Assembly (NCBI GenBank): GCA_050329585.1
Contig: JBHJOR010000032.1
Coordinates: forward strand, 1,228 to 65,227
Origin: Candidatus Methylacidiphilales bacterium
Lineage (GTDB): Bacteria > Verrucomicrobiota > Verrucomicrobiia > Methylacidiphilales > JBCBYL01
Reading direction: 5' to 3'
Length of the DNA stretch: 64,000 bases
Part shown: positions 1 through 64,000 of the stretch, piece by piece
Position numbering within the stretch: the first letter of the stretch is position 1
How the letters are laid out: every line of letters starts with the position of its first letter
The notes under the pieces: generated by a model
The model's database searches: none
What the model was told of the DNA's origin: nothing
What the model saw: only the letters and a program-made list of their open reading frames with translations
Made by a program: the position numbers and the translations under genes

Positions 1-314
1 GGCAAACCATCCGATCCGAGGGTGGGGGAACCCAGAAATCCCTGCTGCCAAAGCTCATAATTGTTTCCAGTTGATGATATCCAGTTTTCATCCCCGGGAT
101 TGTCAAACTGCGCGTCTGTAAAAAACTGGCCGTCACTGACTCCCGGTGCGGTCACCACCGCGGTTTCAAAGTCTCCCTGGGTAATCAGGTTGGTCAGTTG
201 CGCCTCAAGTGAACCCCGCGCTAGGAACAAGCACGTTATCAGGGCAACCGTGGCAAATGTGCGACGGTTTGGTTCAGGAATTCTGAAAGGAGACTCGGAT
301 GCCCTATTCACCAT
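1..314 (-). CDS. Secreted hypothetical protein, N-terminal fragment (continues past the window start)
   Basis: My reverse-strand translation from ATG at 314 gives MVNRASESPFRIPEPNRRTFATVALITCLFLARGSLEAQLTNLITQGDFE..., signal-peptide-like, open to position 1. The listed + ORF 61..327 is its shadow. Confidence 0.45.
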   Translation of the reverse strand, partial: MVNRASESPFRIPEPNRRTFATVALITCLFLARGSLEAQLTNLITQGDFETAVVTAPGVSDGQFFTDAQFDNPGDENWISSTGNNYELWQQGFLGSPTLGSDGL

Positions 315-399
315 GGATCTAGTTTAATTCCAATTGCTCAACTTGGCAATCTGTAAACCAGACACCGCGAGTGGTATGCCAAAGCCCTGACAGCGCCTC

Positions 400-807
400 T
401 TAAACCCGTTTGCGGCGTTTGAGATTGAGTTGGGCCAGAGATTTGGAAATGGATGCCATCAGAGCGGCGGCTTCTTCGGAGCCTGCTTCCTTGTCGGCCA
501 AGGCTTGTTGTGCTCGCTGGAGTGCTTCTTCAACATGGCCTTCATCGATTTCACTTTCCTGCAACGCCATGTCGGTCAGCACCGTGACTTTGGTGCCCGT
601 TACTTCGATAAAACCTTCCCCCACCGCGAGGTGATGGATTTGTCCACCCTGCAGCACCCGGAGTTCTCCAGGTTGGGTGGTGGTCATCAGGGGAACGTGG
701 CCGGACAGGATGCCCAGTTCACCTTCGGCTCCCGGTAACACCACTGAGTCCACTGTTTCGGAGTAAGCCAGCCGCTCGGGGGTGATGATTTCAAGTTGAA
801 GTGCCAT
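400..807 (-). CDS. atpC: F1Fo ATP synthase subunit epsilon
   Basis: 135 aa; LEIITPE...VVLPGAEGELGILSGHVPL is typical of F1 epsilon; sits directly after atpD as the last operon gene. Confidence 0.9.
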   Translation of the reverse strand: MALQLEIITPERLAYSETVDSVVLPGAEGELGILSGHVPLMTTTQPGELRVLQGGQIHHLAVGEGFIEVTGTKVTVLTDMALQESEIDEGHVEEALQRAQQALADKEAGSEEAAALMASISKSLAQLNLKRRKRV

Positions 808-844
808 GTCTGCAATCCGGGTTGGGGAATGATGGGCGCGCGGC

Positions 845-2287
<1,443 letters not shown>

Positions 2288-3184
2288 TTACTGCATGGCC
2301 AACTGTGCGGCCGAGATTTCCAAAATCTCGTTGGTGATCGCCGCCTGTCGGGCTTTGTTATATTCCAGAGTAAGATCGGATACCAGCGACTTGGCATTTT
2401 CTGTGGCATTTTTCATGGCCACCATACGCGCGCTGTGTTCGGAAGCTTGGGCCTCGAGAAGAAGGTGATACACTTGGAAGTGAACAAAAGCCGGAAACAG
2501 GTCATCCAAGACGTGCCGCGCCGACGGTTCGTAGAGGTAGTCCAAGTGTGCGGTGAGATCCTTGGCTTGGTGACTGGCCTGCTCTTCGGCTCCATCAGCA
2601 CCCATGCCCGCTTTGAACCCAAGCTCCCGGATAGGCAACAGGGGCACTTCGAGGGGACGCTGCACCAAGGTGTTGACGAACTGGCTGTAGAGAACCGATA
2701 CCGTACCAATCACACCAGCCGTGAATTGTTCGATTAAAAACTTGGAAACGGATTTGCTCTGGATGAAGGTAGGCTTCTCACGCAGAGGGAAATCAGCCAG
2801 TAGATCACGTCCGGTCTTGACCAACAACTGGCGGGCACGGCGGCCAATGCTTACGAAAACCGTATCGGAAGGCATTTTGTGGATTTCCCGGAAGAGGTTG
2901 GTGTTGAGACCTCCGCACAGTCCTTTGTCGGTGCTGAGCACCAAGACACAGGGCTTGGCATTGGCACCGGCAGAATCTTTCCAGAGGGGATGCTGAATGT
3001 CCTCGGCCCGGTAGGCCAGCGACGCGAGCACACGGTTCATGCCGTCGGCATAGGGTCTTCCCCGCAGAGCCGCCACCTGGGCATTGCGCATTTTCGACGC
3101 CGCCACCATCTGCATCGCTTTGGTGATCTGCGAGGTGTTTTTGACCGACTTGATGCGTCGGCGGATGTCTCTCGTGCTGGGCAT
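2288..3184 (-). CDS. atpG: F1Fo ATP synthase subunit gamma
   Basis: 298 aa; N-terminal IRRRIKSVKNTSQITKAMQMVAASK and C-terminal ITNEILEI motifs; lies between atpA and atpD. Confidence 0.95.
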   Translation of the reverse strand: MPSTRDIRRRIKSVKNTSQITKAMQMVAASKMRNAQVAALRGRPYADGMNRVLASLAYRAEDIQHPLWKDSAGANAKPCVLVLSTDKGLCGGLNTNLFREIHKMPSDTVFVSIGRRARQLLVKTGRDLLADFPLREKPTFIQSKSVSKFLIEQFTAGVIGTVSVLYSQFVNTLVQRPLEVPLLPIRELGFKAGMGADGAEEQASHQAKDLTAHLDYLYEPSARHVLDDLFPAFVHFQVYHLLLEAQASEHSARMVAMKNATENAKSLVSDLTLEYNKARQAAITNEILEISAAQLAMQ

Positions 3185-3206
3185 GGCTTAAGGAGATACG
3201 TCTGGG

Positions 3207-4745
3207 TTATTTGCGGGTGGCTTTGAATTCTTCCAAGGTGGACTTGAGTTGTTCTATCAAGGTAGTATCCAGTGCTTTTTTGTCAGCGATCTCTTTCATT
3301 ATGGCTTCTTTACGGTTGGCCATATATTCCATTAATGCGGCTTGGAATTCTTTGACTTCGGCGACGGGAACATCGTCAAAATGCCCGTTCTGGACCGACC
3401 ACATCACCACCACTTGCTGTTCCAGAGAGATGGGATGGTACTGCTGTTGTTTAAAGACTTCAACGATGCGGGCTCCACGATCCAGTCGTGCCTTGGTGGT
3501 GGCGTCCAGATCCGAAGCAAACTGAGCGAAGGCTTGTAGCTCACGATATTGGGCAAGCTCCAGCTTGACTTTTCCGGCGACGGATTTGATGGCTTTGGTC
3601 TGGGCTGAAGAACCCACGCGGGAGACGGAGATACCCACGTTGATGGCAGGGCGTATTCCCTGATAGAACAGATCACCCTCAAGGAAAATCTGACCGTCGG
3701 TAATGGAGATCACGTTGGTCGGGATGTAGGCCGACACGTCACCTGCCTGGGTTTCAATGATGGGCAGGGCCGTAAGCGAACCCCCACCGGCTTCCGGACT
3801 CAACCGTGCGGCGCGTTCCAGCAGGCGGGAATGCAAGTAGAAGACGTCGCCCGGATACGCTTCCCGTCCGGAGGGGCGCTTGAGCACCAACGAAATCTGG
3901 CGGTAAGCGGCAGCATGCTTGGAGAGATCGTCATAAACGATGAGTGCATCCATCCCGTTCTGCATGAAATATTCTCCCATCGCCGCTCCGGCAAACGGAG
4001 CAAGATATTGGCTGGTGGCGGAGTCCGATGCCGTGGCGGCAACGACCGTTGTGTATTCCATGGCGCCACTTTCCTCAAGGGTGGCCACGATGTTAGCCAA
4101 ATTGGCGCGTTTTTGACCAATGACCACAAAGATGGAATAGAGCGGGCGAAATTCCGGATCACCCGAGGCCAAGCCAACCCGGTTGAGTTTGGCTTGATTG
4201 ATAATGGTATCAATGGCCACCGTGGTTTTGCCTGTGGAACGATCTCCGATAATCAATTCACGCTGACCGCGTCCGATAGGAATCATAGCGTCGATAGCCA
4301 TGATACCGGTTTGCACCGGCTGGTTGACTGATTTCCGGGCGATGATGCCCGGAGCGAGCTTTTCTACTGGATTATAGGTGTCGGTTCGGATAGGGCCTTT
4401 TTCGTCAATCGGATTTCCCAATGTGTCCACCACCCGGCCGAGCAACGCCTTGCCGACGGGAACCTGCAGGAGTTTACCGGTAGCCTTAACTTCATCGCCT
4501 TCTTTAATACGGTTGAACTCGCCGAGAACGATGGCACCGACTTCAGTTTCTTCCAAGTTGAGAGCCAGCCCCATGGCACCATTGGAGAACTCAATCATCT
4601 CATTGTAGGCTATTTCGCTTAGGCCTTCAATTTTGGCCACTCCGTCACTGATCTCGCGGACGGTGCCCACGTTGGTTTGGGTGACGCTGGTTTTGAGTCC
4701 TTTAATGGACGCTTCGATTTCTTCCAATACATTGGCGTTGCTCAT
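3207..4745 (-). CDS. atpA: F1Fo ATP synthase subunit alpha
   Basis: 512 aa; Walker A GDRSTGKT, full-length alpha-subunit similarity. Confidence 0.98.
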
Positions 4746-4768
4746 GATATTTCCTGTTGATGTGCGGT

Positions 4769-5167
4769 TTAGTTAAATTGTTTACGCAGGGCGTCTAAGC
4801 GACCATGCACGGTTCCATCCCAGACGGAACTTCCGTGCTGGATTCTAATTCCCGCCAGCAGTTCGGGTTGGACCTCAAAAATCACTTCTCCCGAAGCACC
4901 GAAGGCCGTGGCCAGTCGCGCACGGATGGTGTCCTGGGTGGCTTGATCTAGCGGGGCAGCGGTTTTCACGCGAGTGGTGTGGGCATCGCATTCAAGCTTC
5001 ACCAGCTTCTGGAAACGAGTGAGGATGCCGACGGCATTACGCGGGGGGTTCTTTTCAACCCAACGAAGAACTTCCCGCACCCGCGTGATGTCCACCCCGC
5101 CGGTTTCGCGTTTGCAGACGGCAAACAGCTTCCGGGCTTTGGTGCGCGCGTGACGATTGATTTTCAT
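4769..5167 (-). CDS. atpH: F1Fo ATP synthase subunit delta (OSCP), unusually short
   Basis: 132 aa between atpF and atpA; C-terminal [29 protein letters not shown] resembles the delta C-terminus; N-terminal domain shortened. Confidence 0.7.
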
Positions 5168-5199
5168 GGGATAATGAAGAAAGGTTTTGAAATGAGGAA

Positions 5200-5748
5200 T
5201 TAGGCGAGTTGACCCATGGCCTCATCCTGGAGGCGTTTCTGGTCTTCGGGGGTCAGCGTTTTGCCCACTACTTTGGCGGTGGTTTCGACCACCAAGCGTC
5301 CCATTTCGGAACGGAGCTGGTTCATCAATTGATCGCGATCACGCTCGGCCGCTTCGCGGGCTTTGGTCAGAACTGATTCTGCTTGAGCAGTGGCCTCCTG
5401 GATTTTGCGCCCTCCGATGGCGTCGGCGCTGGCCCTCGCTTCTTCGATCATCCGAGTGGCTTCGGCGTTGGCTTGTTTGATGAGTTCCGCGCGTTTGATT
5501 TCGGCGTCCGCCAGTTCCTGTTTGATTTTTTCCGCGTTGGCCAGACTTTCCTCAATCCGGCGTTTACGATCATCCAAGACGGCCAGAATGGGAGCAAAAG
5601 CGAATTTTTTGAGGGCTAGAAAAAGGATCACAAAAATGATCAACTGAGCGATCAATTTGGTTCCGTCCAAACCAAAGGTTTGGGCTTTGCCGGTGAGATC
5701 TTCCAGCGATGCAGCCCACAGTAGGCATCCGTTGATGAACATATTCAT
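5200..5748 (-). CDS. atpF: F1Fo ATP synthase subunit b
   Basis: 182 aa; one N-terminal TM helix, then a long charged Ala/Glu/Lys/Arg-rich helix; operon position. Confidence 0.8.
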   Translation of the reverse strand: MNMFINGCLLWAASLEDLTGKAQTFGLDGTKLIAQLIIFVILFLALKKFAFAPILAVLDDRKRRIEESLANAEKIKQELADAEIKRAELIKQANAEATRMIEEARASADAIGGRKIQEATAQAESVLTKAREAAERDRDQLMNQLRSEMGRLVVETTAKVVGKTLTPEDQKRLQDEAMGQLA

Positions 5749-5818
5749 GAGTGGTGGTATTGATTTTTTAAAAATGTCCGGGGGATTTAAACCTCCCCCG
5801 GAAGGTTTGCCTTCTTAC

Positions 5819-6049
5819 TCAGACGAGGAAGATGGCGTAGAAGACGATGGCTTCCGCCAAGGCCATACCGATGATACCGATGGTCAGGATTTGACCGAAG
5901 GCTCCGGGGTTGCGTCCCACAGCTTCAGCGGATTTGGATCCGATCCAACCCACCGCGAAGGCGGAGGCCAGAGCGGCGATCGCCACGGTCCAGTTGGCTT
6001 TGACAGCGACTTCGGCGTTTTCAACGGCGAATGACAGCATTTCAATCAT
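5819..6049 (-). CDS. atpE: F1Fo ATP synthase subunit c
   Basis: 76 aa hairpin proteolipid; polar RNPG loop, carboxylate in MALAEAIVFYA. Confidence 0.85.
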   Translation of the reverse strand: MIEMLSFAVENAEVAVKANWTVAIAALASAFAVGWIGSKSAEAVGRNPGAFGQILTIGIIGMALAEAIVFYAIFLV

Positions 6050-6146
6050 AGTTTTCCTTTTTTTGGTTTTATTTCAATGCCACAGCCCACATTCATAGAC
6101 ATGGTCACCATGGCAAATTCCGTAAATTCTTAGTTTTTAGTGAGTC

Positions 6147-6989
6147 TTAATGCCCCTCCTCATGGGATGCTGAAAGCTGCACATACACCGCACACAACAT
6201 CGTGAAAACCAGTGCCTGAAGCAGTCCTATCAGCAATTCCAAACCGTAAAAGGGAACCGATGCCGCGATGGAAATGACCTGAGCGGCTATTCCCTCAAAC
6301 TGCATGCTGTTACCAAGATCGCCCATGGCATGCACCAGATTCTTACCACCAAAAATATTTCCGTAGAGACGAAGGGGAAGCGAAACCGCCCGAAGACCAA
6401 TGGACACGACTTCGATCACCCCAACGAAGAGAAAAATTGGTATCAGACAGAAATACAACAATCCTTGAACACCTTTTGGCAGAAAGGTGTGCTTCAAAAA
6501 CCCGCCCACACCCACCTCTTGAATCGTCCACACCAGCCAGACCACCATGAACAACAGAGCCAAGGCCAGTGTCATGTTCAAATCCGCATTGGCAGGGCGA
6601 AAAAAAGGTGTGGTAACCACAAAGCCACTATCCGTCTGAACCCCCAACCCCACCGTTCCCACACCCGGCAGCAGTGCCGACCAGTTAGCCGCTAAAATAA
6701 ATACAAAAAGGGAAGCCAACAGAGGAAATGTCTTTTTCACCAGCCCGTGGCCAACGATACCACCAATAAAATCGTATAAAAACTCCACCACCCATTCACA
6801 AAAATTCTGAAAGCCCGTAGGAACCAGTTTGACTGACCTCAACCCTAGCTGCACCGCAGCAATCAATACCACCACCACCACCACTGCATAGAGCATCGAG
6901 TTGTTGAACCATCCAAACAATTCTTCGGAGTAGGGATTTACTTTGGCAAATATCATGCGTTTGAGCGGGCTAGTTAGCCCATGCCACAA
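6147..6989 (-). CDS. atpB: F1Fo ATP synthase subunit a
   Basis: 280 aa polytopic membrane protein; conserved Arg context SLPLRLYGNIFGG; first gene of the operon. The start may be the internal Met (MIFAKV). Confidence 0.85.
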   Translation of the reverse strand: MWHGLTSPLKRMIFAKVNPYSEELFGWFNNSMLYAVVVVVVLIAAVQLGLRSVKLVPTGFQNFCEWVVEFLYDFIGGIVGHGLVKKTFPLLASLFVFILAANWSALLPGVGTVGLGVQTDSGFVVTTPFFRPANADLNMTLALALLFMVVWLVWTIQEVGVGGFLKHTFLPKGVQGLLYFCLIPIFLFVGVIEVVSIGLRAVSLPLRLYGNIFGGKNLVHAMGDLGNSMQFEGIAAQVISIAASVPFYGLELLIGLLQALVFTMLCAVYVQLSASHEEGH

Positions 6990-7128
6990 ATTGATAGCAA
7001 GAAAAAGTTAGTCTAATATCTGTTAAATTCCGATGATATTAGGGTTATTAACGCCCGTATTAGATAACCTGTTGACGCGCTAAGGTGCTTGAACCCCGAA
7101 TTCACCTGCTATTCTCGCGTCCAATTTT

Positions 7129-7374
7129 TTATTGTAGCTCGTATTCGCCTCGTCCGACTTTTTTATAGACCTTGAATCCCTGCTCCCGCGCTTCAGCAGG
7201 CCCTACCGGGCGGGTCAGATGCGGGGCATGAAAGCCGCCAAAACACTTGCGCACCGGTTTTTTACACACCGGGCAGGCTTGCAACGCCGGGCGGCTCACC
7301 GGACGCATCAATTCAAACTTACCACCGCAGATTTTGCAGTCGCCCTCGCAAAGTTCGTATTGATAAAGCGGCAT
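7129..7374 (-). CDS. FmdB-family zinc-ribbon protein
   Basis: 81 aa; MPLYQYEL start, CxxC...CPxC pairs (CKIC, CPVC) typical of the FmdB/CxxC_CxxC_SSSS family. Confidence 0.75.
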   Translation of the reverse strand: MPLYQYELCEGDCKICGGKFELMRPVSRPALQACPVCKKPVRKCFGGFHAPHLTRPVGPAEAREQGFKVYKKVGRGEYELQ

Positions 7375-7397
7375 GGGTAATAAAAGGCAAAAGAGGT

Positions 7398-8195
7398 CTA
7401 AAAGACACTCCTGATGATGCGATCTGTAATGGAGCGCTCCGGGATATCCAGCCCAGACCAGAAGCTCAACGCCTCGGGCCAGATACGATCGTTGATGGTT
7501 CTACGAAATGTTTTCGGGTCATCATACAACACCTCAGGCATCCTGATGATTCGCATTAAATGGGGACTGGATTCTGAGTCGCTGTCGTTTTGATGAGAAT
7601 CGGACGCCGAAGTGACCTTTTCCGATGAAATAAAAACCTGCACTGGAATGCCCATTTCCCGCACCAATATCTGAGCGGGAATCACGTCTGGATCCAAAAA
7701 CGTCACGCCCGAAACCCTTTTGTTTTTACGAACCACCGCGATAGCTGCGCGTGCGTTTTCTCCCACCGACAAGATGACCACTTTTTGCATTTGAAAGCGC
7801 GGACTTAAATTAAAGAAGCGCACCCCGGTTTCTATGGCATCCTGTAGTGACTGGGGGGATGTCCCCTCCATACACTGACGGGCCTCTTCTTCATTGGAGG
7901 GCACGCGACCGTTAAACAAGTCCACCGCCAGGGACAACACACCTTCTGCTGCCAGTCGGTCACAGAGCAGGCGCACCGATGGATCGAGCCCGTGACGGCC
8001 ATGCACGACCACCAACCCGGCCACCGGCGCGGTCTTCGGAATAGAGAGATAGCCCACCTCATCGGTGCCAAAATCTCTCAGAAAAATCAGCTCCCCTTCA
8101 TACTTCGGCGGCACCAGAGGCTCTGCCGATACCCTCATCGTTATGGCCAGCATCAGCCCGGCCCCCATCAACAAACAGCCCGAAATTCGCATCAT
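7398..8195 (-). CDS. Secreted dienelactone-hydrolase-like alpha/beta-fold protein, probably non-catalytic
   Basis: Signal peptide, then GLVVVHGRHGLDPSVRLLCDRLAAEGVLSLAVDLF resembling the DLH family. No G-x-[SC]-x-G nucleophile elbow seen (ILSVGENARA). Its ATG overlaps the trpG stop (TGATG). Confidence 0.5.
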   Translation of the reverse strand: MMRISGCLLMGAGLMLAITMRVSAEPLVPPKYEGELIFLRDFGTDEVGYLSIPKTAPVAGLVVVHGRHGLDPSVRLLCDRLAAEGVLSLAVDLFNGRVPSNEEEARQCMEGTSPQSLQDAIETGVRFFNLSPRFQMQKVVILSVGENARAAIAVVRKNKRVSGVTFLDPDVIPAQILVREMGIPVQVFISSEKVTSASDSHQNDSDSESSPHLMRIIRMPEVLYDDPKTFRRTINDRIWPEALSFWSGLDIPERSITDRIIRSVF

Positions 8196-8764
8196 CAAAG
8201 CTCCAGAAAATTTTTAAGCAACTGGCGTCCCTCGCGTGAGAGGATGGATTCAGGATGAAATTGAACCCCATGAATCGGGTATTCCCGATGGCGCACTCCC
8301 ATAATTTCACCTTCGGCGGTTTCTGCGGTGATTTCCAGAACGTCCGGCATGGCCTCGCGCTTGGCAATCAGCGAATGGTAACGGGTTGCCTCAAAGGGCT
8401 GGGGCAGACCCCTGAAAACGCCCTTGCCATCATGTAGAATGGGTGATGTTTTCCCGTGCATGAGCCGCGGTGCACGGACGATTTCACCACCAAAAACCTG
8501 ACATATGCACTGATGACCCAGACATACGCCCAACACCGGCGTTGTTGTTCCCAGTCGTTGGATCACTTCGTTGGAAATACCACCATCATCCGGAGTGCCC
8601 GGTCCCGGTGAGATGACGATTTGTCCGGGTTGCATCGCCTGAAGTTGATCCAAACTGATTTCATCATTGCGGAAAACCAGTGGATCAGCTCCTAATTCAC
8701 CAAAATACTGCACTAGATTGTAAGTGAATGAATCGTAATTATCGATGACCACCAGCGGCTTCAT
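8195..8764 (-). CDS. trpG: Anthranilate synthase component II / glutamine amidotransferase
   Basis: MKPLVVIDNYDSFTYNLVQY, GVCLGHQ catalytic Cys, HPES; its ATG at 8764 overlaps the trpE stop (ATGA). Confidence 0.9.
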   Translation of the reverse strand: MKPLVVIDNYDSFTYNLVQYFGELGADPLVFRNDEISLDQLQAMQPGQIVISPGPGTPDDGGISNEVIQRLGTTTPVLGVCLGHQCICQVFGGEIVRAPRLMHGKTSPILHDGKGVFRGLPQPFEATRYHSLIAKREAMPDVLEITAETAEGEIMGVRHREYPIHGVQFHPESILSREGRQLLKNFLEL

Positions 8765-10305
8765 GATTGATCTCCTTCTTCGCAAGGCGGATGAAAACAC
8801 CGGGCCAGCGCAATGGCTTTCATGGCGGCCTTAGCCTTATTGAGACTTTCTTGATATTCCCCTTCAGGAGTGGAATCCGCCACCAAACCGCCGCCCGCTT
8901 GCACATAGGCCGTGCCGTTTTTTAGCAACACGGTGCGGATGGCGATGCAGGAATCCAGATTCCCGGAAAAGGCAAAATATCCCACCGCGCCGGAGTAAAC
9001 ACCCCGACAGGTCGGCTCCCCCTCGGTGATGATTTGCATGGCCCGAACCTTAGGCGCACCGCTCACCGTGCCCGCCGGGAAGGTGGCGCGCAGCACATCA
9101 TAACAATCGTGCTGAGGCTTCAAACGCCCCGTCACATGGGAGACAATGTGCATGACATGAGAGTAGCGTTCGATGGTCATAAAATCTGTCACTTCCACAC
9201 TATCGTAAAGGCAGACCCTGCCCAGATCGTTCCGCCCCAAATCCACCAACATCACATGCTCGGCCCTCTCTTTAGGATCAGAAAGTAAATCGTGCTCCAT
9301 GGCTAGATCCTCTTCCGGCGACTCGCGCCTCGGCCGGGTGCCGGCGATAGGATGGACTTCCACCAAGCCATTCTCACAACGCACATGGGTCTCAGGAGAA
9401 GATCCCACCACCGCCAGATCGCCAAACTTCAGGCAAAACATGTATGGCGAAGGGTTGATGAATCGCAGGGCCCGGTAAAGATCGATGGCCGCACGATCGT
9501 AAGCAGTCTCAAAACGCTGTGAGGGCACCACTTGGAAAATATCTCCGGCGCGAATGTATTCCTGCATCCTCTCGGTCATGGCCACATATTCCTGCTTGGT
9601 CATGTTGGCCGTGGTTTCAGGCTCCTCCGTTTTTTCATCGGGATGGAGCACCCGGGTGATTTCACTCTGAACCGGGCGGGACAATAAGTGTTCTAATTCG
9701 GAGATGCGCTTAACGGCCAACCGGTAAGCCTCATCCTCGTCCCCGTGGACATGGGCATGGGCCACAATTTTGATCCGCCGGGTGAGGTGATCAAAAATCA
9801 AAAGACTGTCACTGATGATGAAATAGGCGTCCGGCACTTCCAAGTCATCCGTCTTGGCCCGACCCACCCTTGGCTCAAAAAAACGAACACTCTCAAAACT
9901 CAGAAAACCTACCGCCCCGCCCGCAAAAATGGGTAACCCGGGAGTTTCCACCGGTCGGTAGGAACTCATGATTTTTTTCAATTCTTCCAAAGGATCGGTT
10001 TCGATGCGATACACCCGACGCTTCACCTCCCCACGAAATGAATCCGGCATCTCCGTCAGCTCCACCTCAGAGTCACGGCACTTGAAAATCAAATGAGGAT
10101 TACCCCCCACAAAGGAGTAGCGACCAAACCGCTCCCCCTTTTCGGCCGACTCCAACAAATAACCATGATTCCCCCCACCACCGGCTTCCAGCTTCAGGTA
10201 AGCAGATATAGGCGTTTCGAGATCCGCAATGACTTCCTTATAAACGGCAATCAGGTTCCCCTGCTTGCAGCGTTCCCGGAATTCCTCTGGTGAGGGTGTG
10301 ATCAT
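8761..10305 (-). CDS. trpE: Anthranilate synthase component I
   Basis: 514 aa; chorismate-binding C-terminus (GAVGYF..., IRTVLL, AGGGLVADS), LLESAE motif. Confidence 0.93.
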   Translation of the reverse strand: MITPSPEEFRERCKQGNLIAVYKEVIADLETPISAYLKLEAGGGGNHGYLLESAEKGERFGRYSFVGGNPHLIFKCRDSEVELTEMPDSFRGEVKRRVYRIETDPLEELKKIMSSYRPVETPGLPIFAGGAVGFLSFESVRFFEPRVGRAKTDDLEVPDAYFIISDSLLIFDHLTRRIKIVAHAHVHGDEDEAYRLAVKRISELEHLLSRPVQSEITRVLHPDEKTEEPETTANMTKQEYVAMTERMQEYIRAGDIFQVVPSQRFETAYDRAAIDLYRALRFINPSPYMFCLKFGDLAVVGSSPETHVRCENGLVEVHPIAGTRPRRESPEEDLAMEHDLLSDPKERAEHVMLVDLGRNDLGRVCLYDSVEVTDFMTIERYSHVMHIVSHVTGRLKPQHDCYDVLRATFPAGTVSGAPKVRAMQIITEGEPTCRGVYSGAVGYFAFSGNLDSCIAIRTVLLKNGTAYVQAGGGLVADSTPEGEYQESLNKAKAAMKAIALARCFHPPCEEGDQS

Positions 10306-10320
10306 AAAAACAAAATAGTC

Positions 10321-11085
10321 TCAAACCGCGGGCCGCACCGCAATCCTTCGTTTCTGCAAATGCTCCTTCACTTGCGGAATCGTCAACTCTCCGAAATGAA
10401 AAAGGCTGGCGGCCAGAACGGCCGAAGCTCCGGTTTTTTCAAACACGTCGGAAAAATGATCCAGCGTGCCTGCCCCGCCGCTGGCGATGACCGGGACACC
10501 CACCGCATCCGACACCGCGGCTGTCAGATCGAGATCGTAACCGCTCAACGTGCCGTCCGCATCCATGCTGGTCAGTAAAATCTCCCCCGCTCCCAGATCC
10601 TCGGCCATCCGCACCCACTCCAGCACATCACGCCCCGTCGCCGTGCGTCCTCCATGGGTGAAGACTTCCCAAGATCCATCGCCCCGACGCTTGGCATCCA
10701 CCGCCACCACGATACATTGGCTGCCGAAAGCCGATGCCCCTTCGCGGATCAGTTCGGGACGGTTCACCGCACTGGTATTGATGCTTATTTTATCCGCACC
10801 CGCCCGCAACATCCGCCGCATGTCTGAAACCTCCCGGATGCCCCCACCCACCGTCAGCGGCATGAAAACCGATTCCGCCGTGCGCCGCACCACCTCCACC
10901 ATCGTCTCCCGGTTATCGCTGGAAGCGGTGATATCCAGAAAGACCAGCTCATCCGCCCCTTGGGCATCATAGGCCTGAGCCGCCTCCACCGGATCTCCTG
11001 CATCCCGGATTTCCACAAAACGCACCCCTTTGACCACGCGGCCGCGATCCACATCCAGACAGGGAATAACTCGTTTGGCTAACAT
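10321..11085 (-). CDS. hisF: Imidazole glycerol phosphate synthase cyclase subunit
   Basis: [12 protein letters not shown]..., full-length HisF similarity. The ORF track starts 13 codons earlier; the ATG at 11085 fits family N-termini. Confidence 0.95.
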
Positions 11086-11826
11086 GATGCGATTTACTGT
11101 GATACGTAGAAAGCCCCATCCCATCCAGCATTTTTTCCCTGCAATAGATAAAGAAAGCGGGATCTGCGGTTTTGTCGCAACGTGCGTTTGAGGCAGAGCA
11201 ATGATCCACAGGGGGCTCTGCTCGGAGACGCTTAAGTTCAGACTCCTGATCCATGGGCGTAATCCTTGTGTGTCTGGATCAAACCGCAGAACCGCCGACT
11301 TAACGAAAGTGCTTCCTTGATCCGTTCTTCCACCGACATACCACGCACTCGGCGTATTTCTGCAGCCCGCGAAGCCTCTGCACTGGAACTGCTGCGCTTT
11401 TTAGGAAAAGAGGTGGTAGTGCTTGCATTCATGGATTGATATACTATCAGCAGACTTGGATCAATGCTCCCCGGGAATGTCACATCTTCGCCGGAGAGGT
11501 GGCGCGGCTGGCTCCGCCAACAGGGGCGAATCCAAGCCGTGAAAGCCAATGTTTCTCCGCAGGCATTGACTGATTTTGACGGAAAGACTGCCACTATTCT
11601 TTTAGAGAAATAATGGCCAGTAATGCAGTCCACCGAACACCTGCCCGTCCGGCGGCTGCCGGACTTCCTGCTGCCGCTACGCTCGCAGGCCGCCAGACAT
11701 GGGTCCCACATTAATCATGTATGTAAACGGTCACCCATCAGTTAACTTACACTGTCAAAGAGAGTCATTTGATCATAGGATGACTTTGTTATACACTGCG
11801 GGACGTAACCCGGATTTTAGCAACTT

Positions 11827-12342
11827 ATGAAACCCATTTTAATGATTGCCTCTTTATTTATAGCGTCCTCGCTTTCTGCTCAGGATCTCCGTATTGTGGT
11901 TTATAAGTCGGAACGACGGCTCGATGTCTATCAACATTCGACCCTGGTGCACCGTTTCCGTATCGGTCTGGGAAACACTCCCGTGGGTGATAAAGAGAAA
12001 GCGGGTGACGGCAAAACCCCGGAAGGCACCTTTTATGTTTGCGTTAAAAATCCCAAGAGTCGTTTTTATTTGTCGCTCGGTATCAGCTATCCAGACGCCG
12101 ATGATGCGGCCCGTGGATTAAGAGATCAATTGATAACCAGAGAAGACCATGATCGCATTGTGGAAGCGCAACGCAAAAAAGGAATTCCTCCATGGAACAC
12201 TGCGCTAGGAGGCGAGGTATTTATCCATGGGCGAGGGGCACATTCAGATTGGACACTGGGCTGTGTTGCACTGGAAGATGCAGATATGAAGATGCTTTAC
12301 GACCTGATTGAAGTCGGAACCCAAGTGGAAATAAAACCGTAG
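11827..12342 (+). CDS. L,D-transpeptidase (YkuD) family protein, secreted
   Basis: Signal peptide; catalytic FIHGRGAHSDWTLGCVAL (His...Gly-Cys) motif. Confidence 0.85.
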   Translation: MKPILMIASLFIASSLSAQDLRIVVYKSERRLDVYQHSTLVHRFRIGLGNTPVGDKEKAGDGKTPEGTFYVCVKNPKSRFYLSLGISYPDADDAARGLRDQLITREDHDRIVEAQRKKGIPPWNTALGGEVFIHGRGAHSDWTLGCVALEDADMKMLYDLIEVGTQVEIKP

Positions 12343-12344
12343 AA

Positions 12345-12845
12345 GTGGTTCCAAGCAGCGACTTGCACAGCCTTATTCATATGAATACTCCGATTGTTAC
12401 ACCGACCGTTTCAGACCAAATCATCGCTTTCGCCGACCTGCATGGTTTTCACCGTTGTATCTGCGCCCAACTCAACCCGGAAGAGACTTTCTCTTTTCTT
12501 TCAGAATATTACGCCGCTGTGCAGGCCGTCATGGAGGGTTCGGAAGGAAAGATTATTAAATGGATGGGTGATGCGGCTTTATTGAGTTTCCCGGCTTCTA
12601 GCCCCGACGGCGCGATCCATATACTTAGAACAATCAAATCTGAAACGGATTTATTTTTGGCTCGTAAGGGCCACAAGGCCTACATGTGCATCAAAGCACA
12701 TGTAGGCCTTGTGGCCATGGGATCACTTGGAAATGGGGAATGGGCGCGATTGGATATTTGCGGGTTAGCCGTGAACCAAACTGCTCTACTACCCCATGAG
12801 GAATGGGTCTTATCCGACGAACTCAAGAAAAAGATGGGATCATAA
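12345..12845 (+). CDS. Stand-alone class III nucleotidyl-cyclase-homology domain protein (minimal, possibly degenerate)
   Basis: IAFADLHGF and KWMGDAALLSF match the two metal-Asp motifs; GLAVNQTALL keeps Asn but lacks the usual Arg. GTG start 2 nt after the previous stop, or ATG at 12381. Confidence 0.6.
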   Translation: MVPSSDLHSLIHMNTPIVTPTVSDQIIAFADLHGFHRCICAQLNPEETFSFLSEYYAAVQAVMEGSEGKIIKWMGDAALLSFPASSPDGAIHILRTIKSETDLFLARKGHKAYMCIKAHVGLVAMGSLGNGEWARLDICGLAVNQTALLPHEEWVLSDELKKKMGS

Positions 12846-13043
12846 CTCCTTAGCACCCGTTCTGGCTCGATCGAGTGAAGTCAAAGGGATAATCGACAGC
12901 TGCACCGATGAATAATTGTAACTTAGTAGCCACACTTTCCACGTGTCAACCCTCCTGAAATCTGCCATAAAGATCCCGAATCGGGGCGGGATTGAATCAG
13001 GTAAATCAACTATAAATTTAACTTAATCAAAAGAACATCAACT

Positions 13044-13379
13044 ATGAATGGTTACTACGAACTGAAAACAACAGCGGCAGGCAAGTCCTTGTTTAACCTC
13101 AAGGCAGGGAATCATGAAGTCATTTTAACCAGCCAAAGCTACGAATCCAAAAAGGCAGCACAAGGTGGCATTGCATCGGTTCGCAAAAACGGACAAAACG
13201 AGAAGTTCTTTGAAAAAAAGAACTCCGTAAAAGGCGAACCCTACTTTGTACTGAAAGCCACTAACGGTCAGGTCATCGGCACCAGCGAGATGTATAAATC
13301 CGAATCGTCGCGTAATGGTGGTATCGCTTCGGTCATGCGCAATTGTGCCTCAGAAAAGGTCGTAGAGCCGAAAGCCTAA
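13044..13379 (+). CDS. YegP/UPF0339 family protein (two DUF1508 repeats)
   Basis: 111 aa with two repeats: YYELKTTAAGKSLFNLKAGNHEVILTSQSYESKKAAQGGIASV and YFVLKATNGQVIGTSEMYKSESSRNGGIASV. Confidence 0.85.
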   Translation: MNGYYELKTTAAGKSLFNLKAGNHEVILTSQSYESKKAAQGGIASVRKNGQNEKFFEKKNSVKGEPYFVLKATNGQVIGTSEMYKSESSRNGGIASVMRNCASEKVVEPKA

Positions 13380-13503
13380 AGAACTTTCAGTGCTTTAGGA
13401 GCGGATGAGTCAATGCATCCGACAGACTAAATCATGAGCATCGTGTCACCCTGCTTAACGATCTCATCGACTTCTGGCTTCGGGTTGTTGTAAGGTTTGA
13501 ATT

Positions 13504-13941
13504 ATGCTTAATGGCATTTCACACCTCATCAGCCCCGAACTGCTCGACGCCCTCCACCGCATGGGACACGGCGACGAAATCGTTCTGGCTGACGCTCATT
13601 TCCCGGGTGAAAGCTGCGGGCGACGCCTCATCCGCGCCGATGGTCATTCTATCGACATCCTTCTCGACGCCATCCTGCCGCTATTCCCACTTGATACCTA
13701 TGTCCACAGTCCTCTGGCGATGATGGCTGCTGTGGAGGGCGACTGTGCCGATCCGGAAGTTGAAGCACGCTACCGCCGGTCACTGAGCCGGGCGGGTGTG
13801 TCTGAGTCTCTGAACATCGAAAAAATCGAACGCTTTGCCTTTTATGAACGCGCACGACAAAGCTTCGCCGTAGTGATGACCGGAGAATTGGCCAAATATG
13901 GAAACCTCATTTTGGTTAAGGGCTGCGCAAACCCAGTTTAA
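13504..13941 (+). CDS. RbsD/FucU family sugar mutarotase
   Basis: 145 aa; [27 protein letters not shown] is typical of FucU/RbsD. Confidence 0.8.
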
Positions 13942-14019
13942 ATCAGGTCTTAATCGGTTCTAAGTCCATGCCATTATAAAAAGGATGAGGGGTCACGTAA
14001 AACGCGTACCTAGCCTTGA

Positions 14020-14037
14020 TCAAGTGCGCGCACTTGA
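14020..14037. terminator. 18-bp perfect palindrome between convergent fucU-like and mntR genes (possible bidirectional hairpin)
   Basis: TCAAGTGCGCGCACTTGA read directly; starts 2 nt after the mntR stop codon; no obvious U-tract. Confidence 0.3.
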
Positions 14038-14039
14038 AC

Positions 14040-14498
14040 TCAATCTTGAGGAGAGTTCTTCTTGGTTGAGAGAAATCTTTCGAATGCTTCCAACGTTTCC
14101 GGACTCACATGGTGTTCGATACCTTCGGCATCTGCCGCCGCCACCTCGGGAGAGATTCCCAAGGCGATGAGGAAGGCGATGACTTTTTCATGGCGGATCC
14201 GTGCCTGCGCGGCTTTTCGGCGGCCCTGCGGTGTTAGAAAAATAGAACGGTAAGGTTGGGTGGATACCAGACCTATTTTCTGAAGGCGCTGAATGGTGCG
14301 GATGACGGTTACATGGGTAACGCCAAAGTGTCTTGCCAGATCGGTGGCCCGGGCTTCTCCGGTGCTTTCGATCAGTCCGGCAATGGCCTCGACGTAATCC
14401 TGCGCCTTTTCTTCTGCATGTTGTTGGCGTGTTCTTTTCTGATGCAGAGCGGAAGAATCCACATCAGGTGCCCGGAGTTTACCTCGTGATAGAACCAT
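14040..14498 (-). CDS. mntR: DtxR/MntR-family metal-dependent transcriptional repressor
   Basis: QDYVEAIAGLIESTGEARATDLARHFGVTHVTVIRTIQRL (wHTH) and EGIEHHVSPETLEAFERF (metal/dimerisation domain). ATG at 14498 preferred over the TTG at 14531. Confidence 0.85.
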   Translation of the reverse strand: MVLSRGKLRAPDVDSSALHQKRTRQQHAEEKAQDYVEAIAGLIESTGEARATDLARHFGVTHVTVIRTIQRLQKIGLVSTQPYRSIFLTPQGRRKAAQARIRHEKVIAFLIALGISPEVAAADAEGIEHHVSPETLEAFERFLSTKKNSPQD

Positions 14499-14524
14499 TA
14501 CTAACAATGTAAAAATGATTCCAC

Positions 14525-14553
14525 TTGACAAGTACCTGTTTAATTTCTATCAC
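14525..14553 (+). promoter_or_regulatory. Candidate sigma70-type promoter for the metal-uptake operon
   Basis: TTGACA (14525-14530), 17-nt spacer, TATCAC (14548-14553), in the 140-bp mntR/ytgA divergent spacer. Confidence 0.35.
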
Positions 14554-14638
14554 GTAATCCAAATAGTAGCACAGGCTACAAATAATAATACGAATTACGG
14601 ATGTCTCATTTACTTAAACCAACCCGGAACTAAAAACG

Positions 14639-15574
14639 ATGATGAAAACACGACGTATTGGCACGGCTGTATGCCTTATGGCGGCACTAGGCCTAGGATT
14701 GATGATGATGCCCTGTAGCGCAGAACAAGAAGGTAAAAAAATACAGGTCGCAGCCACCCTGGGAATGGTTGCGGATTTGGTCAAATCAGTCGGGGGCGAC
14801 CGCGTGGTGGTTGATCAATTGATGGGGCCGGGCGTTGACCCTCACTTGTATAAACCCACGTCCTCTGATTCGATCCGGCTCGGCAAAGCGGATGTCATTT
14901 TCTACAGTGGCTTGATGCTCGAGGGGCGTATGGGAGATCTCTTTGCCAAGATGGCCCGGGGTGATAAAAAAGTTTATCCAATCACGGAATCGGTGCCGGA
15001 AAACTTGCTTTTAGAGCCGGAAGAATTTGAAGGACACTACGATCCACATCTCTGGTTGGATGTCAGCCTCTGGGCCGCAACGATTCCCACCATTGTCAAA
15101 GGATTGAGCGACGTGGATCCGGCAGGGACCTCTGTTTATGAACAAAACGGCGCGACTTTAACGAAGAAAATGGAAGCACTACATACTTGGTGTCAGCAGA
15201 AAGCGGCCGAACTTCCGGAGAATAAGCGTATCCTGATAACCAGCCACGACGCTTTTAATTACTTCGGGCGGGCCTATGGATTCAAGGTGGTTGCCTTGCA
15301 GGGGGTCTCCACGGTTTCCGAGGCCGGACTATCCGACATCGCCAGTTTGGTGGACTTCATCAAGAAGCAGGAGGTCAAAGCCATTTTTGTCGAAACCAGC
15401 GTCAATCCGGCTGCGATCCAGCGGGTCGCCAAGGATGCAGGGGTGTCCATCGGCGGCGAGCTGTTCTCCGATGCCATGGGCCATCCCGGGCAAATGCATG
15501 AAGGTTTCGATACCGGCACGTACGAAGGCATGGTGCGCTACAATCTAAACACCATCGTTAACGCTTTAAAGTAA
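14639..15574 (+). CDS. Metal (Mn/Zn/Fe) ABC transporter substrate-binding protein, TroA/ZnuA cluster-9 family
   Basis: Signal peptide; DPHLYKP, DPHLWLD and ITSHDAFNYF motifs typical of the family. Confidence 0.9.
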   Translation: MMKTRRIGTAVCLMAALGLGLMMMPCSAEQEGKKIQVAATLGMVADLVKSVGGDRVVVDQLMGPGVDPHLYKPTSSDSIRLGKADVIFYSGLMLEGRMGDLFAKMARGDKKVYPITESVPENLLLEPEEFEGHYDPHLWLDVSLWAATIPTIVKGLSDVDPAGTSVYEQNGATLTKKMEALHTWCQQKAAELPENKRILITSHDAFNYFGRAYGFKVVALQGVSTVSEAGLSDIASLVDFIKKQEVKAIFVETSVNPAAIQRVAKDAGVSIGGELFSDAMGHPGQMHEGFDTGTYEGMVRYNLNTIVNALK

Positions 15575-15628
15575 TCATCGGAAGACGGAAGGTATCGGAC
15601 ACTTTCTAAATGGATTCGATCCCGTTCC

Positions 15629-16423
15629 GTGCTATCAAGTCATGACATGAGCACTCAAAACGCGGCAACACCTCCGCCGTTGGAAGTTCACGACCTGACT
15701 GTCGCCTATCATAAAAAGCCGGTTCTTTACGGTATTGATCTGTCTGTTTCAGAAGGAAATCTGGTGGGCATCATCGGGCCCAACGGAGCGGGTAAATCAA
15801 CCCTCATCAAAGCGGTGATGGGTCTGCTGCCCGCGTCCAGCGGTTGGGTCAAGATTTTCGGGAAATCCTACAAAGAGAATTGCCATCGGGTGGGATACCT
15901 CCCCCAGCGCGAATCCGTGGACTGGGATTTCCCCGTCAACGTGATGGATGTCGTGCTGATGGGTCGCTATGGACACCTGCGACTGGCCCAACGTCCCACT
16001 AAAAACGATCGGGAAATCGCCCGCCAGTGCCTTGAAAAAGTGAAGATGCTGCCCTTTGCCAACCGTCAAATCGGGAACCTCTCCGGCGGGCAGCAGCAAC
16101 GTGTCTTCTTAGCCCGTGCTCTGGCCCAGGAAAGCGATCTCTATCTGATGGATGAACCCTTTGTCGGGGTAGATGCTGCCACCGAATCGGCCATCATCGA
16201 CATTCTTCGTGAATTAAGATCTCGTGGCAAGACGCTGCTGGTGGTTCATCACGATCTGCCCAGTGCCCGTGACTATTTTGACCAGTTGATACTTTTGAAT
16301 ATGCGACTGGTGGCCTACGGATCCACGCCCAAGGTGTTTACTCCGGAGTTACTGCAGACCACCTACGGTGGACGTCTCACCATTCTTTCAGAAGTGGTTC
16401 AGACTATTGGAGCGCAGCCATGA
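15629..16423 (+). CDS. Metal ABC transporter ATP-binding protein
   Basis: Walker A GPNGAGKST, signature LSGGQQQRV, Walker B LYLMDEP; overlaps the next gene by 4 nt. The start may be the ATG at 15647. Confidence 0.92.
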   Translation: MLSSHDMSTQNAATPPPLEVHDLTVAYHKKPVLYGIDLSVSEGNLVGIIGPNGAGKSTLIKAVMGLLPASSGWVKIFGKSYKENCHRVGYLPQRESVDWDFPVNVMDVVLMGRYGHLRLAQRPTKNDREIARQCLEKVKMLPFANRQIGNLSGGQQQRVFLARALAQESDLYLMDEPFVGVDAATESAIIDILRELRSRGKTLLVVHHDLPSARDYFDQLILLNMRLVAYGSTPKVFTPELLQTTYGGRLTILSEVVQTIGAQP

Positions 16424-17874
16424 GGTGGTATAGCTTTGCTGCGGGGTTCGTCCTGCTTTTACTGCTTCCCGAAGCGGCCCATGCGGCCCGCATTAATGAG
16501 TTATCCGACTCCACTCTGTGGGATCGGACTGTTCGCTTTTTCACCTTTCAAGATCCCTCGCTTCGTTTTGCATTATTAGGATCTATGCTGCTTGGCATCG
16601 CCTGCGGGCTAATGGGTGTATTTCTGGTGGTGAGAAAATTGTCCTTGATGGGCGATGCGTTATCGCATGCGGTTCTTCCCGGAGTGGCTCTCGGATTTCT
16701 TTGGAACATGAGCAAAGATCCTGTGGCTATTTTCCTGGGAGCAACGCTGGTCGGTCTTCTGGGGGCTGGAACGGTCCAACTCATCCGCAACACCACCCGG
16801 CACAAAGAAGATGCGGCACTGGGATTTGTGCTGGCCTCCTTTTTCGGAGTTGGCATCTGCCTCTTCACAATGATTCAAAACCTGCCCGGCGGGAACAAAA
16901 GCGGTCTGGATCAATTCATGTTTGGCCAGGCCGCTGCACTTGGTCAAAGCGAAGTGATCCTGCTAGGGGTGGTAGCGGCACTAGCTTTGGGTTCGATATT
17001 TATTTTTTACAAAGAGTATGGCATCACCAGTTTTGATTCCGGTTTTGCCCGTTCCTTGGGTATGCCGGTTCAACTCTTTCACTATAGCTTAATGCTCCTT
17101 TTGGCCTTTTCTATTGTGGCTTCACTACAAGCGGTTGGAGTGGTCTTAGTCTCAGCCATGCTGGTCATACCGGCAGCAGCGGCCTTTTTATTAACCGATC
17201 GGCTGGGATCCATGTTGCTGCTTTCCGCTTTATTTGGACTTTGCGCGGGTGCGATGGGGACTTTTTTTTCATTTGTGGGGAGGAATCTACCCACAGGCCC
17301 GTTCATGGTTCTGGCGGCGGGAACGGTCTTTGTATTGGCACTGTTCCTCGGGCCCAGACACGGTATTCTGGCCCGCTGGTGGCGGCAGCGATCCCGCTCG
17401 GCGCGCATCCAGCGGGAGAATACGCTAAAAGCTATTTACCATGTTCTGGAGGATGATCTCTTTCGCGGGGAACAAATCAGTCTCCGCGAGCTGGCGGAAC
17501 GCCGTCGGGAGACACTGGAAGATGCCCGACACCAAGTGGGAAAGATCTGCCGTCATGGCATGGCAACGCTGGTTGGAGATGCTGTAGCCTTTACTCCTGC
17601 GGGTTGGCAGCGGGCTTGTGAGATTGTTCGCAATCACCGCCTATGGGAACTCTACCTGACGCATGCCGCCCACATCGCAGCGGATCATGTTCACGAAGAC
17701 GCGGAAAAAATTGAACACATCCTCGGTGAGGACAGCGTTAGGCAGTTGGAAAAGCGCCTCAATTATGCGCGCAGAGACCCTCACGGTAAACTCATCCCCG
17801 GCCTTGAAGACATGAGCGGTGGCACGGGCCCTCTGACGACGCGGCGGACCACCGGATTTGGAGTTTCTTATTAA
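16420..17874 (+). CDS. ABC-3 metal permease fused to a C-terminal DtxR-like repressor (YtgC-YtgR-like)
   Basis: The first ~320 aa are a polytopic ABC-3 permease. The last ~160 aa read TLKAIYHVLEDD...ISLRELAERR...NHRLWELYLTHAAHIAADHVHEDAEKIEHILGEDSVRQLEKRL, i.e. wHTH plus DtxR metal-binding/dimerisation domain. Confidence 0.85.
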   Translation: MRWYSFAAGFVLLLLLPEAAHAARINELSDSTLWDRTVRFFTFQDPSLRFALLGSMLLGIACGLMGVFLVVRKLSLMGDALSHAVLPGVALGFLWNMSKDPVAIFLGATLVGLLGAGTVQLIRNTTRHKEDAALGFVLASFFGVGICLFTMIQNLPGGNKSGLDQFMFGQAAALGQSEVILLGVVAALALGSIFIFYKEYGITSFDSGFARSLGMPVQLFHYSLMLLLAFSIVASLQAVGVVLVSAMLVIPAAAAFLLTDRLGSMLLLSALFGLCAGAMGTFFSFVGRNLPTGPFMVLAAGTVFVLALFLGPRHGILARWWRQRSRSARIQRENTLKAIYHVLEDDLFRGEQISLRELAERRRETLEDARHQVGKICRHGMATLVGDAVAFTPAGWQRACEIVRNHRLWELYLTHAAHIAADHVHEDAEKIEHILGEDSVRQLEKRLNYARRDPHGKLIPGLEDMSGGTGPLTTRRTTGFGVSY

Positions 17875-17879
17875 TTCCT

Positions 17880-18857
17880 ATGTCATCCTTCATTCCCCCA
17901 TTTGATTGGCACGGCGTCTTGATCCAGCCGTGGGCGACTGATTATTCCATCACCCTCTGGATTGTGCTGATGGGTTTTTTTGTTACCACCGCGTGCGGGC
18001 TGGTGGGGAATTATCTCTTGCTACGTCGCATGGCTCTGGTGGGCGATGCCATAAGCCACAGCATTCTGCCGGGACTGGTCATATCGTTCATGATTTTCAA
18101 ACAAGCTACACTCTGGGTGGGTTTCGCCGGCGCCTTCGCGGCAGCCATTGTTACCGTTTTATTAATCGAATTCATTCACCGGCAATCACGGGTAAAGCCC
18201 GACGCTGCGATTTGTATCGCCTTTACCACGCTGTTTGCCTTGGGGGTCATCCTCATGAGTGCGATGGAAAGCAAGGGTGCTTTTCACATTGACTCGGATA
18301 GTATTTTGTATGGCGAAATTGCCTTTGTGCATCTGGAGCCTTTTGTGGTCTGGAATGAGTGGGCTCTCGGTCCCCCCTCCGTTCTGAGGATGGGGGCGAC
18401 TTGTCTGGTCTTGTTCACAGCCATCCTCCTTTTTTACAAAGAGTTACTGATCACTTCATTTGATGCGGATTTGTCCAAGTCTCTGGGAATGAGCACCGGG
18501 ATTTGGTATTACGGGTTAATGGGTGCTTTGTCTTTGGCCATTGTGTCAGCTTTTGAGGCCGTGGGTGCCATTCTGGCGGTGGCCATGCTGATCGTGCCAC
18601 CGATGTTTGCGGGTCAACTTTCCCAGCGACTGCCCGTTCGGTTGATGCTGACCGTTTTACATGCGGCTCTGGCCTCACTGATAGGTCTGCATCTTTCGGT
18701 ATGGCTCAAGTGTTCAACCGCTGGTGCGATGGTGGTCGCATCCGCTCTGCTGTTCTGTTTGGCGTGGATCCACTCCGGAATACGAACCATGATCTTCCGG
18801 TTCCACTCCAGAACCGAATTAAGTCCGGCACTCGAGCAGGGTGTTAAGGCGAACTGA
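17880..18857 (+). CDS. ABC-3 metal transporter permease (second permease)
   Basis: 325 aa polytopic; MALVGDAISHSILPG motif of the ABC-3 family. Confidence 0.9.
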   Translation: MSSFIPPFDWHGVLIQPWATDYSITLWIVLMGFFVTTACGLVGNYLLLRRMALVGDAISHSILPGLVISFMIFKQATLWVGFAGAFAAAIVTVLLIEFIHRQSRVKPDAAICIAFTTLFALGVILMSAMESKGAFHIDSDSILYGEIAFVHLEPFVVWNEWALGPPSVLRMGATCLVLFTAILLFYKELLITSFDADLSKSLGMSTGIWYYGLMGALSLAIVSAFEAVGAILAVAMLIVPPMFAGQLSQRLPVRLMLTVLHAALASLIGLHLSVWLKCSTAGAMVVASALLFCLAWIHSGIRTMIFRFHSRTELSPALEQGVKAN

Positions 18858-18866
18858 TGTGGAAGC

Positions 18867-19388
18867 TCAGGCTTTGGTTTCTCCACCAGCCTCTTCATGA
18901 ATAGACTGGGTGGCCTCTGCAAGACGAAGACGATCCATCTTCTCCATGGGAAGGCACATCAGGAGTTCCAACCGTCTCGACATCTCCGCCGCGACTTTGT
19001 TGAAAAGGATCCAACGAATCTTCTCATCGATTTCTTCATTCGCCGGATCCTTAAAACCCCAATGCGCCGCAATGGGTTGCCCAGGCCATACCGGACATGA
19101 CTCTTTGGCGCGATCACACACCGTGATAACAAAATCAAATTCCGTCCCCTTGAATTCGTCCCATGACTTGCTGCGCGCGCCCTGCGGATCCACTTTCATG
19201 TGCTCCAGAGCACGAAGTGCCAAAGGGTGGACTTCTCCCCGGGGGTGTGAGCCCGCACTAAAGGATTCAAAACGACCCAACCCAATCTTTTTCATTAAGA
19301 ATTCCGCCATGATACTACGTGCGGAATTTCCGGTGCAGAGAAAGAGAATTTTGTGTTTTTGAGTGGGGTTTTCAGAGGAGGTGCTCAT
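18867..19388 (-). CDS. arsC: Arsenate reductase, LMW-PTPase family (thioredoxin-coupled type)
   Basis: KILFLCTGNSARS P-loop (CX5R) plus a downstream Cys pair in TVCDRAKESCP. Confidence 0.85.
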   Translation of the reverse strand: MSTSSENPTQKHKILFLCTGNSARSIMAEFLMKKIGLGRFESFSAGSHPRGEVHPLALRALEHMKVDPQGARSKSWDEFKGTEFDFVITVCDRAKESCPVWPGQPIAAHWGFKDPANEEIDEKIRWILFNKVAAEMSRRLELLMCLPMEKMDRLRLAEATQSIHEEAGGETKA

Positions 19389-19603
19389 AATTAGTTATGG
19401 GTTGTTAGGTGATGACGCTAACACCAAACCTATAAAGTGACGTTCCAGTGAAGCCTCGTTTACAATTAGGTGCCATTACAACAATTTATATTATTTAGTG
19501 TAATATCCTTCTGAGTAACCTGAGTTCAATCGAGTATCCTCTATTCGACTCATGAGCACTCTTTTCAAAACAAAAACCTGGCGATAGGGTATTACCGTTT
19601 CCC

Positions 19604-20872
19604 ATGTCCCGCCCCATAGTTTCAACCCTTATCCTCTCCACGATGATGGCCCTCCTCTGCGCCGGGTCATGTTGGTGGGGTTGGCACGTTTCGTTATTCA
19701 AGTTTTGGGATCACGCCGCTCAGGACTGGGCGCAGAACCAATTTCAAACGGAGGCAATCGAGGAAACTCCCCTGGTTTATGTCAAGATAGGGGATATCGC
19801 AGATCAACCCTGGCCATGGCCCAGTTTGGATTATGCGATTCTGGCTCACTCGCTTTCACGGTTTCATCCCAAGGTGGTGGTTTTTGAAGTGCCTGTTCCC
19901 AAAGTGGAGCCCTCAACGACGGCCTACGACATCCAGCTTAAGAATCAGCTCAAACGATTGAACCTGCTGATTCTATCGGTTCCCGTTCGAACCACCGGCA
20001 TCACGCTCGGAGAAGAACTCTCTCCGCGACCTTTTGCCACGCTTCCAGAAAATCCATCGATACCTGCTTATGGATCAGGAATCTGGCCACTCAATGAAAT
20101 CCGTGAGGTATCGCGCCTGCACCTTCAGGCCTATCCTGCAGATCCCGACGGCTTGGTGCGTCGCATTCCCCTGATTATTAATTACCAAGGCCGCTCGACT
20201 GCCAGTCAGGTTCTGGCCGCCTATGCCGCCTATCGCGGGGCCGATATAGCGGCATCCGGCGTTGTTTTGGGTCAATCCATCCGGCTCAAAAACAAAGCGG
20301 GTGAATTTCTGGAATCGATTCCCGTCAATCATAACGGCGAATTGACTCTGAAGCTGCGCCGCGACTCCACGCATTTGAGGAAAGAGGTGGAATTTTACTC
20401 GGTCATTCTGGCGGCGGAGGAACAATACCATGCGGGCTCCCCTTCCTTTGACCTCGGCGTCCTCCGTCAAAGTCTGGTTTTAGTTGGCAGAGAAAATGCT
20501 TATTCTGTGGAAAGCCTGCCAACCCCAACCGGAACAATAACTCCGGCCCGATTACAACTCAATGCCCTTAGCAACTTGATTCAGCGCGATTATCTTCAAC
20601 CCATCACCCCGCTTGCCATGAGTCTCTTGCTACTCCTAAGCGCTTTCACCGGAATAGGATGCTCCCGGCTCCTGAATGCAGTCGGCGGGCTGATCGTCTT
20701 GCTGTTCGTAGGCGGCCTGCTGGTGGGAGGCTCCGTCGTTTTTTTTGTTCACTGGAATTTCTTAATCGACCCCTCCGCTCCTCTAGTATGCCTGGTGGTT
20801 TCATGGTGGATGGGTCGAACCCTGCTGCCATATTTCGAACTGGTCATCAGCCCTGAAGCAGATTCAATCTGA
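19604..20872 (+). CDS. CHASE2 sensor-domain membrane protein without an output domain
   Basis: N-terminal TM, ~300-aa periplasmic region (VYVKIGDIADQPWPWPSLDYAILAHSLSRFHPKVVVFEV, DPDGLVRRIPL) and a C-terminal cluster of TM helices, after which the protein ends. Confidence 0.7.
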   Translation: MSRPIVSTLILSTMMALLCAGSCWWGWHVSLFKFWDHAAQDWAQNQFQTEAIEETPLVYVKIGDIADQPWPWPSLDYAILAHSLSRFHPKVVVFEVPVPKVEPSTTAYDIQLKNQLKRLNLLILSVPVRTTGITLGEELSPRPFATLPENPSIPAYGSGIWPLNEIREVSRLHLQAYPADPDGLVRRIPLIINYQGRSTASQVLAAYAAYRGADIAASGVVLGQSIRLKNKAGEFLESIPVNHNGELTLKLRRDSTHLRKEVEFYSVILAAEEQYHAGSPSFDLGVLRQSLVLVGRENAYSVESLPTPTGTITPARLQLNALSNLIQRDYLQPITPLAMSLLLLLSAFTGIGCSRLLNAVGGLIVLLFVGGLLVGGSVVFFVHWNFLIDPSAPLVCLVVSWWMGRTLLPYFELVISPEADSI

Positions 20873-20892
20873 CTCTAGCCCGCTCCGATATC

Positions 20893-23481
20893 ATGTCGCT
20901 TCCCTCCTCCACATCCTTTTCCCAACTCAGTCAGGAGCTGATACGTCAGACTGAATTCTGCGGAGAAAACGGCAAAACGCGTGCATTTTATTGCGACTTG
21001 GTTCAAACCCTTCAGCAGACACCGCAGAAAGTTTTAAAAGAGCGCCAGGAACGCGTTGCCAACTTGGCGCGGGAATTAGGCATCCACTTTTCCCCGCATC
21101 GCGATGGACAGGTGACCGATCACAACTGGCAACTCGACATCATTCCGCGGCTTATCGACCCTGCCGAATGGCGAGTCATCGAGGCAGGTCTGATTCAGCG
21201 AATGCGTGCATTCAACGCGTTACTCGACGACATCTATCACCAACGTTCCATTCTCAAGGATCGCATCATTCCCTTTCAGCTTATTTACGACGATCCCGCC
21301 CACCTCCTTCCCTGCCACGGCATCCAACAGCCCGGTAATATCCATCTCACCTTAGGAGCAGTGGATATGGTCAGGGATCGGCGCGGACGGTGGGTCATCA
21401 CCTCCAACCACTATTCCCTTCCCAACGGACTCTCCTTCGTGCTGCAAAACCGCCGCATGTTAACCCAATCGTTCCCTGAGATTTTCCACCCGGTTCCGAT
21501 TGTTCCGGTGACCGGTTTCACCTCGGATCTGGCCGAAACGCTGTCCGCATTATCCCCCGTCTCCAAACCTCTGGTCGTCATGCTGACCTTATCGCGGGAT
21601 CATCGTCACTGGTTTGAAGAAAGTTTCTTGGCGCGCCGTATGGGTTTCCCCTTGGTTGAACCTGGTGACCTTCTGGTGCGTGACAACCGCGTCTATCTTA
21701 AAACAGTGGGAGGCCTTGAACGTGTCGACGTCATCTATCGCCGCGCACCCAGCAGGCTTTTGGATCCCATCGCCTTCCGCAGCGCGCGTGGCTCCGGTAT
21801 TCCCGGACTGCTCAATTGCGTGCGCAAGGGCTCGGTCGTCATCGCCAACGCCTTCGGGGCGGGCGTTGCCGACAACAAAGCACTTCTTTCTTATTCCGAT
21901 GCCATCATTCGATATTATCTCGGCGAAGCCCCCATTCTTCCCACCGCCACCACCTATTGGTGCAGGGATCGCGATCAACTGGAATACGTTAAATCGCATC
22001 CGGGCACCATGTTGTTGAAGCCCATACACCGTCATGTTGAGACTGCACCCGCGAACGGGCTCGAAGTGAGTGATCAGTATGATTACCTCAAAAAAATGGA
22101 TCTGATGCTGGAACAGAGCCCGGATCTGGTGGTGGCACAGCCTTACATAGACGCCTCTTGTGCTCCACTGTATCAGGACGGGAAATTCTGGTCGCGCCCC
22201 GCATACCTGCGCGCGTTCTGCCTCATTGGCACCAAAGCGAGCGTGCTACCGGGAGGGTTGACCCGTCAGGCACTGCCCGGTGAAAGCCATCATTACATAG
22301 CCGATTTGGCCGGGGGAGCTAAAGACACCTGGATTCCCGCCTTCGGAACCTCCACTCCCGTTCCCAGCAACCAAGCTCTCCAACTGGCTCGTAAACGTGT
22401 CGAAGAGAAACCGTTCCGCACCACCAGCCGCGTCGCCGAGCAACTCTATTGGACCGGTCGCTATCTCGAGCGCGCCGAGCACACCGCGCGCATGATCCGT
22501 ATTCTGCTCGAACTTGGCTGGAACTCCCTCTCGACACGAGAGAAACTCAACCGCTGGCCGCTCTGGCAGGGTGTTGCCGCCTCCACCGGTCACGAAGATC
22601 TCACCAAATCCAAGAAACCCCCGACTGAAACCCTGCCCATCGCACGCGAGTTGGTTCTGCACTCGGAAAAAGCCTCATCTATCCTTAATTGCGTCCGCTT
22701 CGCCTCACGCAATGCCAGTGAAATACGCGAATTCTTAACCCCGGAAGTGTGGAGCGTGCTCAACCGCTTTTTGCTGCGGCTTGAAGACACGCCGCATAAA
22801 ACCCGCATCTCCGCCACGCGGCTTCAAGATGTCTGCCTTGAAACCACCGAACATGTGGCCCTCATTAATGGAACGATCAGCAGAACCATGCCGCATGACG
22901 ACGGCTGGCAAGCCTTTCGCTGCGGAGTTCTGCTGGAGCGTGCCTTGGGCACCGCTACTGTTCTCGGTATCGTTTTACCCCAAGCCATTCTGTTTCATAG
23001 TCACGATCACGATCAGGATCCCGACCTCACCTCACTGCTGCGTATGCTCGGATCGTTAGACGCCTATCAACGCGAATACCGCTCCCGCGCCTACCTACGA
23101 CAGGTTGCTGAACTGCTCTGGAAAAAAAACGACATCCCCGGTTCCATACTCTATTGCTTGCGAGAACTCAGCCAGCACCTCACTGCGCTGGAAGAGAAGG
23201 CGCGTCTTAAATCCACCCGATCCCCGCTGCACCGCACACGACGTCTGGAAAAAGCGCTCGACACTCTTGATACCTTTCCGCTCTTTCCGCGGCGCAATCT
23301 GGATTCTGACCTTATGGAATCCAACCTGAAAAAAGAAAATCAGCCCATGTCACGAAGCGTCCAGCAGTTGGGCCAGAGATGGATCGCAGAACTGGCCGCG
23401 CTTCACGATTTGATCGAAGACGCTTTTTTTAGTCACCTCCCCGGAACCGCGCGCCATTTGGGTCGTCGCACTAAGCCATGA
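20893..23481 (+). CDS. Circularly permuted ATP-grasp (type 2) fused to an alpha-E domain
   Basis: 862 aa; GSVVIANAFGAGVADNKALLSYSDAIIRYYLGEAPILPTATTYWC (CP-ATP-grasp), then SRVAEQLYWTGRYLERAEHTARMIRIL (alpha-E). Confidence 0.85.
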   Translation: MSLPSSTSFSQLSQELIRQTEFCGENGKTRAFYCDLVQTLQQTPQKVLKERQERVANLARELGIHFSPHRDGQVTDHNWQLDIIPRLIDPAEWRVIEAGLIQRMRAFNALLDDIYHQRSILKDRIIPFQLIYDDPAHLLPCHGIQQPGNIHLTLGAVDMVRDRRGRWVITSNHYSLPNGLSFVLQNRRMLTQSFPEIFHPVPIVPVTGFTSDLAETLSALSPVSKPLVVMLTLSRDHRHWFEESFLARRMGFPLVEPGDLLVRDNRVYLKTVGGLERVDVIYRRAPSRLLDPIAFRSARGSGIPGLLNCVRKGSVVIANAFGAGVADNKALLSYSDAIIRYYLGEAPILPTATTYWCRDRDQLEYVKSHPGTMLLKPIHRHVETAPANGLEVSDQYDYLKKMDLMLEQSPDLVVAQPYIDASCAPLYQDGKFWSRPAYLRAFCLIGTKASVLPGGLTRQALPGESHHYIADLAGGAKDTWIPAFGTSTPVPSNQALQLARKRVEEKPFRTTSRVAEQLYWTGRYLERAEHTARMIRILLELGWNSLSTREKLNRWPLWQGVAASTGHEDLTKSKKPPTETLPIARELVLHSEKASSILNCVRFASRNASEIREFLTPEVWSVLNRFLLRLEDTPHKTRISATRLQDVCLETTEHVALINGTISRTMPHDDGWQAFRCGVLLERALGTATVLGIVLPQAILFHSHDHDQDPDLTSLLRMLGSLDAYQREYRSRAYLRQVAELLWKKNDIPGSILYCLRELSQHLTALEEKARLKSTRSPLHRTRRLEKALDTLDTFPLFPRRNLDSDLMESNLKKENQPMSRSVQQLGQRWIAELAALHDLIEDAFFSHLPGTARHLGRRTKP

Positions 23482-24353
23482 TTTTCCGCATTACTCACAA
23501 AACGGTTTACCATTACCAGTCGCCTGCCTCCGAGTCGTATGGAGAGCTGCGCATTTGCCCGCTTTCGAATCCTTCTCAGGCGGTTCTTAAGCGCCAACTC
23601 ACCGTCACGCCGGCCACCCGCATACGGCATTACGATGATGTTTTTGGAAACCGCGTGGAATTTTTTTCCATACCCCACCGGCACGACATGCTGGAAGTGC
23701 ACGCCACCGCCGAGGTGCGCACCCACCCGCAAACGATGCCCGAGGCGGCAGAGTTGATAACCATTGCTGAAAGCCGTCAGGTCTTAGCCCGGCGGCTGAT
23801 GGACAACTACATTTACCTTCGCGCCACACCTCTTGTTCCCCTGCACGGAGTCCTTACCCCCCTGCGCACAGACTTCATCAAGCGTCATCAATCCATCGCG
23901 TCCGCTCTACTGTTCGTCAATCAATGGATCCACAAAAATATTCAATACCAGCCGGGGGTCACCAACAGTAACACCGCCCTACAGACGATCATCCAAAAAC
24001 GACGCGGCGTCTGTCAGGACTTTGCTCATTTAATGCTCTCCATTCTACGCACCTATGAAATTCCGGCGCGCTACGTCAGCGGATACATAGAAGCGTATGA
24101 TCCTTCGACGACCGACCCCGCACTGGTGGGAGCCACGGCTAGTCATGCCTGGGTCGAGGCCCTCTTGCCTGGAGGCCAATGGGTGGGACTCGATCCGACC
24201 AACAATCAGATCGCCAGTGAGCGTCACGTCCGTGTCGCGGTGGGCAGAGACTATCAGGATGTTGCTCCCTTGACCGGAACCTTTAAGGGTGCTCATAACC
24301 AGAATCTCAATGTGATCGTTTCCGTAAAGCGCAAAAAAAAGCCATCGTTATGA
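23478..24353 (+). CDS. Transglutaminase-like cysteine protease family protein
   Basis: MIFRITHKTVYHYQSP (Bact_transglu_N); Cys/His/Asp contexts GVCQDFAH, ASHAWVEA, GLDPTN; ATGA overlap with both neighbours. Confidence 0.9.
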   Translation: MIFRITHKTVYHYQSPASESYGELRICPLSNPSQAVLKRQLTVTPATRIRHYDDVFGNRVEFFSIPHRHDMLEVHATAEVRTHPQTMPEAAELITIAESRQVLARRLMDNYIYLRATPLVPLHGVLTPLRTDFIKRHQSIASALLFVNQWIHKNIQYQPGVTNSNTALQTIIQKRRGVCQDFAHLMLSILRTYEIPARYVSGYIEAYDPSTTDPALVGATASHAWVEALLPGGQWVGLDPTNNQIASERHVRVAVGRDYQDVAPLTGTFKGAHNQNLNVIVSVKRKKKPSL

Positions 24354-26479
24354 ACAATTCAGGATCTCTGCAACCCTCCAGTCCAGAAACGGCTTGTAGC
24401 AGAATCGAGGCCCTCCTTCGCCGCCACCGCATCACGCTGACCATGGGAGGAGAACCTACGTTTGTCCCGTTGGATCCCAAGGGTGACGAATGGAGTCTCG
24501 CTGCGCTGGGACCCAGCAAACTGGGCTACGCCCGCGCCATGGCACTTCACCTTATCGAGTCCTCATGGCCTGGAGCACTGATGCTGCAGACTTACGGTAA
24601 AACCTACCCGGGTGAACCTTTACCTCGTTGGAATATCGTTATCGAAATGCGGCACCGCTTTGATCAATCTCCCTTGTGGAACCGTCCTCAGCTACTCACG
24701 TCTGACCAACCGCCCGCTCGTCCTGTAACCGCCGCTCAAGCCTCCTCACTGGCCCGGCTCATTGCCCGCCGACTGGGTTTTGCAGACTATCTCATGCGTT
24801 TCCGTGAGGTGGAATCCGGCCGGGCTCCGGCATGGGTGTTACCTCTTCTTTTTGATGACGAAACCATGGTTTTCCAGACCGCCCGCTGGACGCTGGAAAA
24901 AAAGCAACAGACTCTGATCCCCGGTGACAGCACTGCTGGACTGCGATTACCTTTGGATCGGCTGGCCCCGGACACCCCCCGAAAGGCATTAGTTATTCAA
25001 GCTCAGGATTCCGCCGTGATGGTTTTTATTCCGCCATTGAGCCGCCGCGGGTTTGACCTGCTTACGCGTGTTGTCGAGGAAAGTTGTCAGAGCTTGCCCG
25101 ACCACTCCGTGATGCTGGCGGGATATCCGCCCACCGACGGATCGATGTTCGACCGGCTGATTTTGGCGTCAGATCCCGGCGTGCTGGAAATCAACCTGCC
25201 GCCCAAAGAAAACTGGATCGAACACCGGCACATCTTGCGGCAGGTTTACGACGCGGCCCACGCCGTGGGCCTGTGCGCCCGCAAATTCCACTTCAATGGG
25301 GATATTCATGGAACGGGAGGCGGTGCTCACTTGGCTTTTGGGGGTGCCACCGTGGAACAAAGCCCCTTCCTCACGCACCCTACCCTTCTTCGATCCGTAG
25401 TGCGCTACTGGCATAATCACCCCTGCCTGAGCTACTTGTTTACGGGAATCTTCGTAGGACCCGGATCCCAGGCCCCACGTGTCGATGAATCCAATCCCCT
25501 CCTGCTCCAAGAACTTGAATTGGCTCTTTCCTCACCACTACCGCGACGCCCGACTTTTGAAAATATCTACCTGCCGTTGCGCCATTTTTTTGTGGATGCT
25601 GCGGGCAATACCCACCGGGCTGAAATCTGCCTGGATAAACTCTGGAATCTTTCTTCGTCCAATGGCTGCTCCGGATTGATAGAATTCCGCGCTTTTGAAA
25701 CCTGTGAATCAGCTGACGAACTGGCTTGGGCTTCCTTACTCATCCGGGCGGTTATCACCCGCCTCATTCACCGGCCCTACACGGAACCACTTCGCCCCTG
25801 GGGAAACGTGCTGCACGATGCCTATTTTTTAAAACCCTTTTTGGAACAGGATCTGGAATCCATTCTTCAAGATTTGGAAAGCTGCAACATCTCACTGCCT
25901 CGCTCCGCCTTCAGCTCTTATTGGGCCAGGCGTTTTCCACACCTCGGCACATTTGAGTTCGGGGAGAATCGGCGCTTGGATTTTTACTCCGCGCCGGAAA
26001 TCTGGCCGCTACTGAGTGAGGTTCCCTCGGGCAGTGTCACGTCCCGGCCGGTTGATGTCAGTAATGAACGCATCATGGCTCTGGCCTCACATGCCCCGAT
26101 CTCGCGGCAGGGATGGTTGCGCTGTGCGGATATCCCGTTCCAACTACGCACCCATGGCCGCAAGGCCTTGCGCGGTATACGCTTCCGGGCTCTCGTCTCA
26201 GTCAACTCGCTGCATCCGCATCTTCCGGTGCACGTCCCGCTAAAAATCCAATGGGTGGACGCGGCCTCCGGCATGGTCACTCACTCGGCACGCTTCTATC
26301 CTTGGAATCCCGGTGGTAAAGATTACCCCGGACGCCCGAAAACGGCCGAAGAAGCCGCACAGAGACGCAAGGAACGTTGGGTCACCCCCACGTTCAAACC
26401 CTCGCGTCACGGGAACAAACCACCCCTGAAAGACCAACAGGGATGGACATTTGATCTCCGGCTAACGCGGCAGACTTAA
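24350..26479 (+). CDS. DUF2126 putative glutamine-synthetase-like amidoligase
   Basis: 709 aa; LTMGGEPTFVPLDPKGDEWSLAALGPSK...YPGEPLPRW block typical of DUF2126. Confidence 0.8.
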   Translation: MNNSGSLQPSSPETACSRIEALLRRHRITLTMGGEPTFVPLDPKGDEWSLAALGPSKLGYARAMALHLIESSWPGALMLQTYGKTYPGEPLPRWNIVIEMRHRFDQSPLWNRPQLLTSDQPPARPVTAAQASSLARLIARRLGFADYLMRFREVESGRAPAWVLPLLFDDETMVFQTARWTLEKKQQTLIPGDSTAGLRLPLDRLAPDTPRKALVIQAQDSAVMVFIPPLSRRGFDLLTRVVEESCQSLPDHSVMLAGYPPTDGSMFDRLILASDPGVLEINLPPKENWIEHRHILRQVYDAAHAVGLCARKFHFNGDIHGTGGGAHLAFGGATVEQSPFLTHPTLLRSVVRYWHNHPCLSYLFTGIFVGPGSQAPRVDESNPLLLQELELALSSPLPRRPTFENIYLPLRHFFVDAAGNTHRAEICLDKLWNLSSSNGCSGLIEFRAFETCESADELAWASLLIRAVITRLIHRPYTEPLRPWGNVLHDAYFLKPFLEQDLESILQDLESCNISLPRSAFSSYWARRFPHLGTFEFGENRRLDFYSAPEIWPLLSEVPSGSVTSRPVDVSNERIMALASHAPISRQGWLRCADIPFQLRTHGRKALRGIRFRALVSVNSLHPHLPVHVPLKIQWVDAASGMVTHSARFYPWNPGGKDYPGRPKTAEEAAQRRKERWVTPTFKPSRHGNKPPLKDQQGWTFDLRLTRQT

Positions 26480-28395
26480 CGGCCGCGACGGGGGCGATCT
26501 GTGCGACCACCTTCCCCACGATCCGGACGGCGTCCGCTGCCTGATCGAGGAGAGTGCCGCTCCGGACGGGCACTGCGGCCACCTTCGCGCTCACCCGATC
26601 CTGCCGACGATCTAGCCGACCGGGGGCGTTCCGAACCGGATGCGTCACGCTTGAAATCACGGCGCCCCTCAATGAAACGTGGACGATCCGATGTACGTTT
26701 ATCGCCATCGCCACTACGGGAGGGGGGACGACTTGGACGAAATTCAGAGCGCCCACCTTCACTCGGGCGCGCGGGGCGGAACTCCGAGCTGGATCTCTCA
26801 GATTGACGTGGGGGTCTTGACTCAGACCGTCCTCCCTCCGCGCGGCGTGCGGGACGGAACTCCGAGCGTCCACCCTCGGTTCTCGCCGGACGATCCGAAC
26901 GGCTCGTTGAAGAGGAACGCTCTCTGGATCCGGATTCGGTATCGCGCGAGAAACGTCGTCCCGATGAGGGTGGGCGTGATTCCCGCCTTTCTGAACTACT
27001 GCGTTCTCCGCCAGATGAACGTGAGTCGTTTCCTTCGAAACGACGACGTTCCGGTCTGGATTCTCCACGCTCCCTGGGGGCACTGGAAGATGAACGTCTG
27101 CGCTCTGCACCACCACCGCCACTTCCACCTTGACGACGGCGACGTTGAGGTGCGCGACTGCGCGGATCTTTGGAGCGTTCCAGATAGGCAGCCGCCAAAT
27201 CATCCGAGTGGTAGGGATGTTCCACCATAACCGGGATGGATTTACCGATCCATTTTTCCACTTCTTTTAATTCACCTAATTCCTCATGGGAGCACAATGT
27301 CAGTGCCATGCCTTCGGCTCCCGCCCGGGCGGTGCGGCCGATGCGGTGAACATAGGATTCCGGATCATCAGGCAGATCAAAGTTCACCACCAAGGTGATA
27401 TCTTTGACATCGATGCCCCGGGCCGCCACGTCGGTGGCAACTAGAACCCGGACTTTTTTAGCCCGGAATGCCTGTAAGGCGCGTTCTCGTGCGGCTTGGC
27501 TTTTGCCGCCGTGAATCACTTCGACACGGTGACCGGCTTGGGCCAGTTTGATGCTGAGTTTTTCCGAGCCGTGTTTGGTTCTTCCAAAAATCAGGGTGAG
27601 TGGTGAGCCGGCTTCGTTCTTTTGGGCTTCCAGCATTTCATTGAGAAAGGTCAGCTTGTCATCACGTTTCATAAAGCAAACATGCTGCTGGATGCGATCC
27701 CCGGTGGTTTTTTGGGGTGTAATGCTGACTTGGGCCGGCTGGCGTAATAGCGAGTTCGCTAACTCGCGCACTGCGGGAGCCATGGTGGCGGAAAAGAACA
27801 GGGTTTGCCGTGTTTCAGGCATCTCGGCCGAGATTTTGCGCATGTCATGGATGAACCCCATATCGAGCATCCGGTCGGCCTCATCGAGGACAAAAAACTC
27901 GACTTTACGCAAATCGACATGGCCGCTTTCCATGAGGTCCATCAATCGCCCCGGAGTGGCGACCAATACATCGACACCGCGGGACATGGCCTTGATTTGG
28001 GGGGTGTAACCGACACCGCCGTAAACCAGGGCTTTGGAAACGCGCAGGTGTTTGCCGTAGGTTTCGACACTTTTGGAAACTTGGATGGCCAGCTCTCGAG
28101 TAGGCACCAGGACTAAGGCGCGCACCGTCTTGGGTGCGGGCTTCTGGGTGTGCAGGGCCAAGCGGTGCAGCAAGGGCAGGGAGAATGCCGCTGTTTTACC
28201 TGTGCCGGTTTGAGCGCAGCCCAACAGGTCGCGCCCTTCAAGGATCAACGGAATAGCTTGCGCCTGGATAGGCGTGGGGATGGTGTAGTTTTGTTCCGTT
28301 AAGGCGCGTTGAACAGGTTCAGCGAGCGCCATGGAGGCAAAGGTGATGTCGGGGATGGAAGGGGTGTCAGTCGTGGGTTGGAGGGGGTCATTCAT
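26476..28395 (-). CDS. rhlE: DEAD-box ATP-dependent RNA helicase (RhlE-like) with ~230-aa Arg/Ser/Gly/Glu-rich C-terminal tail
   Basis: AQTGTGKTAAF, VLDEADRM, SAT, HRIGRTARAG motifs. The tail has repeated EGGRSEFRPARP-like units. Confidence 0.93.
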   Translation of the reverse strand: MNDPLQPTTDTPSIPDITFASMALAEPVQRALTEQNYTIPTPIQAQAIPLILEGRDLLGCAQTGTGKTAAFSLPLLHRLALHTQKPAPKTVRALVLVPTRELAIQVSKSVETYGKHLRVSKALVYGGVGYTPQIKAMSRGVDVLVATPGRLMDLMESGHVDLRKVEFFVLDEADRMLDMGFIHDMRKISAEMPETRQTLFFSATMAPAVRELANSLLRQPAQVSITPQKTTGDRIQQHVCFMKRDDKLTFLNEMLEAQKNEAGSPLTLIFGRTKHGSEKLSIKLAQAGHRVEVIHGGKSQAARERALQAFRAKKVRVLVATDVAARGIDVKDITLVVNFDLPDDPESYVHRIGRTARAGAEGMALTLCSHEELGELKEVEKWIGKSIPVMVEHPYHSDDLAAAYLERSKDPRSRAPQRRRRQGGSGGGGAERRRSSSSAPRERGESRPERRRFEGNDSRSSGGERSSSERRESRPPSSGRRFSRDTESGSRERSSSTSRSDRPARTEGGRSEFRPARRAEGGRSESRPPRQSERSSSEFRPARPSEGGRSEFRPSRPPSRSGDGDKRTSDRPRFIEGRRDFKRDASGSERPRSARSSAGSGEREGGRSARPERHSPRSGSGRRPDRGEGGRTDRPRRGR

Positions 28396-28419
28396 AGGAG
28401 TCCTTGGTATATGATAATA

Positions 28420-28452
28420 TTCCGGGTTCGGGATTCATTTCCCGAACTGGAA
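28420..28452 (-). promoter_or_regulatory. Stem-loop in the helicase 5' leader
   Basis: TTCCGGGTTCGGGA / TCCCGAACTGGAA arms around a 6-nt loop, ending 25 nt upstream of the start codon. Confidence 0.3.
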
Positions 28453-28745
28453 GCGTGTCTTCTGTTCTTCTAATCTCGATCTAATTTCGAATAGATCCGA
28501 GAGGGTTCGATGTCGTATTGCCCGATCTACACCTCATCGAAAGGAACAGTCCAGGAGGCTCTTATTTGATCACTGCCATGACAACCGTGAATGCCTAATG
28601 TTCTACTAGAGTAAATTATCTTTCCTGCAAGGATTATCTTAACCTTAGACTACTTCCTCACCCCGGAGCCGAAGGCACATCTTAAACCTTTCATTTCATT
28701 TTTTTGCTTTTCAATACTATTCGCTTGTATTAACATATAAGCGAA

Positions 28746-29243
28746 GTGAAAAAGCAGTCTGCTCAAAATGATTTGGAGCGTTTGACTAACCTGACTCTCT
28801 ATCTCCAGCGCCATTTTGTCATCAGCCTGACGGAGCAAACCAGCGAGCTCAAACTTTCCATCCCGCAATACACCCTGCTGGGATTTTTAATCGCCAACGG
28901 TCCCACCACCATGGGTAATCTGGCTCTGATGATGGGACACTCAACCCCTGCGGCAACCGGTTTGGTGGATCGGTTGTGCCGATCTGGTTTTCTGGAACGC
29001 AGCCCGGGTTCGAATGATCGACGCCAAGTGGTCGTCAGTATCACTGAAAACGGTCGCCACTTAATGGATCATACCCGAGGGGAGCTCATCCGATGCCTTT
29101 CGGAAATCCGTTCCCGACTTCCCCCCGAAGATCAAAAAGCATGGCTGCGCGTCTATGAGGCGATGCACGATTACTGTGAGGAAAAACGCTCCAAAACCGC
29201 AGAAGGTCTTACCCGCGAGTCAACAGGCTCCGCTAAAAACTAG
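28746..29243 (+). CDS. MarR-family transcriptional regulator
   Basis: 165 aa; LSIPQYTLLGFLIANGPTTMGNLALMMGHSTPAATGLVDRLCRSGFLERSPGSNDRRQVVVSITENG is a MarR wHTH. Confidence 0.85.
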   Translation: MKKQSAQNDLERLTNLTLYLQRHFVISLTEQTSELKLSIPQYTLLGFLIANGPTTMGNLALMMGHSTPAATGLVDRLCRSGFLERSPGSNDRRQVVVSITENGRHLMDHTRGELIRCLSEIRSRLPPEDQKAWLRVYEAMHDYCEEKRSKTAEGLTRESTGSAKN

Positions 29244-29355
29244 TGTGTAAATGTGGTGGGTTTGACGGCTCTTGCCACGGCTGTTTTCCCCGACGCGCTG
29301 AGACGACCAAAGCTTTTGATTGAGTATTCTGATTTTGGCAGAATACTTGAGCATC

Positions 29356-31185
29356 ATGACTGATCCAGAAGACGGGCGAGAATCCTTGATGATGCGTCTT
29401 CAGCGCCTGGAGGAGGAATGTGCTTCCATTAAATGTGCCTTACAGAGCACTTCCGTGCCCCCCCTGCCCCACACTACGCCACCGCCTCTGCCATGCCCTG
29501 CGCCACCCGGGAATAGAGACCTCCTCGAGGGCAACGAGGTCATGGCGTGCCCAGAGTCCTTAGAGTGCCAAGAGGTTAAAAAGTCATCGCCTCCTCCATG
29601 TCCTACGTCTGTCCCTGTTGAATCAAAACCCATCCGCACGCCCGTAAATCCATGGTCGATGGAGAAATGGCTGGCCGCCTTAGGCGCTGTTTTAACCCTT
29701 CTGGGTTTGTGTTTTTTATTTCTTCATGCGGTGGAGCAGGGTTGGCTGGCTCCTTGGGTGCGAATAAGCTTTGGCGTTCTTCTTGGAGCACTGTTTTACG
29801 GCGTTGGCACGCAGATTTCACGGCTTCCGGGCTGGTTCAAATCGATATTGACTGGCTCTGCTTTCGCGGTGTGGTTCTGCACGGTGTTTGCCGCCCATGC
29901 CTGGTATAATCTGATTCCGGCAACCGAAGCTTTGGCTGTCGTTCTGGTGGTGGCCGTCTGCGCAGCGGCCTTGGCCCGAGGTTCCCGCTTCAAGGGAGTC
30001 TTGGTACTTTCGGCTGCGGGCGGTTTGCTTGCTCCTTTATTTTTGTCGGAGGGTAACTTCAGTGGCTTTGAAATGCTTTTTTTGGCGGGTTTGGGACTTA
30101 CCGGTGCATGGGTTTACCAGAAAGTCCAAGCAACGGGATGGGTTTGGATCTGGTTTTTTCTGGGTGCGGCGGTTTTGCTGCAAGGGGCAGATCGTTCCAT
30201 GGACTACGGTGCACGATGGGTTCTTCAGGGAGGATGGTTAATCTGGGGACTGACACTGATTGGATCAACCGCTTGGAAGTGGCTGATGAGCTTCCGGTCT
30301 GACACACCGGAGCAAGCGGACGCATCAGCAGGTCATGGTGCTATGATCTTCTCCATGGCCACCGTCCCCTTTGTGATGTTCTTGACGGGCTCGGCAGTTT
30401 GGGATTTACCGGAAAGGGATGCAGGCTGGGTAGCCCTGTTACTGGCGGTGATGGGATGGCTTATGATATGGCGGCTTCAGAATGTGAATCGGAATCCAAC
30501 GGATGCACGAGTCAGGATGGTGCTGCGTTTTCATGGAATTCTTTTCGGGCTGGCGGCCTTGGTCATGATCCTCGATGGAACCAGTCAGTTTTTGACTACA
30601 GCCGCGGTGGCATGGGTTCTGATTCAACGTGGGACGTTGCATAAGCTGGGATGGATGCGGTGGCTTGGATATGGCTTGATGGCTTGGACGGTTCTTTGGC
30701 TGGCAGTTCGAATTTTAGACGCGAGCCCTCCACTGTCTTGGTCTTGGCCGTTGGCCGGAGATCGCGCGGCGGATTTATTGGTGACGGCACTCATCATGTC
30801 ACAGGCTCTACTTCCATGGCGCCGTGAATCGGGCGGCACCTTGCATTGGATCATCGGCGTCTGCATGCTGTTGCCTGCTCTCGCGAAAGCAGCACAACTC
30901 TTTCCTCACGCCGAGCCGCTGACCACCGCAATGTGGACGGTTTTCGGCCTGATGTGCTGGGTCGCCGGACGCCTCTTATCCAGGACTTTATTTCTTCGAA
31001 CCTTTGTGGTTCTGATGCCTTTAATTCTGACCAAACTGTTTTTATTTGATATGTCATCGGTGGATACTCTTTGGCGGGTGTTGTTGTTTTTGGGCATGGG
31101 CGGAGCGATTTTAGGAGTGAGCCTCTGGATTGCCAGCCGCCCGGCTGCGCAGAGCAAAAAAGAATCGATCCCTTCAGAATTATGA
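29356..31185 (+). CDS. DUF2339-like polytopic membrane protein
   Basis: Short coiled N-terminus, Pro-rich linker, then about 15 or more TM helices; ATG at 29356 preferred; its stop overlaps the thyA ATG (ATGA). Confidence 0.7.
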
Positions 31186-31982
31186 ACAGCTACGAGGATT
31201 TGCTGCGGCATGTTTGGACTCAAGGCAAGGAGCGACGGGATCGGACCGGAGTCGGAACCCGTTCCATTTTTGGCGCACAACTACGCTTCGACCTGCGACA
31301 AAGCTTCCCGCTGATCACGACTAAGAAAGTCCATCTCAAGTCGGTTATTTACGAGTTGCTCTGGTTCCTGCGGGGTGACACCAACACCGCCTATCTCAAC
31401 GATAACGGGGTCACCATCTGGAATGAATGGGCCGATGAGCAAGGCGATCTCGGCCCGGTTTATGGCAAGCAGTGGATACAATGGGAAGGACCGGATGGCA
31501 TGGTGATCAACCAGATTGAACGGATCGTCGAAACGATCCAAAACGATCCCTGGAGTCGTCGGCTTATCGTCAACGCCTGGAATGTAGGCGAACTGAATCG
31601 AATGGCTCTGACGCCCTGCCATGCCCTTTTTCAATTTTATTGTGATCCCGAGGCGGGGGAAGTGAGCTGCCAGCTTTACCAGCGCAGCGCGGATGTATTT
31701 CTGGGTGTTCCTTTCAACATCGCTTCCTACGCTTTATTGACTCAGATGGTCGCTCAAGTGACCGGCTACCGGGCGGGTGATTTTGTTCATACCTTTGGTG
31801 ACGCCCATGTGTATTTGAATCACGAGCAACAGGTGCATGAACAGCTTTCCCGAACACCACGAGCCTTTCCGGTCATGCGATTGAATCCCGAGGTGCTGAA
31901 CATCTTCAACTTTGAATACACGGACTTTAACCTTGAGGGATATGATCCTCATCCCGCCATCAAGGCGCCCATCGCGGTGTGA
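31182..31982 (+). CDS. thyA: Thymidylate synthase (ThyA type)
   Basis: [42 protein letters not shown] catalytic Cys, full-length similarity. The ORF-track upstream extension was rejected. Confidence 0.97.
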
Positions 31983-32497
31983 AGCCCACAGAACGCATGT
32001 CCTTTCCTGATTCCGTTACGTCATCCGGGGCCCACCGCACCGCCATCGCGGCCATGGCGCGCAATCGTGTGATCGGCAAAGAAGGAGGGCTGCCGTGGCA
32101 CCTGCCGGAGGATTTGCGATTCTTCAAACGGACGACGATGGGACACGCTCTGCTGATGGGGCGAGCTACGTTTCAGGGCCTGGGACGCGCCTTGCCGGGA
32201 AGAAGAACCTACGTCTTAAGCCGTCAGCCCGGCGTGGTGCAAGGCGTTCATTTTATCCGCAGTGTGGAAGAAGCCTTGGCACTGGATGAGCCTCTGCTGT
32301 TTGTGTGTGGCGGGGCCGAAATTTACCGATTGATGCTACCCCACTGCCACGAACTGTTGTTGACCCGCCTTCGGGATGACGCGGAAGGTGATACGCTCAT
32401 GCCGGATTTTGAAGATCTGTTTGTTTTTCATGAACGCCTTGAAGAAGGGGATCACTGGGTAATCGAGAAACATCTGCGAAAAGCCGGGGCATGTTGA
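31979..32497 (+). CDS. folA: Dihydrofolate reductase
   Basis: [46 protein letters not shown] overlapping the thyA stop, or ATG at 31997. Confidence 0.9.
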
Positions 32498-33639
32498 ACC
32501 GCTACGACTATCTCATCGTGGGAGCGGGCTACGCAGGCGCGGTGCTGGCCGAGAGGCTGGCTTCCCAGCGCGGCAAACGATGCTTGGTGGTAGATCGGCG
32601 CGATCACATTGCCGGCAACAGCTTTGATGAAATCAATGAAGCGGGAGTATTGACCCACCGGTATGGTCCGCATTATTTCCGGTCCAATTCATCCCGGATC
32701 ATCGACTACCTTTCCGCCTTCACGGCGTGGCATCCGGTGGATTACACCATCCTTTCCTGGGTGGATGGGTGCTATTGGCCTTTCCCGATTAATTTAAACA
32801 CCTTTGAGCAACTGGTGGGCCACCCTTCTACTCCTGAGGAAATGCAGGCTACGTTGGATCAATGGAAAGTTGCCATATCAGAACCCCAGAACTCCGAGGA
32901 AGTGATCGTTTCTCAAGTAGGCTGGAAGCTCTATGAAATGTTTTTTAAGAATTACACCCGCAAACAATGGAAACGCGATCCACGCGAACTGGATGCCAGT
33001 GTCTGTGGCCGCATTCCGATCCGCACCAACCGCGACAACCGCTATCTTCGCGAAAACTTTCAAGCTCTGCCCCGGGATGGATATACCGCCATGTTCCGGC
33101 GCATCTTGGATCATCCGTTTATCGAATTAAAACTCCGCACTGACTATCGGGAACTTCTCCCACATATCGAGTATGGTCACCTCATTTACACCGGGGCGAT
33201 TGATGACTATTTTGATTATGTAGAAGGCCCGCTGCCCTATCGCTCTCTGCGTTTCGAACCCGAACATTTTGATGCCGAGGCATTGACACGTCGTCAATCC
33301 ATCTCGGGTAAGCCCGGCTTTTGGCAGCCCGCCATGCAAGTCAACTATCCCAACGACGAGGATTTTACCCGCATTGTGGAAATCAAGCATGCCACGGGTC
33401 AGGAATGTGAAAACACGACCATTGTGCGTGAGTATCCAGAGGATTACGCCCCCGGCGGTGAGGCGTATTATCCGATTCCGGCTTCCGACTCCAAAAGGAT
33501 CTATGATCGTTATTATGAACGGGCCCAAGCGGAAAAGGGAGTCAGCTTTGTTGGCAGGCTGGCCACTTACCGATATTACAACATGGATCAGGTGGTGGGG
33601 ATGGCGCTGGCAGAGTTCGACCGGCTCGGAGCAAGGTGA
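32491..33639 (+). CDS. glf: UDP-galactopyranose mutase
   Basis: YDYLIVGAGYAGAVLAERL (FAD fold), GPHYFRSN, YPIP..., RLATYRYYNMDQ C-terminus. Confidence 0.92.
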   Translation: MLNRYDYLIVGAGYAGAVLAERLASQRGKRCLVVDRRDHIAGNSFDEINEAGVLTHRYGPHYFRSNSSRIIDYLSAFTAWHPVDYTILSWVDGCYWPFPINLNTFEQLVGHPSTPEEMQATLDQWKVAISEPQNSEEVIVSQVGWKLYEMFFKNYTRKQWKRDPRELDASVCGRIPIRTNRDNRYLRENFQALPRDGYTAMFRRILDHPFIELKLRTDYRELLPHIEYGHLIYTGAIDDYFDYVEGPLPYRSLRFEPEHFDAEALTRRQSISGKPGFWQPAMQVNYPNDEDFTRIVEIKHATGQECENTTIVREYPEDYAPGGEAYYPIPASDSKRIYDRYYERAQAEKGVSFVGRLATYRYYNMDQVVGMALAEFDRLGAR

Positions 33640-33655
33640 GGCCCGTCATGCCGGG

Positions 33656-34597
33656 CTATTCTTTGACGGATCGCCATGAGTCGTAGCGTTCACGACAGGT
33701 TTCCACGTCTCTACGAATTTGATCTTTCAACGCCTCCACATCTGGAAATTTTTGTTCGGCACGTAGAAATTTCAACACCTGAAGTTGGAGATGTTGACCG
33801 TATAAATCGCTATGGAAATCGATCACATGAGCTTCCACTGAACGGGTTTGATGTTTTCCCAGAGTAGGACGAAACCCGATGTTCAGTGCTACGGGATGAG
33901 CTATGGCCTGAGCATCGATCCATTCTGCCAGATAAACTCCATCGGGAAGAAGACAGGTTTTAGCCAGTGAAAAATTAGCGGTAGGGAAGCCGATGTGCCG
34001 GCCATTACCTTCGCCCCTCACCACATGTCCGGTCAGTGGATAGGGGTGGCCCATCATACGCGTGGCTTCGTCCAGTTTTCCTTCCCGCAATAGCTCACGA
34101 ATACGGGTGCTGGAGATGGGTGTGGCACCGTCCATCATATAGTCCGTCAAATGAAACTGCACGCCGCGCTCGCGACACCAATCCGCCAAGGTGACCGGAG
34201 TTCCTGCCCGGCGGTGGGCAAATCGAAAATTAGGACCTACTGAGAGGGTAACCATATTCGGGAAGGCTACTGCGATAGCATCAAGGAACACTTCAGGACT
34301 GCTCATGGCCATGTCATTATTAAAATCCAAAACCGCAGTATGGCCGATCTTCCAGCTCTGAAGGATCGCAGTTTTTTCTTCAAGGGTGGTGATGAGATCA
34401 GGAGGCTTTTGTCCGGTCAGCACCGTCATGGGATGAGGCCAAAACGTGAGAACTGCTGTTTGCTCCAGATGATTGAGCGAGTGCGGATTGAGGATCACGG
34501 AACGATGCCCGAGGTGAAGTCCGTCAAAAAATCCGAGCGCAAGATGTCGAATGACACTCCCTTCGCAAGCGGAAGGATATCCTTGATAGAGATGCAT
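33656..34597 (-). CDS. ribF: Bifunctional riboflavin kinase / FAD synthetase
   Basis: LALGFFDGLHLGHRSVI, GFPTANF, EAHVIDFHSDLYG. Confidence 0.93.
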   Translation of the reverse strand: MHLYQGYPSACEGSVIRHLALGFFDGLHLGHRSVILNPHSLNHLEQTAVLTFWPHPMTVLTGQKPPDLITTLEEKTAILQSWKIGHTAVLDFNNDMAMSSPEVFLDAIAVAFPNMVTLSVGPNFRFAHRRAGTPVTLADWCRERGVQFHLTDYMMDGATPISSTRIRELLREGKLDEATRMMGHPYPLTGHVVRGEGNGRHIGFPTANFSLAKTCLLPDGVYLAEWIDAQAIAHPVALNIGFRPTLGKHQTRSVEAHVIDFHSDLYGQHLQLQVLKFLRAEQKFPDVEALKDQIRRDVETCRERYDSWRSVKE

Positions 34598-34638
34598 GGT
34601 GTTGCTTAGCAGGGGCGTGGCTCAATAGAATCGGAGAC

Positions 34639-35358
34639 TCATTGCCGGCGGATCCGCGAGATAGCAGGCATGCTCAACACATGACCCGCCAATTCTGCAT
34701 CGCTTTGTATGGTTTCCAGTTGTTGCCACCCCACTGCATCATCAAGCCTGAAGTTGCCTGAGCGGGTTCGCCGCAGTGCGGAGAGGTGACCGTGACATCC
34801 TAACGCATGGCCGATGTCATGGCAGTAAGTTCGAACATAAAATCCCTTGCTGCAGTGAAGACCAAACTGCACGCGGGGCAATTTCACTTCGTGGATTTGA
34901 TAGGAATAGACGTGAACAAAACGGGGCTCGCGGACAATTTCTTTTCCCTCTCTGGCCAACTTGTATAATGGAACTCCGTCGACCTTGATGGCGGATACCA
35001 TAGGTGGGATCTGATAAAAATCACCCAGGTATCGATTAAAAACCACCTTCAAATCTTCCTCACTCAGGTCGGGCACGGGATGTTCTTCGACGGTTTCTCC
35101 CTCGGCATCCTGTGTGGTGGTGGATCGTCCCAGCGTCAGGGTTCCTTCATAGTGTTTATCCTCGGACATCAACAAATCTTGCACTTTGGTGGCGCGACCA
35201 AGAACCAGCATCAGTAGTCCTGTAGCCATGGGATCCAAGGTGCCGCAGTGGCCCACTTTTTTGATACCGAAGCGTTTGCGAACAAAATGTACCACATCGT
35301 GCGAAGTGCGACCGGAGGGTTTGTCCACTAATAAAAGACCATCAATCTCAAAACTCAT
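34639..35358 (-). CDS. truB: tRNA pseudouridine(55) synthase
   Basis: GLLLVDKPSGRTSHDVV, GHCGTLDPMATGLL catalytic Asp motif. Confidence 0.93.
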   Translation of the reverse strand: MSFEIDGLLLVDKPSGRTSHDVVHFVRKRFGIKKVGHCGTLDPMATGLLMLVLGRATKVQDLLMSEDKHYEGTLTLGRSTTTQDAEGETVEEHPVPDLSEEDLKVVFNRYLGDFYQIPPMVSAIKVDGVPLYKLAREGKEIVREPRFVHVYSYQIHEVKLPRVQFGLHCSKGFYVRTYCHDIGHALGCHGHLSALRRTRSGNFRLDDAVGWQQLETIQSDAELAGHVLSMPAISRIRRQ

Positions 35359-35421
35359 AGTTGCCTATCAAAGGGAATCCTCACTTGCCAGCCAAGGGCG
35401 AAAGCAAAAGTGATGTAGATA

Positions 35422-36204
35422 TTATTTTCTTCCGAAGGGCCAGATGTTTTTCGGGTTGGGTTCCGTGGCGTCGGTCTGGATGCTTTTAAATTCTGATGCC
35501 ACGGCGGAGGCGCGCACCGGAAGCTGTATTTTCTGGGTTTCGGATCCAAAGGTGAAGGGCACGGCCACTTTCGGATCGCTCAATTCCGAAGTGGAGCTTA
35601 AAGGTATGTATTGAAAGTGACACAGTCCCACTTGGATTAGATCGCCTACTCTTAATTTTTTGGCAGCCGTCATAGCCGCACCATTGAGATAGGTGCCGTT
35701 GAAGGAATCCAAATCATCTAAAAGATGGTTTTTTCCGTTCCACAGGATGCGGCAGTGCCGACCGGAAACCGAAACATCGGGCACCGTAATATCACACTCA
35801 TTACTCCGTCCGATAATGACCGTTTCGGTGCCCAGAGAAAAAAGCGCATTATCTAACGTGATAAACGCGAGGCCAAATTCACTTTGATCGATGTTCTCCT
35901 GAGGGGACTTGTGAGCTGCGGCGGCAGCTTCATCGGCTCTTTTGGCCCCTTCCAATAGCAAAAACTGAGTGCCTTGATGGATAGTTCGCGGAACCTGAAT
36001 TTCTTTTTCTTGAAAGGAAACCTCACACTTTTCACGCAACAGCATGGTAAAAAACGCATCTTCCCCCTCATTTTCTCCATAACGTGCGGAAGCTACCTCA
36101 CCATCTATAATGGTAATCCATCCTTCCAGCGTATCGCCCGTGTAGGATACCAAACCAGTGCGTTTGGCGGTTAGACAGAAGTGTAAGAGTTCGGCTAATT
36201 TCAT
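35422..36204 (-). CDS. DUF4388 (PATAN-like) plus FHA domain protein
   Basis: N-terminus LAELLHFCLTAKRTGLVSYTGD...GEVASARYGENEGEDAFFTML (DUF4388); C-terminus VIIGRSNECDITVPDVSVSGRHCRILWNGKNHLLDDLDSFNGTYLNG (FHA). Confidence 0.8.
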   Translation of the reverse strand: MKLAELLHFCLTAKRTGLVSYTGDTLEGWITIIDGEVASARYGENEGEDAFFTMLLREKCEVSFQEKEIQVPRTIHQGTQFLLLEGAKRADEAAAAAHKSPQENIDQSEFGLAFITLDNALFSLGTETVIIGRSNECDITVPDVSVSGRHCRILWNGKNHLLDDLDSFNGTYLNGAAMTAAKKLRVGDLIQVGLCHFQYIPLSSTSELSDPKVAVPFTFGSETQKIQLPVRASAVASEFKSIQTDATEPNPKNIWPFGRK

Positions 36205-36518
36205 GTCAAAACGATGAATGAGAGTAAGGCACCTTCTTCGTGCGTAATCTTTTTTGAGTGCTAAATTGTTCTGTAACCATCGTCGGCCATGACATCCCGA
36301 TCATTTTTTTACTGACGGGCTCAATTCCTCTCTCAAAATAGAAAAACCACAGAAAAGGAAAAGGATTATTCGGAAAATTGTTCGCTAGAAAAAAAACTTC
36401 TGTTAGAAGTACCTTTGACTTAATCGCGTTTACAAGTTAATACAGTGAAAAGCGTGTTAATAAATGTACTACCCAGCAGAAGCTGACGTCCTTAATTTGA
36501 GCCTTATCCATAAGCCCT

Positions 36519-38426
36519 ATGAGCCTATTTAGTAAAAATTCGCCTCCTAAGATGTTGGCCAAACCTACTATAGTAGGAGCAGGAAAACCTCCTGCTCCGC
36601 CCTCCAACATCAGTTCGGCGGATCAAGCTCCACGTAAGCGGATTACTCAGCGGCTGGTGCTGGGTGGAAAAGGGGTGGAGACTGGAGAAATAAATGTCGG
36701 TATGGGTTTAAAAATTCCGGGAGCTCCTGATCCGATAGTCAGCCAAATGATTCCAAGCATGGTGACGGGAGGCACTCTCGAAGTTCCGGTCGCATCACTC
36801 TTAGGCTACATTCCAGTAGAATTCGTCACGAGGGATCATGAATTCCTTTACCAATCCCCTCTGTCACAACAAATGGCATCCCTGCCCTTAGGTCAGATAC
36901 TCACTCTCTTGCCATCGGGGAAAATCGAGATTCTAGCTCATGAGCTATCCGCTAGCATGCCGCCGGGTGTGATGAAAAGTGCGGATGAATTGGGCGATTA
37001 CGCCTACAGTCCGGTTGCTCTTCCTCTTCAAGAAATCATCAGCCGTATTCCGGAAGAAGCACTCACACTTCGTTCCGACCAAAAACCGATTGATGACTCA
37101 GTGACGCGTATGGATGATCCTTTCTCTGCTGAAATGCTGGCCGCGGCACAGGAAGCATTGAGGCAACAACAAGAAGCGGGTGCATTTGATATCAACGAAC
37201 CTGAGGATATCCCCGTTGCCGCTCCTGCTATTCAGGAAGAACCACTTGCTGCTGAATACGCTGAAGCACCTGTTCTGGAATCCGAAGACGCCCCCGTTGC
37301 CATGGAGAGTGAGGAGGAACTTGAATCAGATTTATCCGATATCAATCAGGAGGACACGGTGGTCGGACTTCCCCATGAAGAGGAAGATAATGCCCCCGAT
37401 GCCTTAGATCTTTCATTCACCCAGTCAGAGGAATATCTCAAATTCTTGGCCCAGTCAGAAAGCGAAGGAATAGAAGCTGCCACCGCCACTCAAAATGAGC
37501 CCGAGCTACCTCCAGACCAGCCCTTCGAGGAGCCCATGGAAGAAGCACAATATGAAGAAGCGGACGTTTCTCCTGTGGATTACGCTGAAGAGGAGATTTC
37601 ACTCGCCCTACCACCCGATGATCTTTCCGACACCGAAGTAACCAAAATTATTCCACGTGCACCCATGGCCGGTGAAATCCCTTCCCCTGCCCCAACCGAC
37701 GCGGACAACCCTCTTTTCGCCCCTACCCGTGTCATAGCAAAGTCCAAGCCGGCTCATTCTCCTGCTCGTCCCATGCCGAACATTCAAGCCAAGGCCAGTG
37801 CTCCTCTCACCGGGTTCAAGTTGCCACCTCCCCCTTCCAGCAAAATATCCGCTCCCGCAAAAGCGCCATCCGCTATCACTCCTCCCCACTTCAATGCCCC
37901 ACCTCCCGCTGCGGCAAATCCAGCTTTTTCATTTCAAAAACAGGCGACGTTACCACCTCCACCTCCGACCTCGGCACCTCTAGTGGCAGCCGCTCCTTCG
38001 CACGCCGCCAGCGATCAACTGCTGAGCGACCGTTTGATTGGACTCTTAGGAATGCGGAACCAGAATCCCCCTACCCTCAAAGAAGTGGTCACCCAAATGA
38101 ATTCTTGGCCGGGTATGAAAGGTTGTATCGTGGGTGGAAAAGACGGACTAAAAATCAGCTCCGATATGGAGGATGATGCCTTCGCCAACTCGATTGCCGC
38201 CTTTGCTCCCAAATTGATCTCACGCATCACGGAAATTTTCCAAGACATGGGATTCGAAGAAGTTCAAGAGCTTCACACCCCCATCCGCGACTCAAGCGTG
38301 TATGTCTTCCGTGACCGCGATTTATATTTGATAGCACTCTTTAATGATGTGGCCTTTCCGGAATCCTACCGGTTGCACATCAAGGAAGTTCTGAAAGAAT
38401 TGAACACACTCAAACTGGGAGCATAA
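36519..38426 (+). CDS. Large low-complexity scaffold protein with a C-terminal Roadblock/LC7 domain
   Basis: 635 aa; N-terminal repeated hydrophobic-LP motifs, ~170-aa acidic segment, Pro/Ala-rich segment, then LKEVVTQMNSWPGMKGCIVGGKDGLKISSDMEDDAFANSIAAFAPKL...LYLIALFND (Roadblock-like). Confidence 0.7.
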   Translation: MSLFSKNSPPKMLAKPTIVGAGKPPAPPSNISSADQAPRKRITQRLVLGGKGVETGEINVGMGLKIPGAPDPIVSQMIPSMVTGGTLEVPVASLLGYIPVEFVTRDHEFLYQSPLSQQMASLPLGQILTLLPSGKIEILAHELSASMPPGVMKSADELGDYAYSPVALPLQEIISRIPEEALTLRSDQKPIDDSVTRMDDPFSAEMLAAAQEALRQQQEAGAFDINEPEDIPVAAPAIQEEPLAAEYAEAPVLESEDAPVAMESEEELESDLSDINQEDTVVGLPHEEEDNAPDALDLSFTQSEEYLKFLAQSESEGIEAATATQNEPELPPDQPFEEPMEEAQYEEADVSPVDYAEEEISLALPPDDLSDTEVTKIIPRAPMAGEIPSPAPTDADNPLFAPTRVIAKSKPAHSPARPMPNIQAKASAPLTGFKLPPPPSSKISAPAKAPSAITPPHFNAPPPAAANPAFSFQKQATLPPPPPTSAPLVAAAPSHAASDQLLSDRLIGLLGMRNQNPPTLKEVVTQMNSWPGMKGCIVGGKDGLKISSDMEDDAFANSIAAFAPKLISRITEIFQDMGFEEVQELHTPIRDSSVYVFRDRDLYLIALFNDVAFPESYRLHIKEVLKELNTLKLGA

Positions 38427-38432
38427 TCAGAC

Positions 38433-39059
38433 ATGGCTTTTATCAATTACTCTAAGCGGGAAATACAGCTTAAGATCGTTTATTACGGCTGCGCGTTGTG
38501 TGGGAAGACTACCAATCTGATCAATCTTCACGCCGGAATCAACAATACCCAAAAAGGAGAACTGGTTTCACTGGCTACCGATGCGGATCGCACCTTGTTC
38601 TTTGACTTTCTGAGCTTGAACACCAGGACGCTACCGGGGTTCGATACGCGCTTCCAGCTCTACACGGTTCCGGGACAGCCGGTTTATAACACCACCCGCC
38701 AGCTCGTTCTCAAAGGTGTCGATGGAATCGTTTTTGTGGTAGATTCCCATTGGGATAAGATGGAGGAGAATGTCGAATCGTTTGCCAATCTCCAAGAAAA
38801 CCTGATAGAAAACCACCTCAGCCTCGCCCAGATCCCCTACGTCATCCAATACAACAAACGAGACATCGAGAATCCCGCTCCCATGCACTATCTTGAATTT
38901 ACGTTCAATAACCGGGCCGCCAAAGTATTGTCATTCGAGGCTGCAGCTGTTAGCGGTGAAGGCGTTTTGAATACCCTCAACGGCATCGCACGCCTCTTGC
39001 TGGCTAAATACTCCAAATCTGCCGGCGGCACAAAATCCGTCCCCTCGGGCAACTCTTGA
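38433..39059 (+). CDS. mglA: MglA-type Ras-like small GTPase
   Basis: MAFINYSKREIQLKIVYYGCALCGKTTNL, DRTLFFDF, YTVPGQ and QYNKRD are collinear with Myxococcus MglA along the full length. Confidence 0.92.
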   Translation: MAFINYSKREIQLKIVYYGCALCGKTTNLINLHAGINNTQKGELVSLATDADRTLFFDFLSLNTRTLPGFDTRFQLYTVPGQPVYNTTRQLVLKGVDGIVFVVDSHWDKMEENVESFANLQENLIENHLSLAQIPYVIQYNKRDIENPAPMHYLEFTFNNRAAKVLSFEAAAVSGEGVLNTLNGIARLLLAKYSKSAGGTKSVPSGNS

Positions 39060-39071
39060 TAGAAAAATATT

Positions 39072-39536
39072 ATGGCCAGTATCGGAATGCTCTCCATTGA
39101 GGATCAAACTCAGATCGAATCACATCTGAAGGATTTCCTAGTCAAAGCTGAAAGCCGTTGGGCCGCTCTGGTGGATCGCGGAGGAAATCTCTTTGCGGAA
39201 CAGGGACAGACCGGGTCGCTGGACATGACGATCCTGTGTGCTCTAGCTGCCGGATCATTCTCAGCCACTCGTGAACTGGCTAAACGCCTTGGTGAGGGAG
39301 AGTTTAGTGCCCTTTATCATGAAGGCCACGGGGTTAGTATCCTGATGACCGCCTTAGAACATGAGTGTCTGCTGGTTACGGTCTTTAGCGGAGATACCAA
39401 CATTGGTTTGGTTCGATTTTATTCACAACAAACCGCCCCTCACCTTAACCATGTTCTGCAACGCGCCAGTGAGGCTCCGGAGCAAAGCCTGTTAATCGAG
39501 GCATCTCTCCATGATGGAGGCTCCATTATTTCTTGA
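39072..39536 (+). CDS. mglB: Roadblock/LC7 protein (MglB-like)
   Basis: 154 aa; WAALVDRGGNLFAEQG...LAAGSFSATRELAKRLG...HECLLVTVF has a Roadblock pattern; sits immediately after mglA. Confidence 0.8.
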   Translation: MASIGMLSIEDQTQIESHLKDFLVKAESRWAALVDRGGNLFAEQGQTGSLDMTILCALAAGSFSATRELAKRLGEGEFSALYHEGHGVSILMTALEHECLLVTVFSGDTNIGLVRFYSQQTAPHLNHVLQRASEAPEQSLLIEASLHDGGSIIS

Positions 39537-39546
39537 AACCCACGGA

Positions 39547-39849
39547 ATGGGCCCACTGCGTAACGCGGTTGGTCACCCTGACACGTTGGAAAGCACTGAC
39601 CTTTCACATGCTTTTGCAAAAAGCTGGCAGGTCATCGTCTGGAATGATCCGATCAACCTGATGAGCTACGTGGTGTATGTCTTCAAGAAGGTTCTGGGCT
39701 TCGGCGAACCCTTGGCAAAAAAACACATGCTTGAAGTTCACCAGCAAGGACGTAGTTGCGTCGCCCGGGAAACCCGGGAAAAAGCTGAGCACCTCATGTC
39801 TCAATTACGCCAACACGGTTTACAGGTAACACTGGAATCCAAAGATTGA
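39547..39849 (+). CDS. clpS: ATP-dependent Clp protease adaptor ClpS
   Basis: WQVIVWNDPINLMSYVVYVFKKVLGF...AKKHMLEVHQQGRS. An alternative start at 39511 would overlap mglB. Confidence 0.9.
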   Translation: MGPLRNAVGHPDTLESTDLSHAFAKSWQVIVWNDPINLMSYVVYVFKKVLGFGEPLAKKHMLEVHQQGRSCVARETREKAEHLMSQLRQHGLQVTLESKD

Positions 39850-39856
39850 TACGCTC

Positions 39857-40360
39857 ATGCAAATCCTGCGCACTTCACGCGGCATTGAGCTCATTCTCTT
39901 TCACGCGGAAGCCCACCTCTTCAAACAGTCATTAAATGAAATCCGTCATAACTACCAACAAGGATTGGACGAGTTACCCGACGGAGTCAAAAAATGGTGG
40001 TGCCAGCCCACCCCCGATATGGATCCTGAGGATGAAGCTTCCCTCAACCAGGAACTGCACCACGGTCGCTTCCAGCACATCAGCCTGATTGACGCTCTAC
40101 TCGTGCTACTGGACTCCGGTTCCGATTCGCCCAAGGTTATCCCCTTGGATATGTCTCAAGCTGATATATTGGTCATCCTAGTCAACGATCACAGGCTCTA
40201 TCTGGCCGGGCAGCACCAGATTGGCGAATCTGAAATGATTCAGGATTGGAACGACATCAAGCCCGGCCCGATGCAACATGCCCTCTTGCAAATACACTTT
40301 CTAGCTTGGATGTTGGAACTGCTGATCCTGCGATTATCCGGAGACGAGGGTTCCGAGTAG
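39857..40360 (+). CDS. Hypothetical protein, possibly DUF2017-like (ClpS-associated)
   Basis: 167 aa, 7 nt after clpS. My recollection is that DUF2017 genes follow clpS in other phyla, with a similar ...NDhRLxL... segment (ILVILVNDHRLYLAG). Not verified. Confidence 0.4.
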   Translation: MQILRTSRGIELILFHAEAHLFKQSLNEIRHNYQQGLDELPDGVKKWWCQPTPDMDPEDEASLNQELHHGRFQHISLIDALLVLLDSGSDSPKVIPLDMSQADILVILVNDHRLYLAGQHQIGESEMIQDWNDIKPGPMQHALLQIHFLAWMLELLILRLSGDEGSE

Positions 40361-40371
40361 TCAGCACCAAC

Positions 40372-40444
40372 TGGCCCCGCGGGGATTCGAACCCCGAACC
40401 AAAGGATTATGAGTCCTCTGCTCTAACCGTTGAGCTACAGGGCC
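40372..40444 (-). tRNA. tRNA with CAU anticodon (elongator Met or Ile2/lysidine)
   Basis: Manual cloverleaf: GGCCCTG TA GCTC AACGGTTA GAGC A GAGGA CTCATAA TCCTT TGGTT CGGGG TTCGAAT CCCCG CGGGGCC A; 73 nt, CCA not encoded. Confidence 0.9.
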
Positions 40445-40521
40445 GCAGAGATATGAATATAGCAGTGCCAGTGCATCGGTAAATCCTTTTTAAATTTCCA
40501 ATGCTGTGCTACGGTTAAATA

Positions 40522-41115
40522 ATGTTAACGGATCGTTTCCTTTTTTCCGAAAGGCTTTTCTGTGCCCTACTGATGCTAACCCCATTTACTGGGGTGATTC
40601 CCATCTCCGCGCAGGATAAAAAAACCGAAAAATCCTCCGCCCCCCAAATCATCGAGCTCAAAACCCCAAAAACGGAAACCCCAAAAACAACCTCTTTCAC
40701 GGATGGAGCAAAATATAGTGACGCTTCCACCATGCTATTCAAGGGAGGTAAAACTTCCGCCACCGATTTAAAATCCCCTTTCGACACCTCCAAGTCTATC
40801 CCTCTTAAAACTTTCAAAACGGATAAGACCTTCCCCATCCGCAGTGCCTCCATCTCTACCGAGCCTTCATCGAAATTTTCAACCGCACAAAGTGCGTTCG
40901 AAAGTGATAAACAGAAAAAAATCCCTACCCTGCCTAGCGATCTTTCGATGGAACAGCGCAACCGGTTAGACGGGAAAATGTATCAAGGACCTGAAGCCGC
41001 CCATATTAAAGAAGAATTAAAGAAACAAAAGGATACCATCGTGGCTAAATGGCGTGAAAAGGCCGACACTACGTTGACCATCGAGGAAATACGGGAAATC
41101 CTCAATAAAGAATGA
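40522..41115 (+). CDS. Secreted Lys/Thr/Ser/Pro-rich hypothetical protein
   Basis: 197 aa; hydrophobic N-terminus ending ...IPISAQD; low complexity. It competes with antisense ORF 40515..40961; the strand choice is tentative. Confidence 0.4.
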   Translation: MLTDRFLFSERLFCALLMLTPFTGVIPISAQDKKTEKSSAPQIIELKTPKTETPKTTSFTDGAKYSDASTMLFKGGKTSATDLKSPFDTSKSIPLKTFKTDKTFPIRSASISTEPSSKFSTAQSAFESDKQKKIPTLPSDLSMEQRNRLDGKMYQGPEAAHIKEELKKQKDTIVAKWREKADTTLTIEEIREILNKE

Positions 41116-41135
41116 GATTCCCACAAAATGCCGTC

Positions 41136-41690
41136 TCAGGGATGGACTATAAACTCCGCAGCCGCCTTCACTTCGGGGTAATTTGAGAGGATCATGGCCA
41201 CTTTGTATTTTCCGGGACGGCATTTTTCGCGAATCAATTCCACCGGTAGCCCTTGCTTAAATTCGATCATTTCCCCGGCATTCAAAAAACTCATCCCGGT
41301 GGCCTGAACAAAGATTTTATCTTCGGACCAAAGATACAATAATTGATCGTCTGCGGTCACAATCGCCAAGTCGAACCGTTGAGCATCAGGAAAAGACAGC
41401 GTGTAATTGCGTGAGCCCTTGTTCTGAACCACCATCTGGCAGACCAGTTGTGCATCGGGCTGAGAAAGGCTGATTTCCACAGGTTCTATTTTCACGGTGG
41501 CATGAAGATCTTTTACATTTACCTCGTTGGCCTTTTGAACCCGCTCAGGATCTCCTGAAAAAATACTGAATCGTTTTCCGGGAGGATTGCGGAATGAATC
41601 GGGAACCACCGTTCTGGATGGGGAAATGTCCGCAGCCTGAACCCATGCCATGACACCCACTACCCCAACCACGATCAGTCCATATTTCAT
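41136..41690 (-). CDS. Secreted protein, possibly BsuPI-like (proteinase-inhibitor fold)
   Basis: Signal peptide MKYGLIVVGVVGVMAWVQA; NKGSRNYTLSFPDAQRFDLAIVTADDQLLYLWSEDKIFVQA resembles the BsuPI pattern. From memory only. Confidence 0.45.
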   Translation of the reverse strand: MKYGLIVVGVVGVMAWVQAADISPSRTVVPDSFRNPPGKRFSIFSGDPERVQKANEVNVKDLHATVKIEPVEISLSQPDAQLVCQMVVQNKGSRNYTLSFPDAQRFDLAIVTADDQLLYLWSEDKIFVQATGMSFLNAGEMIEFKQGLPVELIREKCRPGKYKVAMILSNYPEVKAAAEFIVHP

Positions 41691-41792
41691 GACGACATTA
41701 TGCCTGATATTCTCCGACTGGCAACCCTATGACGCATCACAACTCTTTACTCTTTACTTATGGATGAGAGCATCTTCTCTCACTATTAGAAG

Positions 41793-43574
41793 ATGAATAC
41801 CTCCGAGCTGCCGTATGCCGCCGGTGATCCACCCCTGAAACGACTCGGCAACCTGATACGCTTCGAGTCTTTTCTTTTAAGCCGCGCCATTTTTTTTCAG
41901 GTCATGCAGGCCGTCAGCTACATTCCGTTTTATGCGGGAGTGGGCATTTTGATTGATCACATCCTTGATAATAGCGCACTGAACACGAACGAAAAATACA
42001 CGTATATTCTGCTATACGCTGGAGCAAATTTAATGCTTTGGCCCATTCACGGCTGGTTTACCGTGCGCGCCTTTGCCAAAAGCCAGGAAATCGTTCGCGC
42101 CGTCACCGCGCGCCTGCGGCGCATGTTGGTGGATAAACTGCAAAGCATGTCACTGAGTTTTTTCACCCGACGCGGCGCCGGGGCTCTTTCCAATCAAGTC
42201 ACGGTTGATCTCAACCGTGTGGAAGCTTTTTTACATGGCATCGTCGGAAACTTCATTGTCCAGTTCAGCATTGGCGCAGCTGCCCTCGCTTACCTCTACC
42301 ACCTGAATGCACTGCTGGCCCTAATCACCAGCATGGCCATCCCCTTACAGATCGCAGTGGTGCGAGCCATGCGACAACGCATCGGCATACTCAACGCAAG
42401 GGTCCAGCAATCCGGCGAGTCGTTCTCAGAAAGAGTCGTGGAATTTATCGGCGGTATGCGAGTGACTAAGAGTATGGGTAATGAGGATTTGGCCGCCGCT
42501 CAACTAGCGGAATCGATTGAGCGCATGAGGGCCTCCGGCCTGGAGGCCAGTGTCACCATGCGCTGGGTCATGATGCTCATACAGTTTGCCGGTGAATATC
42601 TCGGCATCATAGTCTGGTGTGTGGGTGGATACCTCTATTTACAAGATGAGCTACGAATGGGCGAGCTGGTGGCTTTTACCGCACTACTGGGATTTGTGCG
42701 TATCGGCTTTGGCGCCTATTTTGGCGCTTATGATATGTGGATGCAGGCCCGTCCCGGCCTGGAAGCTCTTCTCTCTATTTTAGATTCCAAGGAAATCGAG
42801 GGCTTTCGTGATGCGCCACGCCACAAACGACTCACCGGCCACCTGCGGATTGAATCGGTCGATTTTAAATACCCTGAAACTGAAGTGGCTAACTATGCCC
42901 TTACTGGTCTCAATCTTGAAATTCCCTCCGGCCAGAGCGTGGGCTTGGTGGGTGAGACCGGCGCGGGGAAAAGCACTTTCTTGGATCTGCTGATGGGATT
43001 TTATCTACCCACCCGCGGACGTATTCTATACGATGGAGATGAACTTAAGCACATCGGTCTGCTCAATGTGCGCCGTTCCGTGGCTATTATGGGGCAGGAC
43101 TCGTTTCTCTGGAACACCACGGTGCGGGAAAACATCCGCTTCGGCCGCCCCACTGCTACCGATACAGAAGTGGAAAACGCCGCCCGTCAGGCCCAAGCCC
43201 ACGAATTCATCTCTAGACTCGATCAAGGCTACGATACGCTATGCGGAGAACGCGGAGGCCGACTGTCCGGGGGACAGCGCCAACGTATCGCTCTGGCTCG
43301 GGTCTTCCTGCGCGATCCTTCCATCGTCATTCTTGACGAGCCTACCAGCGCGCTGGACGTCGAAACCGAGGCCCGCTTGCAAAAAGATCTGGATCGGTTG
43401 TGCGAAGGACGCACCACTTTCATCGTGGCTCACCGTCTCACCACTTTAAGAAATGTGGAACGGGTGCTGGTATTTCAGGAAGGCCGTATTGTTGAAGACG
43501 GTAGCATTGAGAAGCTACTGGCAGTTCCAAATGGCCACTTCCGTCACCTCCATCAACTTCAATCTGAGCTATAA
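41793..43574 (+). CDS. ABC exporter, fused permease/ATPase (MsbA-like type I exporter)
   Basis: 593 aa; six-TM N-terminal half; GETGAGKST, LSGGQRQRIALAR, ILDEPTSALD. Confidence 0.92.
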   Translation: MNTSELPYAAGDPPLKRLGNLIRFESFLLSRAIFFQVMQAVSYIPFYAGVGILIDHILDNSALNTNEKYTYILLYAGANLMLWPIHGWFTVRAFAKSQEIVRAVTARLRRMLVDKLQSMSLSFFTRRGAGALSNQVTVDLNRVEAFLHGIVGNFIVQFSIGAAALAYLYHLNALLALITSMAIPLQIAVVRAMRQRIGILNARVQQSGESFSERVVEFIGGMRVTKSMGNEDLAAAQLAESIERMRASGLEASVTMRWVMMLIQFAGEYLGIIVWCVGGYLYLQDELRMGELVAFTALLGFVRIGFGAYFGAYDMWMQARPGLEALLSILDSKEIEGFRDAPRHKRLTGHLRIESVDFKYPETEVANYALTGLNLEIPSGQSVGLVGETGAGKSTFLDLLMGFYLPTRGRILYDGDELKHIGLLNVRRSVAIMGQDSFLWNTTVRENIRFGRPTATDTEVENAARQAQAHEFISRLDQGYDTLCGERGGRLSGGQRQRIALARVFLRDPSIVILDEPTSALDVETEARLQKDLDRLCEGRTTFIVAHRLTTLRNVERVLVFQEGRIVEDGSIEKLLAVPNGHFRHLHQLQSEL

Positions 43575-43603
43575 AAAAGCGGGCGGTTTGAACCGCCCGC
43601 TTT
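43573..43603. terminator. Rho-independent terminator between the convergent ABC exporter and nrdB
   Basis: AAAAAAGCGGGCGG TTTGAA CCGCCCGCTTTT: 9-bp GC stem flanked by an A-run and a T-run, so usable on both strands. Confidence 0.7.
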
Positions 43604-43658
43604 TAGGAGGTATGGGTTATGAGTCGCTTTACGCGAAAGGGTTTTAGCCGCGCATGAA

Positions 43659-44720
43659 TTACCAGCTCAGCGTGCCCCCGGTCTGATACTCAGTGACACG
43701 GGTTTCGAAAAAGTTCTTCTCTTTGCCCAGATCAATCGTTTCACTCATCCAAGGGAAAGGATTCTTGGTGTGATAAGCCTTGTTGAGCCCAATGCGTTCC
43801 AGGCGGCGATCCGCGATGAATCCGACATACTGACGGAACAGTCCCGAGTTCAGCCCGAGGATACCGTTGGGCAAACAATCCTCAGCATATTGGATTTCGA
43901 GTTCCACCGCTTTTTCAATAAGATCCTGCATTTTCTGCTGAAACTCGGGTGTCCAAGCTTCGGGGTTTTCTGATTTGATGCCGTTGATCAAATCGATACC
44001 GAAATTGAGGTGGGTGGATTCATCTCGCATGATGTATTGGAATTGCTCACCAATTCCCGTCATGCGGTTCTGACGGTGGAAGGAGAGCATCATCACAAAT
44101 CCGGAGTAGAAAAAAAGACCCTCCATGATGACGTAGAAACCGATCAGGTTTTCCAGGAACTTCTGCACACCCTCCGTGGTGTCGGTGTTGAAGTTGGGAT
44201 CCATGAGATCCTTGGTGAGCTTCATCTCAAACTCATCTTTTTCACTGATGGAATTGACCTCGTGATACATGTTGAAAATCTCGCGCTCGTCGAGAGCGAG
44301 AGACTCGCAAATGTAGTGAAAGGTATGGGTGTGGATGGCCTCTTCGAACGCTTGACGCAGTAGATATTGTCGGCACTCCGGATTGGTAACATGCTCGAAA
44401 ATGGCCAGCACGATATTGTTTCCAACCAGGCTTTCCGCTGTGGAGAAGAAGCCCAGATTGCGCATGATGACGCGGCGTTCATCGGAGGTCAGTTTATTAG
44501 ATTTCCAGAGTTCAATATCTTTTTGCATACCCACTTCGGTCGGCATCCAGTGGTTAGCGCACCCGTTGAGATAGTGTTCCCAAGCCCATTGGTATTTGAT
44601 GGGCATGAGCTGGTTGACATCGACCGCTTTGCAGTTGATGAGGCGTTTGTCTTCGACGTTGATCTGACGGCTCAGATCCCAGGCTTTGGCTTTTTCTCCG
44701 GTATGGTTACAGCATGACAT
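43659..44720 (-). CDS. nrdB: Ribonucleotide reductase class I beta subunit
   Basis: 353 aa; di-iron ligand contexts [10 protein letters not shown] and [10 protein letters not shown]. Confidence 0.96.
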
Positions 44721-44778
44721 AGTTTTGTTCCTTTTGACTTATGGTGATTTGATATTGCTTAATGAGGATCACGGGCGT

Positions 44779-47655
44779 TTATTGACAGGCTTCGCATTCT
44801 GGATCGCTGAGCAGACAGGCCTTGGGCGTGGCGGCTGCGGTCATCGACGCTTCACGGTGGACTTCAATTTCAGAAGAGGCTGATTTGCTCTTCATCCAGC
44901 GCGGTTGCAGTCCGCGCTTGTTAATATCCATGGTGGATTTTTCGATCTGGGTGGCAGCCAGCGAGCGTAGGTAGTAGGTGGTTTTGAGACCCTTTTCCCA
45001 AGCGAACTGATACATATTGGATAGCGTTTTGCCATCCGGTTTGCAGATATAGAGGTTGAGGCTCTGTCCCATATCGATCCATTTTTGACGGCGGCTGGCA
45101 CATTCAATAAGCCAGCGTGCTTCCAATTCAAAGGCGGTGATGAATAGTCGCTTAACGTCTTCGGGGATGCGATCGATGGCATCAATCGATCCATCATAAT
45201 ACTTTAGATCATCGATCATTTCTTCATCCCACAATCCCCGCTTCTTGAGTTCATTGACCAGATAGACATTGGCCACCGTGAACTCTCCAGACAGGTTGGA
45301 TTTGACAAAGAGATGTTTGTAGGCGGGCTCGATCGATTGGCTCACTCCGGATATGTTGGATATGGTGGCCGTGGGTGCGATGGCCATGGTATTGGAATTT
45401 CTCATGCCATGGTTGCGAATAGCTTCCCGCACTAGATCCCAGTTTTTTGTACTGCTGCGATCCATATCCACATAACCCCCGCGCTCCTGCTCCAACAGGT
45501 CAATGGTGTCGATGGGCAAGAGGCCGCGCGACCACTTCGAGCCCGCATACGAGCTGTAGGTTCCACGTTCTGCGGCCAGTTGGGTTGAAGCGAGGATTGC
45601 ATAGTAGGAAACCGCTTCCATGCTCAAATCGGAGAATTCAACCGCCTCCATGGATGCATAAGAAAGACCGAGTTCGTATAGCGCGTCCTGAAAGCCCATG
45701 ATACCCAATCCGATTGGCCGATGTTGAAGGTTGGAATGCTGCGCTTCGGAAGTCGGGTAATAGTTGATGTCGATTACGTTGTCGAGCATCCGTATGGCGG
45801 TGGTGATCGTCTGTTCCAGCAGAACCTCATCCAGACCGGAGCGGTCTTTGTTGATGTGACGCACCAGATTGATGGAACCCAAGTTGCAGACGGCGGTTTC
45901 ATCCTTGCTGGTATTGAGCAGGATTTCCGTGCAGAGGTTTGAGCTGTGCACCACTCCTTGATGATCCTGTGGACTGCGCACGTTAGAAGGATCCTTGAAG
46001 GTGAACCAGGGATGTCCGGTCTCAAAGAGCATGGTCAGCATTTTACGATAGAGCGTGGAAGCTTCCATCTGCTTGAAGAGTTTGATTTTGCCCTCAGCCA
46101 CCATGGATTCGTATTCTTCATAGCGTTTTTCGAACGCTGAGCCGAAGAGATCATGCAAATCGGGGGTTTCACTGGGATCAAAGAGGGTCCACATGGCATT
46201 TTGTTGAACCCTTTTCATGAAAAGGTCGGGTATCCAGTTGGCGGTGTTCATGTCATGCGTGCGCCGACGCTCGTCACCTGTGTTCTTTCTGAGTTCTAAA
46301 AAGTCCTCAATGTCGAGATGCCAGGTTTCAAGGTAGGCGCACATAGCGCCTTTGCGTTTACCACCTTGGTTAACCGCCACGGCGGTGTCATTGGCCACTT
46401 TGAGAAATGGAATAACCCCTTGGCTGGTGCCGTTGGTTCCTTTGATATGAGATCCCGTGGCCCGAACATTGGTCCAGTCATTGCCCAAGCCGCCAGCCCA
46501 CTTGGAGAGACGCGCATCATCAGAAACTACTTTAAAGATGTGATCCAGGTCATCCATCACGGTGCTCAAATAACAGGAGCTTAATTGAGGGTGCCGGGTT
46601 CCTGAATTGAACAGTGTTGGAGTAGAGGAAACGAAATAGAATTGACTGAGCACATTGTAAAACTCAATAGCTCGCTCTTCTTTCTGGTCTCCTTCGTTCA
46701 AAGCCAATCCCATGGCCACACGCATCCAGAAATATTGCGGGGATTCAATCCGGCGGCCTTCATGGTGAAGGAGGTAACGATCATAAACCGTCTGCAAACC
46801 CAGATAGGTAAAGGCCAGGTCACGTTCAAGCACCAAGGCTTGGGCTATTTTCTCAATATTAAATTCTTTCAATCGTGGACTGAGCCGTTCGACCTGAATC
46901 CCGAAATTGATATACTTGGCAAATCCATCACGGTGCAGCACTTTTAATTCCACATGGTTAAAGTCTTGCTGCAGCACTTCACGATAAATGGTATCGAGAA
47001 GTAATCGGGCGGAAACGAAGCTGTAACCCGGCTCCCGCTCAATCCGCGCTTTGGCCGCCATCACCAATGCCTGATCGACTTCTTTTTGGTGCACTCCGTT
47101 GTAGAGATTCTGCACCGCCTCATCACAGATTTCCTGGGAAGAACAGACGGACTCCAAACCGCGGCAGGCGCGAATGACTTTGCGACGCAGCCGCTGTAAA
47201 TCAACGGCCACACTTCGACCGTCACTGGTCAGCATAGAAATGGCAGGCTCGGAAGCCTCAGTCACTTTTTCACCGCGCAACGCCCGGGCTTTTTTGCGTT
47301 CTTCTCGATACACGATGTAACGGCGCGCTACGGAATGGCAGCCAGAATCCATCAGCTGCGTCTCCACCCAATCCTGAATACGCTCAACTTCCAACTCCTC
47401 CCCATGCACGGCACTGACCAACGCTTTCTGAACCACTGCAAGGGCGATCTCCTTGACTTTCTGCCGGTCTCCTTCGCTCAATTCCGAGGCGGCATCCAGT
47501 CCCACATCTGCTCTAAAAGCACTCTCTATGGCCAGTAGTATCCGTTGGTCATTGAAGGATTCCTGACGACCATCGCGCTTGCGAACCGTGAATTCTTTTC
47601 CGGCCAAAGGATCGACCCCATTTAAATCTAACTGACCTTGCGGCGCATCACTCAT
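44779..47655 (-). CDS. nrdA: Ribonucleotide reductase class I alpha subunit
   Basis: ATP-cone ([18 protein letters not shown]), NLCTEI active site, C-terminal CEAC pair. Start set at ATG 47655 (or 47670), because the longer ORF would run through the predicted promoter and NrdR box. Confidence 0.96.
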
Positions 47656-47693
47656 AGGATTTTCTTTCATTCTTAGTGTTTGTTGTAAATAAG

Positions 47694-47741
47694 ATACAAT
47701 ATATAGTGTCTCGTCTGTTTGTAGGACACAATTACTAGTCT
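47694..47741. promoter_or_regulatory. Tandem NrdR-box-like palindromes, proximal pair
   Basis: ATACAATATATAGTGT (47694-47709; 15/16 to the acaCwAtATaTwGtgt consensus on the reverse complement) and ACACAATTACTAGTCT (47726-47741; about 12/16). Starts are 32 bp apart. Confidence 0.6.
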
Positions 47742-47759
47742 TCATTTTTCCTATGTCAA
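47731..47759 (-). promoter_or_regulatory. Candidate nrdAB promoter
   Basis: Reverse strand: TTGACA (47759-47754), 16-17 nt spacer, TAGTAAT (47737-47731). The -10 overlaps the weaker proximal NrdR box. Confidence 0.4.
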
Positions 47760-47778
47760 TCAAGTTGATATAAAAAAA

Positions 47779-47826
47779 ACGCTATATATTGTGTTCCCTT
47801 AGCTTACTTACCACTAGATGTATCTC
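47779..47826. promoter_or_regulatory. Tandem NrdR-box-like palindromes, distal pair
   Basis: ACGCTATATATTGTGT (47779-47794; 15/16) and a weak half-site-like CCACTAGATGTATCTC (47811-47826; about 9/16), again with starts 32 bp apart. Confidence 0.45.
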
Positions 47827-48317
47827 AGTTCAGAAAAAGACTTCAACCACTTACATTCTATACTTTAACCTTATAATTTAAGTTTTTGTCTGTTATGGAT
47901 TCTATTTCTAATTAAAAATAAGCGAAAAGGTATATGCTAACTCTTTTATTCTTTCCTCGCGTAACACCATTTATGCCAGCAGCTAGCCCGTGGGTCATTT
48001 TTTATCCTGTTCTTCGCTAATCCCAAAACGTCGATTTTCGGTGCTGCTCCGATTATGTCTTCAAACCCAGTCAAAATTAGGAGTTGTCCCACTGGATTCA
48101 TGACACGCAGCTCTCTTCAGCTTTTGCAGGAAACGACCGATTGCTCAACCGGGATTTATTCAGCACATTGGGGTAAGCAATACCCCTTATTTTATTCGAT
48201 TAGAAGTGCTTGACGCCGCCAGCCAAAATCCACATCTTCATTCGAGAAACTTTTGACACATATTAACGTAATAAATAGCTCTGCTCCTTTTATTTTAAGA
48301 CTGGCACCGATTCAACC

Positions 48318-50705
48318 ATGAACCCTTCTACTACCTTCCTTTTAAAGCGGTGCCTCGCTCTCTACGTAATAACGGTGCTGCTGCTCGTTTCTACCTCGCC
48401 GGTTAATTCCCAAGAGACTACTGACGCTCAAAACAAAACCGTCATTCAGCCGCCCTCCTCTGCCTTAGAGGATCCTTCTGCCCGTGGCCCCGTGGTCAAA
48501 GAAATCGAGATCGAGTTTGTCGGCGCAAAGACAGTGGATCGCAGCCTCATCATCTCCAACATGCGCACGACGGTGGGGCAGCCTTATTCACTCTCGGCCG
48601 TGCAGGAAGATGTTCGCAACCTTTATGCTACCGGGCTTTTTGTTAACCTCAGGATCTATGATGAACCGCTGGCTGATGGTGTTAAAGTGGTGGTCATTGT
48701 ACAGCCCAAGCCCGTTGTCAAACAGATCGTCGTCAACGGTGCCAACAAAATCAAAGAACGCGTCATCCTTAAAAAAATCAAAAGCAAAGCCGGAGACCCC
48801 CTCAGTGAACAGCAGGTGGCCGACGACGCACGTGAAGTTAAAGACTATCTTCAAAACAAGGGCTTTTTTGAATCCCAAGTTGAATACAAAATCGATGTTA
48901 ATGAGCAGGTCGGACGTGCTGTAGTCACCTTCACCGTCCGGGAAGGATCCCGCTCCTTCATCCGCCATGTCACGTTCAAAGGTAACGACACCTTCGAAGA
49001 AAAAGAGCTGCGTAAAGGCTTTACCACCCGAAAGAAAAACCTCTTCTCCTTTCTCAACAAATCAGGCGTTTTCAAGCAGGAAGAACTGGATGCCGATTTG
49101 AAAAAACTGCGCGATTTTTACCACAGCAACGGCTACATTGACTTCGCGGTTAAAGACATCGTTTACACCTATCCCGAAGAAGACACCATCGACATCGAAA
49201 TCCAAGTCTTTGAAGGCATTCCTTACTCCATTGGTGAAGTCAGCGTCAAAGGCAACACCCTTTACACTCGCGAGCAGGTCATGGATCGACTGACCATGAT
49301 CGAAACTGGCGTCTTTTCCCCCCAAGGCCTCGAAAAGGACGTTGAAAGTATCAAGGATCTTTACGGTGAAAACGGATATATCGAAGCCGATGTGCGGCCC
49401 ATCCGCCAGCCTAACATCGAAAGCGGACGCATGGATATCCTCTACGAAATCGTTGAAAACTCCCAGTCCTACGTCGACAAAATTATCATTCAAGGAAACA
49501 ACCGCACTAAAGATAAAGTCCTGAGGCGCGAACTTGCCGTGGCTCCGGGTGAAGTCTATGACTCCGTCCGGGTGGACGCCAGTAAGACCCGTCTCGAAAA
49601 CCTCGGCTATTTTTCCAAAGTGGATACCAGCCCACGCGATACCTCGGTTCCCAACCGCAAAGATCTGGTCGTCACGGTTGAGGAACAGCGCACGGGATCG
49701 GTTACCTTCGGAGCTGGTTTCAGCACGGTGGACAGCATTCTCGGATTTGCCGAAGTGACTCAAGGTAACTTTGATTGGGCCAACTGGCCGAGCTTCACCG
49801 GTGCCGGACAAAAATTCCGCGCTCGTATCCAATACGGTTTGCGTCGTCGCGATGCCTTACTCAGTTGGACTGAGCCTTGGTTCCTTGACCGTCAGGTCTC
49901 CTTCGGATTCGACCTCTTCTACAACGAAGCCAGCTTCCTGAGCGATGAATATGATCAGCGTCGCTACGGTGCCGCCATTCGCGTCGGCAAAGCCCTAAAC
50001 CAGTTCTGGCGGGTCGGCTTGCGTTACCAGATTGAGGAAATATCCATCTTCGATGTTAAGAACGACGCCCCCTTCCCTATTCGGGAAGAAGAAGGCACCC
50101 GTTCTAAAAGCTCAGTTCGCGGAACCCTCACCTATGATTCGCGTGACAACCTCTTCCTGACCCGTTCAGGAGAAAAAGTGGAATTCGCTGCAGAAGGCGC
50201 TGGGGGTCCTCTCGGATTTGAAACCGACATTTGGAAACTGGAGTTCGAAGCCCAAAAATGGTGGGAACTTCCCTGGGATCTCATCTTCAGCCTGCGGGGA
50301 GTTACCGGCGTGGCGGACAGCTTCGGCGACTCGGATCGTGTCCCCCTCTTTGACCGATTCTTTATTGGCGGATCACGTAGCGTTCGCGGCTTTGGATTCC
50401 GCGATGTAGGTCCCCGTATTGAGGGTGAACCTATCGGCGGGCGCACCATGGGATATGGTAATGCTGAAATCACCTTTCCCATCATGGATCGCGTCCGAGG
50501 TGCTGTGTTCATGGATGCAGGCTTCAATAACACCGGCGTATTCGACTACTCGATGGACAACATCAATGTCGGAACCGGTATCGGCCTTCGCATGAATCTT
50601 CCCATTGGCCCCCTTCGATTCGATCTTGGTTTCCCGGTAGTGGTGGATGAAAATAACGAGATTGGCGACATGGAATTCCACTTCGATGTCGGTTACCAAT
50701 TTTAA
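48318..50705 (+). CDS. bamA: Outer membrane protein assembly factor BamA
   Basis: 795 aa; signal peptide, repeated POTRA-like units, C-terminal Omp85 barrel ending ...HFDVGYQF. Confidence 0.95.
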   Translation: MNPSTTFLLKRCLALYVITVLLLVSTSPVNSQETTDAQNKTVIQPPSSALEDPSARGPVVKEIEIEFVGAKTVDRSLIISNMRTTVGQPYSLSAVQEDVRNLYATGLFVNLRIYDEPLADGVKVVVIVQPKPVVKQIVVNGANKIKERVILKKIKSKAGDPLSEQQVADDAREVKDYLQNKGFFESQVEYKIDVNEQVGRAVVTFTVREGSRSFIRHVTFKGNDTFEEKELRKGFTTRKKNLFSFLNKSGVFKQEELDADLKKLRDFYHSNGYIDFAVKDIVYTYPEEDTIDIEIQVFEGIPYSIGEVSVKGNTLYTREQVMDRLTMIETGVFSPQGLEKDVESIKDLYGENGYIEADVRPIRQPNIESGRMDILYEIVENSQSYVDKIIIQGNNRTKDKVLRRELAVAPGEVYDSVRVDASKTRLENLGYFSKVDTSPRDTSVPNRKDLVVTVEEQRTGSVTFGAGFSTVDSILGFAEVTQGNFDWANWPSFTGAGQKFRARIQYGLRRRDALLSWTEPWFLDRQVSFGFDLFYNEASFLSDEYDQRRYGAAIRVGKALNQFWRVGLRYQIEEISIFDVKNDAPFPIREEEGTRSKSSVRGTLTYDSRDNLFLTRSGEKVEFAAEGAGGPLGFETDIWKLEFEAQKWWELPWDLIFSLRGVTGVADSFGDSDRVPLFDRFFIGGSRSVRGFGFRDVGPRIEGEPIGGRTMGYGNAEITFPIMDRVRGAVFMDAGFNNTGVFDYSMDNINVGTGIGLRMNLPIGPLRFDLGFPVVVDENNEIGDMEFHFDVGYQF

Positions 50706-50749
50706 TATTGTCCTTCCCGCTGCATCCGTTACATCTTGATACACAACAT

Positions 50750-51322
50750 ATGAGAAAACTTGCCTCCCTCCTCACCGCATTGGTCTTGATAACCACGCTT
50801 TCGCCCCTGTCCCTCAACGCCGCAGACATGAAAATCGCGGTGGTGGACATGCAAAAAATCTTCAAAGAGTATAAGAAAACTCAAGAAGCTGACACCAAGC
50901 TCAAAGAGCAAATGAACAGCTACAAGACCGAGCGTGACGGCCGCATGGAAGATTACCGCAAACTGGTCGACCAAATCAAAAATCTCCGCGATGGAGCCCA
51001 AGATCCTTCACTGAGTGCCGACGCTCGGAAAGAAAAAGAACTCAAATTACAGGAAAAAGTAGGTGAAGCCCAACAGCGCGAACGCGAAATCCGTGAGTTT
51101 GACGCCACCACACAAAAACTCTTCGCGGATCAATCCAAAAGAATGCGCGATAAAATCCTGGAAGAAATTCAGGGTGAATTAAATAAATTTGCTAAAGGCA
51201 AATACACCATGATCTTTGATCAATCCGGAATGACTCTCAACGGAACCGCCACACTGATTTATCAGGAAGGCCTTACCGACATCAGCGACGAGCTCATTAA
51301 ATTGCTCAACGCCAAGCCCTAA
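50750..51322 (+). CDS. skp: OmpH/Skp periplasmic chaperone
   Basis: Signal peptide MRKLASLLTALVLITTLSPLSLNA, then KIAVVDMQKIFKEYKKT and a long charged coiled region; bamA-skp-lpxD synteny. Confidence 0.85.
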   Translation: MRKLASLLTALVLITTLSPLSLNAADMKIAVVDMQKIFKEYKKTQEADTKLKEQMNSYKTERDGRMEDYRKLVDQIKNLRDGAQDPSLSADARKEKELKLQEKVGEAQQREREIREFDATTQKLFADQSKRMRDKILEEIQGELNKFAKGKYTMIFDQSGMTLNGTATLIYQEGLTDISDELIKLLNAKP

Positions 51323-51390
51323 GTTTTTTGTCTTGGATTGATTTAAGAAATCACCAAGAGAGTCTCCTCAATCTTACTTCCCTGAATCAC

Positions 51391-52434
51391 ATGTCCTTAT
51401 CAGGTGGCCATCTCACCCTAGCGGAGATTGCTCACCTGATCCATGGAACGCTCACTGGTGATCCATCCACCGTTATAACAGGGGTGAACGATTTGGGTGA
51501 AGCCCAGCCTAGCGAAGCATCTTTCCTAGGGCATCCCAAATACCGCCAGATGGCCGCCTCAACCCGGGCAGGGGTAATACTCGTAAATGGAGAGGAGGCC
51601 GGATCTTTCCCTTGTGCTGTCATCCGTGTCGAAAACCCCTCGTCTGCTTTTGGTAAGCTGGTGAATCACTTCCTGTTATCCCAAAATACGTGGGAAGCAG
51701 GGGTAGATCCCATGGCCTCTATCGCCGATGATGCCAGCGTTCCCTCCACGTGTTACATCGGCCCTCAAGCCATTATCGAATCCGGAGTCACCGTAGGAGA
51801 AAATAGCTATATCGCTGCTGGTGTATTCATCGGACGCGATTCCAAGCTTGGTAGCCACTGCCACCTCCACCCTCGGGTGGTGATTCGCGAACGTAGCTTA
51901 GTCGGTTCTCATGTCATCATCCAACCCGGAGCGGTTATCGGGTCCGACGGTTTTGGTTATGAGTTTCAGCAGGGCCGCCACGTTAAGGTTCCCCAAGTGG
52001 GATTCGTTCAGATCGACGATCATGTGGAAATTGGAGCCAATACCACCATCGACCGAGGCCGCTTCGGGCGCACGTGGATCAAAGAAGGAACCAAAATTGA
52101 TAACTTGGTTATGGTGGCTCACAATGTGTCCATCGGACCCCACGCCATCATTGTTGCCCAATGTGGCATATCGGGCAGCTCTCACCTTGGTGCCTATGTG
52201 ACGATGGCTGGACAGTCGGCGGTGGTCGGCCATGTCAGAATCGGCGATCAGGTTACCCTGACTGCATGGACTGCGGTGACCAAGGACATTCCTGAAAAAG
52301 GTATTTACCGCGGAGGCCCTGCCAAACCGATGCGCGAATCCATGAAAATCGAAGCCCTTACCATGCGGCTCCCCGAATTGTATCAACGTCTCCGCGATTT
52401 GGAGTCCAAGCTTGGTGGGATAACCTGCGGATAA
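51391..52434 (+). CDS. lpxD: UDP-3-O-acylglucosamine N-acyltransferase
   Basis: LTLAEIAHLIHGTLTGD N-terminus, left-handed beta-helix hexapeptide repeats, GDHVEIGANTTIDRG. ATG at 51391 preferred. Confidence 0.93.
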   Translation: MSLSGGHLTLAEIAHLIHGTLTGDPSTVITGVNDLGEAQPSEASFLGHPKYRQMAASTRAGVILVNGEEAGSFPCAVIRVENPSSAFGKLVNHFLLSQNTWEAGVDPMASIADDASVPSTCYIGPQAIIESGVTVGENSYIAAGVFIGRDSKLGSHCHLHPRVVIRERSLVGSHVIIQPGAVIGSDGFGYEFQQGRHVKVPQVGFVQIDDHVEIGANTTIDRGRFGRTWIKEGTKIDNLVMVAHNVSIGPHAIIVAQCGISGSSHLGAYVTMAGQSAVVGHVRIGDQVTLTAWTAVTKDIPEKGIYRGGPAKPMRESMKIEALTMRLPELYQRLRDLESKLGGITCG

Positions 52435-52456
52435 CCGCTAACGAAGAGAAGAAATG

Positions 52457-52528
<72 letters not shown>

Positions 52529-52547
52529 GCAAAGGTGTTGAAACTAA

Positions 52548-53885
52548 TCAAGCTAGCCCGCTTTGCAATAAATTATTAAGTGCTTCCAATCCGCGGTTGA
52601 CGTAAGCCTGATAACGAAGACGCTTGTTTTTAATTGGTGAAGCGAGTTCTGGCATAATACCAAAATTGGCTTTCATAGGCTGAAAATACTTCGGATCGGC
52701 ATGGCTGACATAGTTGGCCAGCGCACCCAGCATGGTTTCTTTCGGATAGGCTTGCGGTTCGATGCCACGAAGGCGCCGGGCTGCATTCCGGCCAGCCAAC
52801 AAGCCCGATGCCGCATTGCCCAGATATCCTTCCACGCCCACAATTTGTCCGGCAAAAAAAAGACCGGGAAGCGATATCATTTCCATAGTCGGGCGTAGCA
52901 GACGGGGAGACTGTATAAATGTATTGCGGTGCATTTGGCCCAAGCGCACAAACTCCGCCTTTTCTAATCCAGGTATCATCCTCAGTATGTTCTCCTGTTC
53001 ACCCCAACGAATGTTAGTCTGAAAACCCACTAAATTATACAGGCTTCCCGCCGCGTTGTCCTGACGCAACTGAACCACTGCATAAGGCCATCTGCCCGTT
53101 CGGGGATCGTCCAAACCGACTGGACGCATCGGCCCGAATCGCAGCGCATCTTCACCCCGCTCTGCTAACACCTCCACGGGAAGGCAGCCCTCAAAATAAT
53201 TACCTTCCCGCCGCTCAAAATCCTTCATTTCTATGCGCTCCGCCATGCATAAAGCCCTGACAAAGGCCTTATATTGATCTTCATTAAAGGGACAGTTTAG
53301 ATAATCTCCCTCGGCTGCTTCAAGGTGGCGGGACGCACGGTAGCATATCGTTAAATTAATCGTTTCCGCTTCCACGATAGGAGAAAGCGCATCAAAAAAA
53401 AACAGCGCGTCTTCTCCGGTGATCCGTTGTATGTCCGCGCTTAAAGCCTCTGTCGTCAGCGGACCCGATGCCACGACCACCACTCGATGATCTGGAATCC
53501 TCCGCAGCTCTTCATGGTGCACGGATATTAGCGGATGACCGCTGACCGCTTCTGTCAGGGCCCGGCCATATCCTTCGCGATCCACCGCCAGTGCTCCACC
53601 GGCCGGAACCGCGTGCGCTTCCGCACAACGCACCACCACCGAATCCAGAAGTTCCATTTCCGCCCGCAACATACCTGTCGCCCGATCGGGAAGCTTCGAA
53701 CCCAGAGAATTACTGCACACCAATTCTCCAAAATAGGCGGTCTGATGTGCCGGAGTCATGATGCCGGGGCGCATTTCGAATAAATCGACACGGCAGCCCA
53801 TCTGTGCCGCTTGCCATGCCGCTTCTGCACCGGCAAGTCCCGCACCGATCACCACAATGGAATCTGATTTAGTTACGTTCATCAA
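52548..53885 (-). CDS. trmFO: Methylenetetrahydrofolate-dependent tRNA (m5U54) methyltransferase TrmFO
   Basis: VVIGAGLAGAEAAWQAA, FGELVCSNSLGS, full-length Gid/TrmFO similarity. Confidence 0.95.
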   Translation of the reverse strand: MMNVTKSDSIVVIGAGLAGAEAAWQAAQMGCRVDLFEMRPGIMTPAHQTAYFGELVCSNSLGSKLPDRATGMLRAEMELLDSVVVRCAEAHAVPAGGALAVDREGYGRALTEAVSGHPLISVHHEELRRIPDHRVVVVASGPLTTEALSADIQRITGEDALFFFDALSPIVEAETINLTICYRASRHLEAAEGDYLNCPFNEDQYKAFVRALCMAERIEMKDFERREGNYFEGCLPVEVLAERGEDALRFGPMRPVGLDDPRTGRWPYAVVQLRQDNAAGSLYNLVGFQTNIRWGEQENILRMIPGLEKAEFVRLGQMHRNTFIQSPRLLRPTMEMISLPGLFFAGQIVGVEGYLGNAASGLLAGRNAARRLRGIEPQAYPKETMLGALANYVSHADPKYFQPMKANFGIMPELASPIKNKRLRYQAYVNRGLEALNNLLQSGLA

Positions 53886-54004
53886 TCACTCAGCTTAACA
53901 ATACCCCTTCGTTACCAAAGGCGAAACCTCTTGTTTTTCACAGTCCATTATCTGCTGCAGACTTGTCAGTGGGAACGCACCACGCTTAGCATATCGCCCT
54001 TAGT

Positions 54005-54520
54005 ATGAAACCACTCCGTCCTGAAGCTTCACCCCTATGGGAAATCCGTTCCTCCAGCATCCACGGTTCAGGGCTATTCGCGCTTACTCTCATTCCAAAA
54101 GAAACCCGAATCCTAGAATACGTCGGAGAAAAAATCGACAAGTTGGAGTCGGTGCGACGTGCTCATCGCCAGTTGACGCGAAGCCGACGAAAAAATGACG
54201 GTGCCGTTTATATTTTTGAGTTAAATCGTAAATACGATATTGATGGCAATGTGGCATGGAATCCGGCCCGGCTCATTAATCATTGCTGCTCTCCCAACTG
54301 CCAGGCCGTCAACCACCGGGGTCGCATCTGGATCCAAGCACTCAGAAAAATCCTACCCGGCGAGGAGCTAAGTTATAATTACGGTTACGAGATTGATCAC
54401 TATGAGGAGCATCCCTGCCGATGCGGAAGTCCCCACTGTGCAGGCTACATTGTCAGGCGGGATCAATGGAAAAAACTGAAGGCCTTGATTACTAAAACCA
54501 ACGTAGAACGCAAAAGCTAA
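54005..54520 (+). CDS. SET-domain lysine methyltransferase
   Basis: IHGSGLFA, RLINHCCSPNC, ELSYNYGY and post-SET CRCGSPHCAGYI are all present. Confidence 0.88.
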   Translation: MKPLRPEASPLWEIRSSSIHGSGLFALTLIPKETRILEYVGEKIDKLESVRRAHRQLTRSRRKNDGAVYIFELNRKYDIDGNVAWNPARLINHCCSPNCQAVNHRGRIWIQALRKILPGEELSYNYGYEIDHYEEHPCRCGSPHCAGYIVRRDQWKKLKALITKTNVERKS

Positions 54521-54552
54521 TTTTCCATGCGCTCCAATGACGTTTATTCGGT

Positions 54553-55257
54553 TTAACGCAATCCAGAACTTTGCAGCATGGTGATTACTTCTTTAATAGA
54601 AGGCTGTCCTGGAGCAGCGGGCTCATCCATGTATCCGTAAACCATTCTGGATCCCAGAGCTGTAAGCACGGAGCGGGAAACATGTGCCTGGGGACCGGTT
54701 GCCATGATGCTCAATCTCAACTTGGGATATTCAATAAGCACCTGAACCAGAAGTTTTAAATCTTCCGGCGTGCGCGCCAAGCTTGCCAACTTGTACAAAT
54801 CTACTCGGAAGGATCTGAATTCCTCTATTAGCCGCTGCGCCTTGCGCCATGTCAGTTTCCGCGTCAGTGAGTGGGAAGAAAGAACCACTACTTTGCCCGT
54901 TTCCCTCGCCATCTGTAAGATAGGCTTAACAAAGACCATATTTCTCATTTCCAAATCCACCGCATCGGCCTGAGGAAGCAATTGCTCAAACATCAGAATA
55001 CGTTCGGTAGATTTCCATCCATAAGAACCGCCCTCTACCGTAGTTCGTAAGGTCAGCAAAACAGGATGCTTCCGTCCTTTTAATTTTTCTAATATTTCTT
55101 CCCCGGACATACCCTCCCGCCTCAGGCAATCGACTCTGACTTCCAAAAGATCACATTCCGAAATAGGAGATGACAGGTGCCGCAGCCCCTTGGATGTAGT
55201 AATGGTTCCTACCAGTAGGTATTTTTTCTTCAGCGTGGCTTTTTTAATTTTAGGCAT
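54553..55257 (-). CDS. aroD: 3-dehydroquinate dehydratase, type I
   Basis: CDLLEVRVDCL, PVLLTLRTTVEGG, VVLSSHS (His), LYKLASLA (Schiff-base Lys context). Confidence 0.8.
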   Translation of the reverse strand: MPKIKKATLKKKYLLVGTITTSKGLRHLSSPISECDLLEVRVDCLRREGMSGEEILEKLKGRKHPVLLTLRTTVEGGSYGWKSTERILMFEQLLPQADAVDLEMRNMVFVKPILQMARETGKVVVLSSHSLTRKLTWRKAQRLIEEFRSFRVDLYKLASLARTPEDLKLLVQVLIEYPKLRLSIMATGPQAHVSRSVLTALGSRMVYGYMDEPAAPGQPSIKEVITMLQSSGLR

Positions 55258-55291
55258 TGTGTAGGTGAGTCTATTTTGTGATTTTTTTATT

Positions 55292-55864
55292 TCAGTTCAG
55301 CCTGAAAGTATCTATGTAAGCACACAAAAACGTCAAGCGCTTTTCTACCGAGTCTTCTTCAAGGATTTTTTGACGTAAATTGGATTCTAGCATAAATACG
55401 CCACATAACAAATAAATCAATTTTGATAGGGATGTAGGCGTTTCAAGAAGATCCAATAAAGAACTACCCGGATCACCTGCTCCCGCACTGAGCGATCCTA
55501 GGGAGGCCGCCAGCTTTCGAATGGATTCACCGGGATTAGCAGGTTCTACATCCTCTAATGCCCTTGCGCTAACTCGAAGCAGAGGATCGAACGTCTCTAC
55601 TTTCATGGTTCGCAGTCGGTGAACGCCCTCAATCTCGACCATATAGGTTCCATTTTTAAGCTTCATGGTGCTGGTCAATAATCCAGCTCCGAAAACGTCC
55701 ATCGGGCGCTCTTTTTCCATGTTTCCCACCGCAAAAATACGGTCGCCCTGCAAGGCTTCTTCAACCAATGCGATATAGCGGGGCTCGAAAAGATACAGCG
55801 TTATCCTCTCGCCGGGCAGCAGAACCACTCCTTCTAACAGCATCACTCCCATTTGACTTTCCAT
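55292..55864 (-). CDS. LON substrate-binding (Lon N-terminal) domain protein
   Basis: 190 aa; LLPGERITLYLFEPRYIALVEEAL is typical of the stand-alone LON_substr_bdg family. Confidence 0.75.
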   Translation of the reverse strand: MESQMGVMLLEGVVLLPGERITLYLFEPRYIALVEEALQGDRIFAVGNMEKERPMDVFGAGLLTSTMKLKNGTYMVEIEGVHRLRTMKVETFDPLLRVSARALEDVEPANPGESIRKLAASLGSLSAGAGDPGSSLLDLLETPTSLSKLIYLLCGVFMLESNLRQKILEEDSVEKRLTFLCAYIDTFRLN

Positions 55865-55974
55865 TCTGACATTTTACCCTCACTTTTTCATTTCGCTTCC
55901 TCCCTACACGACTTTCCACAGAAATACCGCCCCGAGAGGCTTAAATGATTGACGGCTCCTCAACCGCGCACTAA

Positions 55975-57045
<1,071 letters not shown>

Positions 57046-57071
57046 TTCCGAACCCACCACCGGAATAGCGC

Positions 57072-57902
57072 ATGTTTCGCCCCGCATATCTCATCGGTGG
57101 CGTGATCATCATCGTGATCGCGCTACTCGGCTTTTTTCTTCCTGAAAAAGCCAAAACGAGTGTCGCCCAGTGGTCAATGAACCTGACCTCCCCGGTCTGG
57201 AGTGCAGTCGGATGGGTTCGTTTCTCTACCGATAATCTGCTGGACGACGTTCAAACCCTTGAAGATTTTAAAAAAGAAAACCAACAGCTCCGTTCCAAGA
57301 ATGCCGAGCTGCAGACCCACCACAACCAGCTTCATGCCATCCTGCTTGAAAACACACGCCTCAAAGAAATGCTCGGCTTCAAGCAGGAATCTCCTTACCA
57401 GTTGCTCGCCGCCCGCGTGATTGAACGCGATCCCTCCAACTGGTGGAACGCGGTCATCATCAATCGCGGATGGAAAGATTCCGAGGACATCAAACCCGAC
57501 CAGCCCGTCGTCAGCCCAAGGGGCGTGGTCGGGAAAACGGGAACCGTTGGTCCCTACACCACAAGGGTCATCCTGCTCATCGACGAAAATTGTAAAATCT
57601 CATCCGTTACCGAAAACTCACGCGCCCGCGGGATCGTTCAAGGTGCCACCTCCGTTAATGGCGGAGATCCATTCTGCAAAATCAATTTTGTAGACCGCAA
57701 CACACCTTTCTCCATCGGTGAGCGTGTTTTTACCACCGGACTGGGCGGCACCTTTCCGGCTAACTTACTGATCGGCACCATCAGTGAAGCCCCGGATCTG
57801 AGTGCTGACCGGAACTTCGGACTCTTCCGTGACGGGCGCGTTCAACCAACTGCTGACCTGAGTAATCTGGACGAACTTTTCATCCTCACCGGAGTCAGAT
57901 AA
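57072..57902 (+). CDS. mreC: Rod-shape-determining protein MreC
   Basis: N-terminal TM, coiled LEDFKKENQQLRSKNAEL, beta-rich C-terminus with VVSPRGVVGK; synteny. Confidence 0.9.
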   Translation: MFRPAYLIGGVIIIVIALLGFFLPEKAKTSVAQWSMNLTSPVWSAVGWVRFSTDNLLDDVQTLEDFKKENQQLRSKNAELQTHHNQLHAILLENTRLKEMLGFKQESPYQLLAARVIERDPSNWWNAVIINRGWKDSEDIKPDQPVVSPRGVVGKTGTVGPYTTRVILLIDENCKISSVTENSRARGIVQGATSVNGGDPFCKINFVDRNTPFSIGERVFTTGLGGTFPANLLIGTISEAPDLSADRNFGLFRDGRVQPTADLSNLDELFILTGVR

Positions 57903-58414
57903 TGGCCGCCGCAGGATTACTCACTCTATTCTATCTGGCACTGGCTTTTCTACAGCCCTTTATTCCAGCTATAGCCGGACAGAAATGGCTCATTGGCATG
58001 GCACCCCTTCTTCTGGCCTACGCAGCGTTGCGGATTGATGGTTTGGGTCTGATTCTATTCATACTCATCGGCGGCTGCGTTCATGACCTGCTCCTTCTCC
58101 ACTACGTCGGCTTCGGTCCGCTCCTTTGGGGCTGCACCGTTTTTATTGTCACCAGCCAAGCTCCCATGCTGAGGGATTCGGGCCTCTTCGTCAGCGCGCT
58201 TACCGGCTTCATTGCCTCGTTCTTTTATAACTCCTTTGATCGCCTTCTTTACCTCGTTTACCACAGCTTTTGGTCGTGGGATCTTGATCTTTCTTACGCC
58301 ATCCTCTGGCAATCGCTGATCAATGCGGTTCTTTGCCCCATCCTCTTCGCCTTTTTTGACGTATTCAAACATCAAAAATTACCCAAAAGGTCTACGGCCT
58401 ACCGACTTCAATGA
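57902..58414 (+). CDS. mreD: Rod-shape-determining protein MreD
   Basis: 170-aa polytopic membrane protein; TAATG overlap with mreC and ATGA overlap with mrdA. Confidence 0.75.
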   Translation: MAAAGLLTLFYLALAFLQPFIPAIAGQKWLIGMAPLLLAYAALRIDGLGLILFILIGGCVHDLLLLHYVGFGPLLWGCTVFIVTSQAPMLRDSGLFVSALTGFIASFFYNSFDRLLYLVYHSFWSWDLDLSYAILWQSLINAVLCPILFAFFDVFKHQKLPKRSTAYRLQ

Positions 58415-60546
58415 TCATCAACAACCCGCAAACTGATGTGAATTTCCGTCTCGGCCTGCTCAACGTAGCGGTGTTCGGCGCAGTGATCCTTTTAGTGGGA
58501 AAGCTCTTTTACATCCAGCTTCGGGAGGGTGAAAAATATGCCCAGGATCTGAAACGTCAGACTACGGTTTCCGTCCTGCTCTCCCCCGCCCGCGGTGGAA
58601 TCTTTGACCGAAATGGTATTGGACTGGCGGAAAACCGCGCCAGCTTGGATGTCGATGTCTATCTGCGCGAGCTCGTCGGACACTACTCCCGCAGCCAAAA
58701 AGGTGTCCTGCCCAAGCTTCCCTACCGAAACCGCGAATTGGTCGATGTTAAAACCATCCTCGACCAAAGCACTGGCGAGGTCTTGCGCAACCTCGCCCTG
58801 CCCGTCCGTTACTCCACCGAAGACCTATTGCGTCACTACGACCAAAAACCCAATATCCCCTTCCAGTTGGCCAATAATCTGGACTTCGCCACCCTATCCC
58901 GCTTCGCCGAATACAGCATCAACATCCCCGGCGTTCAGGAAACCGCCCGACCTGTCCGCCACTATAGTTTCGGTGCCTTGGCACCCCACATCCTCGGCTA
59001 TGTTGGTGCCGTCGAGGAACAGGAACAGGGCATCTTCATCGAATCCGTAGGCAAAGAAGGTCTCGAAAAATCCTTTGATTCCTACCTTCAAGGAACCCCG
59101 GGACAAAAGGTTCTGAGAAAAAACAACGTCGGTTATATTCTGGGCGTCGAATCTGTCTCCGTTCCGAAAGTGGGTTCCTCCGTTTACCTTTCCCTGGACG
59201 CCCACATCCAGCACATCGCGGAACAGGCCATGCGCAACCAAGGAGTCGGCCGCGGCTCCTGCGTCATCATGGATGTCGAAACGGGCGATATCCTCGCCAT
59301 GGTTTCCGTCCCGAACTACGATCCTAATGTTTTTATCCCAAGCGTCGATGCCACTTCCTGGCGTCAACTGACCTCCGACCCCACCGGACCACTGCACCAC
59401 CGGGCCTTAGCTTCCTACAACCCTGGCTCCACGTTCAAAACCTTGGTTTCCATTGCCGCACTGACTAACCCGAAAGCCAAGTTCACCCCCTCAACGGTTA
59501 TCAATAGCCCCAGCGCCATTTTCCGAGCCAACCGCTGGTGGAACGACTGGTATGCGCCCGGCCGCGGCAACATCTCACTTTTCACCGCCATGCAGTGGTC
59601 CTGCAACACCTTCTACTATCAGTTGGGTCTGCGAACCGGCATTGAATCCATCACCACGACCGCCGACTCACTTGGATTCGGTAAACGCCTTTTAGTGGAC
59701 GATAACGGCAATCCGCTGATGAAAGGTGAAGATCCCGGCATCATTCCCGGTCCTGCATGGATGGATGCCCAGGAAAATCGCCGCTTCGCCTACTGGAAAA
59801 AAAGAAAACAAGAAGATCCGACTTTCAAGATCCCGCGAACGTGGCGTGAACGATGGAGTGAAGGCCATACCATCAACACCTCCATCGGCCAGGGCTTTAC
59901 TCAAGTCTCCGCTCTCCAGCTCACTACCATGATGGTCGCCGTAGCCAACGGTGGGAACATATACTACCCCCGCCTTGTCCGAGCGGTGCGCACTCACCAT
60001 GCATCCGGTGAAGACGAAATCACTGAATTCCCCGTCCGACTGAAAGGCCGCCTCAACCTCAATCCAGCCCACCTCAAAGTATTGCGCGACTCCCTCCGCG
60101 CCGTGGTCACCAGCGGCACCGCCCAGCGGGCCAATTTCCCTGAATACGCAATGGCCGGTAAAACAGGAACCGCCCAGGCATGGGCCGTTGTCAACGGCCA
60201 ACGCGTCAAAGACAACCGCGCCCTCTTCAACGGCTACGGTCCCTACGAAAATCCCAAGTACGCCGTCACCGTCATCATCGAAGGAGGAACCAGTGGCGGG
60301 CGGGACACCGGCCCGGTCATTAAAGAAATTTTCTCAAAAATCGCCGAACTCGAAAAAGGCACCAGTCACGATTTAGTTTACTTAACCCCAGCCATTGGCC
60401 ACTTCCGCGGTGTACAAGCTGAAGAAGTTTCTACCGATCCGGACGTGGCTCCTCCGCCCTTAGAATTCGAACCTATACCCGATACACCCTCCGCCCCGGC
60501 AGCGCCTGTCCGCCGCGGATTCTGGCAGCGTGTCTTTGGTGATTGA
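58411..60546 (+). CDS. mrdA: Penicillin-binding protein 2 (elongasome transpeptidase)
   Basis: 711 aa; SxxK (STFK), SxN (SCN), KTG (KTGTAQ) motifs; Pro-rich C-terminal tail. Confidence 0.93.
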   Translation: MIINNPQTDVNFRLGLLNVAVFGAVILLVGKLFYIQLREGEKYAQDLKRQTTVSVLLSPARGGIFDRNGIGLAENRASLDVDVYLRELVGHYSRSQKGVLPKLPYRNRELVDVKTILDQSTGEVLRNLALPVRYSTEDLLRHYDQKPNIPFQLANNLDFATLSRFAEYSINIPGVQETARPVRHYSFGALAPHILGYVGAVEEQEQGIFIESVGKEGLEKSFDSYLQGTPGQKVLRKNNVGYILGVESVSVPKVGSSVYLSLDAHIQHIAEQAMRNQGVGRGSCVIMDVETGDILAMVSVPNYDPNVFIPSVDATSWRQLTSDPTGPLHHRALASYNPGSTFKTLVSIAALTNPKAKFTPSTVINSPSAIFRANRWWNDWYAPGRGNISLFTAMQWSCNTFYYQLGLRTGIESITTTADSLGFGKRLLVDDNGNPLMKGEDPGIIPGPAWMDAQENRRFAYWKKRKQEDPTFKIPRTWRERWSEGHTINTSIGQGFTQVSALQLTTMMVAVANGGNIYYPRLVRAVRTHHASGEDEITEFPVRLKGRLNLNPAHLKVLRDSLRAVVTSGTAQRANFPEYAMAGKTGTAQAWAVVNGQRVKDNRALFNGYGPYENPKYAVTVIIEGGTSGGRDTGPVIKEIFSKIAELEKGTSHDLVYLTPAIGHFRGVQAEEVSTDPDVAPPPLEFEPIPDTPSAPAAPVRRGFWQRVFGD

Positions 60547-60556
60547 TGCCACTACA

Positions 60557-61726
60557 ATGAACTGGGTTACACTCATCTTCAGAAAACTTCAGGCGTTTCA
60601 CTGGCCTCTTTTTGTTTTGATGGTCGGCATGGCTATGGCGGGTATTTTTTTTATCGAAAGCGCCGTCTATCTCAACGAAGCACCCGACATCAAAATCGCC
60701 CCCGAGCGCCAGTGGCTCTGGTTCTGGCTCGGACTACCCGCTTTTTTCATCGTCGCGCTCACCGACTACAAGTGGTTGTTGCAACTAGGCGGAGTGGCTT
60801 ATGTTTTCTCCCTGCTGGTTCTCATCGGCGTTTTGATCTTCGGGGTGGAAATCAACAACGCCAAAAGCTGGATTCGGATCGGTGGTCTCGGCATTCAACC
60901 CTCCGAACTCTGCAAACTGGCTTTCATCTGCGGCATGTCCGCGTTCGTCATTTATCTCCATCCGCATATTAAAAAAATCTGGCCGCTTTTCCCCCTTGCT
61001 TTGGCTACACTACTGCCCACCGCTTTGATTCTTAAGCAACCCGATCTCGGTTCCGCCGCGGTCTTTGGCCCTATCGCATACCTCATCCTCTGGTGCGGAG
61101 GCGTGCGCAAACGCTACTTGGCACTTCCTGTTATCGCCGCTGGAGCGGTTCTTTTCTTCTGCTACACCTATGTGCACAAGGGCGGGCATGACATCCCTGG
61201 ACTCAAAACCTACCAAAACAACCGTATCCGCACCTTCTTCGACCCCGAACTGGATCCCCGTGGCGCGGGCTGGGCAGTCCGCCAATCCCTCATCGCCGTA
61301 GGCTCCGGTGGACTCAAAGGAAAAGGTTACAAACAAGGCGACCAAAATATCTACGGTTTCCTGCCCCGCAACACCTCTCACAACGATTATATTTTCCCGG
61401 TCATCGCTGAAGAATTCGGCTTCACAGGAGGCAGCCTCGTCATCCTGGCCGAAGGACTGCTCCTTTGGGGAATCCTCAGTATTGCCATGCGCTCCAAAGA
61501 CCTCGGTGGCTCTCTCCTGGCCTGCGGCGTCTGTGGACTCTTCTTCACCCATTTTTTTGTCAACGTCGGCATGACCATCCAAGTCGTGCCCGTGACAGGA
61601 ATTCCCCTGCCTTTTATGAGCTACGGCGGAACCTTCCTCGTAGCCTGCATGATCGGATTGGGCATCATCCAGAGCGTCTGGATTCACCGCAAAGATTATC
61701 AACTGGAAAGGAAATTTGGACGATGA
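60557..61726 (+). CDS. rodA: SEDS-family peptidoglycan polymerase RodA
   Basis: Ten-TM FtsW/RodA/SpoVE protein; QPSELCK, HNDYIFPVIAEEFGF, PLPFMSYGGT. Confidence 0.93.
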   Translation: MNWVTLIFRKLQAFHWPLFVLMVGMAMAGIFFIESAVYLNEAPDIKIAPERQWLWFWLGLPAFFIVALTDYKWLLQLGGVAYVFSLLVLIGVLIFGVEINNAKSWIRIGGLGIQPSELCKLAFICGMSAFVIYLHPHIKKIWPLFPLALATLLPTALILKQPDLGSAAVFGPIAYLILWCGGVRKRYLALPVIAAGAVLFFCYTYVHKGGHDIPGLKTYQNNRIRTFFDPELDPRGAGWAVRQSLIAVGSGGLKGKGYKQGDQNIYGFLPRNTSHNDYIFPVIAEEFGFTGGSLVILAEGLLLWGILSIAMRSKDLGGSLLACGVCGLFFTHFFVNVGMTIQVVPVTGIPLPFMSYGGTFLVACMIGLGIIQSVWIHRKDYQLERKFGR

Positions 61727-63294
61727 TACTCGAAAAAATCAAAAGCCTCTTCTCAAGCGAGAAGAAAGACCTCAAAGAACTCATTATTAACGTCGATCCG
61801 CTCGAAACGCGCGTCGCCGTGCTGGAAAATAAAATCCTCGAGGAATTTTCCATCGAACGGCCCAGCGACCGCAGCATCTCTGGCAACATTTACAAAGGCC
61901 GTATTCACAACGACGAGCCCGCCCTCAAAGCCCTCTTTGTCGACATCGGCGTAGATAAAAACGCCTTCCTTCACTATTGGGATGCCATGCCCGCCGCACT
62001 CGACGCCGGCATCGAACAAATCGAACGAGGCGGCAAATCCGCCGCCTCAGGAAAACGCATCACCCACAAAGACATTCCCAAACTCTATCCCCGCGGCTCC
62101 GACATCATTGTTCAAGTCACCAAAGGCCCCATCGGCACCAAAGGCGCGCGTATCACCACCAACATCTCCATGCCCGGCCGCTATCTGGTTCTGATGCCCT
62201 ACTGCGACCAATTCGGCATTTCACGTAAAATTGAAGAGACCAAAGAACGCCAACGCCTGCGCGACATCCTCCGTGAACTCGATGTGCCCGAAGGCATGGG
62301 CGTCATCCTGCGCACCGCCGGTGCCGGGAAAAAGGCTCGCTACTTCGTGCGCGACCTCGCCATCCTTCTGGATCGCTGGCGCAAGATTGATTCTGCCATC
62401 CAGAGCGGCCCTGCCCCCTGCCTCCTGCTTGAAGAACCTAACCTCGTTGAACGCACCGTGCGGGACTTCCTAACCGAAGACATCGGGCAAGTCGCCGTGG
62501 ACGATGAAGCCACCGCCCTCGCCATTAAGGAGCAAGTCCGTAGCATCTCCAAACGCGCCGAGAAAAAAATACACTGGTATCAAGATCCCGTCCCCATCTT
62601 CGATAAATTCCAGATCAATAAACAAATCGACTCGGCCTTCCGTCGCATGGTCTGGCTCAAATCAGGTGCCTACCTCGTCATCGATGAAACCGAAGCCCTC
62701 GTCGCCATCGACATCAACACCGGTCGCAACAAAGGCGGTGGCGATACCGATAACACCATCCTCAACACTAACTTGGAGGCCGCAGAAGAAATCTCCCGCC
62801 AACTCCGATTGCGCAACATCGGTGGCCTGATCATCGTCGATTTCATCGATATGAAGCATAAGCGCGACCAACACGCGGTGGTCAAACACTTCAAAGACCA
62901 CCTCAAGCGCGATAAAGCCAAAACACACGTTCTCCCCATCTCTCCCCTTGGCATCATGGAAATGACCCGCCAACGGGTTCAGGAAAGCATCAGCCGCTCC
63001 ATCTACACCGAGTGCCCCGCCTGTCGCGGTAAGGGAATCGTCAAATCCCCCGAAACCATGAGCGCAGAACTCCAGCGTGAAATCCAGCGGATCCTCGCCA
63101 AACACACCGAAGTCCACGAAATCACCGTGTTTATCAACCCGGCACTTATGGAGCGTCTCAAAACCCAAGACGAAGAGCTACTGGTCAACCTGGAGCGCCG
63201 TTTCGCCGCCCGGTTCACCTTTAAGACCGATCACCATTATCACATCGAGGAATTCAAAATCATCAACACTCAGAGCAGCCAGGAACTGCAATAA
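61723..63294 (+). CDS. rng: Ribonuclease G/E family endoribonuclease
   Basis: S1 domain (GNIYKGRIHNDEPALKALFVDIG), DNase-I-like core (LVAIDINTG, GGLIIVDFIDM), Zn-link CPACRGKG. The ATG at 61723 overlaps the rodA stop (ATGA). Confidence 0.9.
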   Translation: MILEKIKSLFSSEKKDLKELIINVDPLETRVAVLENKILEEFSIERPSDRSISGNIYKGRIHNDEPALKALFVDIGVDKNAFLHYWDAMPAALDAGIEQIERGGKSAASGKRITHKDIPKLYPRGSDIIVQVTKGPIGTKGARITTNISMPGRYLVLMPYCDQFGISRKIEETKERQRLRDILRELDVPEGMGVILRTAGAGKKARYFVRDLAILLDRWRKIDSAIQSGPAPCLLLEEPNLVERTVRDFLTEDIGQVAVDDEATALAIKEQVRSISKRAEKKIHWYQDPVPIFDKFQINKQIDSAFRRMVWLKSGAYLVIDETEALVAIDINTGRNKGGGDTDNTILNTNLEAAEEISRQLRLRNIGGLIIVDFIDMKHKRDQHAVVKHFKDHLKRDKAKTHVLPISPLGIMEMTRQRVQESISRSIYTECPACRGKGIVKSPETMSAELQREIQRILAKHTEVHEITVFINPALMERLKTQDEELLVNLERRFAARFTFKTDHHYHIEEFKIINTQSSQELQ

Positions 63295-63428
63295 TGAAGC
63301 TCCGGCTGCGTCTCATTTGAACATTCGATTTGAGGGGACTTGTTTACCACCTTCTTTTCATTCTTTGTTATTGAGTGAGGCGGCCAAAAGAGTATGATTT
63401 CGACTCTCGCAAACAAGCGAGTCTTTGA

Positions 63429-63505
63429 CGGGCTGTGGCGCAGCTTGGTAGCGCGCTTGCATGGGGTGCAAGAGGTCCCGAGTTCAAATCTCGGCAGCCC
63501 GACCA
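63429..63505 (+). tRNA. tRNA-Pro (GGG anticodon), CCA encoded
   Basis: Manual cloverleaf: CGGGCTG TG GCGC AGCTTGGTA GCGC G CTTGC ATGGGGT GCAAG AGGTC CCGAG TTCAAAT CTCGG CAGCCCG A CCA. Confidence 0.92.
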
Positions 63506-63720
63506 TCCGCACCCGCTGTGCCAGTCCCTCTGTGGCGGGATCACGGCGGCTGCTTCCCTCTATGCTCCGCTCCACGCGATGCAACGTTGTTCCGCTTTGC
63601 CATTCCCCTCCCGATCCCGCGCGCTGTTTTCTCAATGCTTGGCATGGGGCTCCAAATTTTGGCCTTTGAAGCTATTTTTCGATTCGCCCGGAGCTATCCC
63701 TCTGATAGTCTAAGACTTTT

Positions 63721-63840
63721 ATGGCGGACTCCTCAGATATTAAAATCACGATTCACACCATTCTGAGGCAATTCGGCGATGAAGCCCGTTCCAACAGCGG
63801 TCTTGGAGATCACTTTGAAGAGATGAAATCATGCAGATGA
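63721..63840 (+). pseudogene. 39-codon stub resembling the N-terminus of restriction-associated nuclease-helicase proteins
   Basis: MADSSDIKITIHTILRQFGDEARSNSGLGDHFEEMKSCR*. The F-x-x-E-A-x-S-x-x-x-x-G-x-x-FE-x-hydrophobic pattern recalls ...SERDKGxxFERL... N-termini. From memory only. Confidence 0.3.
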
Positions 63841-63947
63841 GCGATCTTCCGGAACAGAAGGGAAAGCATTCTGACCTGACCAAGGATCAGTTGATTGCCC
63901 TGCTTCGGCAACGGGATGAAACCCGTCTTGGACTGGTGTGGGAGTGA
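63831..63947 (+). pseudogene. 38-codon stub resembling the N-terminus of type III-like DNA adenine methyltransferases
   Basis: MQMSDLPEQKGKHSDLTKDQLIALLRQRDETRLGLVWE*. L-x-x-x-x-L-I-x-L-L...LGLVWE is a motif I associate with Mod-type methylase N-termini; the frame stops right after it. Confidence 0.35.
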
Positions 63948-64000
63948 GGTGGCGCGGTTGGCGGAGCCAACCGGGCGATAGATCAAGTTAGCTTGGGAAG

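Follow-up and report, generated by a model that had tools for sequence, protein, structure and literature searches.

The open reading frame at 16420-17874 (+ strand) of the window, by which we mean the whole 64,000-nucleotide stretch of DNA that was analysed, encodes a YtgCR-type fusion, an ABC-3 permease whose reading frame continues into a DtxR-type module of two domains. The fusion belongs to the operon of a TroABCD/YtgABCD-like Mn/Fe/Zn importer, and a second, conventional member of the DtxR family, MntR, is encoded divergently next to that operon. We tentatively suggest that the fused module is a metal sensor on the transporter and that transcription control falls to MntR. This explanation, with a sensor attached to the importer and the divergent MntR setting transcription, is the one that we favour, and we hold it at just under an even chance.

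An earlier note on this DNA had described the first permease as a 484-aa protein ending in a DtxR-type module, and the ORF and Pfam both confirm this. The 484 residues form one ORF, with PF00950 (ABC-3) covering aa 46-310 in the N-terminal part (E=2e-68) and PF02742 (Fe_dep_repr_C) covering aa 392-460 (E=2.7e-21, 75.8 bits against a cut-off of 27). The motif that the note had quoted for the module, NHRLWELYL...HVHEDAEKIEHILGE, is present and aligns to DtxR H79/E83 and H98/C102/E105/H106. The note had also considered that a sequencing frameshift might have joined two genes, and here the fusion proved genuine. NCBI holds a record identical to the fusion protein, from a Methylacidiphilales MAG; both domains occur in all of the best 120 protein homologues (69-83% identical); and 79 of the 80 best species-level related genome loci have one continuous fusion ORF, these 79 covering several named verrucomicrobial lineages. 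The 592 tblastn-confirmed contig matches may not all be fusions, as one of the search patterns lies in the permease. The source of the window is a Verrucomicrobiota MAG, so that the suggestion of a different PVC lineage holds. The kind of fusion is already known and is not a new discovery, the window protein being a further example. JGI already labels such proteins permease/DtxR-regulator fusions, and the review PMC5599777 credits Thompson et al. 2012 with finding fusions of this type in 11 bacterial phyla.

The gene order of binding protein, ATPase, fused permease and second permease, all on the + strand, is likewise confirmed by the ORFs and Pfam. The first gene (14639-15574) encodes a TroA-like periplasmic metal-binding protein of cluster A-I (Pfam ZnuA, E=3e-77). 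Among solved structures its best relative is T. pallidum TroA (1toa, E=3e-67), and in the 1toa alignment the DPH (twice), HDAF and SDAM motifs are shared identically. These four motifs hold the His-His-His-Asp metal ligands of TroA; specificity for Mn, Zn or Fe is not readable from TroA-like ligand motifs. The stop codon of the ATPase gene (15629-16423; Pfam ABC_tran) and the start codon of the fused permease overlap in ATGA. The ATPase is nearest to NCBIfam models for Mn and Mn/Fe transporter ATPases, but reaches the cut-off of none of them. The second ABC-3 permease (17880-18857; PF00950, E=1e-45) occupies the YtgD/TroD position, is without a fused domain and comes after the fused permease in every related locus with a long enough contig. 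The operon order is kept in related loci, with the binding-protein gene displaced in some. The tro operon of T. pallidum also has two ABC-3 permeases, together with a short DtxR-family regulator that is without an SH3 domain. That regulator (TroR) is a separate protein encoded at the end of the operon, whereas in the window the first permease carries one regulator-like module as a fusion and MntR is encoded divergently.

The note had seen in this locus the same architecture as in Chlamydia YtgCR, and the likeness stands: the two proteins align end to end, and both the Pfam pattern, including the missing PF01325, and the operon order are identical. In BLASTP, YtgCR of C. trachomatis L2 aligns at 30% identity (E=7e-66, residues 43-469 against 6-451), and YtgCR of Waddlia at 31% (E=2e-60). 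C. trachomatis YtgCR (CT069/CTL0325, in ytgABCD) and the window fusion are both permeases with a C-terminal two-domain DtxR-like module, both have Glu at the position of DtxR C102, and the signature HRLWExYL / VHxxAEExEH / DPHxxxIP is common to Chlamydiae YtgR and the window family. Unlike C. trachomatis ytgABCD, the window locus adds a stand-alone MntR and an MntR-type operator. The WWW motif of C. trachomatis YtgCR is absent from the window permease, and the verrucomicrobial fusions are extended by a signal-like segment at the N-terminus and by a GYG tail at the C-terminus. Chlamydia YtgR is cleaved from its fusion and binds DNA in a metal-dependent manner (PMC5599777, PMC6504234, PMC7755916). 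Shared architecture with YtgCR does not, however, show shared mechanism.

The permease part of the fusion (16420-17349, + strand) begins with a signal-peptide-like N-terminus (aa 1 to about 25), which is followed by the ABC-3 domain. In Foldseek it resembles S. pneumoniae PsaBC (7kyp, E=4e-12), and the AlphaFold confidence for this part is low (pTM 0.52). The junction (17350-17415, + strand; aa 311-332, GPRHGILARWWRQRSRSARIQR) is basic and conserved, with P312, R313, H314, G315, W320, W321 and R322 invariant or almost so. A search for a linker here had been proposed in the note. In the AlphaFold model of the fusion no disordered or flexible linker is predicted at the junction, which forms a single continuous helix (316-345) running into DtxR helix 1. 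Codons 311-345 also contain no ATG, GTG or TTG in frame, which rules out an internal translation start there that would free the DtxR domain.

The metal-binding/dimerisation domain (17593-17799, + strand; aa 392-460, PF02742) carries the signature HRLWExYL / VHxxAExxEH / DPHGxxIP. Residues H406, E410, H425, E429, E432 and H433 align to DtxR H79, E83, H98, C102, E105 and H106, respectively. Five of the six (H406, E410, H425, E432 and H433) are invariant among 81 verrucomicrobial species-level sequences, and E429, at the DtxR C102 position, is Glu in 78 of these and Asp in three. The metal site of the module, as read from these aligned residues, is complete, with nitrogen and oxygen donors only.

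The wHTH head (17416-17592, + strand; aa 333-391) has no PF01325 match at E<=0.01, also in a scan of the C-terminal domain by itself, yet PDB alignments, AlphaFold and Foldseek support the fold. It aligns with solved DtxR, IdeR and SloR chains, starting at helix 1; AlphaFold predicts three helices and a wing of two strands, and its block-mean pLDDT is 85-93 across aa 321-410; and Foldseek matches the module to IdeR, DtxR, DR2539 and SloR. We rejected the absent PF01325 match as a case against DNA binding, since the DNA-binding Chlamydia YtgCR is also without one.

What sets the module apart is how its conservation is distributed. Helix 1 (ENTLK) is invariant, and the fast-evolving parts of the head are the recognition helix (366-378) and the wing (379-391). 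Across 13 genomes, pairwise identity in the fused module is 0.85 in H1, 0.56 in H2, 0.30 in H3 and 0.34 in the wing, against 0.84 in the dimerisation domain. MntR in the same 13 genomes has the reverse pattern, with 0.84 in the HTH, 0.87 in the wing and 0.65 in the dimerisation domain, which argues against the fused domain reading a conserved operator. In genomes whose dimerisation domains reach about 90% identity, that of H3 and wing is still only 45%, and this variability is present in both of the operator classes described below, with identity of 0.30-0.40 among genomes whose operators are conserved. The dN/dS of H3 and wing is 0.1-0.2, against 0.03-0.05 in the fused dimerisation domain; H3 and wing are still under purifying selection, and the head therefore has some function. 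The positions equivalent to DtxR S42, Q43 and R47 are hypervariable in the verrucomicrobial fusions, and those of DtxR P39 and T40 are conserved acidic residues (Glu/Asp); these features of the DNA-contact positions again argue against the reading of a conserved operator by the fused module. H2 keeps a conserved AERRRET motif, which could contact phosphates. From H2 to the wing the mean net charge is -1.1 in the fusions and +4 to +5 in MntR, a comparison that is weak because DtxR itself scores 0. The Chlamydiaceae, for which DNA binding has been demonstrated by experiment, differ from this verrucomicrobial head, which evolves fast and has acidic residues where the recognition helix begins: they keep KYQEYFGxKxFPR and a net charge of +3 to +7, with identity of 0.78 in H2 and 0.56 in H3 against 0.69 in the dimerisation domain.

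The stand-alone divergent regulator that the note had placed at 14040-14498 (- strand) is real. It is a two-domain member of the DtxR family of the E. coli MntR type, with PF01325 as well as PF02742 and a score of 176.6 bits on NCBIfam NF008273 (cut-off 153). The mechanical ORF runs over 14040-14531 from a TTG start, but the ATG at 14498 suits the orthologue alignment better and is the likely start. Orthologues with 60-71% identity adjoin the binding-protein gene in 13 related loci. Alignment of the fused domain with this MntR, as the note had proposed, gives only 23% identity over 69 aa, which rules out the fused domain as a local duplicate of mntR.

In the divergent spacer, the predicted transporter promoter (14525-14553, + strand) consists of TTGACA at 14525-14530 and TATCAC at 14548-14553, separated by 17 nt. 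TTGACA is invariant among 12 aligned divergent spacers and a -10-like element lies downstream; a consensus promoter scanner omitted 14525-14553, and it reported no more sites than shuffled sequence would give. A short way downstream of the transporter -10 so predicted, and beside the predicted mntR promoter, lies the MntR-box-like palindrome GTAGCACAGGCTAC (14566-14579), a candidate operator common to the mntR and transporter promoters. The exact sequence GTAGC-N4-GCTAC occurs only here in the 64-kb window. Its core, TAGC-N4-GCTA, is identical, spacing included, to that of the enterobacterial MntR box consensus AACATAGCnnnnGCTATGTT (PMC1698941), whereas the flanks differ (TGTAGC...GCTACA in the window, ACATAGC...GCTATGT in enterobacteria). 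The candidate target differs also, being an ABC importer in the window and mntH for E. coli MntR. We found the box by eye and with a pattern search; the automatic inverted-repeat finder gave nothing in the spacer, because the arms of the box are only 5 bp long. Genomes with the MntR orthologue keep the box as TGTAGC-N4-GCTACA, and exact core matches were found in 12 of 64 upstream regions, compared with one of 378 coding control windows. Four loci have a B. subtilis-type MntR next to the operon, with ISQASVTNMIQRL as the shared recognition helix, and all of them carry a different box, GTTAG-N6-CTAAC, as do most loci without an adjacent regulator. Since the type of box differs with the type of MntR, the operators in Verrucomicrobiota track the stand-alone regulator and not the fused domain.

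Only TTGACA, the -10-like element and the MntR-type box are conserved in the 12 aligned spacers, and these spacers contain no second conserved palindrome, although a fast-evolving, lineage-specific site would escape the alignment. The sequence TCTG(A/G)CAGA upstream of the -35 was considered as a second operator but judged too weak a case, as only close relatives have it and it lies within the mntR 5' leader. A search for riboswitches and other RNA elements gave none, the single weak Rfam match being far below its gathering score.

The note had asked how labour might be divided between two DtxR-type domains at one locus, and this question is now answered in part: the domains are not local duplicates and the operator tracks MntR, and what we say beyond this is what we infer. 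Operon transcription is most likely set by the E. coli-type MntR, which, judging by homology and comparative genomics, would bind the single palindrome at 14566-14579. The fused module would stay on the transporter as a cytoplasmic metal sensor and would not be a sequence-specific repressor of the operon. Metal may bridge helix 1 (E333/N334) to the dimerisation domain and so stiffen the module and the connecting helix, and the stiffened module could then feed back on transport in the style of trans-inhibition. Such gating of transport by an attached sensor is conceived by analogy. In MetNI and ModBC, accumulating substrate binds to a cytoplasmic domain that is part of the transporter, and import is shut. 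The regulatory domains of MetNI and ModBC are on the ATPase and are not of the DtxR fold, whereas the window domain is on a membrane subunit; the likeness is a functional analogy only. That the verrucomicrobial fused DtxR module is no longer a transcription factor, and that it shuts the importer when cytoplasmic Mn/Fe rises, leaving transcription to stand-alone MntR proteins, is possible but somewhat short of an even chance. Action while attached is supported by the conserved junction, which has neither linker nor internal start, and by a fused dimerisation domain whose conservation exceeds what free repressors usually show. Counting against the attached sensor are the cleaved, DNA-binding homologue in Chlamydia and the high-confidence wHTH fold, taken together with purifying selection and the AERRRET motif. 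DtxR-family proteins normally act as dimers, and the presence of only one DtxR module per heterodimeric transporter therefore counts against the attached sensor too, as does the poor quality of the permease part in the AlphaFold model.

Several other explanations have to be weighed against the attached sensor. The Chlamydia YtgR model may hold here unchanged, so that the module would be cleaved off and, as a metal-dependent dimer, would repress its own promoter or another regulon, with MntR providing the input of a second metal. We consider this conceivable but doubtful. The end-to-end alignment with YtgCR, with equal Pfam architecture and equal operon order, speaks for it, as do the conservation of all metal-ligand positions, the confident prediction of a wHTH fold, the purifying selection on H3 and wing, and the fact that both cleavage and DNA binding have been demonstrated for YtgR (PMC5599777, PMC6504234, PMC7755916). 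It fits poorly with a recognition helix and wing that diverge to 0.30-0.40 identity despite conserved operators, with operators that co-vary with the stand-alone MntR types, and with the 12 aligned spacers that are without a second conserved palindrome. Nor does it sit well with a junction for which no linker is predicted, with Glu/Asp at the DtxR P39/T40 positions or with a hypervariable Q43 position. In another explanation the module would bind DNA, specifically or not, while tethered to the membrane, either holding the locus or nucleoid there or repressing without cleavage. Full-length YtgC did repress a reporter in E. coli, and a review considers membrane-anchored repression possible (PMC5599777); the fusion, moreover, has neither a linker nor an internal start. 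However, there is one module per transporter, whereas the family needs dimers on DNA, the reading head is variable, and the H2-to-wing charge is lower than that of MntR, which is a weak point given the value for DtxR. We regard tethered DNA binding as unlikely.

It is very improbable, and close to refuted, that the C-terminal module is a decaying remnant without function. The DNA-reading head is indeed less constrained than the remainder of the protein, but dN/dS is 0.1-0.2 even there and 0.03-0.05 in the dimerisation domain, five of the six ligand positions are invariant across 81 sequences, and all but one of the 80 best related loci retain the fusion, in several verrucomicrobial lineages. 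One MAG locus (L071), in which the permease and DtxR parts are in different reading frames, would fit the idea that faulty assembly or a frameshift has artificially united two genes. The single ORF in the best 120 homologues, in all but one of the 80 best genome loci and in Chlamydiae refutes this idea.

The value of the locus lies in the natural comparison that it offers, as a free-living lineage here combines a YtgCR-type fusion with an MntR of the conventional kind and a recognisable MntR-type operator. The reversal of conservation, with a near-invariant core and a fast-evolving DNA-reading head, leads to a testable hypothesis, namely that the fused domain regulates the transporter and not the promoter. 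If this were true, YtgCR-type fusions would be reinterpreted in many phyla, including the poorly understood cleavage step in Chlamydia, and the role of uncleaved YtgCR in Chlamydia would be reopened. Control of a metal ABC importer through a metalloregulator fold fused to a membrane subunit would then be novel as well.

The module is followed only by a 24-aa C-terminal tail (17800-17871, + strand; aa 461-484) and does not have the SH3-like/FeoA domain of the DtxR/IdeR subgroup. It therefore resembles the two-domain MntR/TroR-type members of the family and not DtxR proper. The tail consists of a variable stretch and then a conserved TGFG/xGYG(K/R) motif. By eye, most of the 81 verrucomicrobial fusions have this motif, and none of the Chlamydiae sequences examined does; AlphaFold gives aa 469-484 a pLDDT below 50. 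At one related locus (L003), a gene encoding a DtxR-plus-FeoA protein adjoins the fusion.

The 484-aa permease gene at 16420-17874 is a genuine YtgCR-type fusion within a Tro/Ytg-like importer operon, and the order of binding protein, ATPase, permease and permease given in the earlier note was recovered at 14639-18857. A ZnuA/TroA-type binding protein (14639-15574) is followed by an ABC ATPase (15629-16423), the fused permease, whose start overlaps the ATPase stop, and a second ABC-3 permease (17880-18857). Among solved structures, TroA of T. pallidum is the nearest to the binding protein, which keeps four short TroA motifs, taken to hold the His-His-His-Asp ligands; this likeness would fit Mn, Zn or Fe. 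A low-molecular-weight phosphatase/ArsC-like gene (18867-19388, reverse strand; PF01451, E=7e-15) is convergent with the operon, with 9 bp between its end and that of the second permease gene.

Within the fused protein, Pfam assigns aa 46-310 to ABC-3 (E=2e-68) and aa 392-460 to PF02742, the DtxR metal-binding/dimerisation domain (E=3e-21). The DNA-binding half, aa 333-391, gave no PF01325 match in Pfam; it can be aligned to solved DtxR, IdeR and SloR chains and to a Mn-dependent repressor (5zr4/5zr6). An AlphaFold2 model built from 57 homologues predicts a canonical winged helix of three helices and two strands followed by a long dimerisation helix, with block-mean pLDDT of 85-93 across aa 321-410, and Foldseek matched the membrane part to PsaBC and the C-terminal part to IdeR, DtxR, DR2539 and SloR. 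The C-terminal winged helix plus metal-binding/dimerisation domain proposed earlier is supported, its first half by predicted structure and alignment.

A sequencing or assembly artefact is ruled out by an identical protein on record at NCBI, from a 'Candidatus Methylacidiphilales bacterium' MAG, by the presence of both domains in every one of the 120 best protein homologues (about 485 aa; 69-83% identity), and by 79 intact loci among the 80 best that emerged when one genome per GTDB species was scanned. JGI names the homologues 'ABC-type Mn2+/Zn2+ transport system permease subunit/Mn-dependent DtxR family transcriptional regulator'. Identity to the window protein is 55-82% in these 80 loci, most of which bear labels from Verrucomicrobiota (Terrimicrobiaceae, Chthoniobacterales, Pedosphaera/Limisphaerales, Opitutales, Verrucomicrobiales), the phylum in the PVC group to which the order Methylacidiphilales belongs. 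The fusion is a single ORF in all but L071, a long-read MAG locus in which the permease and DtxR parts (6872-8435) lie in different frames that meet at about 8028-8035, either through a sequencing indel or as a rare natural split. Seven contigs (L014, L021, L030, L034, L043, L073, L003) carry this operon, which is typical of Verrucomicrobiota and there 58-78% identical to that of the window, under the labels Enterobacteriaceae, Klebsiella pneumoniae, Akkermansia muciniphila, Bifidobacteriaceae, Chitinophaga pinensis or Desulfobulbus propionicus; at least the non-verrucomicrobial labels probably reflect wrong naming or contamination of the MAG records. When the C-terminal 165 aa were used in an exhaustive phmmer search (E<=1e-10; 511 cluster representatives), the best 150 included 54 full-length fusions and at least 31 more with detectable permease sequence, and many others start in the last membrane helix; the closest relatives of the DtxR module are thus fused too.

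Against C. trachomatis L2 YtgCR (Supplementary Data 5 of PMC7755916), the window protein is 30% identical over residues 43-469 (E=7e-66), in an alignment that spans permease, junction and DtxR module, so that the C-terminal region matches YtgR; the Waddlia protein is 31% identical (E=2e-60). Both the window and Chlamydia proteins have the subfamily signature HRLWExYL / VHxxAExxEH / DPHxxxIP and an identical Pfam pattern, the absence of a PF01325 match included. The suggestion that the Chlamydia architecture recurs in another PVC lineage was therefore right for this verrucomicrobial MAG. The kind is already known and widespread: a 2017 review of chlamydial iron biology (PMC5599777) credits Thompson et al. 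2012 with finding orthologues of the permease-repressor fusion in 11 bacterial phyla, which puts the fusion outside Chlamydia already in the literature. What is new here is a testable hypothesis on the division of labour between fused and free DtxR-family domains.

The free domain is encoded divergently on the reverse strand (mechanical ORF 14040-14531, likely ATG start at 14498), 140 bp from the binding-protein gene. The separate DtxR/MntR gene described from the sequence scores 176.6 bits against the E. coli-type MntR model, above the curated cut-off of 153. It matches the fused domain at just 23% identity across 69 aa, which rules out local duplication and makes the two DtxR-type domains old paralogues. 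In the spacer, TTGACA (14525-14530) stands 17 nt before TATCAC (14548-14553), which is followed by the palindrome GTAGCACAGGCTAC (14566-14579), a candidate MntR-type box whose core and spacing are identical to the enterobacterial MntR consensus AACATAGCnnnnGCTATGTT (PMC1698941). A bona fide MntR homologue and a candidate MntR-type box are thus found at the same locus as the fusion.

Exact GTAGC-N4-GCTAC occurs once in the 64-kb window, and across 12 aligned divergent spacers from genomes carrying the MntR orthologue the only conserved elements are TTGACA, a -10-like element and TGTAGC-N4-GCTACA. Exact TAGC-N4-GCTA was seen in 12 of 64 regions that precede the binding-protein gene versus 1 of 378 coding control windows (35/64 versus 15/378 with at most one mismatch). 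Most loci without the E. coli-type MntR have a second box type, AAAGTTAGC-N4-GCTAACTTT, whose half-site GTTAG/CTAAC, we presume, resembles that of the DtxR/IdeR iron box, with a different spacing. Three of the loci examined have it twice, at a distance of about 46 bp (at -99/-53 in L082, -98/-52 in L075 and -90/-46 in L019, relative to the binding-protein start). Where the neighbouring MntR is of the B. subtilis type (PRK03902 model; recognition helix ISQASVTNMIQRL), as in four loci, this second box is always present; among the loci compared, it is absent beside MntR-like genes with a different recognition helix. Since box type follows the type of the adjacent MntR, operators co-vary with the stand-alone regulators, and we suggest with fair confidence, from sequence comparison, that the conserved operator is read by MntR and not by the fused module. 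In L003 the divergent MntR is replaced by a three-domain DtxR (8505-9275; PF01325, PF02742 and FeoA/SH3-like) encoded immediately after the second permease, so that three kinds of stand-alone DtxR-family regulator accompany the same fusion, by lineage.

In PDB alignments, H406, E410, H425, E429, E432 and H433 of the fused module correspond to DtxR H79, E83, H98, C102, E105 and H106, while E333 and N334 presumably match E9 and M10, the latter taken to be a primary-site ligand. Among 81 verrucomicrobial sequences E333, N334, H406, E410, H425, E432 and H433 are invariant, as are ENxLK of helix 1 and DPHG, while position 429 holds Glu in 78 of them and Asp in the other 3. The ligand set holds nitrogen and oxygen donors only, a make-up characteristic of Mn(II)/Fe(II) sensors in the DtxR family; it appears compatible with either metal and does not settle the choice. 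YtgR, which shares the Glu at position 102 with the fused module, is reportedly Fe(II)-responsive.

Conservation is distributed in opposite ways in the two regulators. In the 13 genomes having both (12 loci plus the window), pairwise identity in MntR is 0.81 for helix 1, 0.84 for helices 2 and 3 together, 0.87 for the wing and 0.65 for the dimerisation domain, the usual repressor picture in which the DNA-reading parts are most conserved. The fused module has 0.85 in helix 1, 0.56 in helix 2, 0.30 in recognition helix 3, 0.34 in the wing and 0.84 in the dimerisation domain. This reversed pattern is seen in both operator classes, and even in pairs with about 90% identical dimerisation domains helix 3 and wing are only 45% identical. 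The equivalents of DtxR DNA-contact residues S42, Q43 and R47 are hypervariable, and those of P39 and T40 are conserved Glu/Asp. Chlamydiaceae, for which DNA binding has been demonstrated, have identities of 0.78 in helix 2 and 0.56 in helix 3 versus 0.69 in the dimerisation domain. Pooled Nei-Gojobori dN/dS from 33 independent pairs is 0.20 for helix 3 plus wing, 0.12 for helix 2, 0.06 for helix 1 and 0.05 for the dimerisation domain; the head is therefore relaxed about fourfold, with some function retained and no decay.

We tentatively propose, at a little short of an even chance, that the fused module senses metal without leaving the transporter. Bound metal would link helix 1 with the dimerisation domain, and the signal would pass along the connecting helix to the membrane domain, with an effect on transport analogous to trans-inhibition in MetNI and ModBC. 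The earlier note had proposed looking for a protease site or linker; AlphaFold predicts residues 316-345 as one unbroken helix, in which a basic conserved segment, ARWWRQRSRSARIQR, leads directly into helix 1 with E333/N334. With no low-confidence linker predicted and no internal start codon at the junction, a free domain would need proteolysis in a structured region.

The main rival is the Chlamydia mechanism, in which the module would be released and then repress at a fast-evolving, lineage-specific operator; we hold this to be somewhat less likely than an attached sensor. Such an operator would escape the present alignments, and the reported 28-30 kDa product in Chlamydia implies a cut within the permease (PMC5599777, PMC7755916). 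That experimental precedent counts against an attached sensor, as do a head that keeps its fold and stays under selection, the conserved AERRRET motif kept in helix 2, and the single module per heterodimeric transporter.

Within aa 1-42 (16420-16545) the fused permease has, judged by sequence only, a signal-peptide-like start, MRWYSFAAGFVLLLLLPEAAHA, and then, ahead of ABC-3, a segment that reads ARINEL in the window and has the consensus AARISEL in homologues; C. trachomatis YtgCR does not have this extension. At the other end (17800-17871, aa 461-484) lies TGFG, a version of the motif (T/V/I)G(Y/F)G(K/R) that, by eye, ends most of the 81 verrucomicrobial fusions (L005-L084 plus the window), about 20 residues past DPHGxxIP and behind a variable, low-confidence stretch. 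Chlamydiae do not have this motif, which may serve in docking or recognition. Absent from the window locus, an outer-membrane beta-barrel gene lies between the binding-protein and ATPase genes in L016 (5062-5949), L031 (4990-6216), L040, L051, L062, L075, L035, L063, L019 and L024, under labels that include Limisphaerales, Verrucomicrobiales, Luteolibacter and Nibricoccus. The barrel belongs either to the OprB porin family (PF04966, E=1e-56) or to PF13557 (E=2e-22), and may serve the same uptake route as a channel for metal across the outer membrane.

Follow-up and report, generated by a model that had tools for sequence, protein, structure and literature searches.

The window is a stretch of 64,000 nucleotides from the metagenome-assembled genome (MAG) of an uncultured Methylacidiphilales bacterium, and contains three overlapping genes (ORF1, ORF2 and ORF3) with the gene for a membrane protein directly upstream. 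The coordinates and lengths of the three ORFs are exactly those given by the first-pass annotation, and its domain assignments were borne out by a Pfam scan in which each domain lay far above its gathering score (32 bits for CP_ATPgrasp_2 and 20.8 bits for Alpha-E). The features of the locus are:

19604..20872, + strand, CHASE2-domain membrane protein without an output domain (Pfam CHASE2, E=1.5e-22)
20893..23481, + strand, ORF1, 862 aa, circularly permuted ATP-grasp and Alpha-E in one polypeptide
21145..22272, + strand, CP_ATPgrasp_2 (PF14403), ORF1 residues 85-460 (Pfam E=5.7e-117, 391 bits)
22426..23430, + strand, Alpha-E (PF04168), ORF1 residues 512-846 (Pfam E=6.7e-60, 204 bits)
22468..22473, + strand, conserved ER motif of Alpha-E, E526-R527, within YWTGRYLERAE
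23478..23481, + strand, ATGA overlap of the ORF1 stop and ORF2 start, read in the sequence
23478..24353, + strand, ORF2, 291 aa, transglutaminase-like (TG) Cys-His-Asp protein of class TG-A
ORF2 residues 3-80, + strand, Bact_transglu_N (PF08379), above the Pfam gathering score
ORF2 residues 139-240, + strand, Transglut_core (PF01841), above the Pfam gathering score
24012..24014, 24144..24146 and 24192..24194, + strand, ORF2 triad C179, H223 and D239, from alignment
24350..24353, + strand, ATGA overlap of the ORF2 stop and ORF3 start, read in the sequence
24350..26479, + strand, ORF3, 709 aa, DUF2126 without a transglutaminase domain, predicted carboxylate-amine ligase

ORF1 has the ATP-grasp domain followed by Alpha-E, as originally described. 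It is matched by the circularly permuted ATP-grasp structure PDB 3n6x (E=1e-81), deposited under the title 'putative glutathionylspermidine synthase', retains 70 of the 71 columns conserved at 90 % or more among 118 homologues, and is predicted from its sequence to be an ATP-dependent ligase. A homologue encoded in the Anbu operon of Yersinia releases phosphate from ATP (PMC6376114). The AF2 model of the Alpha-E domain is all-alpha (pLDDT 92.7), and a fold search with it found no solved relative (best E=0.18, to unrelated membrane or helical proteins), so that any role given to this domain, which is without a structural analogue, is a guess. ORF2 is matched by PDB 3isr (E=1.7e-19), and its Cys, His and Asp contexts are intact, as had been claimed, and in an alignment with the 40 TG genes located after a fused ATP-grasp-Alpha-E gene the triad of every one coincides with C179, H223 and D239.

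The DUF2126 match of ORF3 (PF09899) is strong (E=2.1e-162, 542.6 bits, cut-off 27). The protein had been said to open with the blocks MGGEPTFV and YPGEPLPRW; both are present, at residues 32-39 and 86-94, near the start and not at it. Its AF2 model (pLDDT 93.4, pTM 0.93) was compared with the PDB using Foldseek, and all of the top 50 matches were GS-fold ligases (YbdK, GS, GmaS, Dop), among them YbdK/GCS2, gamma-glutamylmethylamide synthetase and Dop, although the matches were weak (best E=2.4e-3, TM 0.26-0.37). Searches against PDB sequences found nothing with the single ORF3 sequence and nothing relevant with a 105-sequence DUF2126 profile, so that the GS match is absent at profile level. 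The structural model suggests that the core of ORF3 is very divergent and glutamine-synthetase-like, and the protein is predicted to be a carboxylate-amine ligase. A protein identical to ORF3 (P0121) is present in a Methylacidiphilales MAG.

The two ATGA overlaps reported to join the three ORFs are both present in the sequence. Taken alone, an NTGA overlap counts for little, as a TGA stop after A, G or T always yields one. ORF2 and ORF3, however, match their families from the first residues on in alignments, and at 38 of 44 related loci the ATP-grasp-Alpha-E gene overlaps the TG gene paired with it by 4 nt or 1 nt, the TG N-termini there beginning M-x-[FY]-x-[IV].

The CHASE2 protein has transmembrane (TM) segments at its N- and C-termini, and its gene stops 20 nt upstream of ORF1, so that co-transcription is possible. 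It was rejected as a conserved component of the system, as the related loci L083, L085, L086 and L094 carry other genes at this position. A promoter and terminator scan of positions 18800-28800 gave counts equal to the shuffled expectation and so set no operon boundaries, and an Rfam scan of the whole window found three tRNAs only, with no riboswitch near the cluster. A reading of the locus as a defence system was dropped after the PADLOC anti-phage models gave no matches to ORF1-3 or the CHASE2 protein and NCBIfam gave no informative ones.

Transglutaminase classes and gene layouts in relatives

Separate class HMMs were used for the TG that follows ATP-grasp-Alpha-E (TG-A) and the TG linked to DUF2126 (TG-B), and ORF2 scored 294 bits with the first and 130 bits with the second. 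Pairwise scores were 125-332 bits with TGs after ATP-grasp-Alpha-E (242-332 bits with the Verrucomicrobial TG-A genes) versus 54-95 bits with DUF2126-linked TGs, and were lowest against the TG domains of DUF2126 fusions and the TGs upstream of DUF2126-only genes (medians of 68 and 67-74 bits). On these scores ORF2 is orthologous to the stand-alone TG always found after ATP-grasp-Alpha-E, and TG-B is absent at the locus. The first-pass annotation had implied that ORF2 is the detached N-terminal TG half of DUF2126, that is TG-B, which the class scores rule out.

The same annotation regarded both the fusion in ORF1 and the separation of TG from DUF2126 as unusual, and a survey of architectures in relatives showed instead that they are the common form. 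All 120 of the best ORF1 homologues are fusions of CP_ATPgrasp_2 and Alpha-E in the same domain order, and the fused protein (about 850 aa) is the standard partner of DUF2126, lying within 10 kb of it at 44 of 80 genome loci, where the usual layout is a TG-DUF2126 gene, a fused ATP-grasp-Alpha-E gene and a TG gene. The best ORF3 homologues are likewise DUF2126-only proteins of about 700 aa (120 of 120), and among the nearest representatives of clusters at 50 % identity the TG-less protein outnumbers every other form (58 of 149, compared with about 30 TG-DUF2126 fusions). DUF2126 relatives form 2308 clusters at 50 % identity; a metagenome scan with ORF3 returned 6 loci, too few for a census. 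The locus is thus almost certainly an ordinary member of a widespread neighbourhood, reduced to the three genes of a form that occurs in Verrucomicrobiota and has lost TG-B.

The form without TG-B recurs in other Verrucomicrobiota (L085, L093, L094 and L095), and two of these loci (L085 and L093) have the same layout of ATP-grasp-Alpha-E, TG-A and DUF2126 as the window. Where relatives have a DUF2126-only gene, a TG-B gene mostly occupies the position of the ORF2/ORF3 junction, and L003, L088 and L089 carry TG-A, TG-B and DUF2126, or TG-B and DUF2126, with short overlaps. ORF3 retains 161 of 172 conserved columns, and none of its 11 deviations affects a charged column. The deviations were considered as a signature of TG-B loss, which was not supported, most of them being unique to ORF3 (for example at W175, found in 118 of 119 relatives).

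The closest relatives of ORF1 (L083 and L086, 59 % identity) have only the ATP-grasp-Alpha-E and TG-A genes, DUF2126 stands alone on another contig (L095) of the L086 genome, and at L094 three other genes lie between DUF2126 and the ATP-grasp-Alpha-E/TG-A pair. These arrangements would be expected if the locus held two independent adjacent modules, ATP-grasp-Alpha-E with TG-A and DUF2126 by itself, and the overlap at 24350-24353 were a by-product of TG-B deletion. This explanation is considered unlikely, since DUF2126 is within 10 kb of ATP-grasp/Alpha-E genes of any kind at 63 of the 80 genome loci, in many phyla, the genome with L086 and L095 still has both modules, and the three-gene order has been kept across three lineages (the window, L085 and L093) that are only about 50 % identical.

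Predicted pathway and its alternatives

The favoured but tentative reading is a cytosolic make-and-trim pathway whose product would be small and amide-linked, with a peptide or an amine conjugate of gamma-glutamyl type as the most plausible candidate. ORF3, with its putative GS/GCS2-like fold, and ORF1, with its ATP-grasp, would each convert a carboxylate to an acyl-phosphate and couple it with an amine, one ligation following the other, by a logic like that of GshA plus GshB or of glutathionylspermidine synthetase. Alpha-E would assist the ATP-grasp by binding substrate or by regulation, ORF2 would use its Cys-His-Asp site to hydrolyse or transfer the amide bond as a reversing or processing amidase, and tight translational coupling would hold the three proteins at fixed ratios. 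The weak GS-fold match of ORF3 (best E=2.4e-3, TM at most 0.37) counts against this pathway. One related clade has TG-A in fusion with a domain of class-II glutamine amidotransferases (GATase_4, Ntn), whose family includes the gamma-glutamyl amidohydrolase EgtC; the fusion was counted for the gamma-glutamyl reading within the four loci of that single clade, and was rejected as a general feature.

Neither a TM segment nor a signal peptide was found in ORF1 or ORF3, and ORF2 showed no signal peptide or hydrophobic segment (maximum KD19 0.89), which indicates a cytosolic system. ORF2 might otherwise act as a secreted or surface protease on external proteins, with the ligases unrelated to its activity, as claimed for Rv2569c, which presumably belongs to the same TG class. 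Rv2569c is reported to be located on the M. tuberculosis cell wall and to degrade E-cadherin, casein and fibronectin (PMC11081392). For ORF2 this is highly improbable given the lack of an export signal and its translational coupling to two cytosolic ligases. The Rv2569c activity was moreover sensitive to serine-protease inhibitors and insensitive to thiol reagents (PMC11081392), a profile that misfits the conserved Cys-His-Asp site, so that the reported activity may not be the native function.

The main rival to the small-product pathway is a pupylation-like tagging of proteins or peptides, in which one or both ligases would modify the side chains or termini of target proteins with an amino acid or short peptide and the TG-like enzyme would remove or process the tag. 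It is possible but doubtful. The Foldseek matches of DUF2126 include Dop of the Pup system (7oyh, 5lrt, 4b0r), each ligase ancestrally had its own papain-fold enzyme (TG-A with ATP-grasp, TG-B with DUF2126) in a manner that recalls the PafA/Dop ligase/deconjugase logic, and a paralogous operon often has the proteasome-like Anbu (PMC6376114, PMC5666114). Against tagging, no tag-precursor gene is found in the cluster or adjoining it, the overlapping genes leave no space inside the cluster for a small one, and no Anbu, proteasome-like or Ntn-family gene is present among the genes called in about 21 kb around the cluster. The Anbu operon proteins gave no stable complexes or peptidase activity (PMC6376114), and a literature search on the neighbourhood found no published substrate, product, phenotype or modified protein, in keeping with the earlier statement that no substrate or product had been defined.

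Within the small-product pathway, TG-A might be the one thiol enzyme working with both ligases, in which case ATP-grasp-Alpha-E and DUF2126 would act on one shared intermediate. The more specific proposal that the three-gene cluster without TG-B (window, L085 and L093) is the minimal working set, and that it builds a novel gamma-glutamyl peptide or amine conjugate in two steps, as in glutathione synthesis, for a role in nitrogen or stress physiology and with no protein tag, is speculative and improbable as a whole. The system could plausibly be connected with nitrogen economy, in analogy to a paralogous operon of Pseudomonas putida that is induced by nitrogen limitation.

The neighbourhood of CP-ATP-grasp, Alpha-E, transglutaminase and DUF2126 is among the more widespread bacterial clusters without a known product. 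The present locus brings no new component and comes from the MAG of an uncultured organism, and does not by itself make the question of the product more testable. Its value is comparative, in that TG-A (ligase-specific) and TG-B (DUF2126-specific) are cleanly separated classes of the TG family, TG-B may be fused, split or lost, and the occurrence of the three-gene set in several lineages narrows the minimal system to reconstitute.

Comparison with known systems

Iyer, Aravind and colleagues predicted an amidoligase neighbourhood to which the locus belongs, as was recognized in the first-pass annotation. Iyer et al. 2009 reportedly predicted a tagging system of a CP ATP-grasp, Alpha-E, a CP GS-like ligase and an Ntn-hydrolase peptidase, the first three of which are encoded together in the window. 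According to PMC6376114 and PMC5666114, this comparative-genomics prediction was of a peptide tag on proteins, which speaks against the small-product pathway.

The Anbu operon of Pseudomonas, Yersinia and cyanobacteria (ATP-grasp, Alpha-E, transglutaminase and Anbu) shares with the window a homologous circularly permuted ATP-grasp, Alpha-E and a TG-A-type transglutaminase. It has ATP-grasp and Alpha-E as separate genes, contains the Ntn-hydrolase Anbu and has no DUF2126, whereas in the window ATP-grasp and Alpha-E are fused, Anbu is missing from the locus and DUF2126 is added. PMC6376114 states outright that the role of this type of operon is unconfirmed, and nitrogen limitation induces the operon in P. 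putida (PMC3235984; PMC8050072); these data concern a paralogous operon of another phylum, with separate ATP-grasp and Alpha-E genes and Anbu.

GS/GCS-fold and ATP-grasp ligases together with a thiol or Ntn amidase are known from GshA/GshB, glutathionylspermidine synthetase/amidase and EgtA/EgtC. The ORFs are not members of these pathways at the sequence level and Alpha-E has no counterpart in them; the pairing of folds and the ligase-plus-amidase logic are alike, as a functional analogy.

The Verrucomicrobial split form, with ATP-grasp-Alpha-E, TG-A, TG-B and DUF2126 (about 700 aa) as four genes, is found in Rubritalea (L003) and at L005, L007 and L022. It has the same gene order, short overlaps and DUF2126-only clade (NJ tree) as the window, which differs, like L085 and L093, in having no TG-B gene, so that TG-A adjoins DUF2126.

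The widespread form consists of TG-DUF2126 (about 1100 aa), CP-ATP-grasp-Alpha-E (about 830-860 aa) and TG (about 295 aa), and occurs in Proteobacteria, Actinobacteria, Bacteroidota and Acidobacteria. Pseudomonas is among the carriers of the neighbourhood, as presumably is M. tuberculosis, where Rv2566-Rv2567 would represent the widespread layout. In a screen for a GABA-trehalose synthase the M. tuberculosis homologues Rv2567 and Rv2411c were among the candidates that proved negative, which is their only mention in the literature searched. Compared with this form, the gene order in the window is rotated, with DUF2126 last and not first, and the N-terminal TG-B domain is missing, which leaves three catalytic modules in place of four. 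The protein families, the fused ATP-grasp-Alpha-E and its overlap with TG-A are the same, and the conserved residues of ORF1 and ORF3 are nearly all retained.

The gene cluster and its surroundings

As described in the first-pass annotation, the three ORFs are joined by ATGA overlaps, both present in the sequence at 23478-23481 (ORF1 stop/ORF2 start) and 24350-24353 (ORF2 stop/ORF3 start), and all of the domains that it had assigned were confirmed in ORF1 to ORF3 by Pfam. The features of the region are as follows.

16420-17874, + strand: ABC-3 (Mn/Zn-type) permease with a C-terminal Fe_dep_repr_C domain (Pfam, residues 392-460)
19604-20872, + strand: CHASE2-domain protein (Pfam), stop 20 nt before ORF1
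20893-23481, + strand: ORF1 (ORF call), 862 aa; CP_ATPgrasp_2, residues 85-460 (Pfam E=5.7e-117); Alpha-E, residues 512-846 (Pfam E=6.7e-60)
23478-24353, + strand: ORF2 (ORF call), 291 aa; Bact_transglu_N, residues 3-80 (Pfam E=1.6e-22); Transglut_core, residues 139-240 (Pfam E=6.7e-23)
24350-26479, + strand: ORF3 (ORF call), 709 aa; DUF2126 in three stretches, the best at residues 208-704 (Pfam E=2.1e-162); MGGEPTFV at residues 32-39 and YPGEPLPRW at residues 86-94
26476-28395, - strand: DEAD-box helicase gene, convergent, downstream of ORF3

The start/stop overlap between the ATP-grasp-Alpha-E gene and the transglutaminase (TG) gene that follows it is found family-wide (38/44 loci), with TG N-termini that fit the domain start. 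The 3' ends of ORF3 and the helicase gene overlap by 4 nt (26476-26479), leaving no terminator space between them, and promoter and terminator scans around the cluster gave nothing beyond shuffled expectation; Rfam matches in the window were tRNAs only, located elsewhere than the cluster. The CHASE2 protein is 422 aa by its first ATG and 408 aa in the gene call of a metagenome-assembled genome (MAG), and carries one N-terminal transmembrane segment and a C-terminal transmembrane cluster; no kinase, cyclase or other output domain was found in it. Neither the CHASE2 nor the helicase gene is conserved beside the cluster in the relatives examined. Two MAG assemblies from Methylacidiphilales (Verrucomicrobiota) have contigs that encode a protein identical to ORF3 in the same gene order. 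The best ORF1 match in a large protein search was at most 61 % identical, though the identical ORF3 copy was present there; the MAG contigs do have an 862-aa gene call for ORF1, and the missing close match is probably a gap in the search index and no biological difference.

The ABC-3 permease belongs to a ZnuA / ABC_tran / ABC-3 / ABC-3 operon, the start of which is some 140 nt away from a divergent DtxR-family repressor gene. Fe_dep_repr_C is the DtxR-type metal-binding and dimerisation domain, and the joining of a transporter subunit and a regulator's metal-sensing domain in one protein may merit attention.

Architecture and transglutaminase classes in relatives

Architectures were surveyed in 80 genome loci with DUF2126 relatives, out of at least 590 matching stretches, annotated with HMMs made from the window proteins and their matches. 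The dominant layout, found in Proteobacteria, Actinobacteria, Bacteroidota and Acidobacteria, is a TG-DUF2126 protein (~1100 aa), a fused ATP-grasp-Alpha-E protein (~830-860 aa) and a TG (~295 aa), often with a second, separate ATP-grasp and Alpha-E pair ahead of it. Within 10 kb of DUF2126, the fused form was present in 44/80 loci and a separate pair in 33/80, and the best 120 ORF1 homologues were all single proteins of ~600-890 aa with both domains. The fusion, proposed earlier to be unusual, is thus the rule beside DUF2126; the separate-gene form taken as typical in that proposal belongs to the Anbu-type operon (PMC6376114).

The second proposed oddity, a split between TG and DUF2126, did not hold in the sense intended. 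All of the best 120 ORF3 homologues, mostly from Verrucomicrobiota, are DUF2126-only proteins of ~700 aa, and the nearest 149 cluster representatives (50 % identity) include 58 complete TG-less proteins and ~30 TG fusions. The TGs of the neighbourhood form two classes: TG-A follows ATP-grasp-Alpha-E, and TG-B occurs in two forms, as the N-terminal domain in DUF2126 fusions and as a gene of its own immediately ahead of DUF2126-only genes. ORF2 was assigned to TG-A because its TG-A scores far exceed its TG-B scores, as follows.

TG-A class HMM: 294 bits
TG-B class HMM: 130 bits
Verrucomicrobial TG-A genes: 242-332 bits
canonical TG-A genes: 125-170 bits
TG domains in DUF2126 fusions: 54-95 bits
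TG genes just upstream of DUF2126-only genes: 64-80 bits

By these scores ORF2 is not the detached TG half of a DUF2126 fusion. There is no TG-B at the locus, and ORF1 to ORF3 are the only transglutaminase, ATP-grasp, Alpha-E or DUF2126 genes in the 64-kb window. The Cys-His-Asp triad is intact throughout both classes (65/65, 40/40 and 7/7), so the missing domain is predicted to be catalytically competent in relatives.

The layout ATP-grasp-Alpha-E, TG-A, DUF2126 recurs at L085 and L093, loci whose DUF2126 proteins are 52 % and 51 % identical to ORF3. At locus L094 DUF2126 stands alone, the ATP-grasp-Alpha-E/TG-A pair following 2.4 kb downstream, and one genome has the pair on one contig (L086) and DUF2126 by itself on another (L095). 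TG-B is kept as a separate gene at L003, L005, L007, L022 and L087-L091 (Verrucomicrobial and related loci). In a DUF2126 neighbour-joining tree, computed without bootstrap support, all DUF2126-only proteins form one clade nested among fusions; within it, ORF3 clusters with the proteins of L093, L085 and L095, and L094 falls elsewhere. This topology suggests one TG-B/DUF2126 split followed by at least two losses of TG-B. That the cluster comprises two independent modules, made adjacent by the TG-B deletion, appears unlikely; in its favour, the pair and DUF2126 lie apart at L094 and L086/L095.

Different genes follow the lone DUF2126 in Verrucomicrobial genomes: a GNAT acetyltransferase gene at L095 (10155-10607), and genes for an ABA4-like protein and an ABC-2 transporter, then the pair, at L094 (10185-12591). 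In one clade TG-A carries an N-terminal GATase_4 domain (class-II glutamine amidotransferase, Ntn-hydrolase; ~615 aa), and the fusion gene is preceded by separate ATP-grasp and Alpha-E genes (L006 6169-8007; L088 4148-6013; L089 4178-6025; L091 4160-6007).

The locus was rightly recognised and does belong to a known, though uncharacterised, system, and by sequence comparison it has the architecture usual for neighbourhood and lineage. Its sole locus-level peculiarity is the missing DUF2126-linked transglutaminase, which is common to several relatives and is other than the one first proposed.

Predicted function

Strongly conserved columns are retained in ORF1 (70/71), ORF2 (46/52) and ORF3 (161/172, including every charged one). 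The ATP-grasp part of ORF1 matches PDB 3n6x (E=1e-81) and ORF2 matches 3isr (E=1.7e-19); PDB sequence searches found no solved DUF2126 structure. An AF2 model of ORF3 from 105 homologues was very confident (pLDDT 93.4, pTM 0.93), and its best 50 Foldseek PDB matches, all weak (E>=2.4e-3, TM <=0.37), were glutamine-synthetase-fold carboxylate-amine ligases, including YbdK/GCS2, glutamine synthetases, gamma-glutamylmethylamide synthetase, 1-naphthylamine GS and the depupylase Dop. These matches are in line with Pfam's description "putative amidoligase", short of proof. The Alpha-E model is all-alpha (pLDDT 92.7); structure search found no solved relative (best match E=0.18).

The literature search bore out the earlier statement that neither a substrate nor a product has been defined, and no mention of DUF2126 was found in the literature searched. 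M. tuberculosis Rv2567 and Rv2411c were expressed solely as GABA-trehalose synthase candidates, with negative results (bioRxiv 10.64898/2026.04.15.718621). For the paralogous Anbu operon, published functional hypotheses are stated as unconfirmed (PMC6376114), and strong induction under nitrogen limitation is reported in P. putida (PMC3235984; PMC8050072).

The enzyme set would comprise two predicted ATP-dependent carboxylate-amine ligases of different folds and one papain-fold thiol enzyme. No signal peptide or transmembrane segment was found in ORF1, ORF2 or ORF3, and all three proteins are presumably cytosolic. Rv2569c has been described as a surface "serine protease", its conserved domain predicting a cysteine protease (PMC11081392); that ORF2 is an exported protease is very improbable. 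Pupylation-like protein tagging, with Dop among the weak fold matches, is the main rival reading but somewhat less likely than the one favoured here; a tag-precursor gene would not fit inside the cluster, and the roughly 21 kb around it contain no Ntn peptidase gene. We tentatively favour a pathway that makes and trims a small peptide or amine conjugate of gamma-glutamyl type. Alongside this reading, the GATase_4-TG-A fusion of one related clade may point to a system that acts on glutamine or gamma-glutamyl amide bonds. By analogy, the pairing of a GCS/GS-fold ligase with an ATP-grasp ligase would resemble glutathione synthesis, and that of a ligase with an amidase would resemble glutathionylspermidine synthetase/amidase.

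Follow-up and report, generated by a model that had tools for sequence, protein, structure and literature searches.

A conserved Verrucomicrobiota version of the MglA/MglB polarity switch with its own large putative scaffold protein and a paired PATAN gene

The locus described here encodes a form of the MglA/MglB cell-polarity switch that is conserved in Verrucomicrobiota, together with its own large scaffold protein and a paired PATAN gene. It lies within a 64-kb stretch of DNA (the window) from a Verrucomicrobiota/Methylacidiphilales metagenome-assembled genome (MAG), in agreement with the PVC-type host proposed from the sequence alone. The ORF list revealed a tight operon (scaffold gene, mglA, mglB) and a divergent PATAN-FHA gene, and all four ORFs of that sequence-only reading are present where it placed them (Table 1). 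The scaffold gene lies just upstream of mglA and is cotranscribed with it; its stop codon is separated from mglA by 6 nt, and mglA is separated from mglB by 12 nt. The intergenic spacer is AT-rich, as had been claimed, and presumably carries both promoters. These could not be placed within it, because a scan for sigma-70-type sites found no more of them than in shuffled sequence.

Table 1. Features of the scaffold-mglA-mglB operon and the divergent PATAN-FHA gene (positions in the window)
Feature	Position (nt)	Strand	Basis
PATAN-FHA protein, 260 aa	35422..36204	-	Pfam DUF4388 + FHA
PATAN/DUF4388 domain, aa 1-93	35926-36204	-	Pfam 42.5 bits, cutoff 25
FHA domain, aa 129-193	35626-35820	-	Pfam 64.5 bits, cutoff 20.7
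Tail motif FGSETQKIQLP, aa 219-229 of PATAN-FHA protein	35518-35550	-	Conserved
Divergent intergenic spacer	36205..36518	.	314 bp, AT-rich, 38.2% GC vs 52.3% for the window
Scaffold-Roadblock protein, 635 aa, first gene of the operon	36519..38426	+	ORF
RKRITQRLVL motif, aa 39-48, Thr43, disordered tail	36633..36662	+	Conserved; candidate phospho-threonine site for FHA
N-module, aa 84-220	36768..37178	+	AlphaFold alpha/beta domain
Disordered linker, aa 221-503 (~280 residues)	37179..38027	+	Composition, low pLDDT
Amphipathic helix, aa 297-316, DLSFTQSEEYLKFLAQSESE	37407-37466	+	Conserved; pLDDT ~84
C-terminal Roadblock/LC7 domain, aa 504-635	38028..38426	+	Pfam, profile, Foldseek
MglA, Group-1-type Ras-like GTPase, 208 aa	38433..39059	+	Full-length match to M. 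xanthus MglA
MglB, Roadblock-domain GTPase-activating protein, 154 aa	39072..39536	+	MglB + Robl_LC7 matches

The GTPase aligned over its full length with Myxococcus xanthus MglA (E 4.1e-60, approximately 60% identity) and also matched Thermus thermophilus MglA (E 3e-54). Inspection of the translation revealed the P-loop (GCALCGKT), the intrinsic arginine (DRTLFFDF), YTVPGQ and NKRD, bearing out both the collinearity with the Myxococcus protein and the intact catalytic residues noted earlier. By sequence it is orthologous to the polarity GTPase of Myxococcus and retains every catalytic residue. The next gene product, described in the sequence-only reading as Roadblock/MglB-like, matched MglB chains (M. 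xanthus MglB, E 6e-17), Pfam Robl_LC7 (37.3 bits) and the NCBIfam MglB model (E 5.6e-17, which is under the equivalog cutoff), and is, judged in the same way, the cognate Roadblock-type GTPase-activating protein (GAP) of MglA.

An NCBI MAG protein with the name 'roadblock/LC7 domain-containing protein' matches the scaffold at 100% identity. In order, the scaffold consists of a disordered N-terminal tail, a folded N-module, a disordered linker that is first acidic and then Pro/Ala rich, and a Roadblock domain. As a single sequence, its C terminus scored 22.1 bits against Pfam Robl_LC7, just short of the 23-bit cutoff, and a family profile searched against the PDB recovered solved Roadblock proteins (E 6.8e-7). 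The AlphaFold model of aa 504 to 634 (pLDDT > 94), with the topology alpha-beta-beta-alpha-beta-beta-beta-alpha, matched the structures of MglB, LC7 and LAMTOR2, the top Foldseek match being M. xanthus MglB 6hjm (E 1.7e-8, TM 0.75, rmsd 2.2 Å). The earlier assignment of a Roadblock-like C terminus thus held, as did the claim that the two Roadblock domains of the operon differ: BLASTP found no match between them, and profile-profile comparison reached only E 0.18.

Such a pair could form a heterodimer acting as an asymmetric, scaffold-tethered GAP for MglA, as was first proposed. This is consistent with the co-encoding, in every case, of two very different Roadblock domains around mglA, with Ragulator/LAMTOR and the Rag C-terminal domains of eukaryotes, which are among the structural matches and in which Roadblock heterodimers are the rule, and with the asymmetric binding of MglA by the MglB dimer (PMC11016934). 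However, the characterized bacterial Roadblock regulators, MglB and MglC, are all homodimers, MglC contacts MglB dimer to dimer in the best-studied precedent, MglC2:(MglB2)2 (Carreira 2023, PMC10329633), and the scaffold domain shares only 16% identity with MglB; we consider the heterodimer unlikely. Sequence comparison of the scaffold domain with MglC and MglB gave no match at E≤10, and MglC was absent from its top 50 structural matches. The analogy between the scaffold and MglC is therefore functional only.

AlphaFold analysis of the N-module (pLDDT 93.4, pTM 0.74) predicted a compact alpha/beta domain of three strand-LP-helix units and a C-terminal helix, and the same fold was seen again in the full-length model. 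The three hydrophobic-LP motifs noted previously are therefore real, but in the model they are strand-helix units of one globular domain and not separate entities; the confidently folded model rules them out as short linear motifs. Searches with the N-module gave no Pfam match, weak ones included, no PDB sequence at E≤10, and a top Foldseek match in the PDB of only E 6 and TM 0.17. The modelled fold is previously undescribed. Both compositional runs claimed for the linker were found: aa 216 to 400 contain 29% D+E, and aa 401 to 505 contain 24% P and 22% A. The linker is acidic over aa 221 to 400 and Pro/Ala rich and basic over aa 401 to 503. In the full-length model, pLDDT was mostly below 50 in the linker, the helix at aa 297 to 316 excepted, and below 50 in the N-terminal tail around RKRITQRLVL. 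The linker differs in sequence and length among homologues, but the close clade shows no variation at D297, S299 and F300. A ComEA-like helix-hairpin-helix insert is found in some scaffolds. The scaffold family comprises 1,269 cluster representatives at 50% identity, the N-module and Roadblock domain occur together in 105 of the best 155 members, and the named members of the module family are all Verrucomicrobiota. No characterized family of MglA partners matched this scaffold-like 635-aa Roadblock protein.

Neighborhoods of relatives were counted as de-duplicated clusters with enough flank (assessable clusters). The scaffold-MglA-MglB order was found in 53/53 (8/8 in the close clade and 45/45 in the sister clade), mglA lies directly 3' of the scaffold gene in 61/61, mglB follows mglA in 53/53, and the divergent PATAN gene is present in 57/58 (8/8 and 49/50, respectively). 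The four-gene arrangement is a conserved module and no chance juxtaposition. In the close clade this conservation comes partly from synteny alone, because the housekeeping neighbors TruB, RibF, ClpS and DUF2017 also keep their places there. Inherited synteny could in principle account for the whole pattern, leaving the large protein with no functional tie to MglA/MglB. This is very improbable and is already contradicted, because the sister-clade module persists amid unrelated outer flanks, with the trio in all clusters and the PATAN gene in all but one, and identity between close-clade and sister-clade scaffolds is only 21 to 27%. The intergenic gaps of 1 to 12 nt within the module also argue against it.

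Pfam analysis of the divergent gene product found the DUF4388 (PATAN-like) and FHA domains that had been claimed, both above cutoff. PATAN has FHA as its partner domain in the window's clade, whereas sister-clade proteins carry a receiver (REC) domain with it. The FHA domain is canonical, and its phosphothreonine-binding residues (G132, R133, S147, H150, N169 and G170) are invariant among 10 orthologues of 25 to 55% identity. The protein resembles the NCBIfam families FhaB/FipA (E 1.9e-18) and OdhI (E 4.8e-12) but lies outside both, because the scores are far under the equivalog cutoffs. Its C terminus ends in IWPFG.

All 11 of 11 scaffolds with a PATAN-FHA partner contain the motif [KR]xTQR[LI], against 0/84 of those with a REC-PATAN partner. 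This correlation, which depends essentially on one phylogenetic split, suggests that the motif in the scaffold tail is a phosphothreonine docking site, whose phosphorylation we infer. Among single-module members, 34/38 retain the motif, and it persists at identities as low as 22%. At one such distant locus (L095, 22% identity) it is again paired with PATAN-FHA; at another (L096) it is retained though the PATAN protein has lost its FHA domain. Phosphothreonine input through FHA, as envisaged in the sequence-only reading, thus gains support from the invariant binding residues and the restriction of the motif to FHA-type partners. As in the actinobacterial FHA regulators GarA/OdhI and FhaA/FhaB, which a phosphothreonine motif switches, a canonical FHA domain goes with a T-Q-basic-hydrophobic motif both in the partner and, as a second copy (TQ[KR]I), in the protein's own tail. 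GarA-type FHA regulation works by cis/trans competition, and the two-motif layout fits this. Unlike in those systems, no kinase is linked here.

The locus shares with the M. xanthus polarity module (MglA, MglB, MglC, RomR, RomX and RomY) a Group-1 MglA and an MglB GAP, a second Roadblock protein, and a scaffold with disordered regions, which in the polar scaffold RomR are Pro rich and Glu rich. In Myxococcus, RomR brings in MglC and MglC in turn brings in MglB, a contact that MglA-GTP disrupts (PMC10329633). There romR and mglC are unlinked, whereas here scaffold and second Roadblock domain form one polypeptide inside the mglAB operon. The scaffold is not a RomR homologue, because it has no receiver domain; it carries the N-module instead. 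Nor is its Roadblock domain detectably MglC-like, and no Frz-type chemosensory genes were seen.

Alternatively, the scaffold could serve as the missing MglA activator (GEF) or as an effector of MglA, in which case the operon, with MglB as GAP, would encode a complete GTPase cycle. LAMTOR2/3 (Ragulator), dynein LC7 and Asgard Roadblock3 have the same fold, are among the best structural or profile matches and also serve as small-GTPase platforms, as reported for Roadblock complexes like Ragulator (PMC3747258); Roadblock and longin platforms likewise serve Rag and Rab GTPases. The near-translational coupling in the order scaffold, GTPase, GAP, the absence of RomR or RomX homologues from every relative's locus examined, and the reported GAP and GEF properties of MglB (PMC13408092), the top structural match, point the same way. 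However, no catalytic feature can be read in the scaffold sequence, its Roadblock domain is not detectably nearer to known GEF subunits than to MglB or LC7, and RomR and RomX may be encoded elsewhere in the genome; we regard this alternative as improbable. Those eukaryotic and Asgard proteins are free-standing (approximately 100 to 120 aa), unlike the C terminus of a 635-aa bacterial scaffold.

The earlier statement that no role for such a module is described in a PVC-type bacterium needs qualifying. A 2014 survey (Wuichet & Sogaard-Andersen) recorded, for Verrucomicrobia, only the Group-5 MglA of Methylacidiphilum infernorum. For Chlorobi and Chloroflexi, neighborhoods with PATAN, MglA and two MglB-family genes had already been listed (Wuichet & Sogaard-Andersen 2014, Table S2; Makarova et al. 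2006), where, as here, a divergent PATAN gene adjoins a Group-1 mglA coupled to two Roadblock genes. These are bare catalogue entries that give no domain analysis for the second Roadblock protein. In McLoon 2016, one coupled Roadblock protein groups with MglB and its companion falls in a clade apart; the second of two coupled MglB-like genes is usually of the MglC type. What is new here is thus a Verrucomicrobiota variant of an already catalogued system.

The output of the switch is probably type IV pili. In the cyanobacterial PatA-type regulators PixE, PixG and LsiR, PATAN is fused to a phospho-sensing domain and serves as the output, binding the motor PilB1 and the platform PilC, shown in Synechocystis, and setting the direction of pilus activity (bioRxiv 10.1101/2021.06.11.447907). 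The sister clade has exactly this combination of REC and PATAN; the window's clade differs in having FHA for REC, in the order PATAN then FHA, in a short PATAN (approximately 95 aa) that lacks the long alpha-clip insertion, and in pairing with MglA/MglB rather than a chemotaxis operon. A PilT/PilU-family ATPase (TIGR01420, 337.8 bits, cutoff 319.1) follows mglB, at a median within 15 nt, in 13/31 sister-clade clusters, and three relatives (L001, L095 and L096) have secretin or prepilin genes close to the module. Against the pilus reading, the 64-kb window contains no pilus, kinase or secretin gene, and PilT was in the operon in 0/7 clusters of this clade. These absences, the ComEA-like insert, and the control of predation, sporulation and other processes by MglA-family GTPases elsewhere (PMC3983030 and PMC4316618) would suit a switch that positions another target, such as division, envelope growth, another secretion machine or DNA uptake. 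Given the operonic PilT, the secretin and prepilin genes and the experimental link of PATAN to PilB and PilC, we think this quite unlikely.

On balance, we lean toward a Verrucomicrobiota MglA/MglB spatial GTPase switch with scaffold and PATAN partners that controls pili by a phosphorylation-dependent link. The 635-aa protein would be its localization scaffold, combining by analogy parts of RomR and MglC in one polypeptide; its Roadblock domain would dimerize and dock MglB and/or MglA, and the N-module may hold the complex at some cellular site or machine. Through the PATAN protein the switch would reach the type IV pilus motor, the connection that PATAN domains make in cyanobacteria, and the second domain of that protein would render the link phosphorylation dependent. 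In the window's clade, FHA would bind phospho-Thr43 in the KRITQRL tail of the scaffold once an unlinked Ser/Thr kinase had phosphorylated it, and in the sister clade the receiver domain may do the equivalent job via phospho-aspartate. The output would be control over the place and timing of pilus extension or retraction.

ORF reading of the window recovered, at the same coordinates, all four genes described by the sequence-only reading: a scaffold gene, mglA and mglB in one operon, and a divergent gene encoding a PATAN-FHA protein. The prediction that MglA is an active-looking GTPase held, since GCALCGKT, DADRTLFFDF, YTVPGQ and NKRD are all in the translation and align with the MglA motifs. 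Residues 1 to 198 matched MglA of M. xanthus (E 4.1e-60) and of T. thermophilus (E 3e-54). Group 1 MglA proteins are recognized (Wuichet 2014) by full-length similarity, an mglB coupled within four genes, and a motif set consisting of the P-loop GxxxxGKT, an intrinsic Arg after switch I, a TVPGQ G3 motif with Thr replacing Asp, and NKxD. All three features were found for the window MglA; mglB starts 12 nt downstream, and the pair was kept in 53/53 clusters of related loci. The reading of this downstream gene as Roadblock/MglB-like was likewise correct (E 6e-17 to MglB of M. xanthus and 7e-10 to that of T. thermophilus). Its product scored 62.3 bits against the NCBIfam equivalog NF052242, under the cutoff of 200, and is therefore a homologue but no equivalog of the Thermus-type model.

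Features of the window and of related loci (L numbers; positions are those of the respective sequence)
Feature	Position	Strand	Remark
PATAN-FHA gene	35422-36204	-	PATAN/DUF4388 42.5 bits; FHA 64.5 bits
Motif in PATAN-FHA tail	35518-35550	-	FGSETQKIQLP
Scaffold gene	36519-38426	+	635 aa
Scaffold start ahead of Met12	36519-36551	+	outside NCBI annotation
MglA	38433-39059	+	208 aa; end-to-end alignment to M. xanthus MglA
MglB	39072-39536	+	154 aa; Robl_LC7 37.3 bits (cutoff 23)
ClpS	39511-39849		follows mglB
DUF2017 gene	39857-40360		follows mglB
Metal ABC-3 permease fusion	16420-17874
CHASE2 and ATP-grasp/Alpha-E cluster	19604-26479
L096 PATAN-DHH fusion	3407-4675	-	FHA lost
L096 MglB	7857-8321	+	missed by gene caller
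L012 PATAN-FHA orthologue	2800-3687	-	transmembrane-like end
L095 PATAN-FHA orthologue	3852-4889	-	transmembrane-like end
L095 scaffold	5001-7985		PF12836 insert
L096 scaffold	4839-7166		PF12836 insert
L007 scaffold	1216-3324		PF12836 insert
L014 genes after REC-PATAN	8191-8511, 7805-8194	-
L013 genes after REC-PATAN	4485-4787, 3360-4457	-

The scaffold ORF ends 6 nt before mglA. Alignment with homologues revealed two conserved regions, one N-terminal and one C-terminal, joined by a linker that differs from protein to protein in both length and sequence; the C terminus had been taken for a second Roadblock/LC7 domain. Our analysis agreed with this assignment. A family profile built from nine sequences matched solved Roadblock proteins (E 6.8e-7); the single sequence scored 22.1 bits against PF03259 (gathering cutoff, 23), and the homologues P0006, P0185 and P0274 have a precomputed PF03259 match. 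In the full-length AlphaFold model, aa 504 to 634 were predicted at a pLDDT of >94 as alpha-beta-beta-alpha-beta-beta-beta plus a C-terminal helix. The top Foldseek match for this region was M. xanthus MglB (E 1.7e-8, TM 0.75, rmsd 2.2 A); Asgard Roadblock3, dynein LC7 and LAMTOR2 came next, and TM scores were 0.75 to 0.85 across these matches.

The two Roadblock domains of the operon were found to be unlike each other, as claimed: BLASTP of the scaffold domain against the operon MglB gave no match, and profile-profile comparison aligned them in register over 106 columns at 16% identity (E 0.18). The sequence-only reading had suggested that this pair could form a heterodimeric regulator tethered to a scaffold, with phosphothreonine input through FHA. 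Its observation was confirmed and its interpretation is partly supported overall; a heterodimeric Roadblock GAP appears unlikely to us. That the scaffold is a GEF or effector of MglA we rate lower still. MglC is marked by an FDI surface that binds MglB and a KRR surface that binds RomR. Some Group 1 mglA genes have two mglB-family genes as coupled partners, only one of which coevolves with MglA (PMC4316618), and the second has been assigned to the MglC clade (McLoon et al. 2016, PMC4719450). The latter work prompted us to consider the scaffold domain as an MglC orthologue. This was rejected, because the family profile matched neither MglC nor MglB chains by sequence at thresholds up to E<=10. 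MglC also was absent from the top 50 Foldseek matches of the domain.

Three hydrophobic-LP motifs had been noted ahead of the Roadblock-like domain. The motifs are present and are the three strand-then-helix units of one domain, which we designate the N-module. A model from a 34-sequence alignment predicted aa 84 to 220 to be one compact alpha/beta domain (pLDDT 93.4, pTM 0.74). Scanning of 34 members returned zero Pfam matches, weak ones included; PDB sequences gave nothing at E<=10, and there was no Foldseek match among PDB structures, receiver domains included (best E 6, TM 0.17). The acidic and Pro/Ala-rich runs are real (29% D+E at aa 216 to 400 and 24% P at aa 401 to 505), and AlphaFold predicted both stretches to be disordered apart from a conserved amphipathic helix at aa 297 to 316. 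In the NCBI annotation the scaffold starts at Met12 and has 624 aa; we favor the 635-aa start because homologues conserve MS.FGK at residue 1. Some related scaffolds (L007, L095 and L096) carry a ComEA-like helix-hairpin-helix insert (PF12836) directly before the Roadblock domain, which explains why NCBI names one scaffold "helix-hairpin-helix domain-containing protein."

An exhaustive profile search recovered 1,269 50%-identity cluster representatives of the N-module family at E<=1e-3 (739 at E<=1e-10), and a second search, seeded with a distant member that has two modules, added 708 clusters at 90% identity. Among the best 155 of the 1,269 members, 105 have one to three N-modules together with a C-terminal Roadblock domain; the rest are fragments or proteins of 1,000 to 1,650 aa with 3 to 7 N-modules. 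The Pfam scan of these long proteins was empty, and no other domain was recognizable in them. Five metagenomic examples (P0014, P0018, P0025, P0043 and P0055) have neither a Roadblock nor any Pfam domain; thus, the N-module also occurs outside the MglA scaffold context. Database names for family members are just "roadblock/LC7 domain-containing protein" or COG2018. An NCBI protein 100% identical to the scaffold assigns the window to a MAG of Candidatus Methylacidiphilales (Verrucomicrobiota). Those with an organism name all belong to the Verrucomicrobiota (Methylacidiphilales, "Verrucomicrobiae bacterium" and "Verrucomicrobiota bacterium"), a breadth that rests on few named proteins, since a GTDB scan with query alignment A4 gave only 5 close loci. 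Two contigs titled "uncultured Blastochloridaceae bacterium" (Alphaproteobacteria), CAYGPJ010000009.1 (L010) and CAYTLD010000011.1 (L012), carry the full Verrucomicrobiota-type locus, including a TQR-motif scaffold, PATAN-FHA and ClpS; their MAG labels are probably wrong.

Gene order was compared across 96 related loci, with ORFs annotated by seed searches, scaffolds at least 90% identical collapsed into 77 clusters, and only loci with enough flanking DNA counted. These fall into the close clade, with single-module scaffolds like that of the window, and a sister clade, with two-module scaffolds 21 to 27% identical to it; the 80 loci of the sister clade came from a metagenome scan with alignment A7, a scan with A4 having returned nothing. 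The order was conserved in relatives. MglA adjoins the scaffold in 9/9 close-clade and 52/52 sister-clade clusters, and MglB follows MglA in 8/8 and 45/45, respectively. A divergent upstream PATAN gene was present in all eight close-clade clusters, always as PATAN plus FHA, and in 49 of 50 sister-clade clusters, always as REC plus PATAN. In the close clade the positions of TruB, RibF and ClpS are kept too, so that conservation there is partly plain synteny, as would be expected if the four genes were neighbors by mere synteny. In the sister clade, however, the trio and the PATAN gene persist amid unrelated outer flanks. This argues for function, and we consider mere synteny highly improbable.

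ClpS and the DUF2017 gene were set aside as operon members. They follow mglB in the close clade (8/8) and not in the sister clade (0/41), and because they are limited to the clade where housekeeping synteny also is kept, this looks like lineage synteny more than module membership. Read from its first ATG, the ClpS ORF shares 26 nt with mglB, but homologues start later, which makes this overlap probably spurious. Most sister-clade loci have two more genes after REC-PATAN, encoding ~100 aa (conserved after the PATAN gene in 36/46 sister-clade and 0/8 close-clade clusters) and ~129 aa, the latter present in L013 as a triplicated form of 365 aa. Pfam and NCBIfam scans gave nothing for either. The 100-aa protein begins with MG(F/L)L.KLFGG, the 365-aa protein of L013 ends with GFFGRLFGR, and scaffolds begin with MS.F(G/S)K; these termini may represent a common short motif.

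The gene after mglB is a PilT-family ATPase (TIGR01420, 337.8 bits; cutoff, 319.1) in 13/31 sister-clade clusters and in 0/7 of the close clade. No kinase, PilT, pilin or secretin gene was found in the 64-kb window. In L095, a Methylacidiphilales locus, a prepilin-type gene lies near the module. For the clade of the window we infer a pilus output; a switch acting on a non-pilus target is, in our estimate, improbable. A scan for promoters and terminators gave a result no different from that of shuffled sequence. Elsewhere in the window, a ZnuA-type transporter cluster contains a fusion of a metal ABC-3 permease with the C-terminal metal-binding/dimerization domain of an iron-dependent repressor. 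A CHASE2-only protein precedes a three-gene cluster (circularly permuted ATP-grasp/Alpha-E, transglutaminase-like and DUF2126) that has no relation to the MglA operon.

The AT-rich spacer said to separate the scaffold gene from the PATAN-FHA gene was verified (314 bp, 38% GC versus 52% for the window). PATAN (PF14332/DUF4388; cutoff, 25 bits) occupies aa 1 to 93 of the divergent product. Its FHA domain (PF00498; cutoff, 20.7) has the full canonical set of residues for phosphothreonine binding (G132-R133, S147, H150 and N169-G170), without variation among ten orthologues of 25 to 55% identity. Inspection of the otherwise variable, disordered scaffold N-tail revealed RKRITQRLVL at aa 39 to 48. 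The motif [KR]xTQR[LI] is present in 11/11 scaffolds with a PATAN-FHA partner and in 0/84 with a REC-PATAN partner, a correlation that represents essentially one evolutionary split. Of 38 single-module family members, 34 have the TQR motif, even at 22% identity; the other four are without an N terminus. At that distance, L095 (994-aa scaffold, 22% identity) has the motif together with divergent PATAN-FHA, MglA and MglB. In the close clade, the PATAN-FHA tail contains a second T-Q-[KR]-I motif; its T-Q-K-I core in the window protein matches the scaffold T-Q-R-L and is followed by a conserved terminal IWPFG. Many FHA domains favor Ile or Leu at pT+3, TQ sites are preferred by many bacterial Hanks kinases, and GarA/OdhI is switched by cis binding of its own phospho-motif. 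On the basis of the TQR/FHA pairing, the invariant FHA residues, the tail motif and these general preferences, we propose that scaffold Thr43 is a candidate phosphorylation site for a kinase, to be recognized by the FHA domain.

Besides the single evolutionary split, two points weigh on this proposal: the window contains no kinase gene, and L096 keeps the TQR motif though its PATAN protein has lost FHA. In L096, PATAN runs straight into a DHH/DHHA1 (NrnA-like) phosphoesterase, which looks like a deletion fusion because a DHH gene lies directly downstream of PATAN-FHA in relatives. Unlike the window protein, the PATAN-FHA orthologues of L012 and L095 have a hydrophobic, transmembrane-like segment at their end, which suggests membrane anchoring in some lineages.

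Wuichet and Sogaard-Andersen (2014, PMC4316618) reported PATAN genes near mglA genes that have two mglB-family partners, with PATAN/MglA/two-MglB neighborhoods in Chloroherpeton, Chloroflexus and Herpetosiphon (Table S2 of that study); the sole Verrucomicrobia entry is the Group 5 MglA of Methylacidiphilum infernorum (PMC4316618). In Synechocystis, PATAN is an output domain binding PilB1 and PilC, and MglA/MglB homologues often are encoded close to PATAN genes (bioRxiv 10.1101/2021.06.11.447907). The general plan therefore is already known from other phyla, and to that extent the earlier statement that no role was known for such a module in a PVC-type bacterium must be qualified. As to the particulars, in the literature searched we found no description of the scaffold family or the N-module, of a scaffold fused to a second Roadblock domain in one operon-encoded protein, of an FHA version of the PATAN partner with a matching motif, or of any of these features in Verrucomicrobiota. 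RomR comprises a receiver domain, an intrinsically disordered region and a Glu-rich C terminus, and MglC is a Roadblock homodimer; in Myxococcus, RomR brings in MglC and MglC in turn MglB, a contact broken by MglA-GTP (Carreira et al., PMC10329633). Unlike RomR, the scaffold has no receiver domain (no Response_reg match at E<=0.1); its Glu/Asp-rich and Pro-rich disordered runs resemble RomR in composition only and in reversed order. The scaffold, neither RomR nor detectably MglC, matched no characterized MglA partner family. Whereas PatA-type proteins combine PATAN with REC, as does the sister-clade partner, in the window protein FHA replaces REC.

We somewhat favor reading the locus as a switch for type IV pilus polarity. 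MglA and MglB would form the switch core, the scaffold Roadblock domain would localize or concentrate MglB and/or MglA, the N-module would anchor the scaffold, and PATAN-FHA, depending on phosphorylation, would link the complex with the pilus motor. The analysis shows what the parts are, that they are conserved and that PilT is linked to the operon in the sister clade; all of the contacts, the phosphorylation and, for the window's clade, the pilus output are proposed. More tentatively, the scaffold could belong to an unrecognized class of polarity organizer, in which a new fold (the N-module) is fused to a Roadblock adaptor and gated by Ser/Thr phosphorylation of a KRxTQR[LI] tail that recruits PATAN-FHA to the pilus motor. 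With MglA and MglB it would make a compact, self-contained spatial switch, and an MglA system would have been rewired from His-Asp to Ser/Thr-kinase signaling within one phylum.

MglA/MglB is a model for building a switchable bacterial front-rear axis, and to our knowledge almost all mechanistic understanding of it comes from Myxococcus. Soil, water and gut all hold abundant Verrucomicrobiota, and we know of nothing on how their surface behavior is controlled. The locus represents a second, widespread solution to MglA/MglB switching in this phylum, with >1,200 cluster representatives. Since the localization scaffold and second Roadblock domain are one operon gene, gene order names the partners and genetics is not needed to do so. 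The exchange of REC for FHA on a constant PATAN, with the gain of TQR in the scaffold, is a testable input exchange in which the core switch is kept. Once identified, the binding partner of the N-module would tell how the switch is anchored. The finding is of value chiefly for its large family of unannotated scaffolds, for their new domain and for a phospho-switch hypothesis that can be tested.
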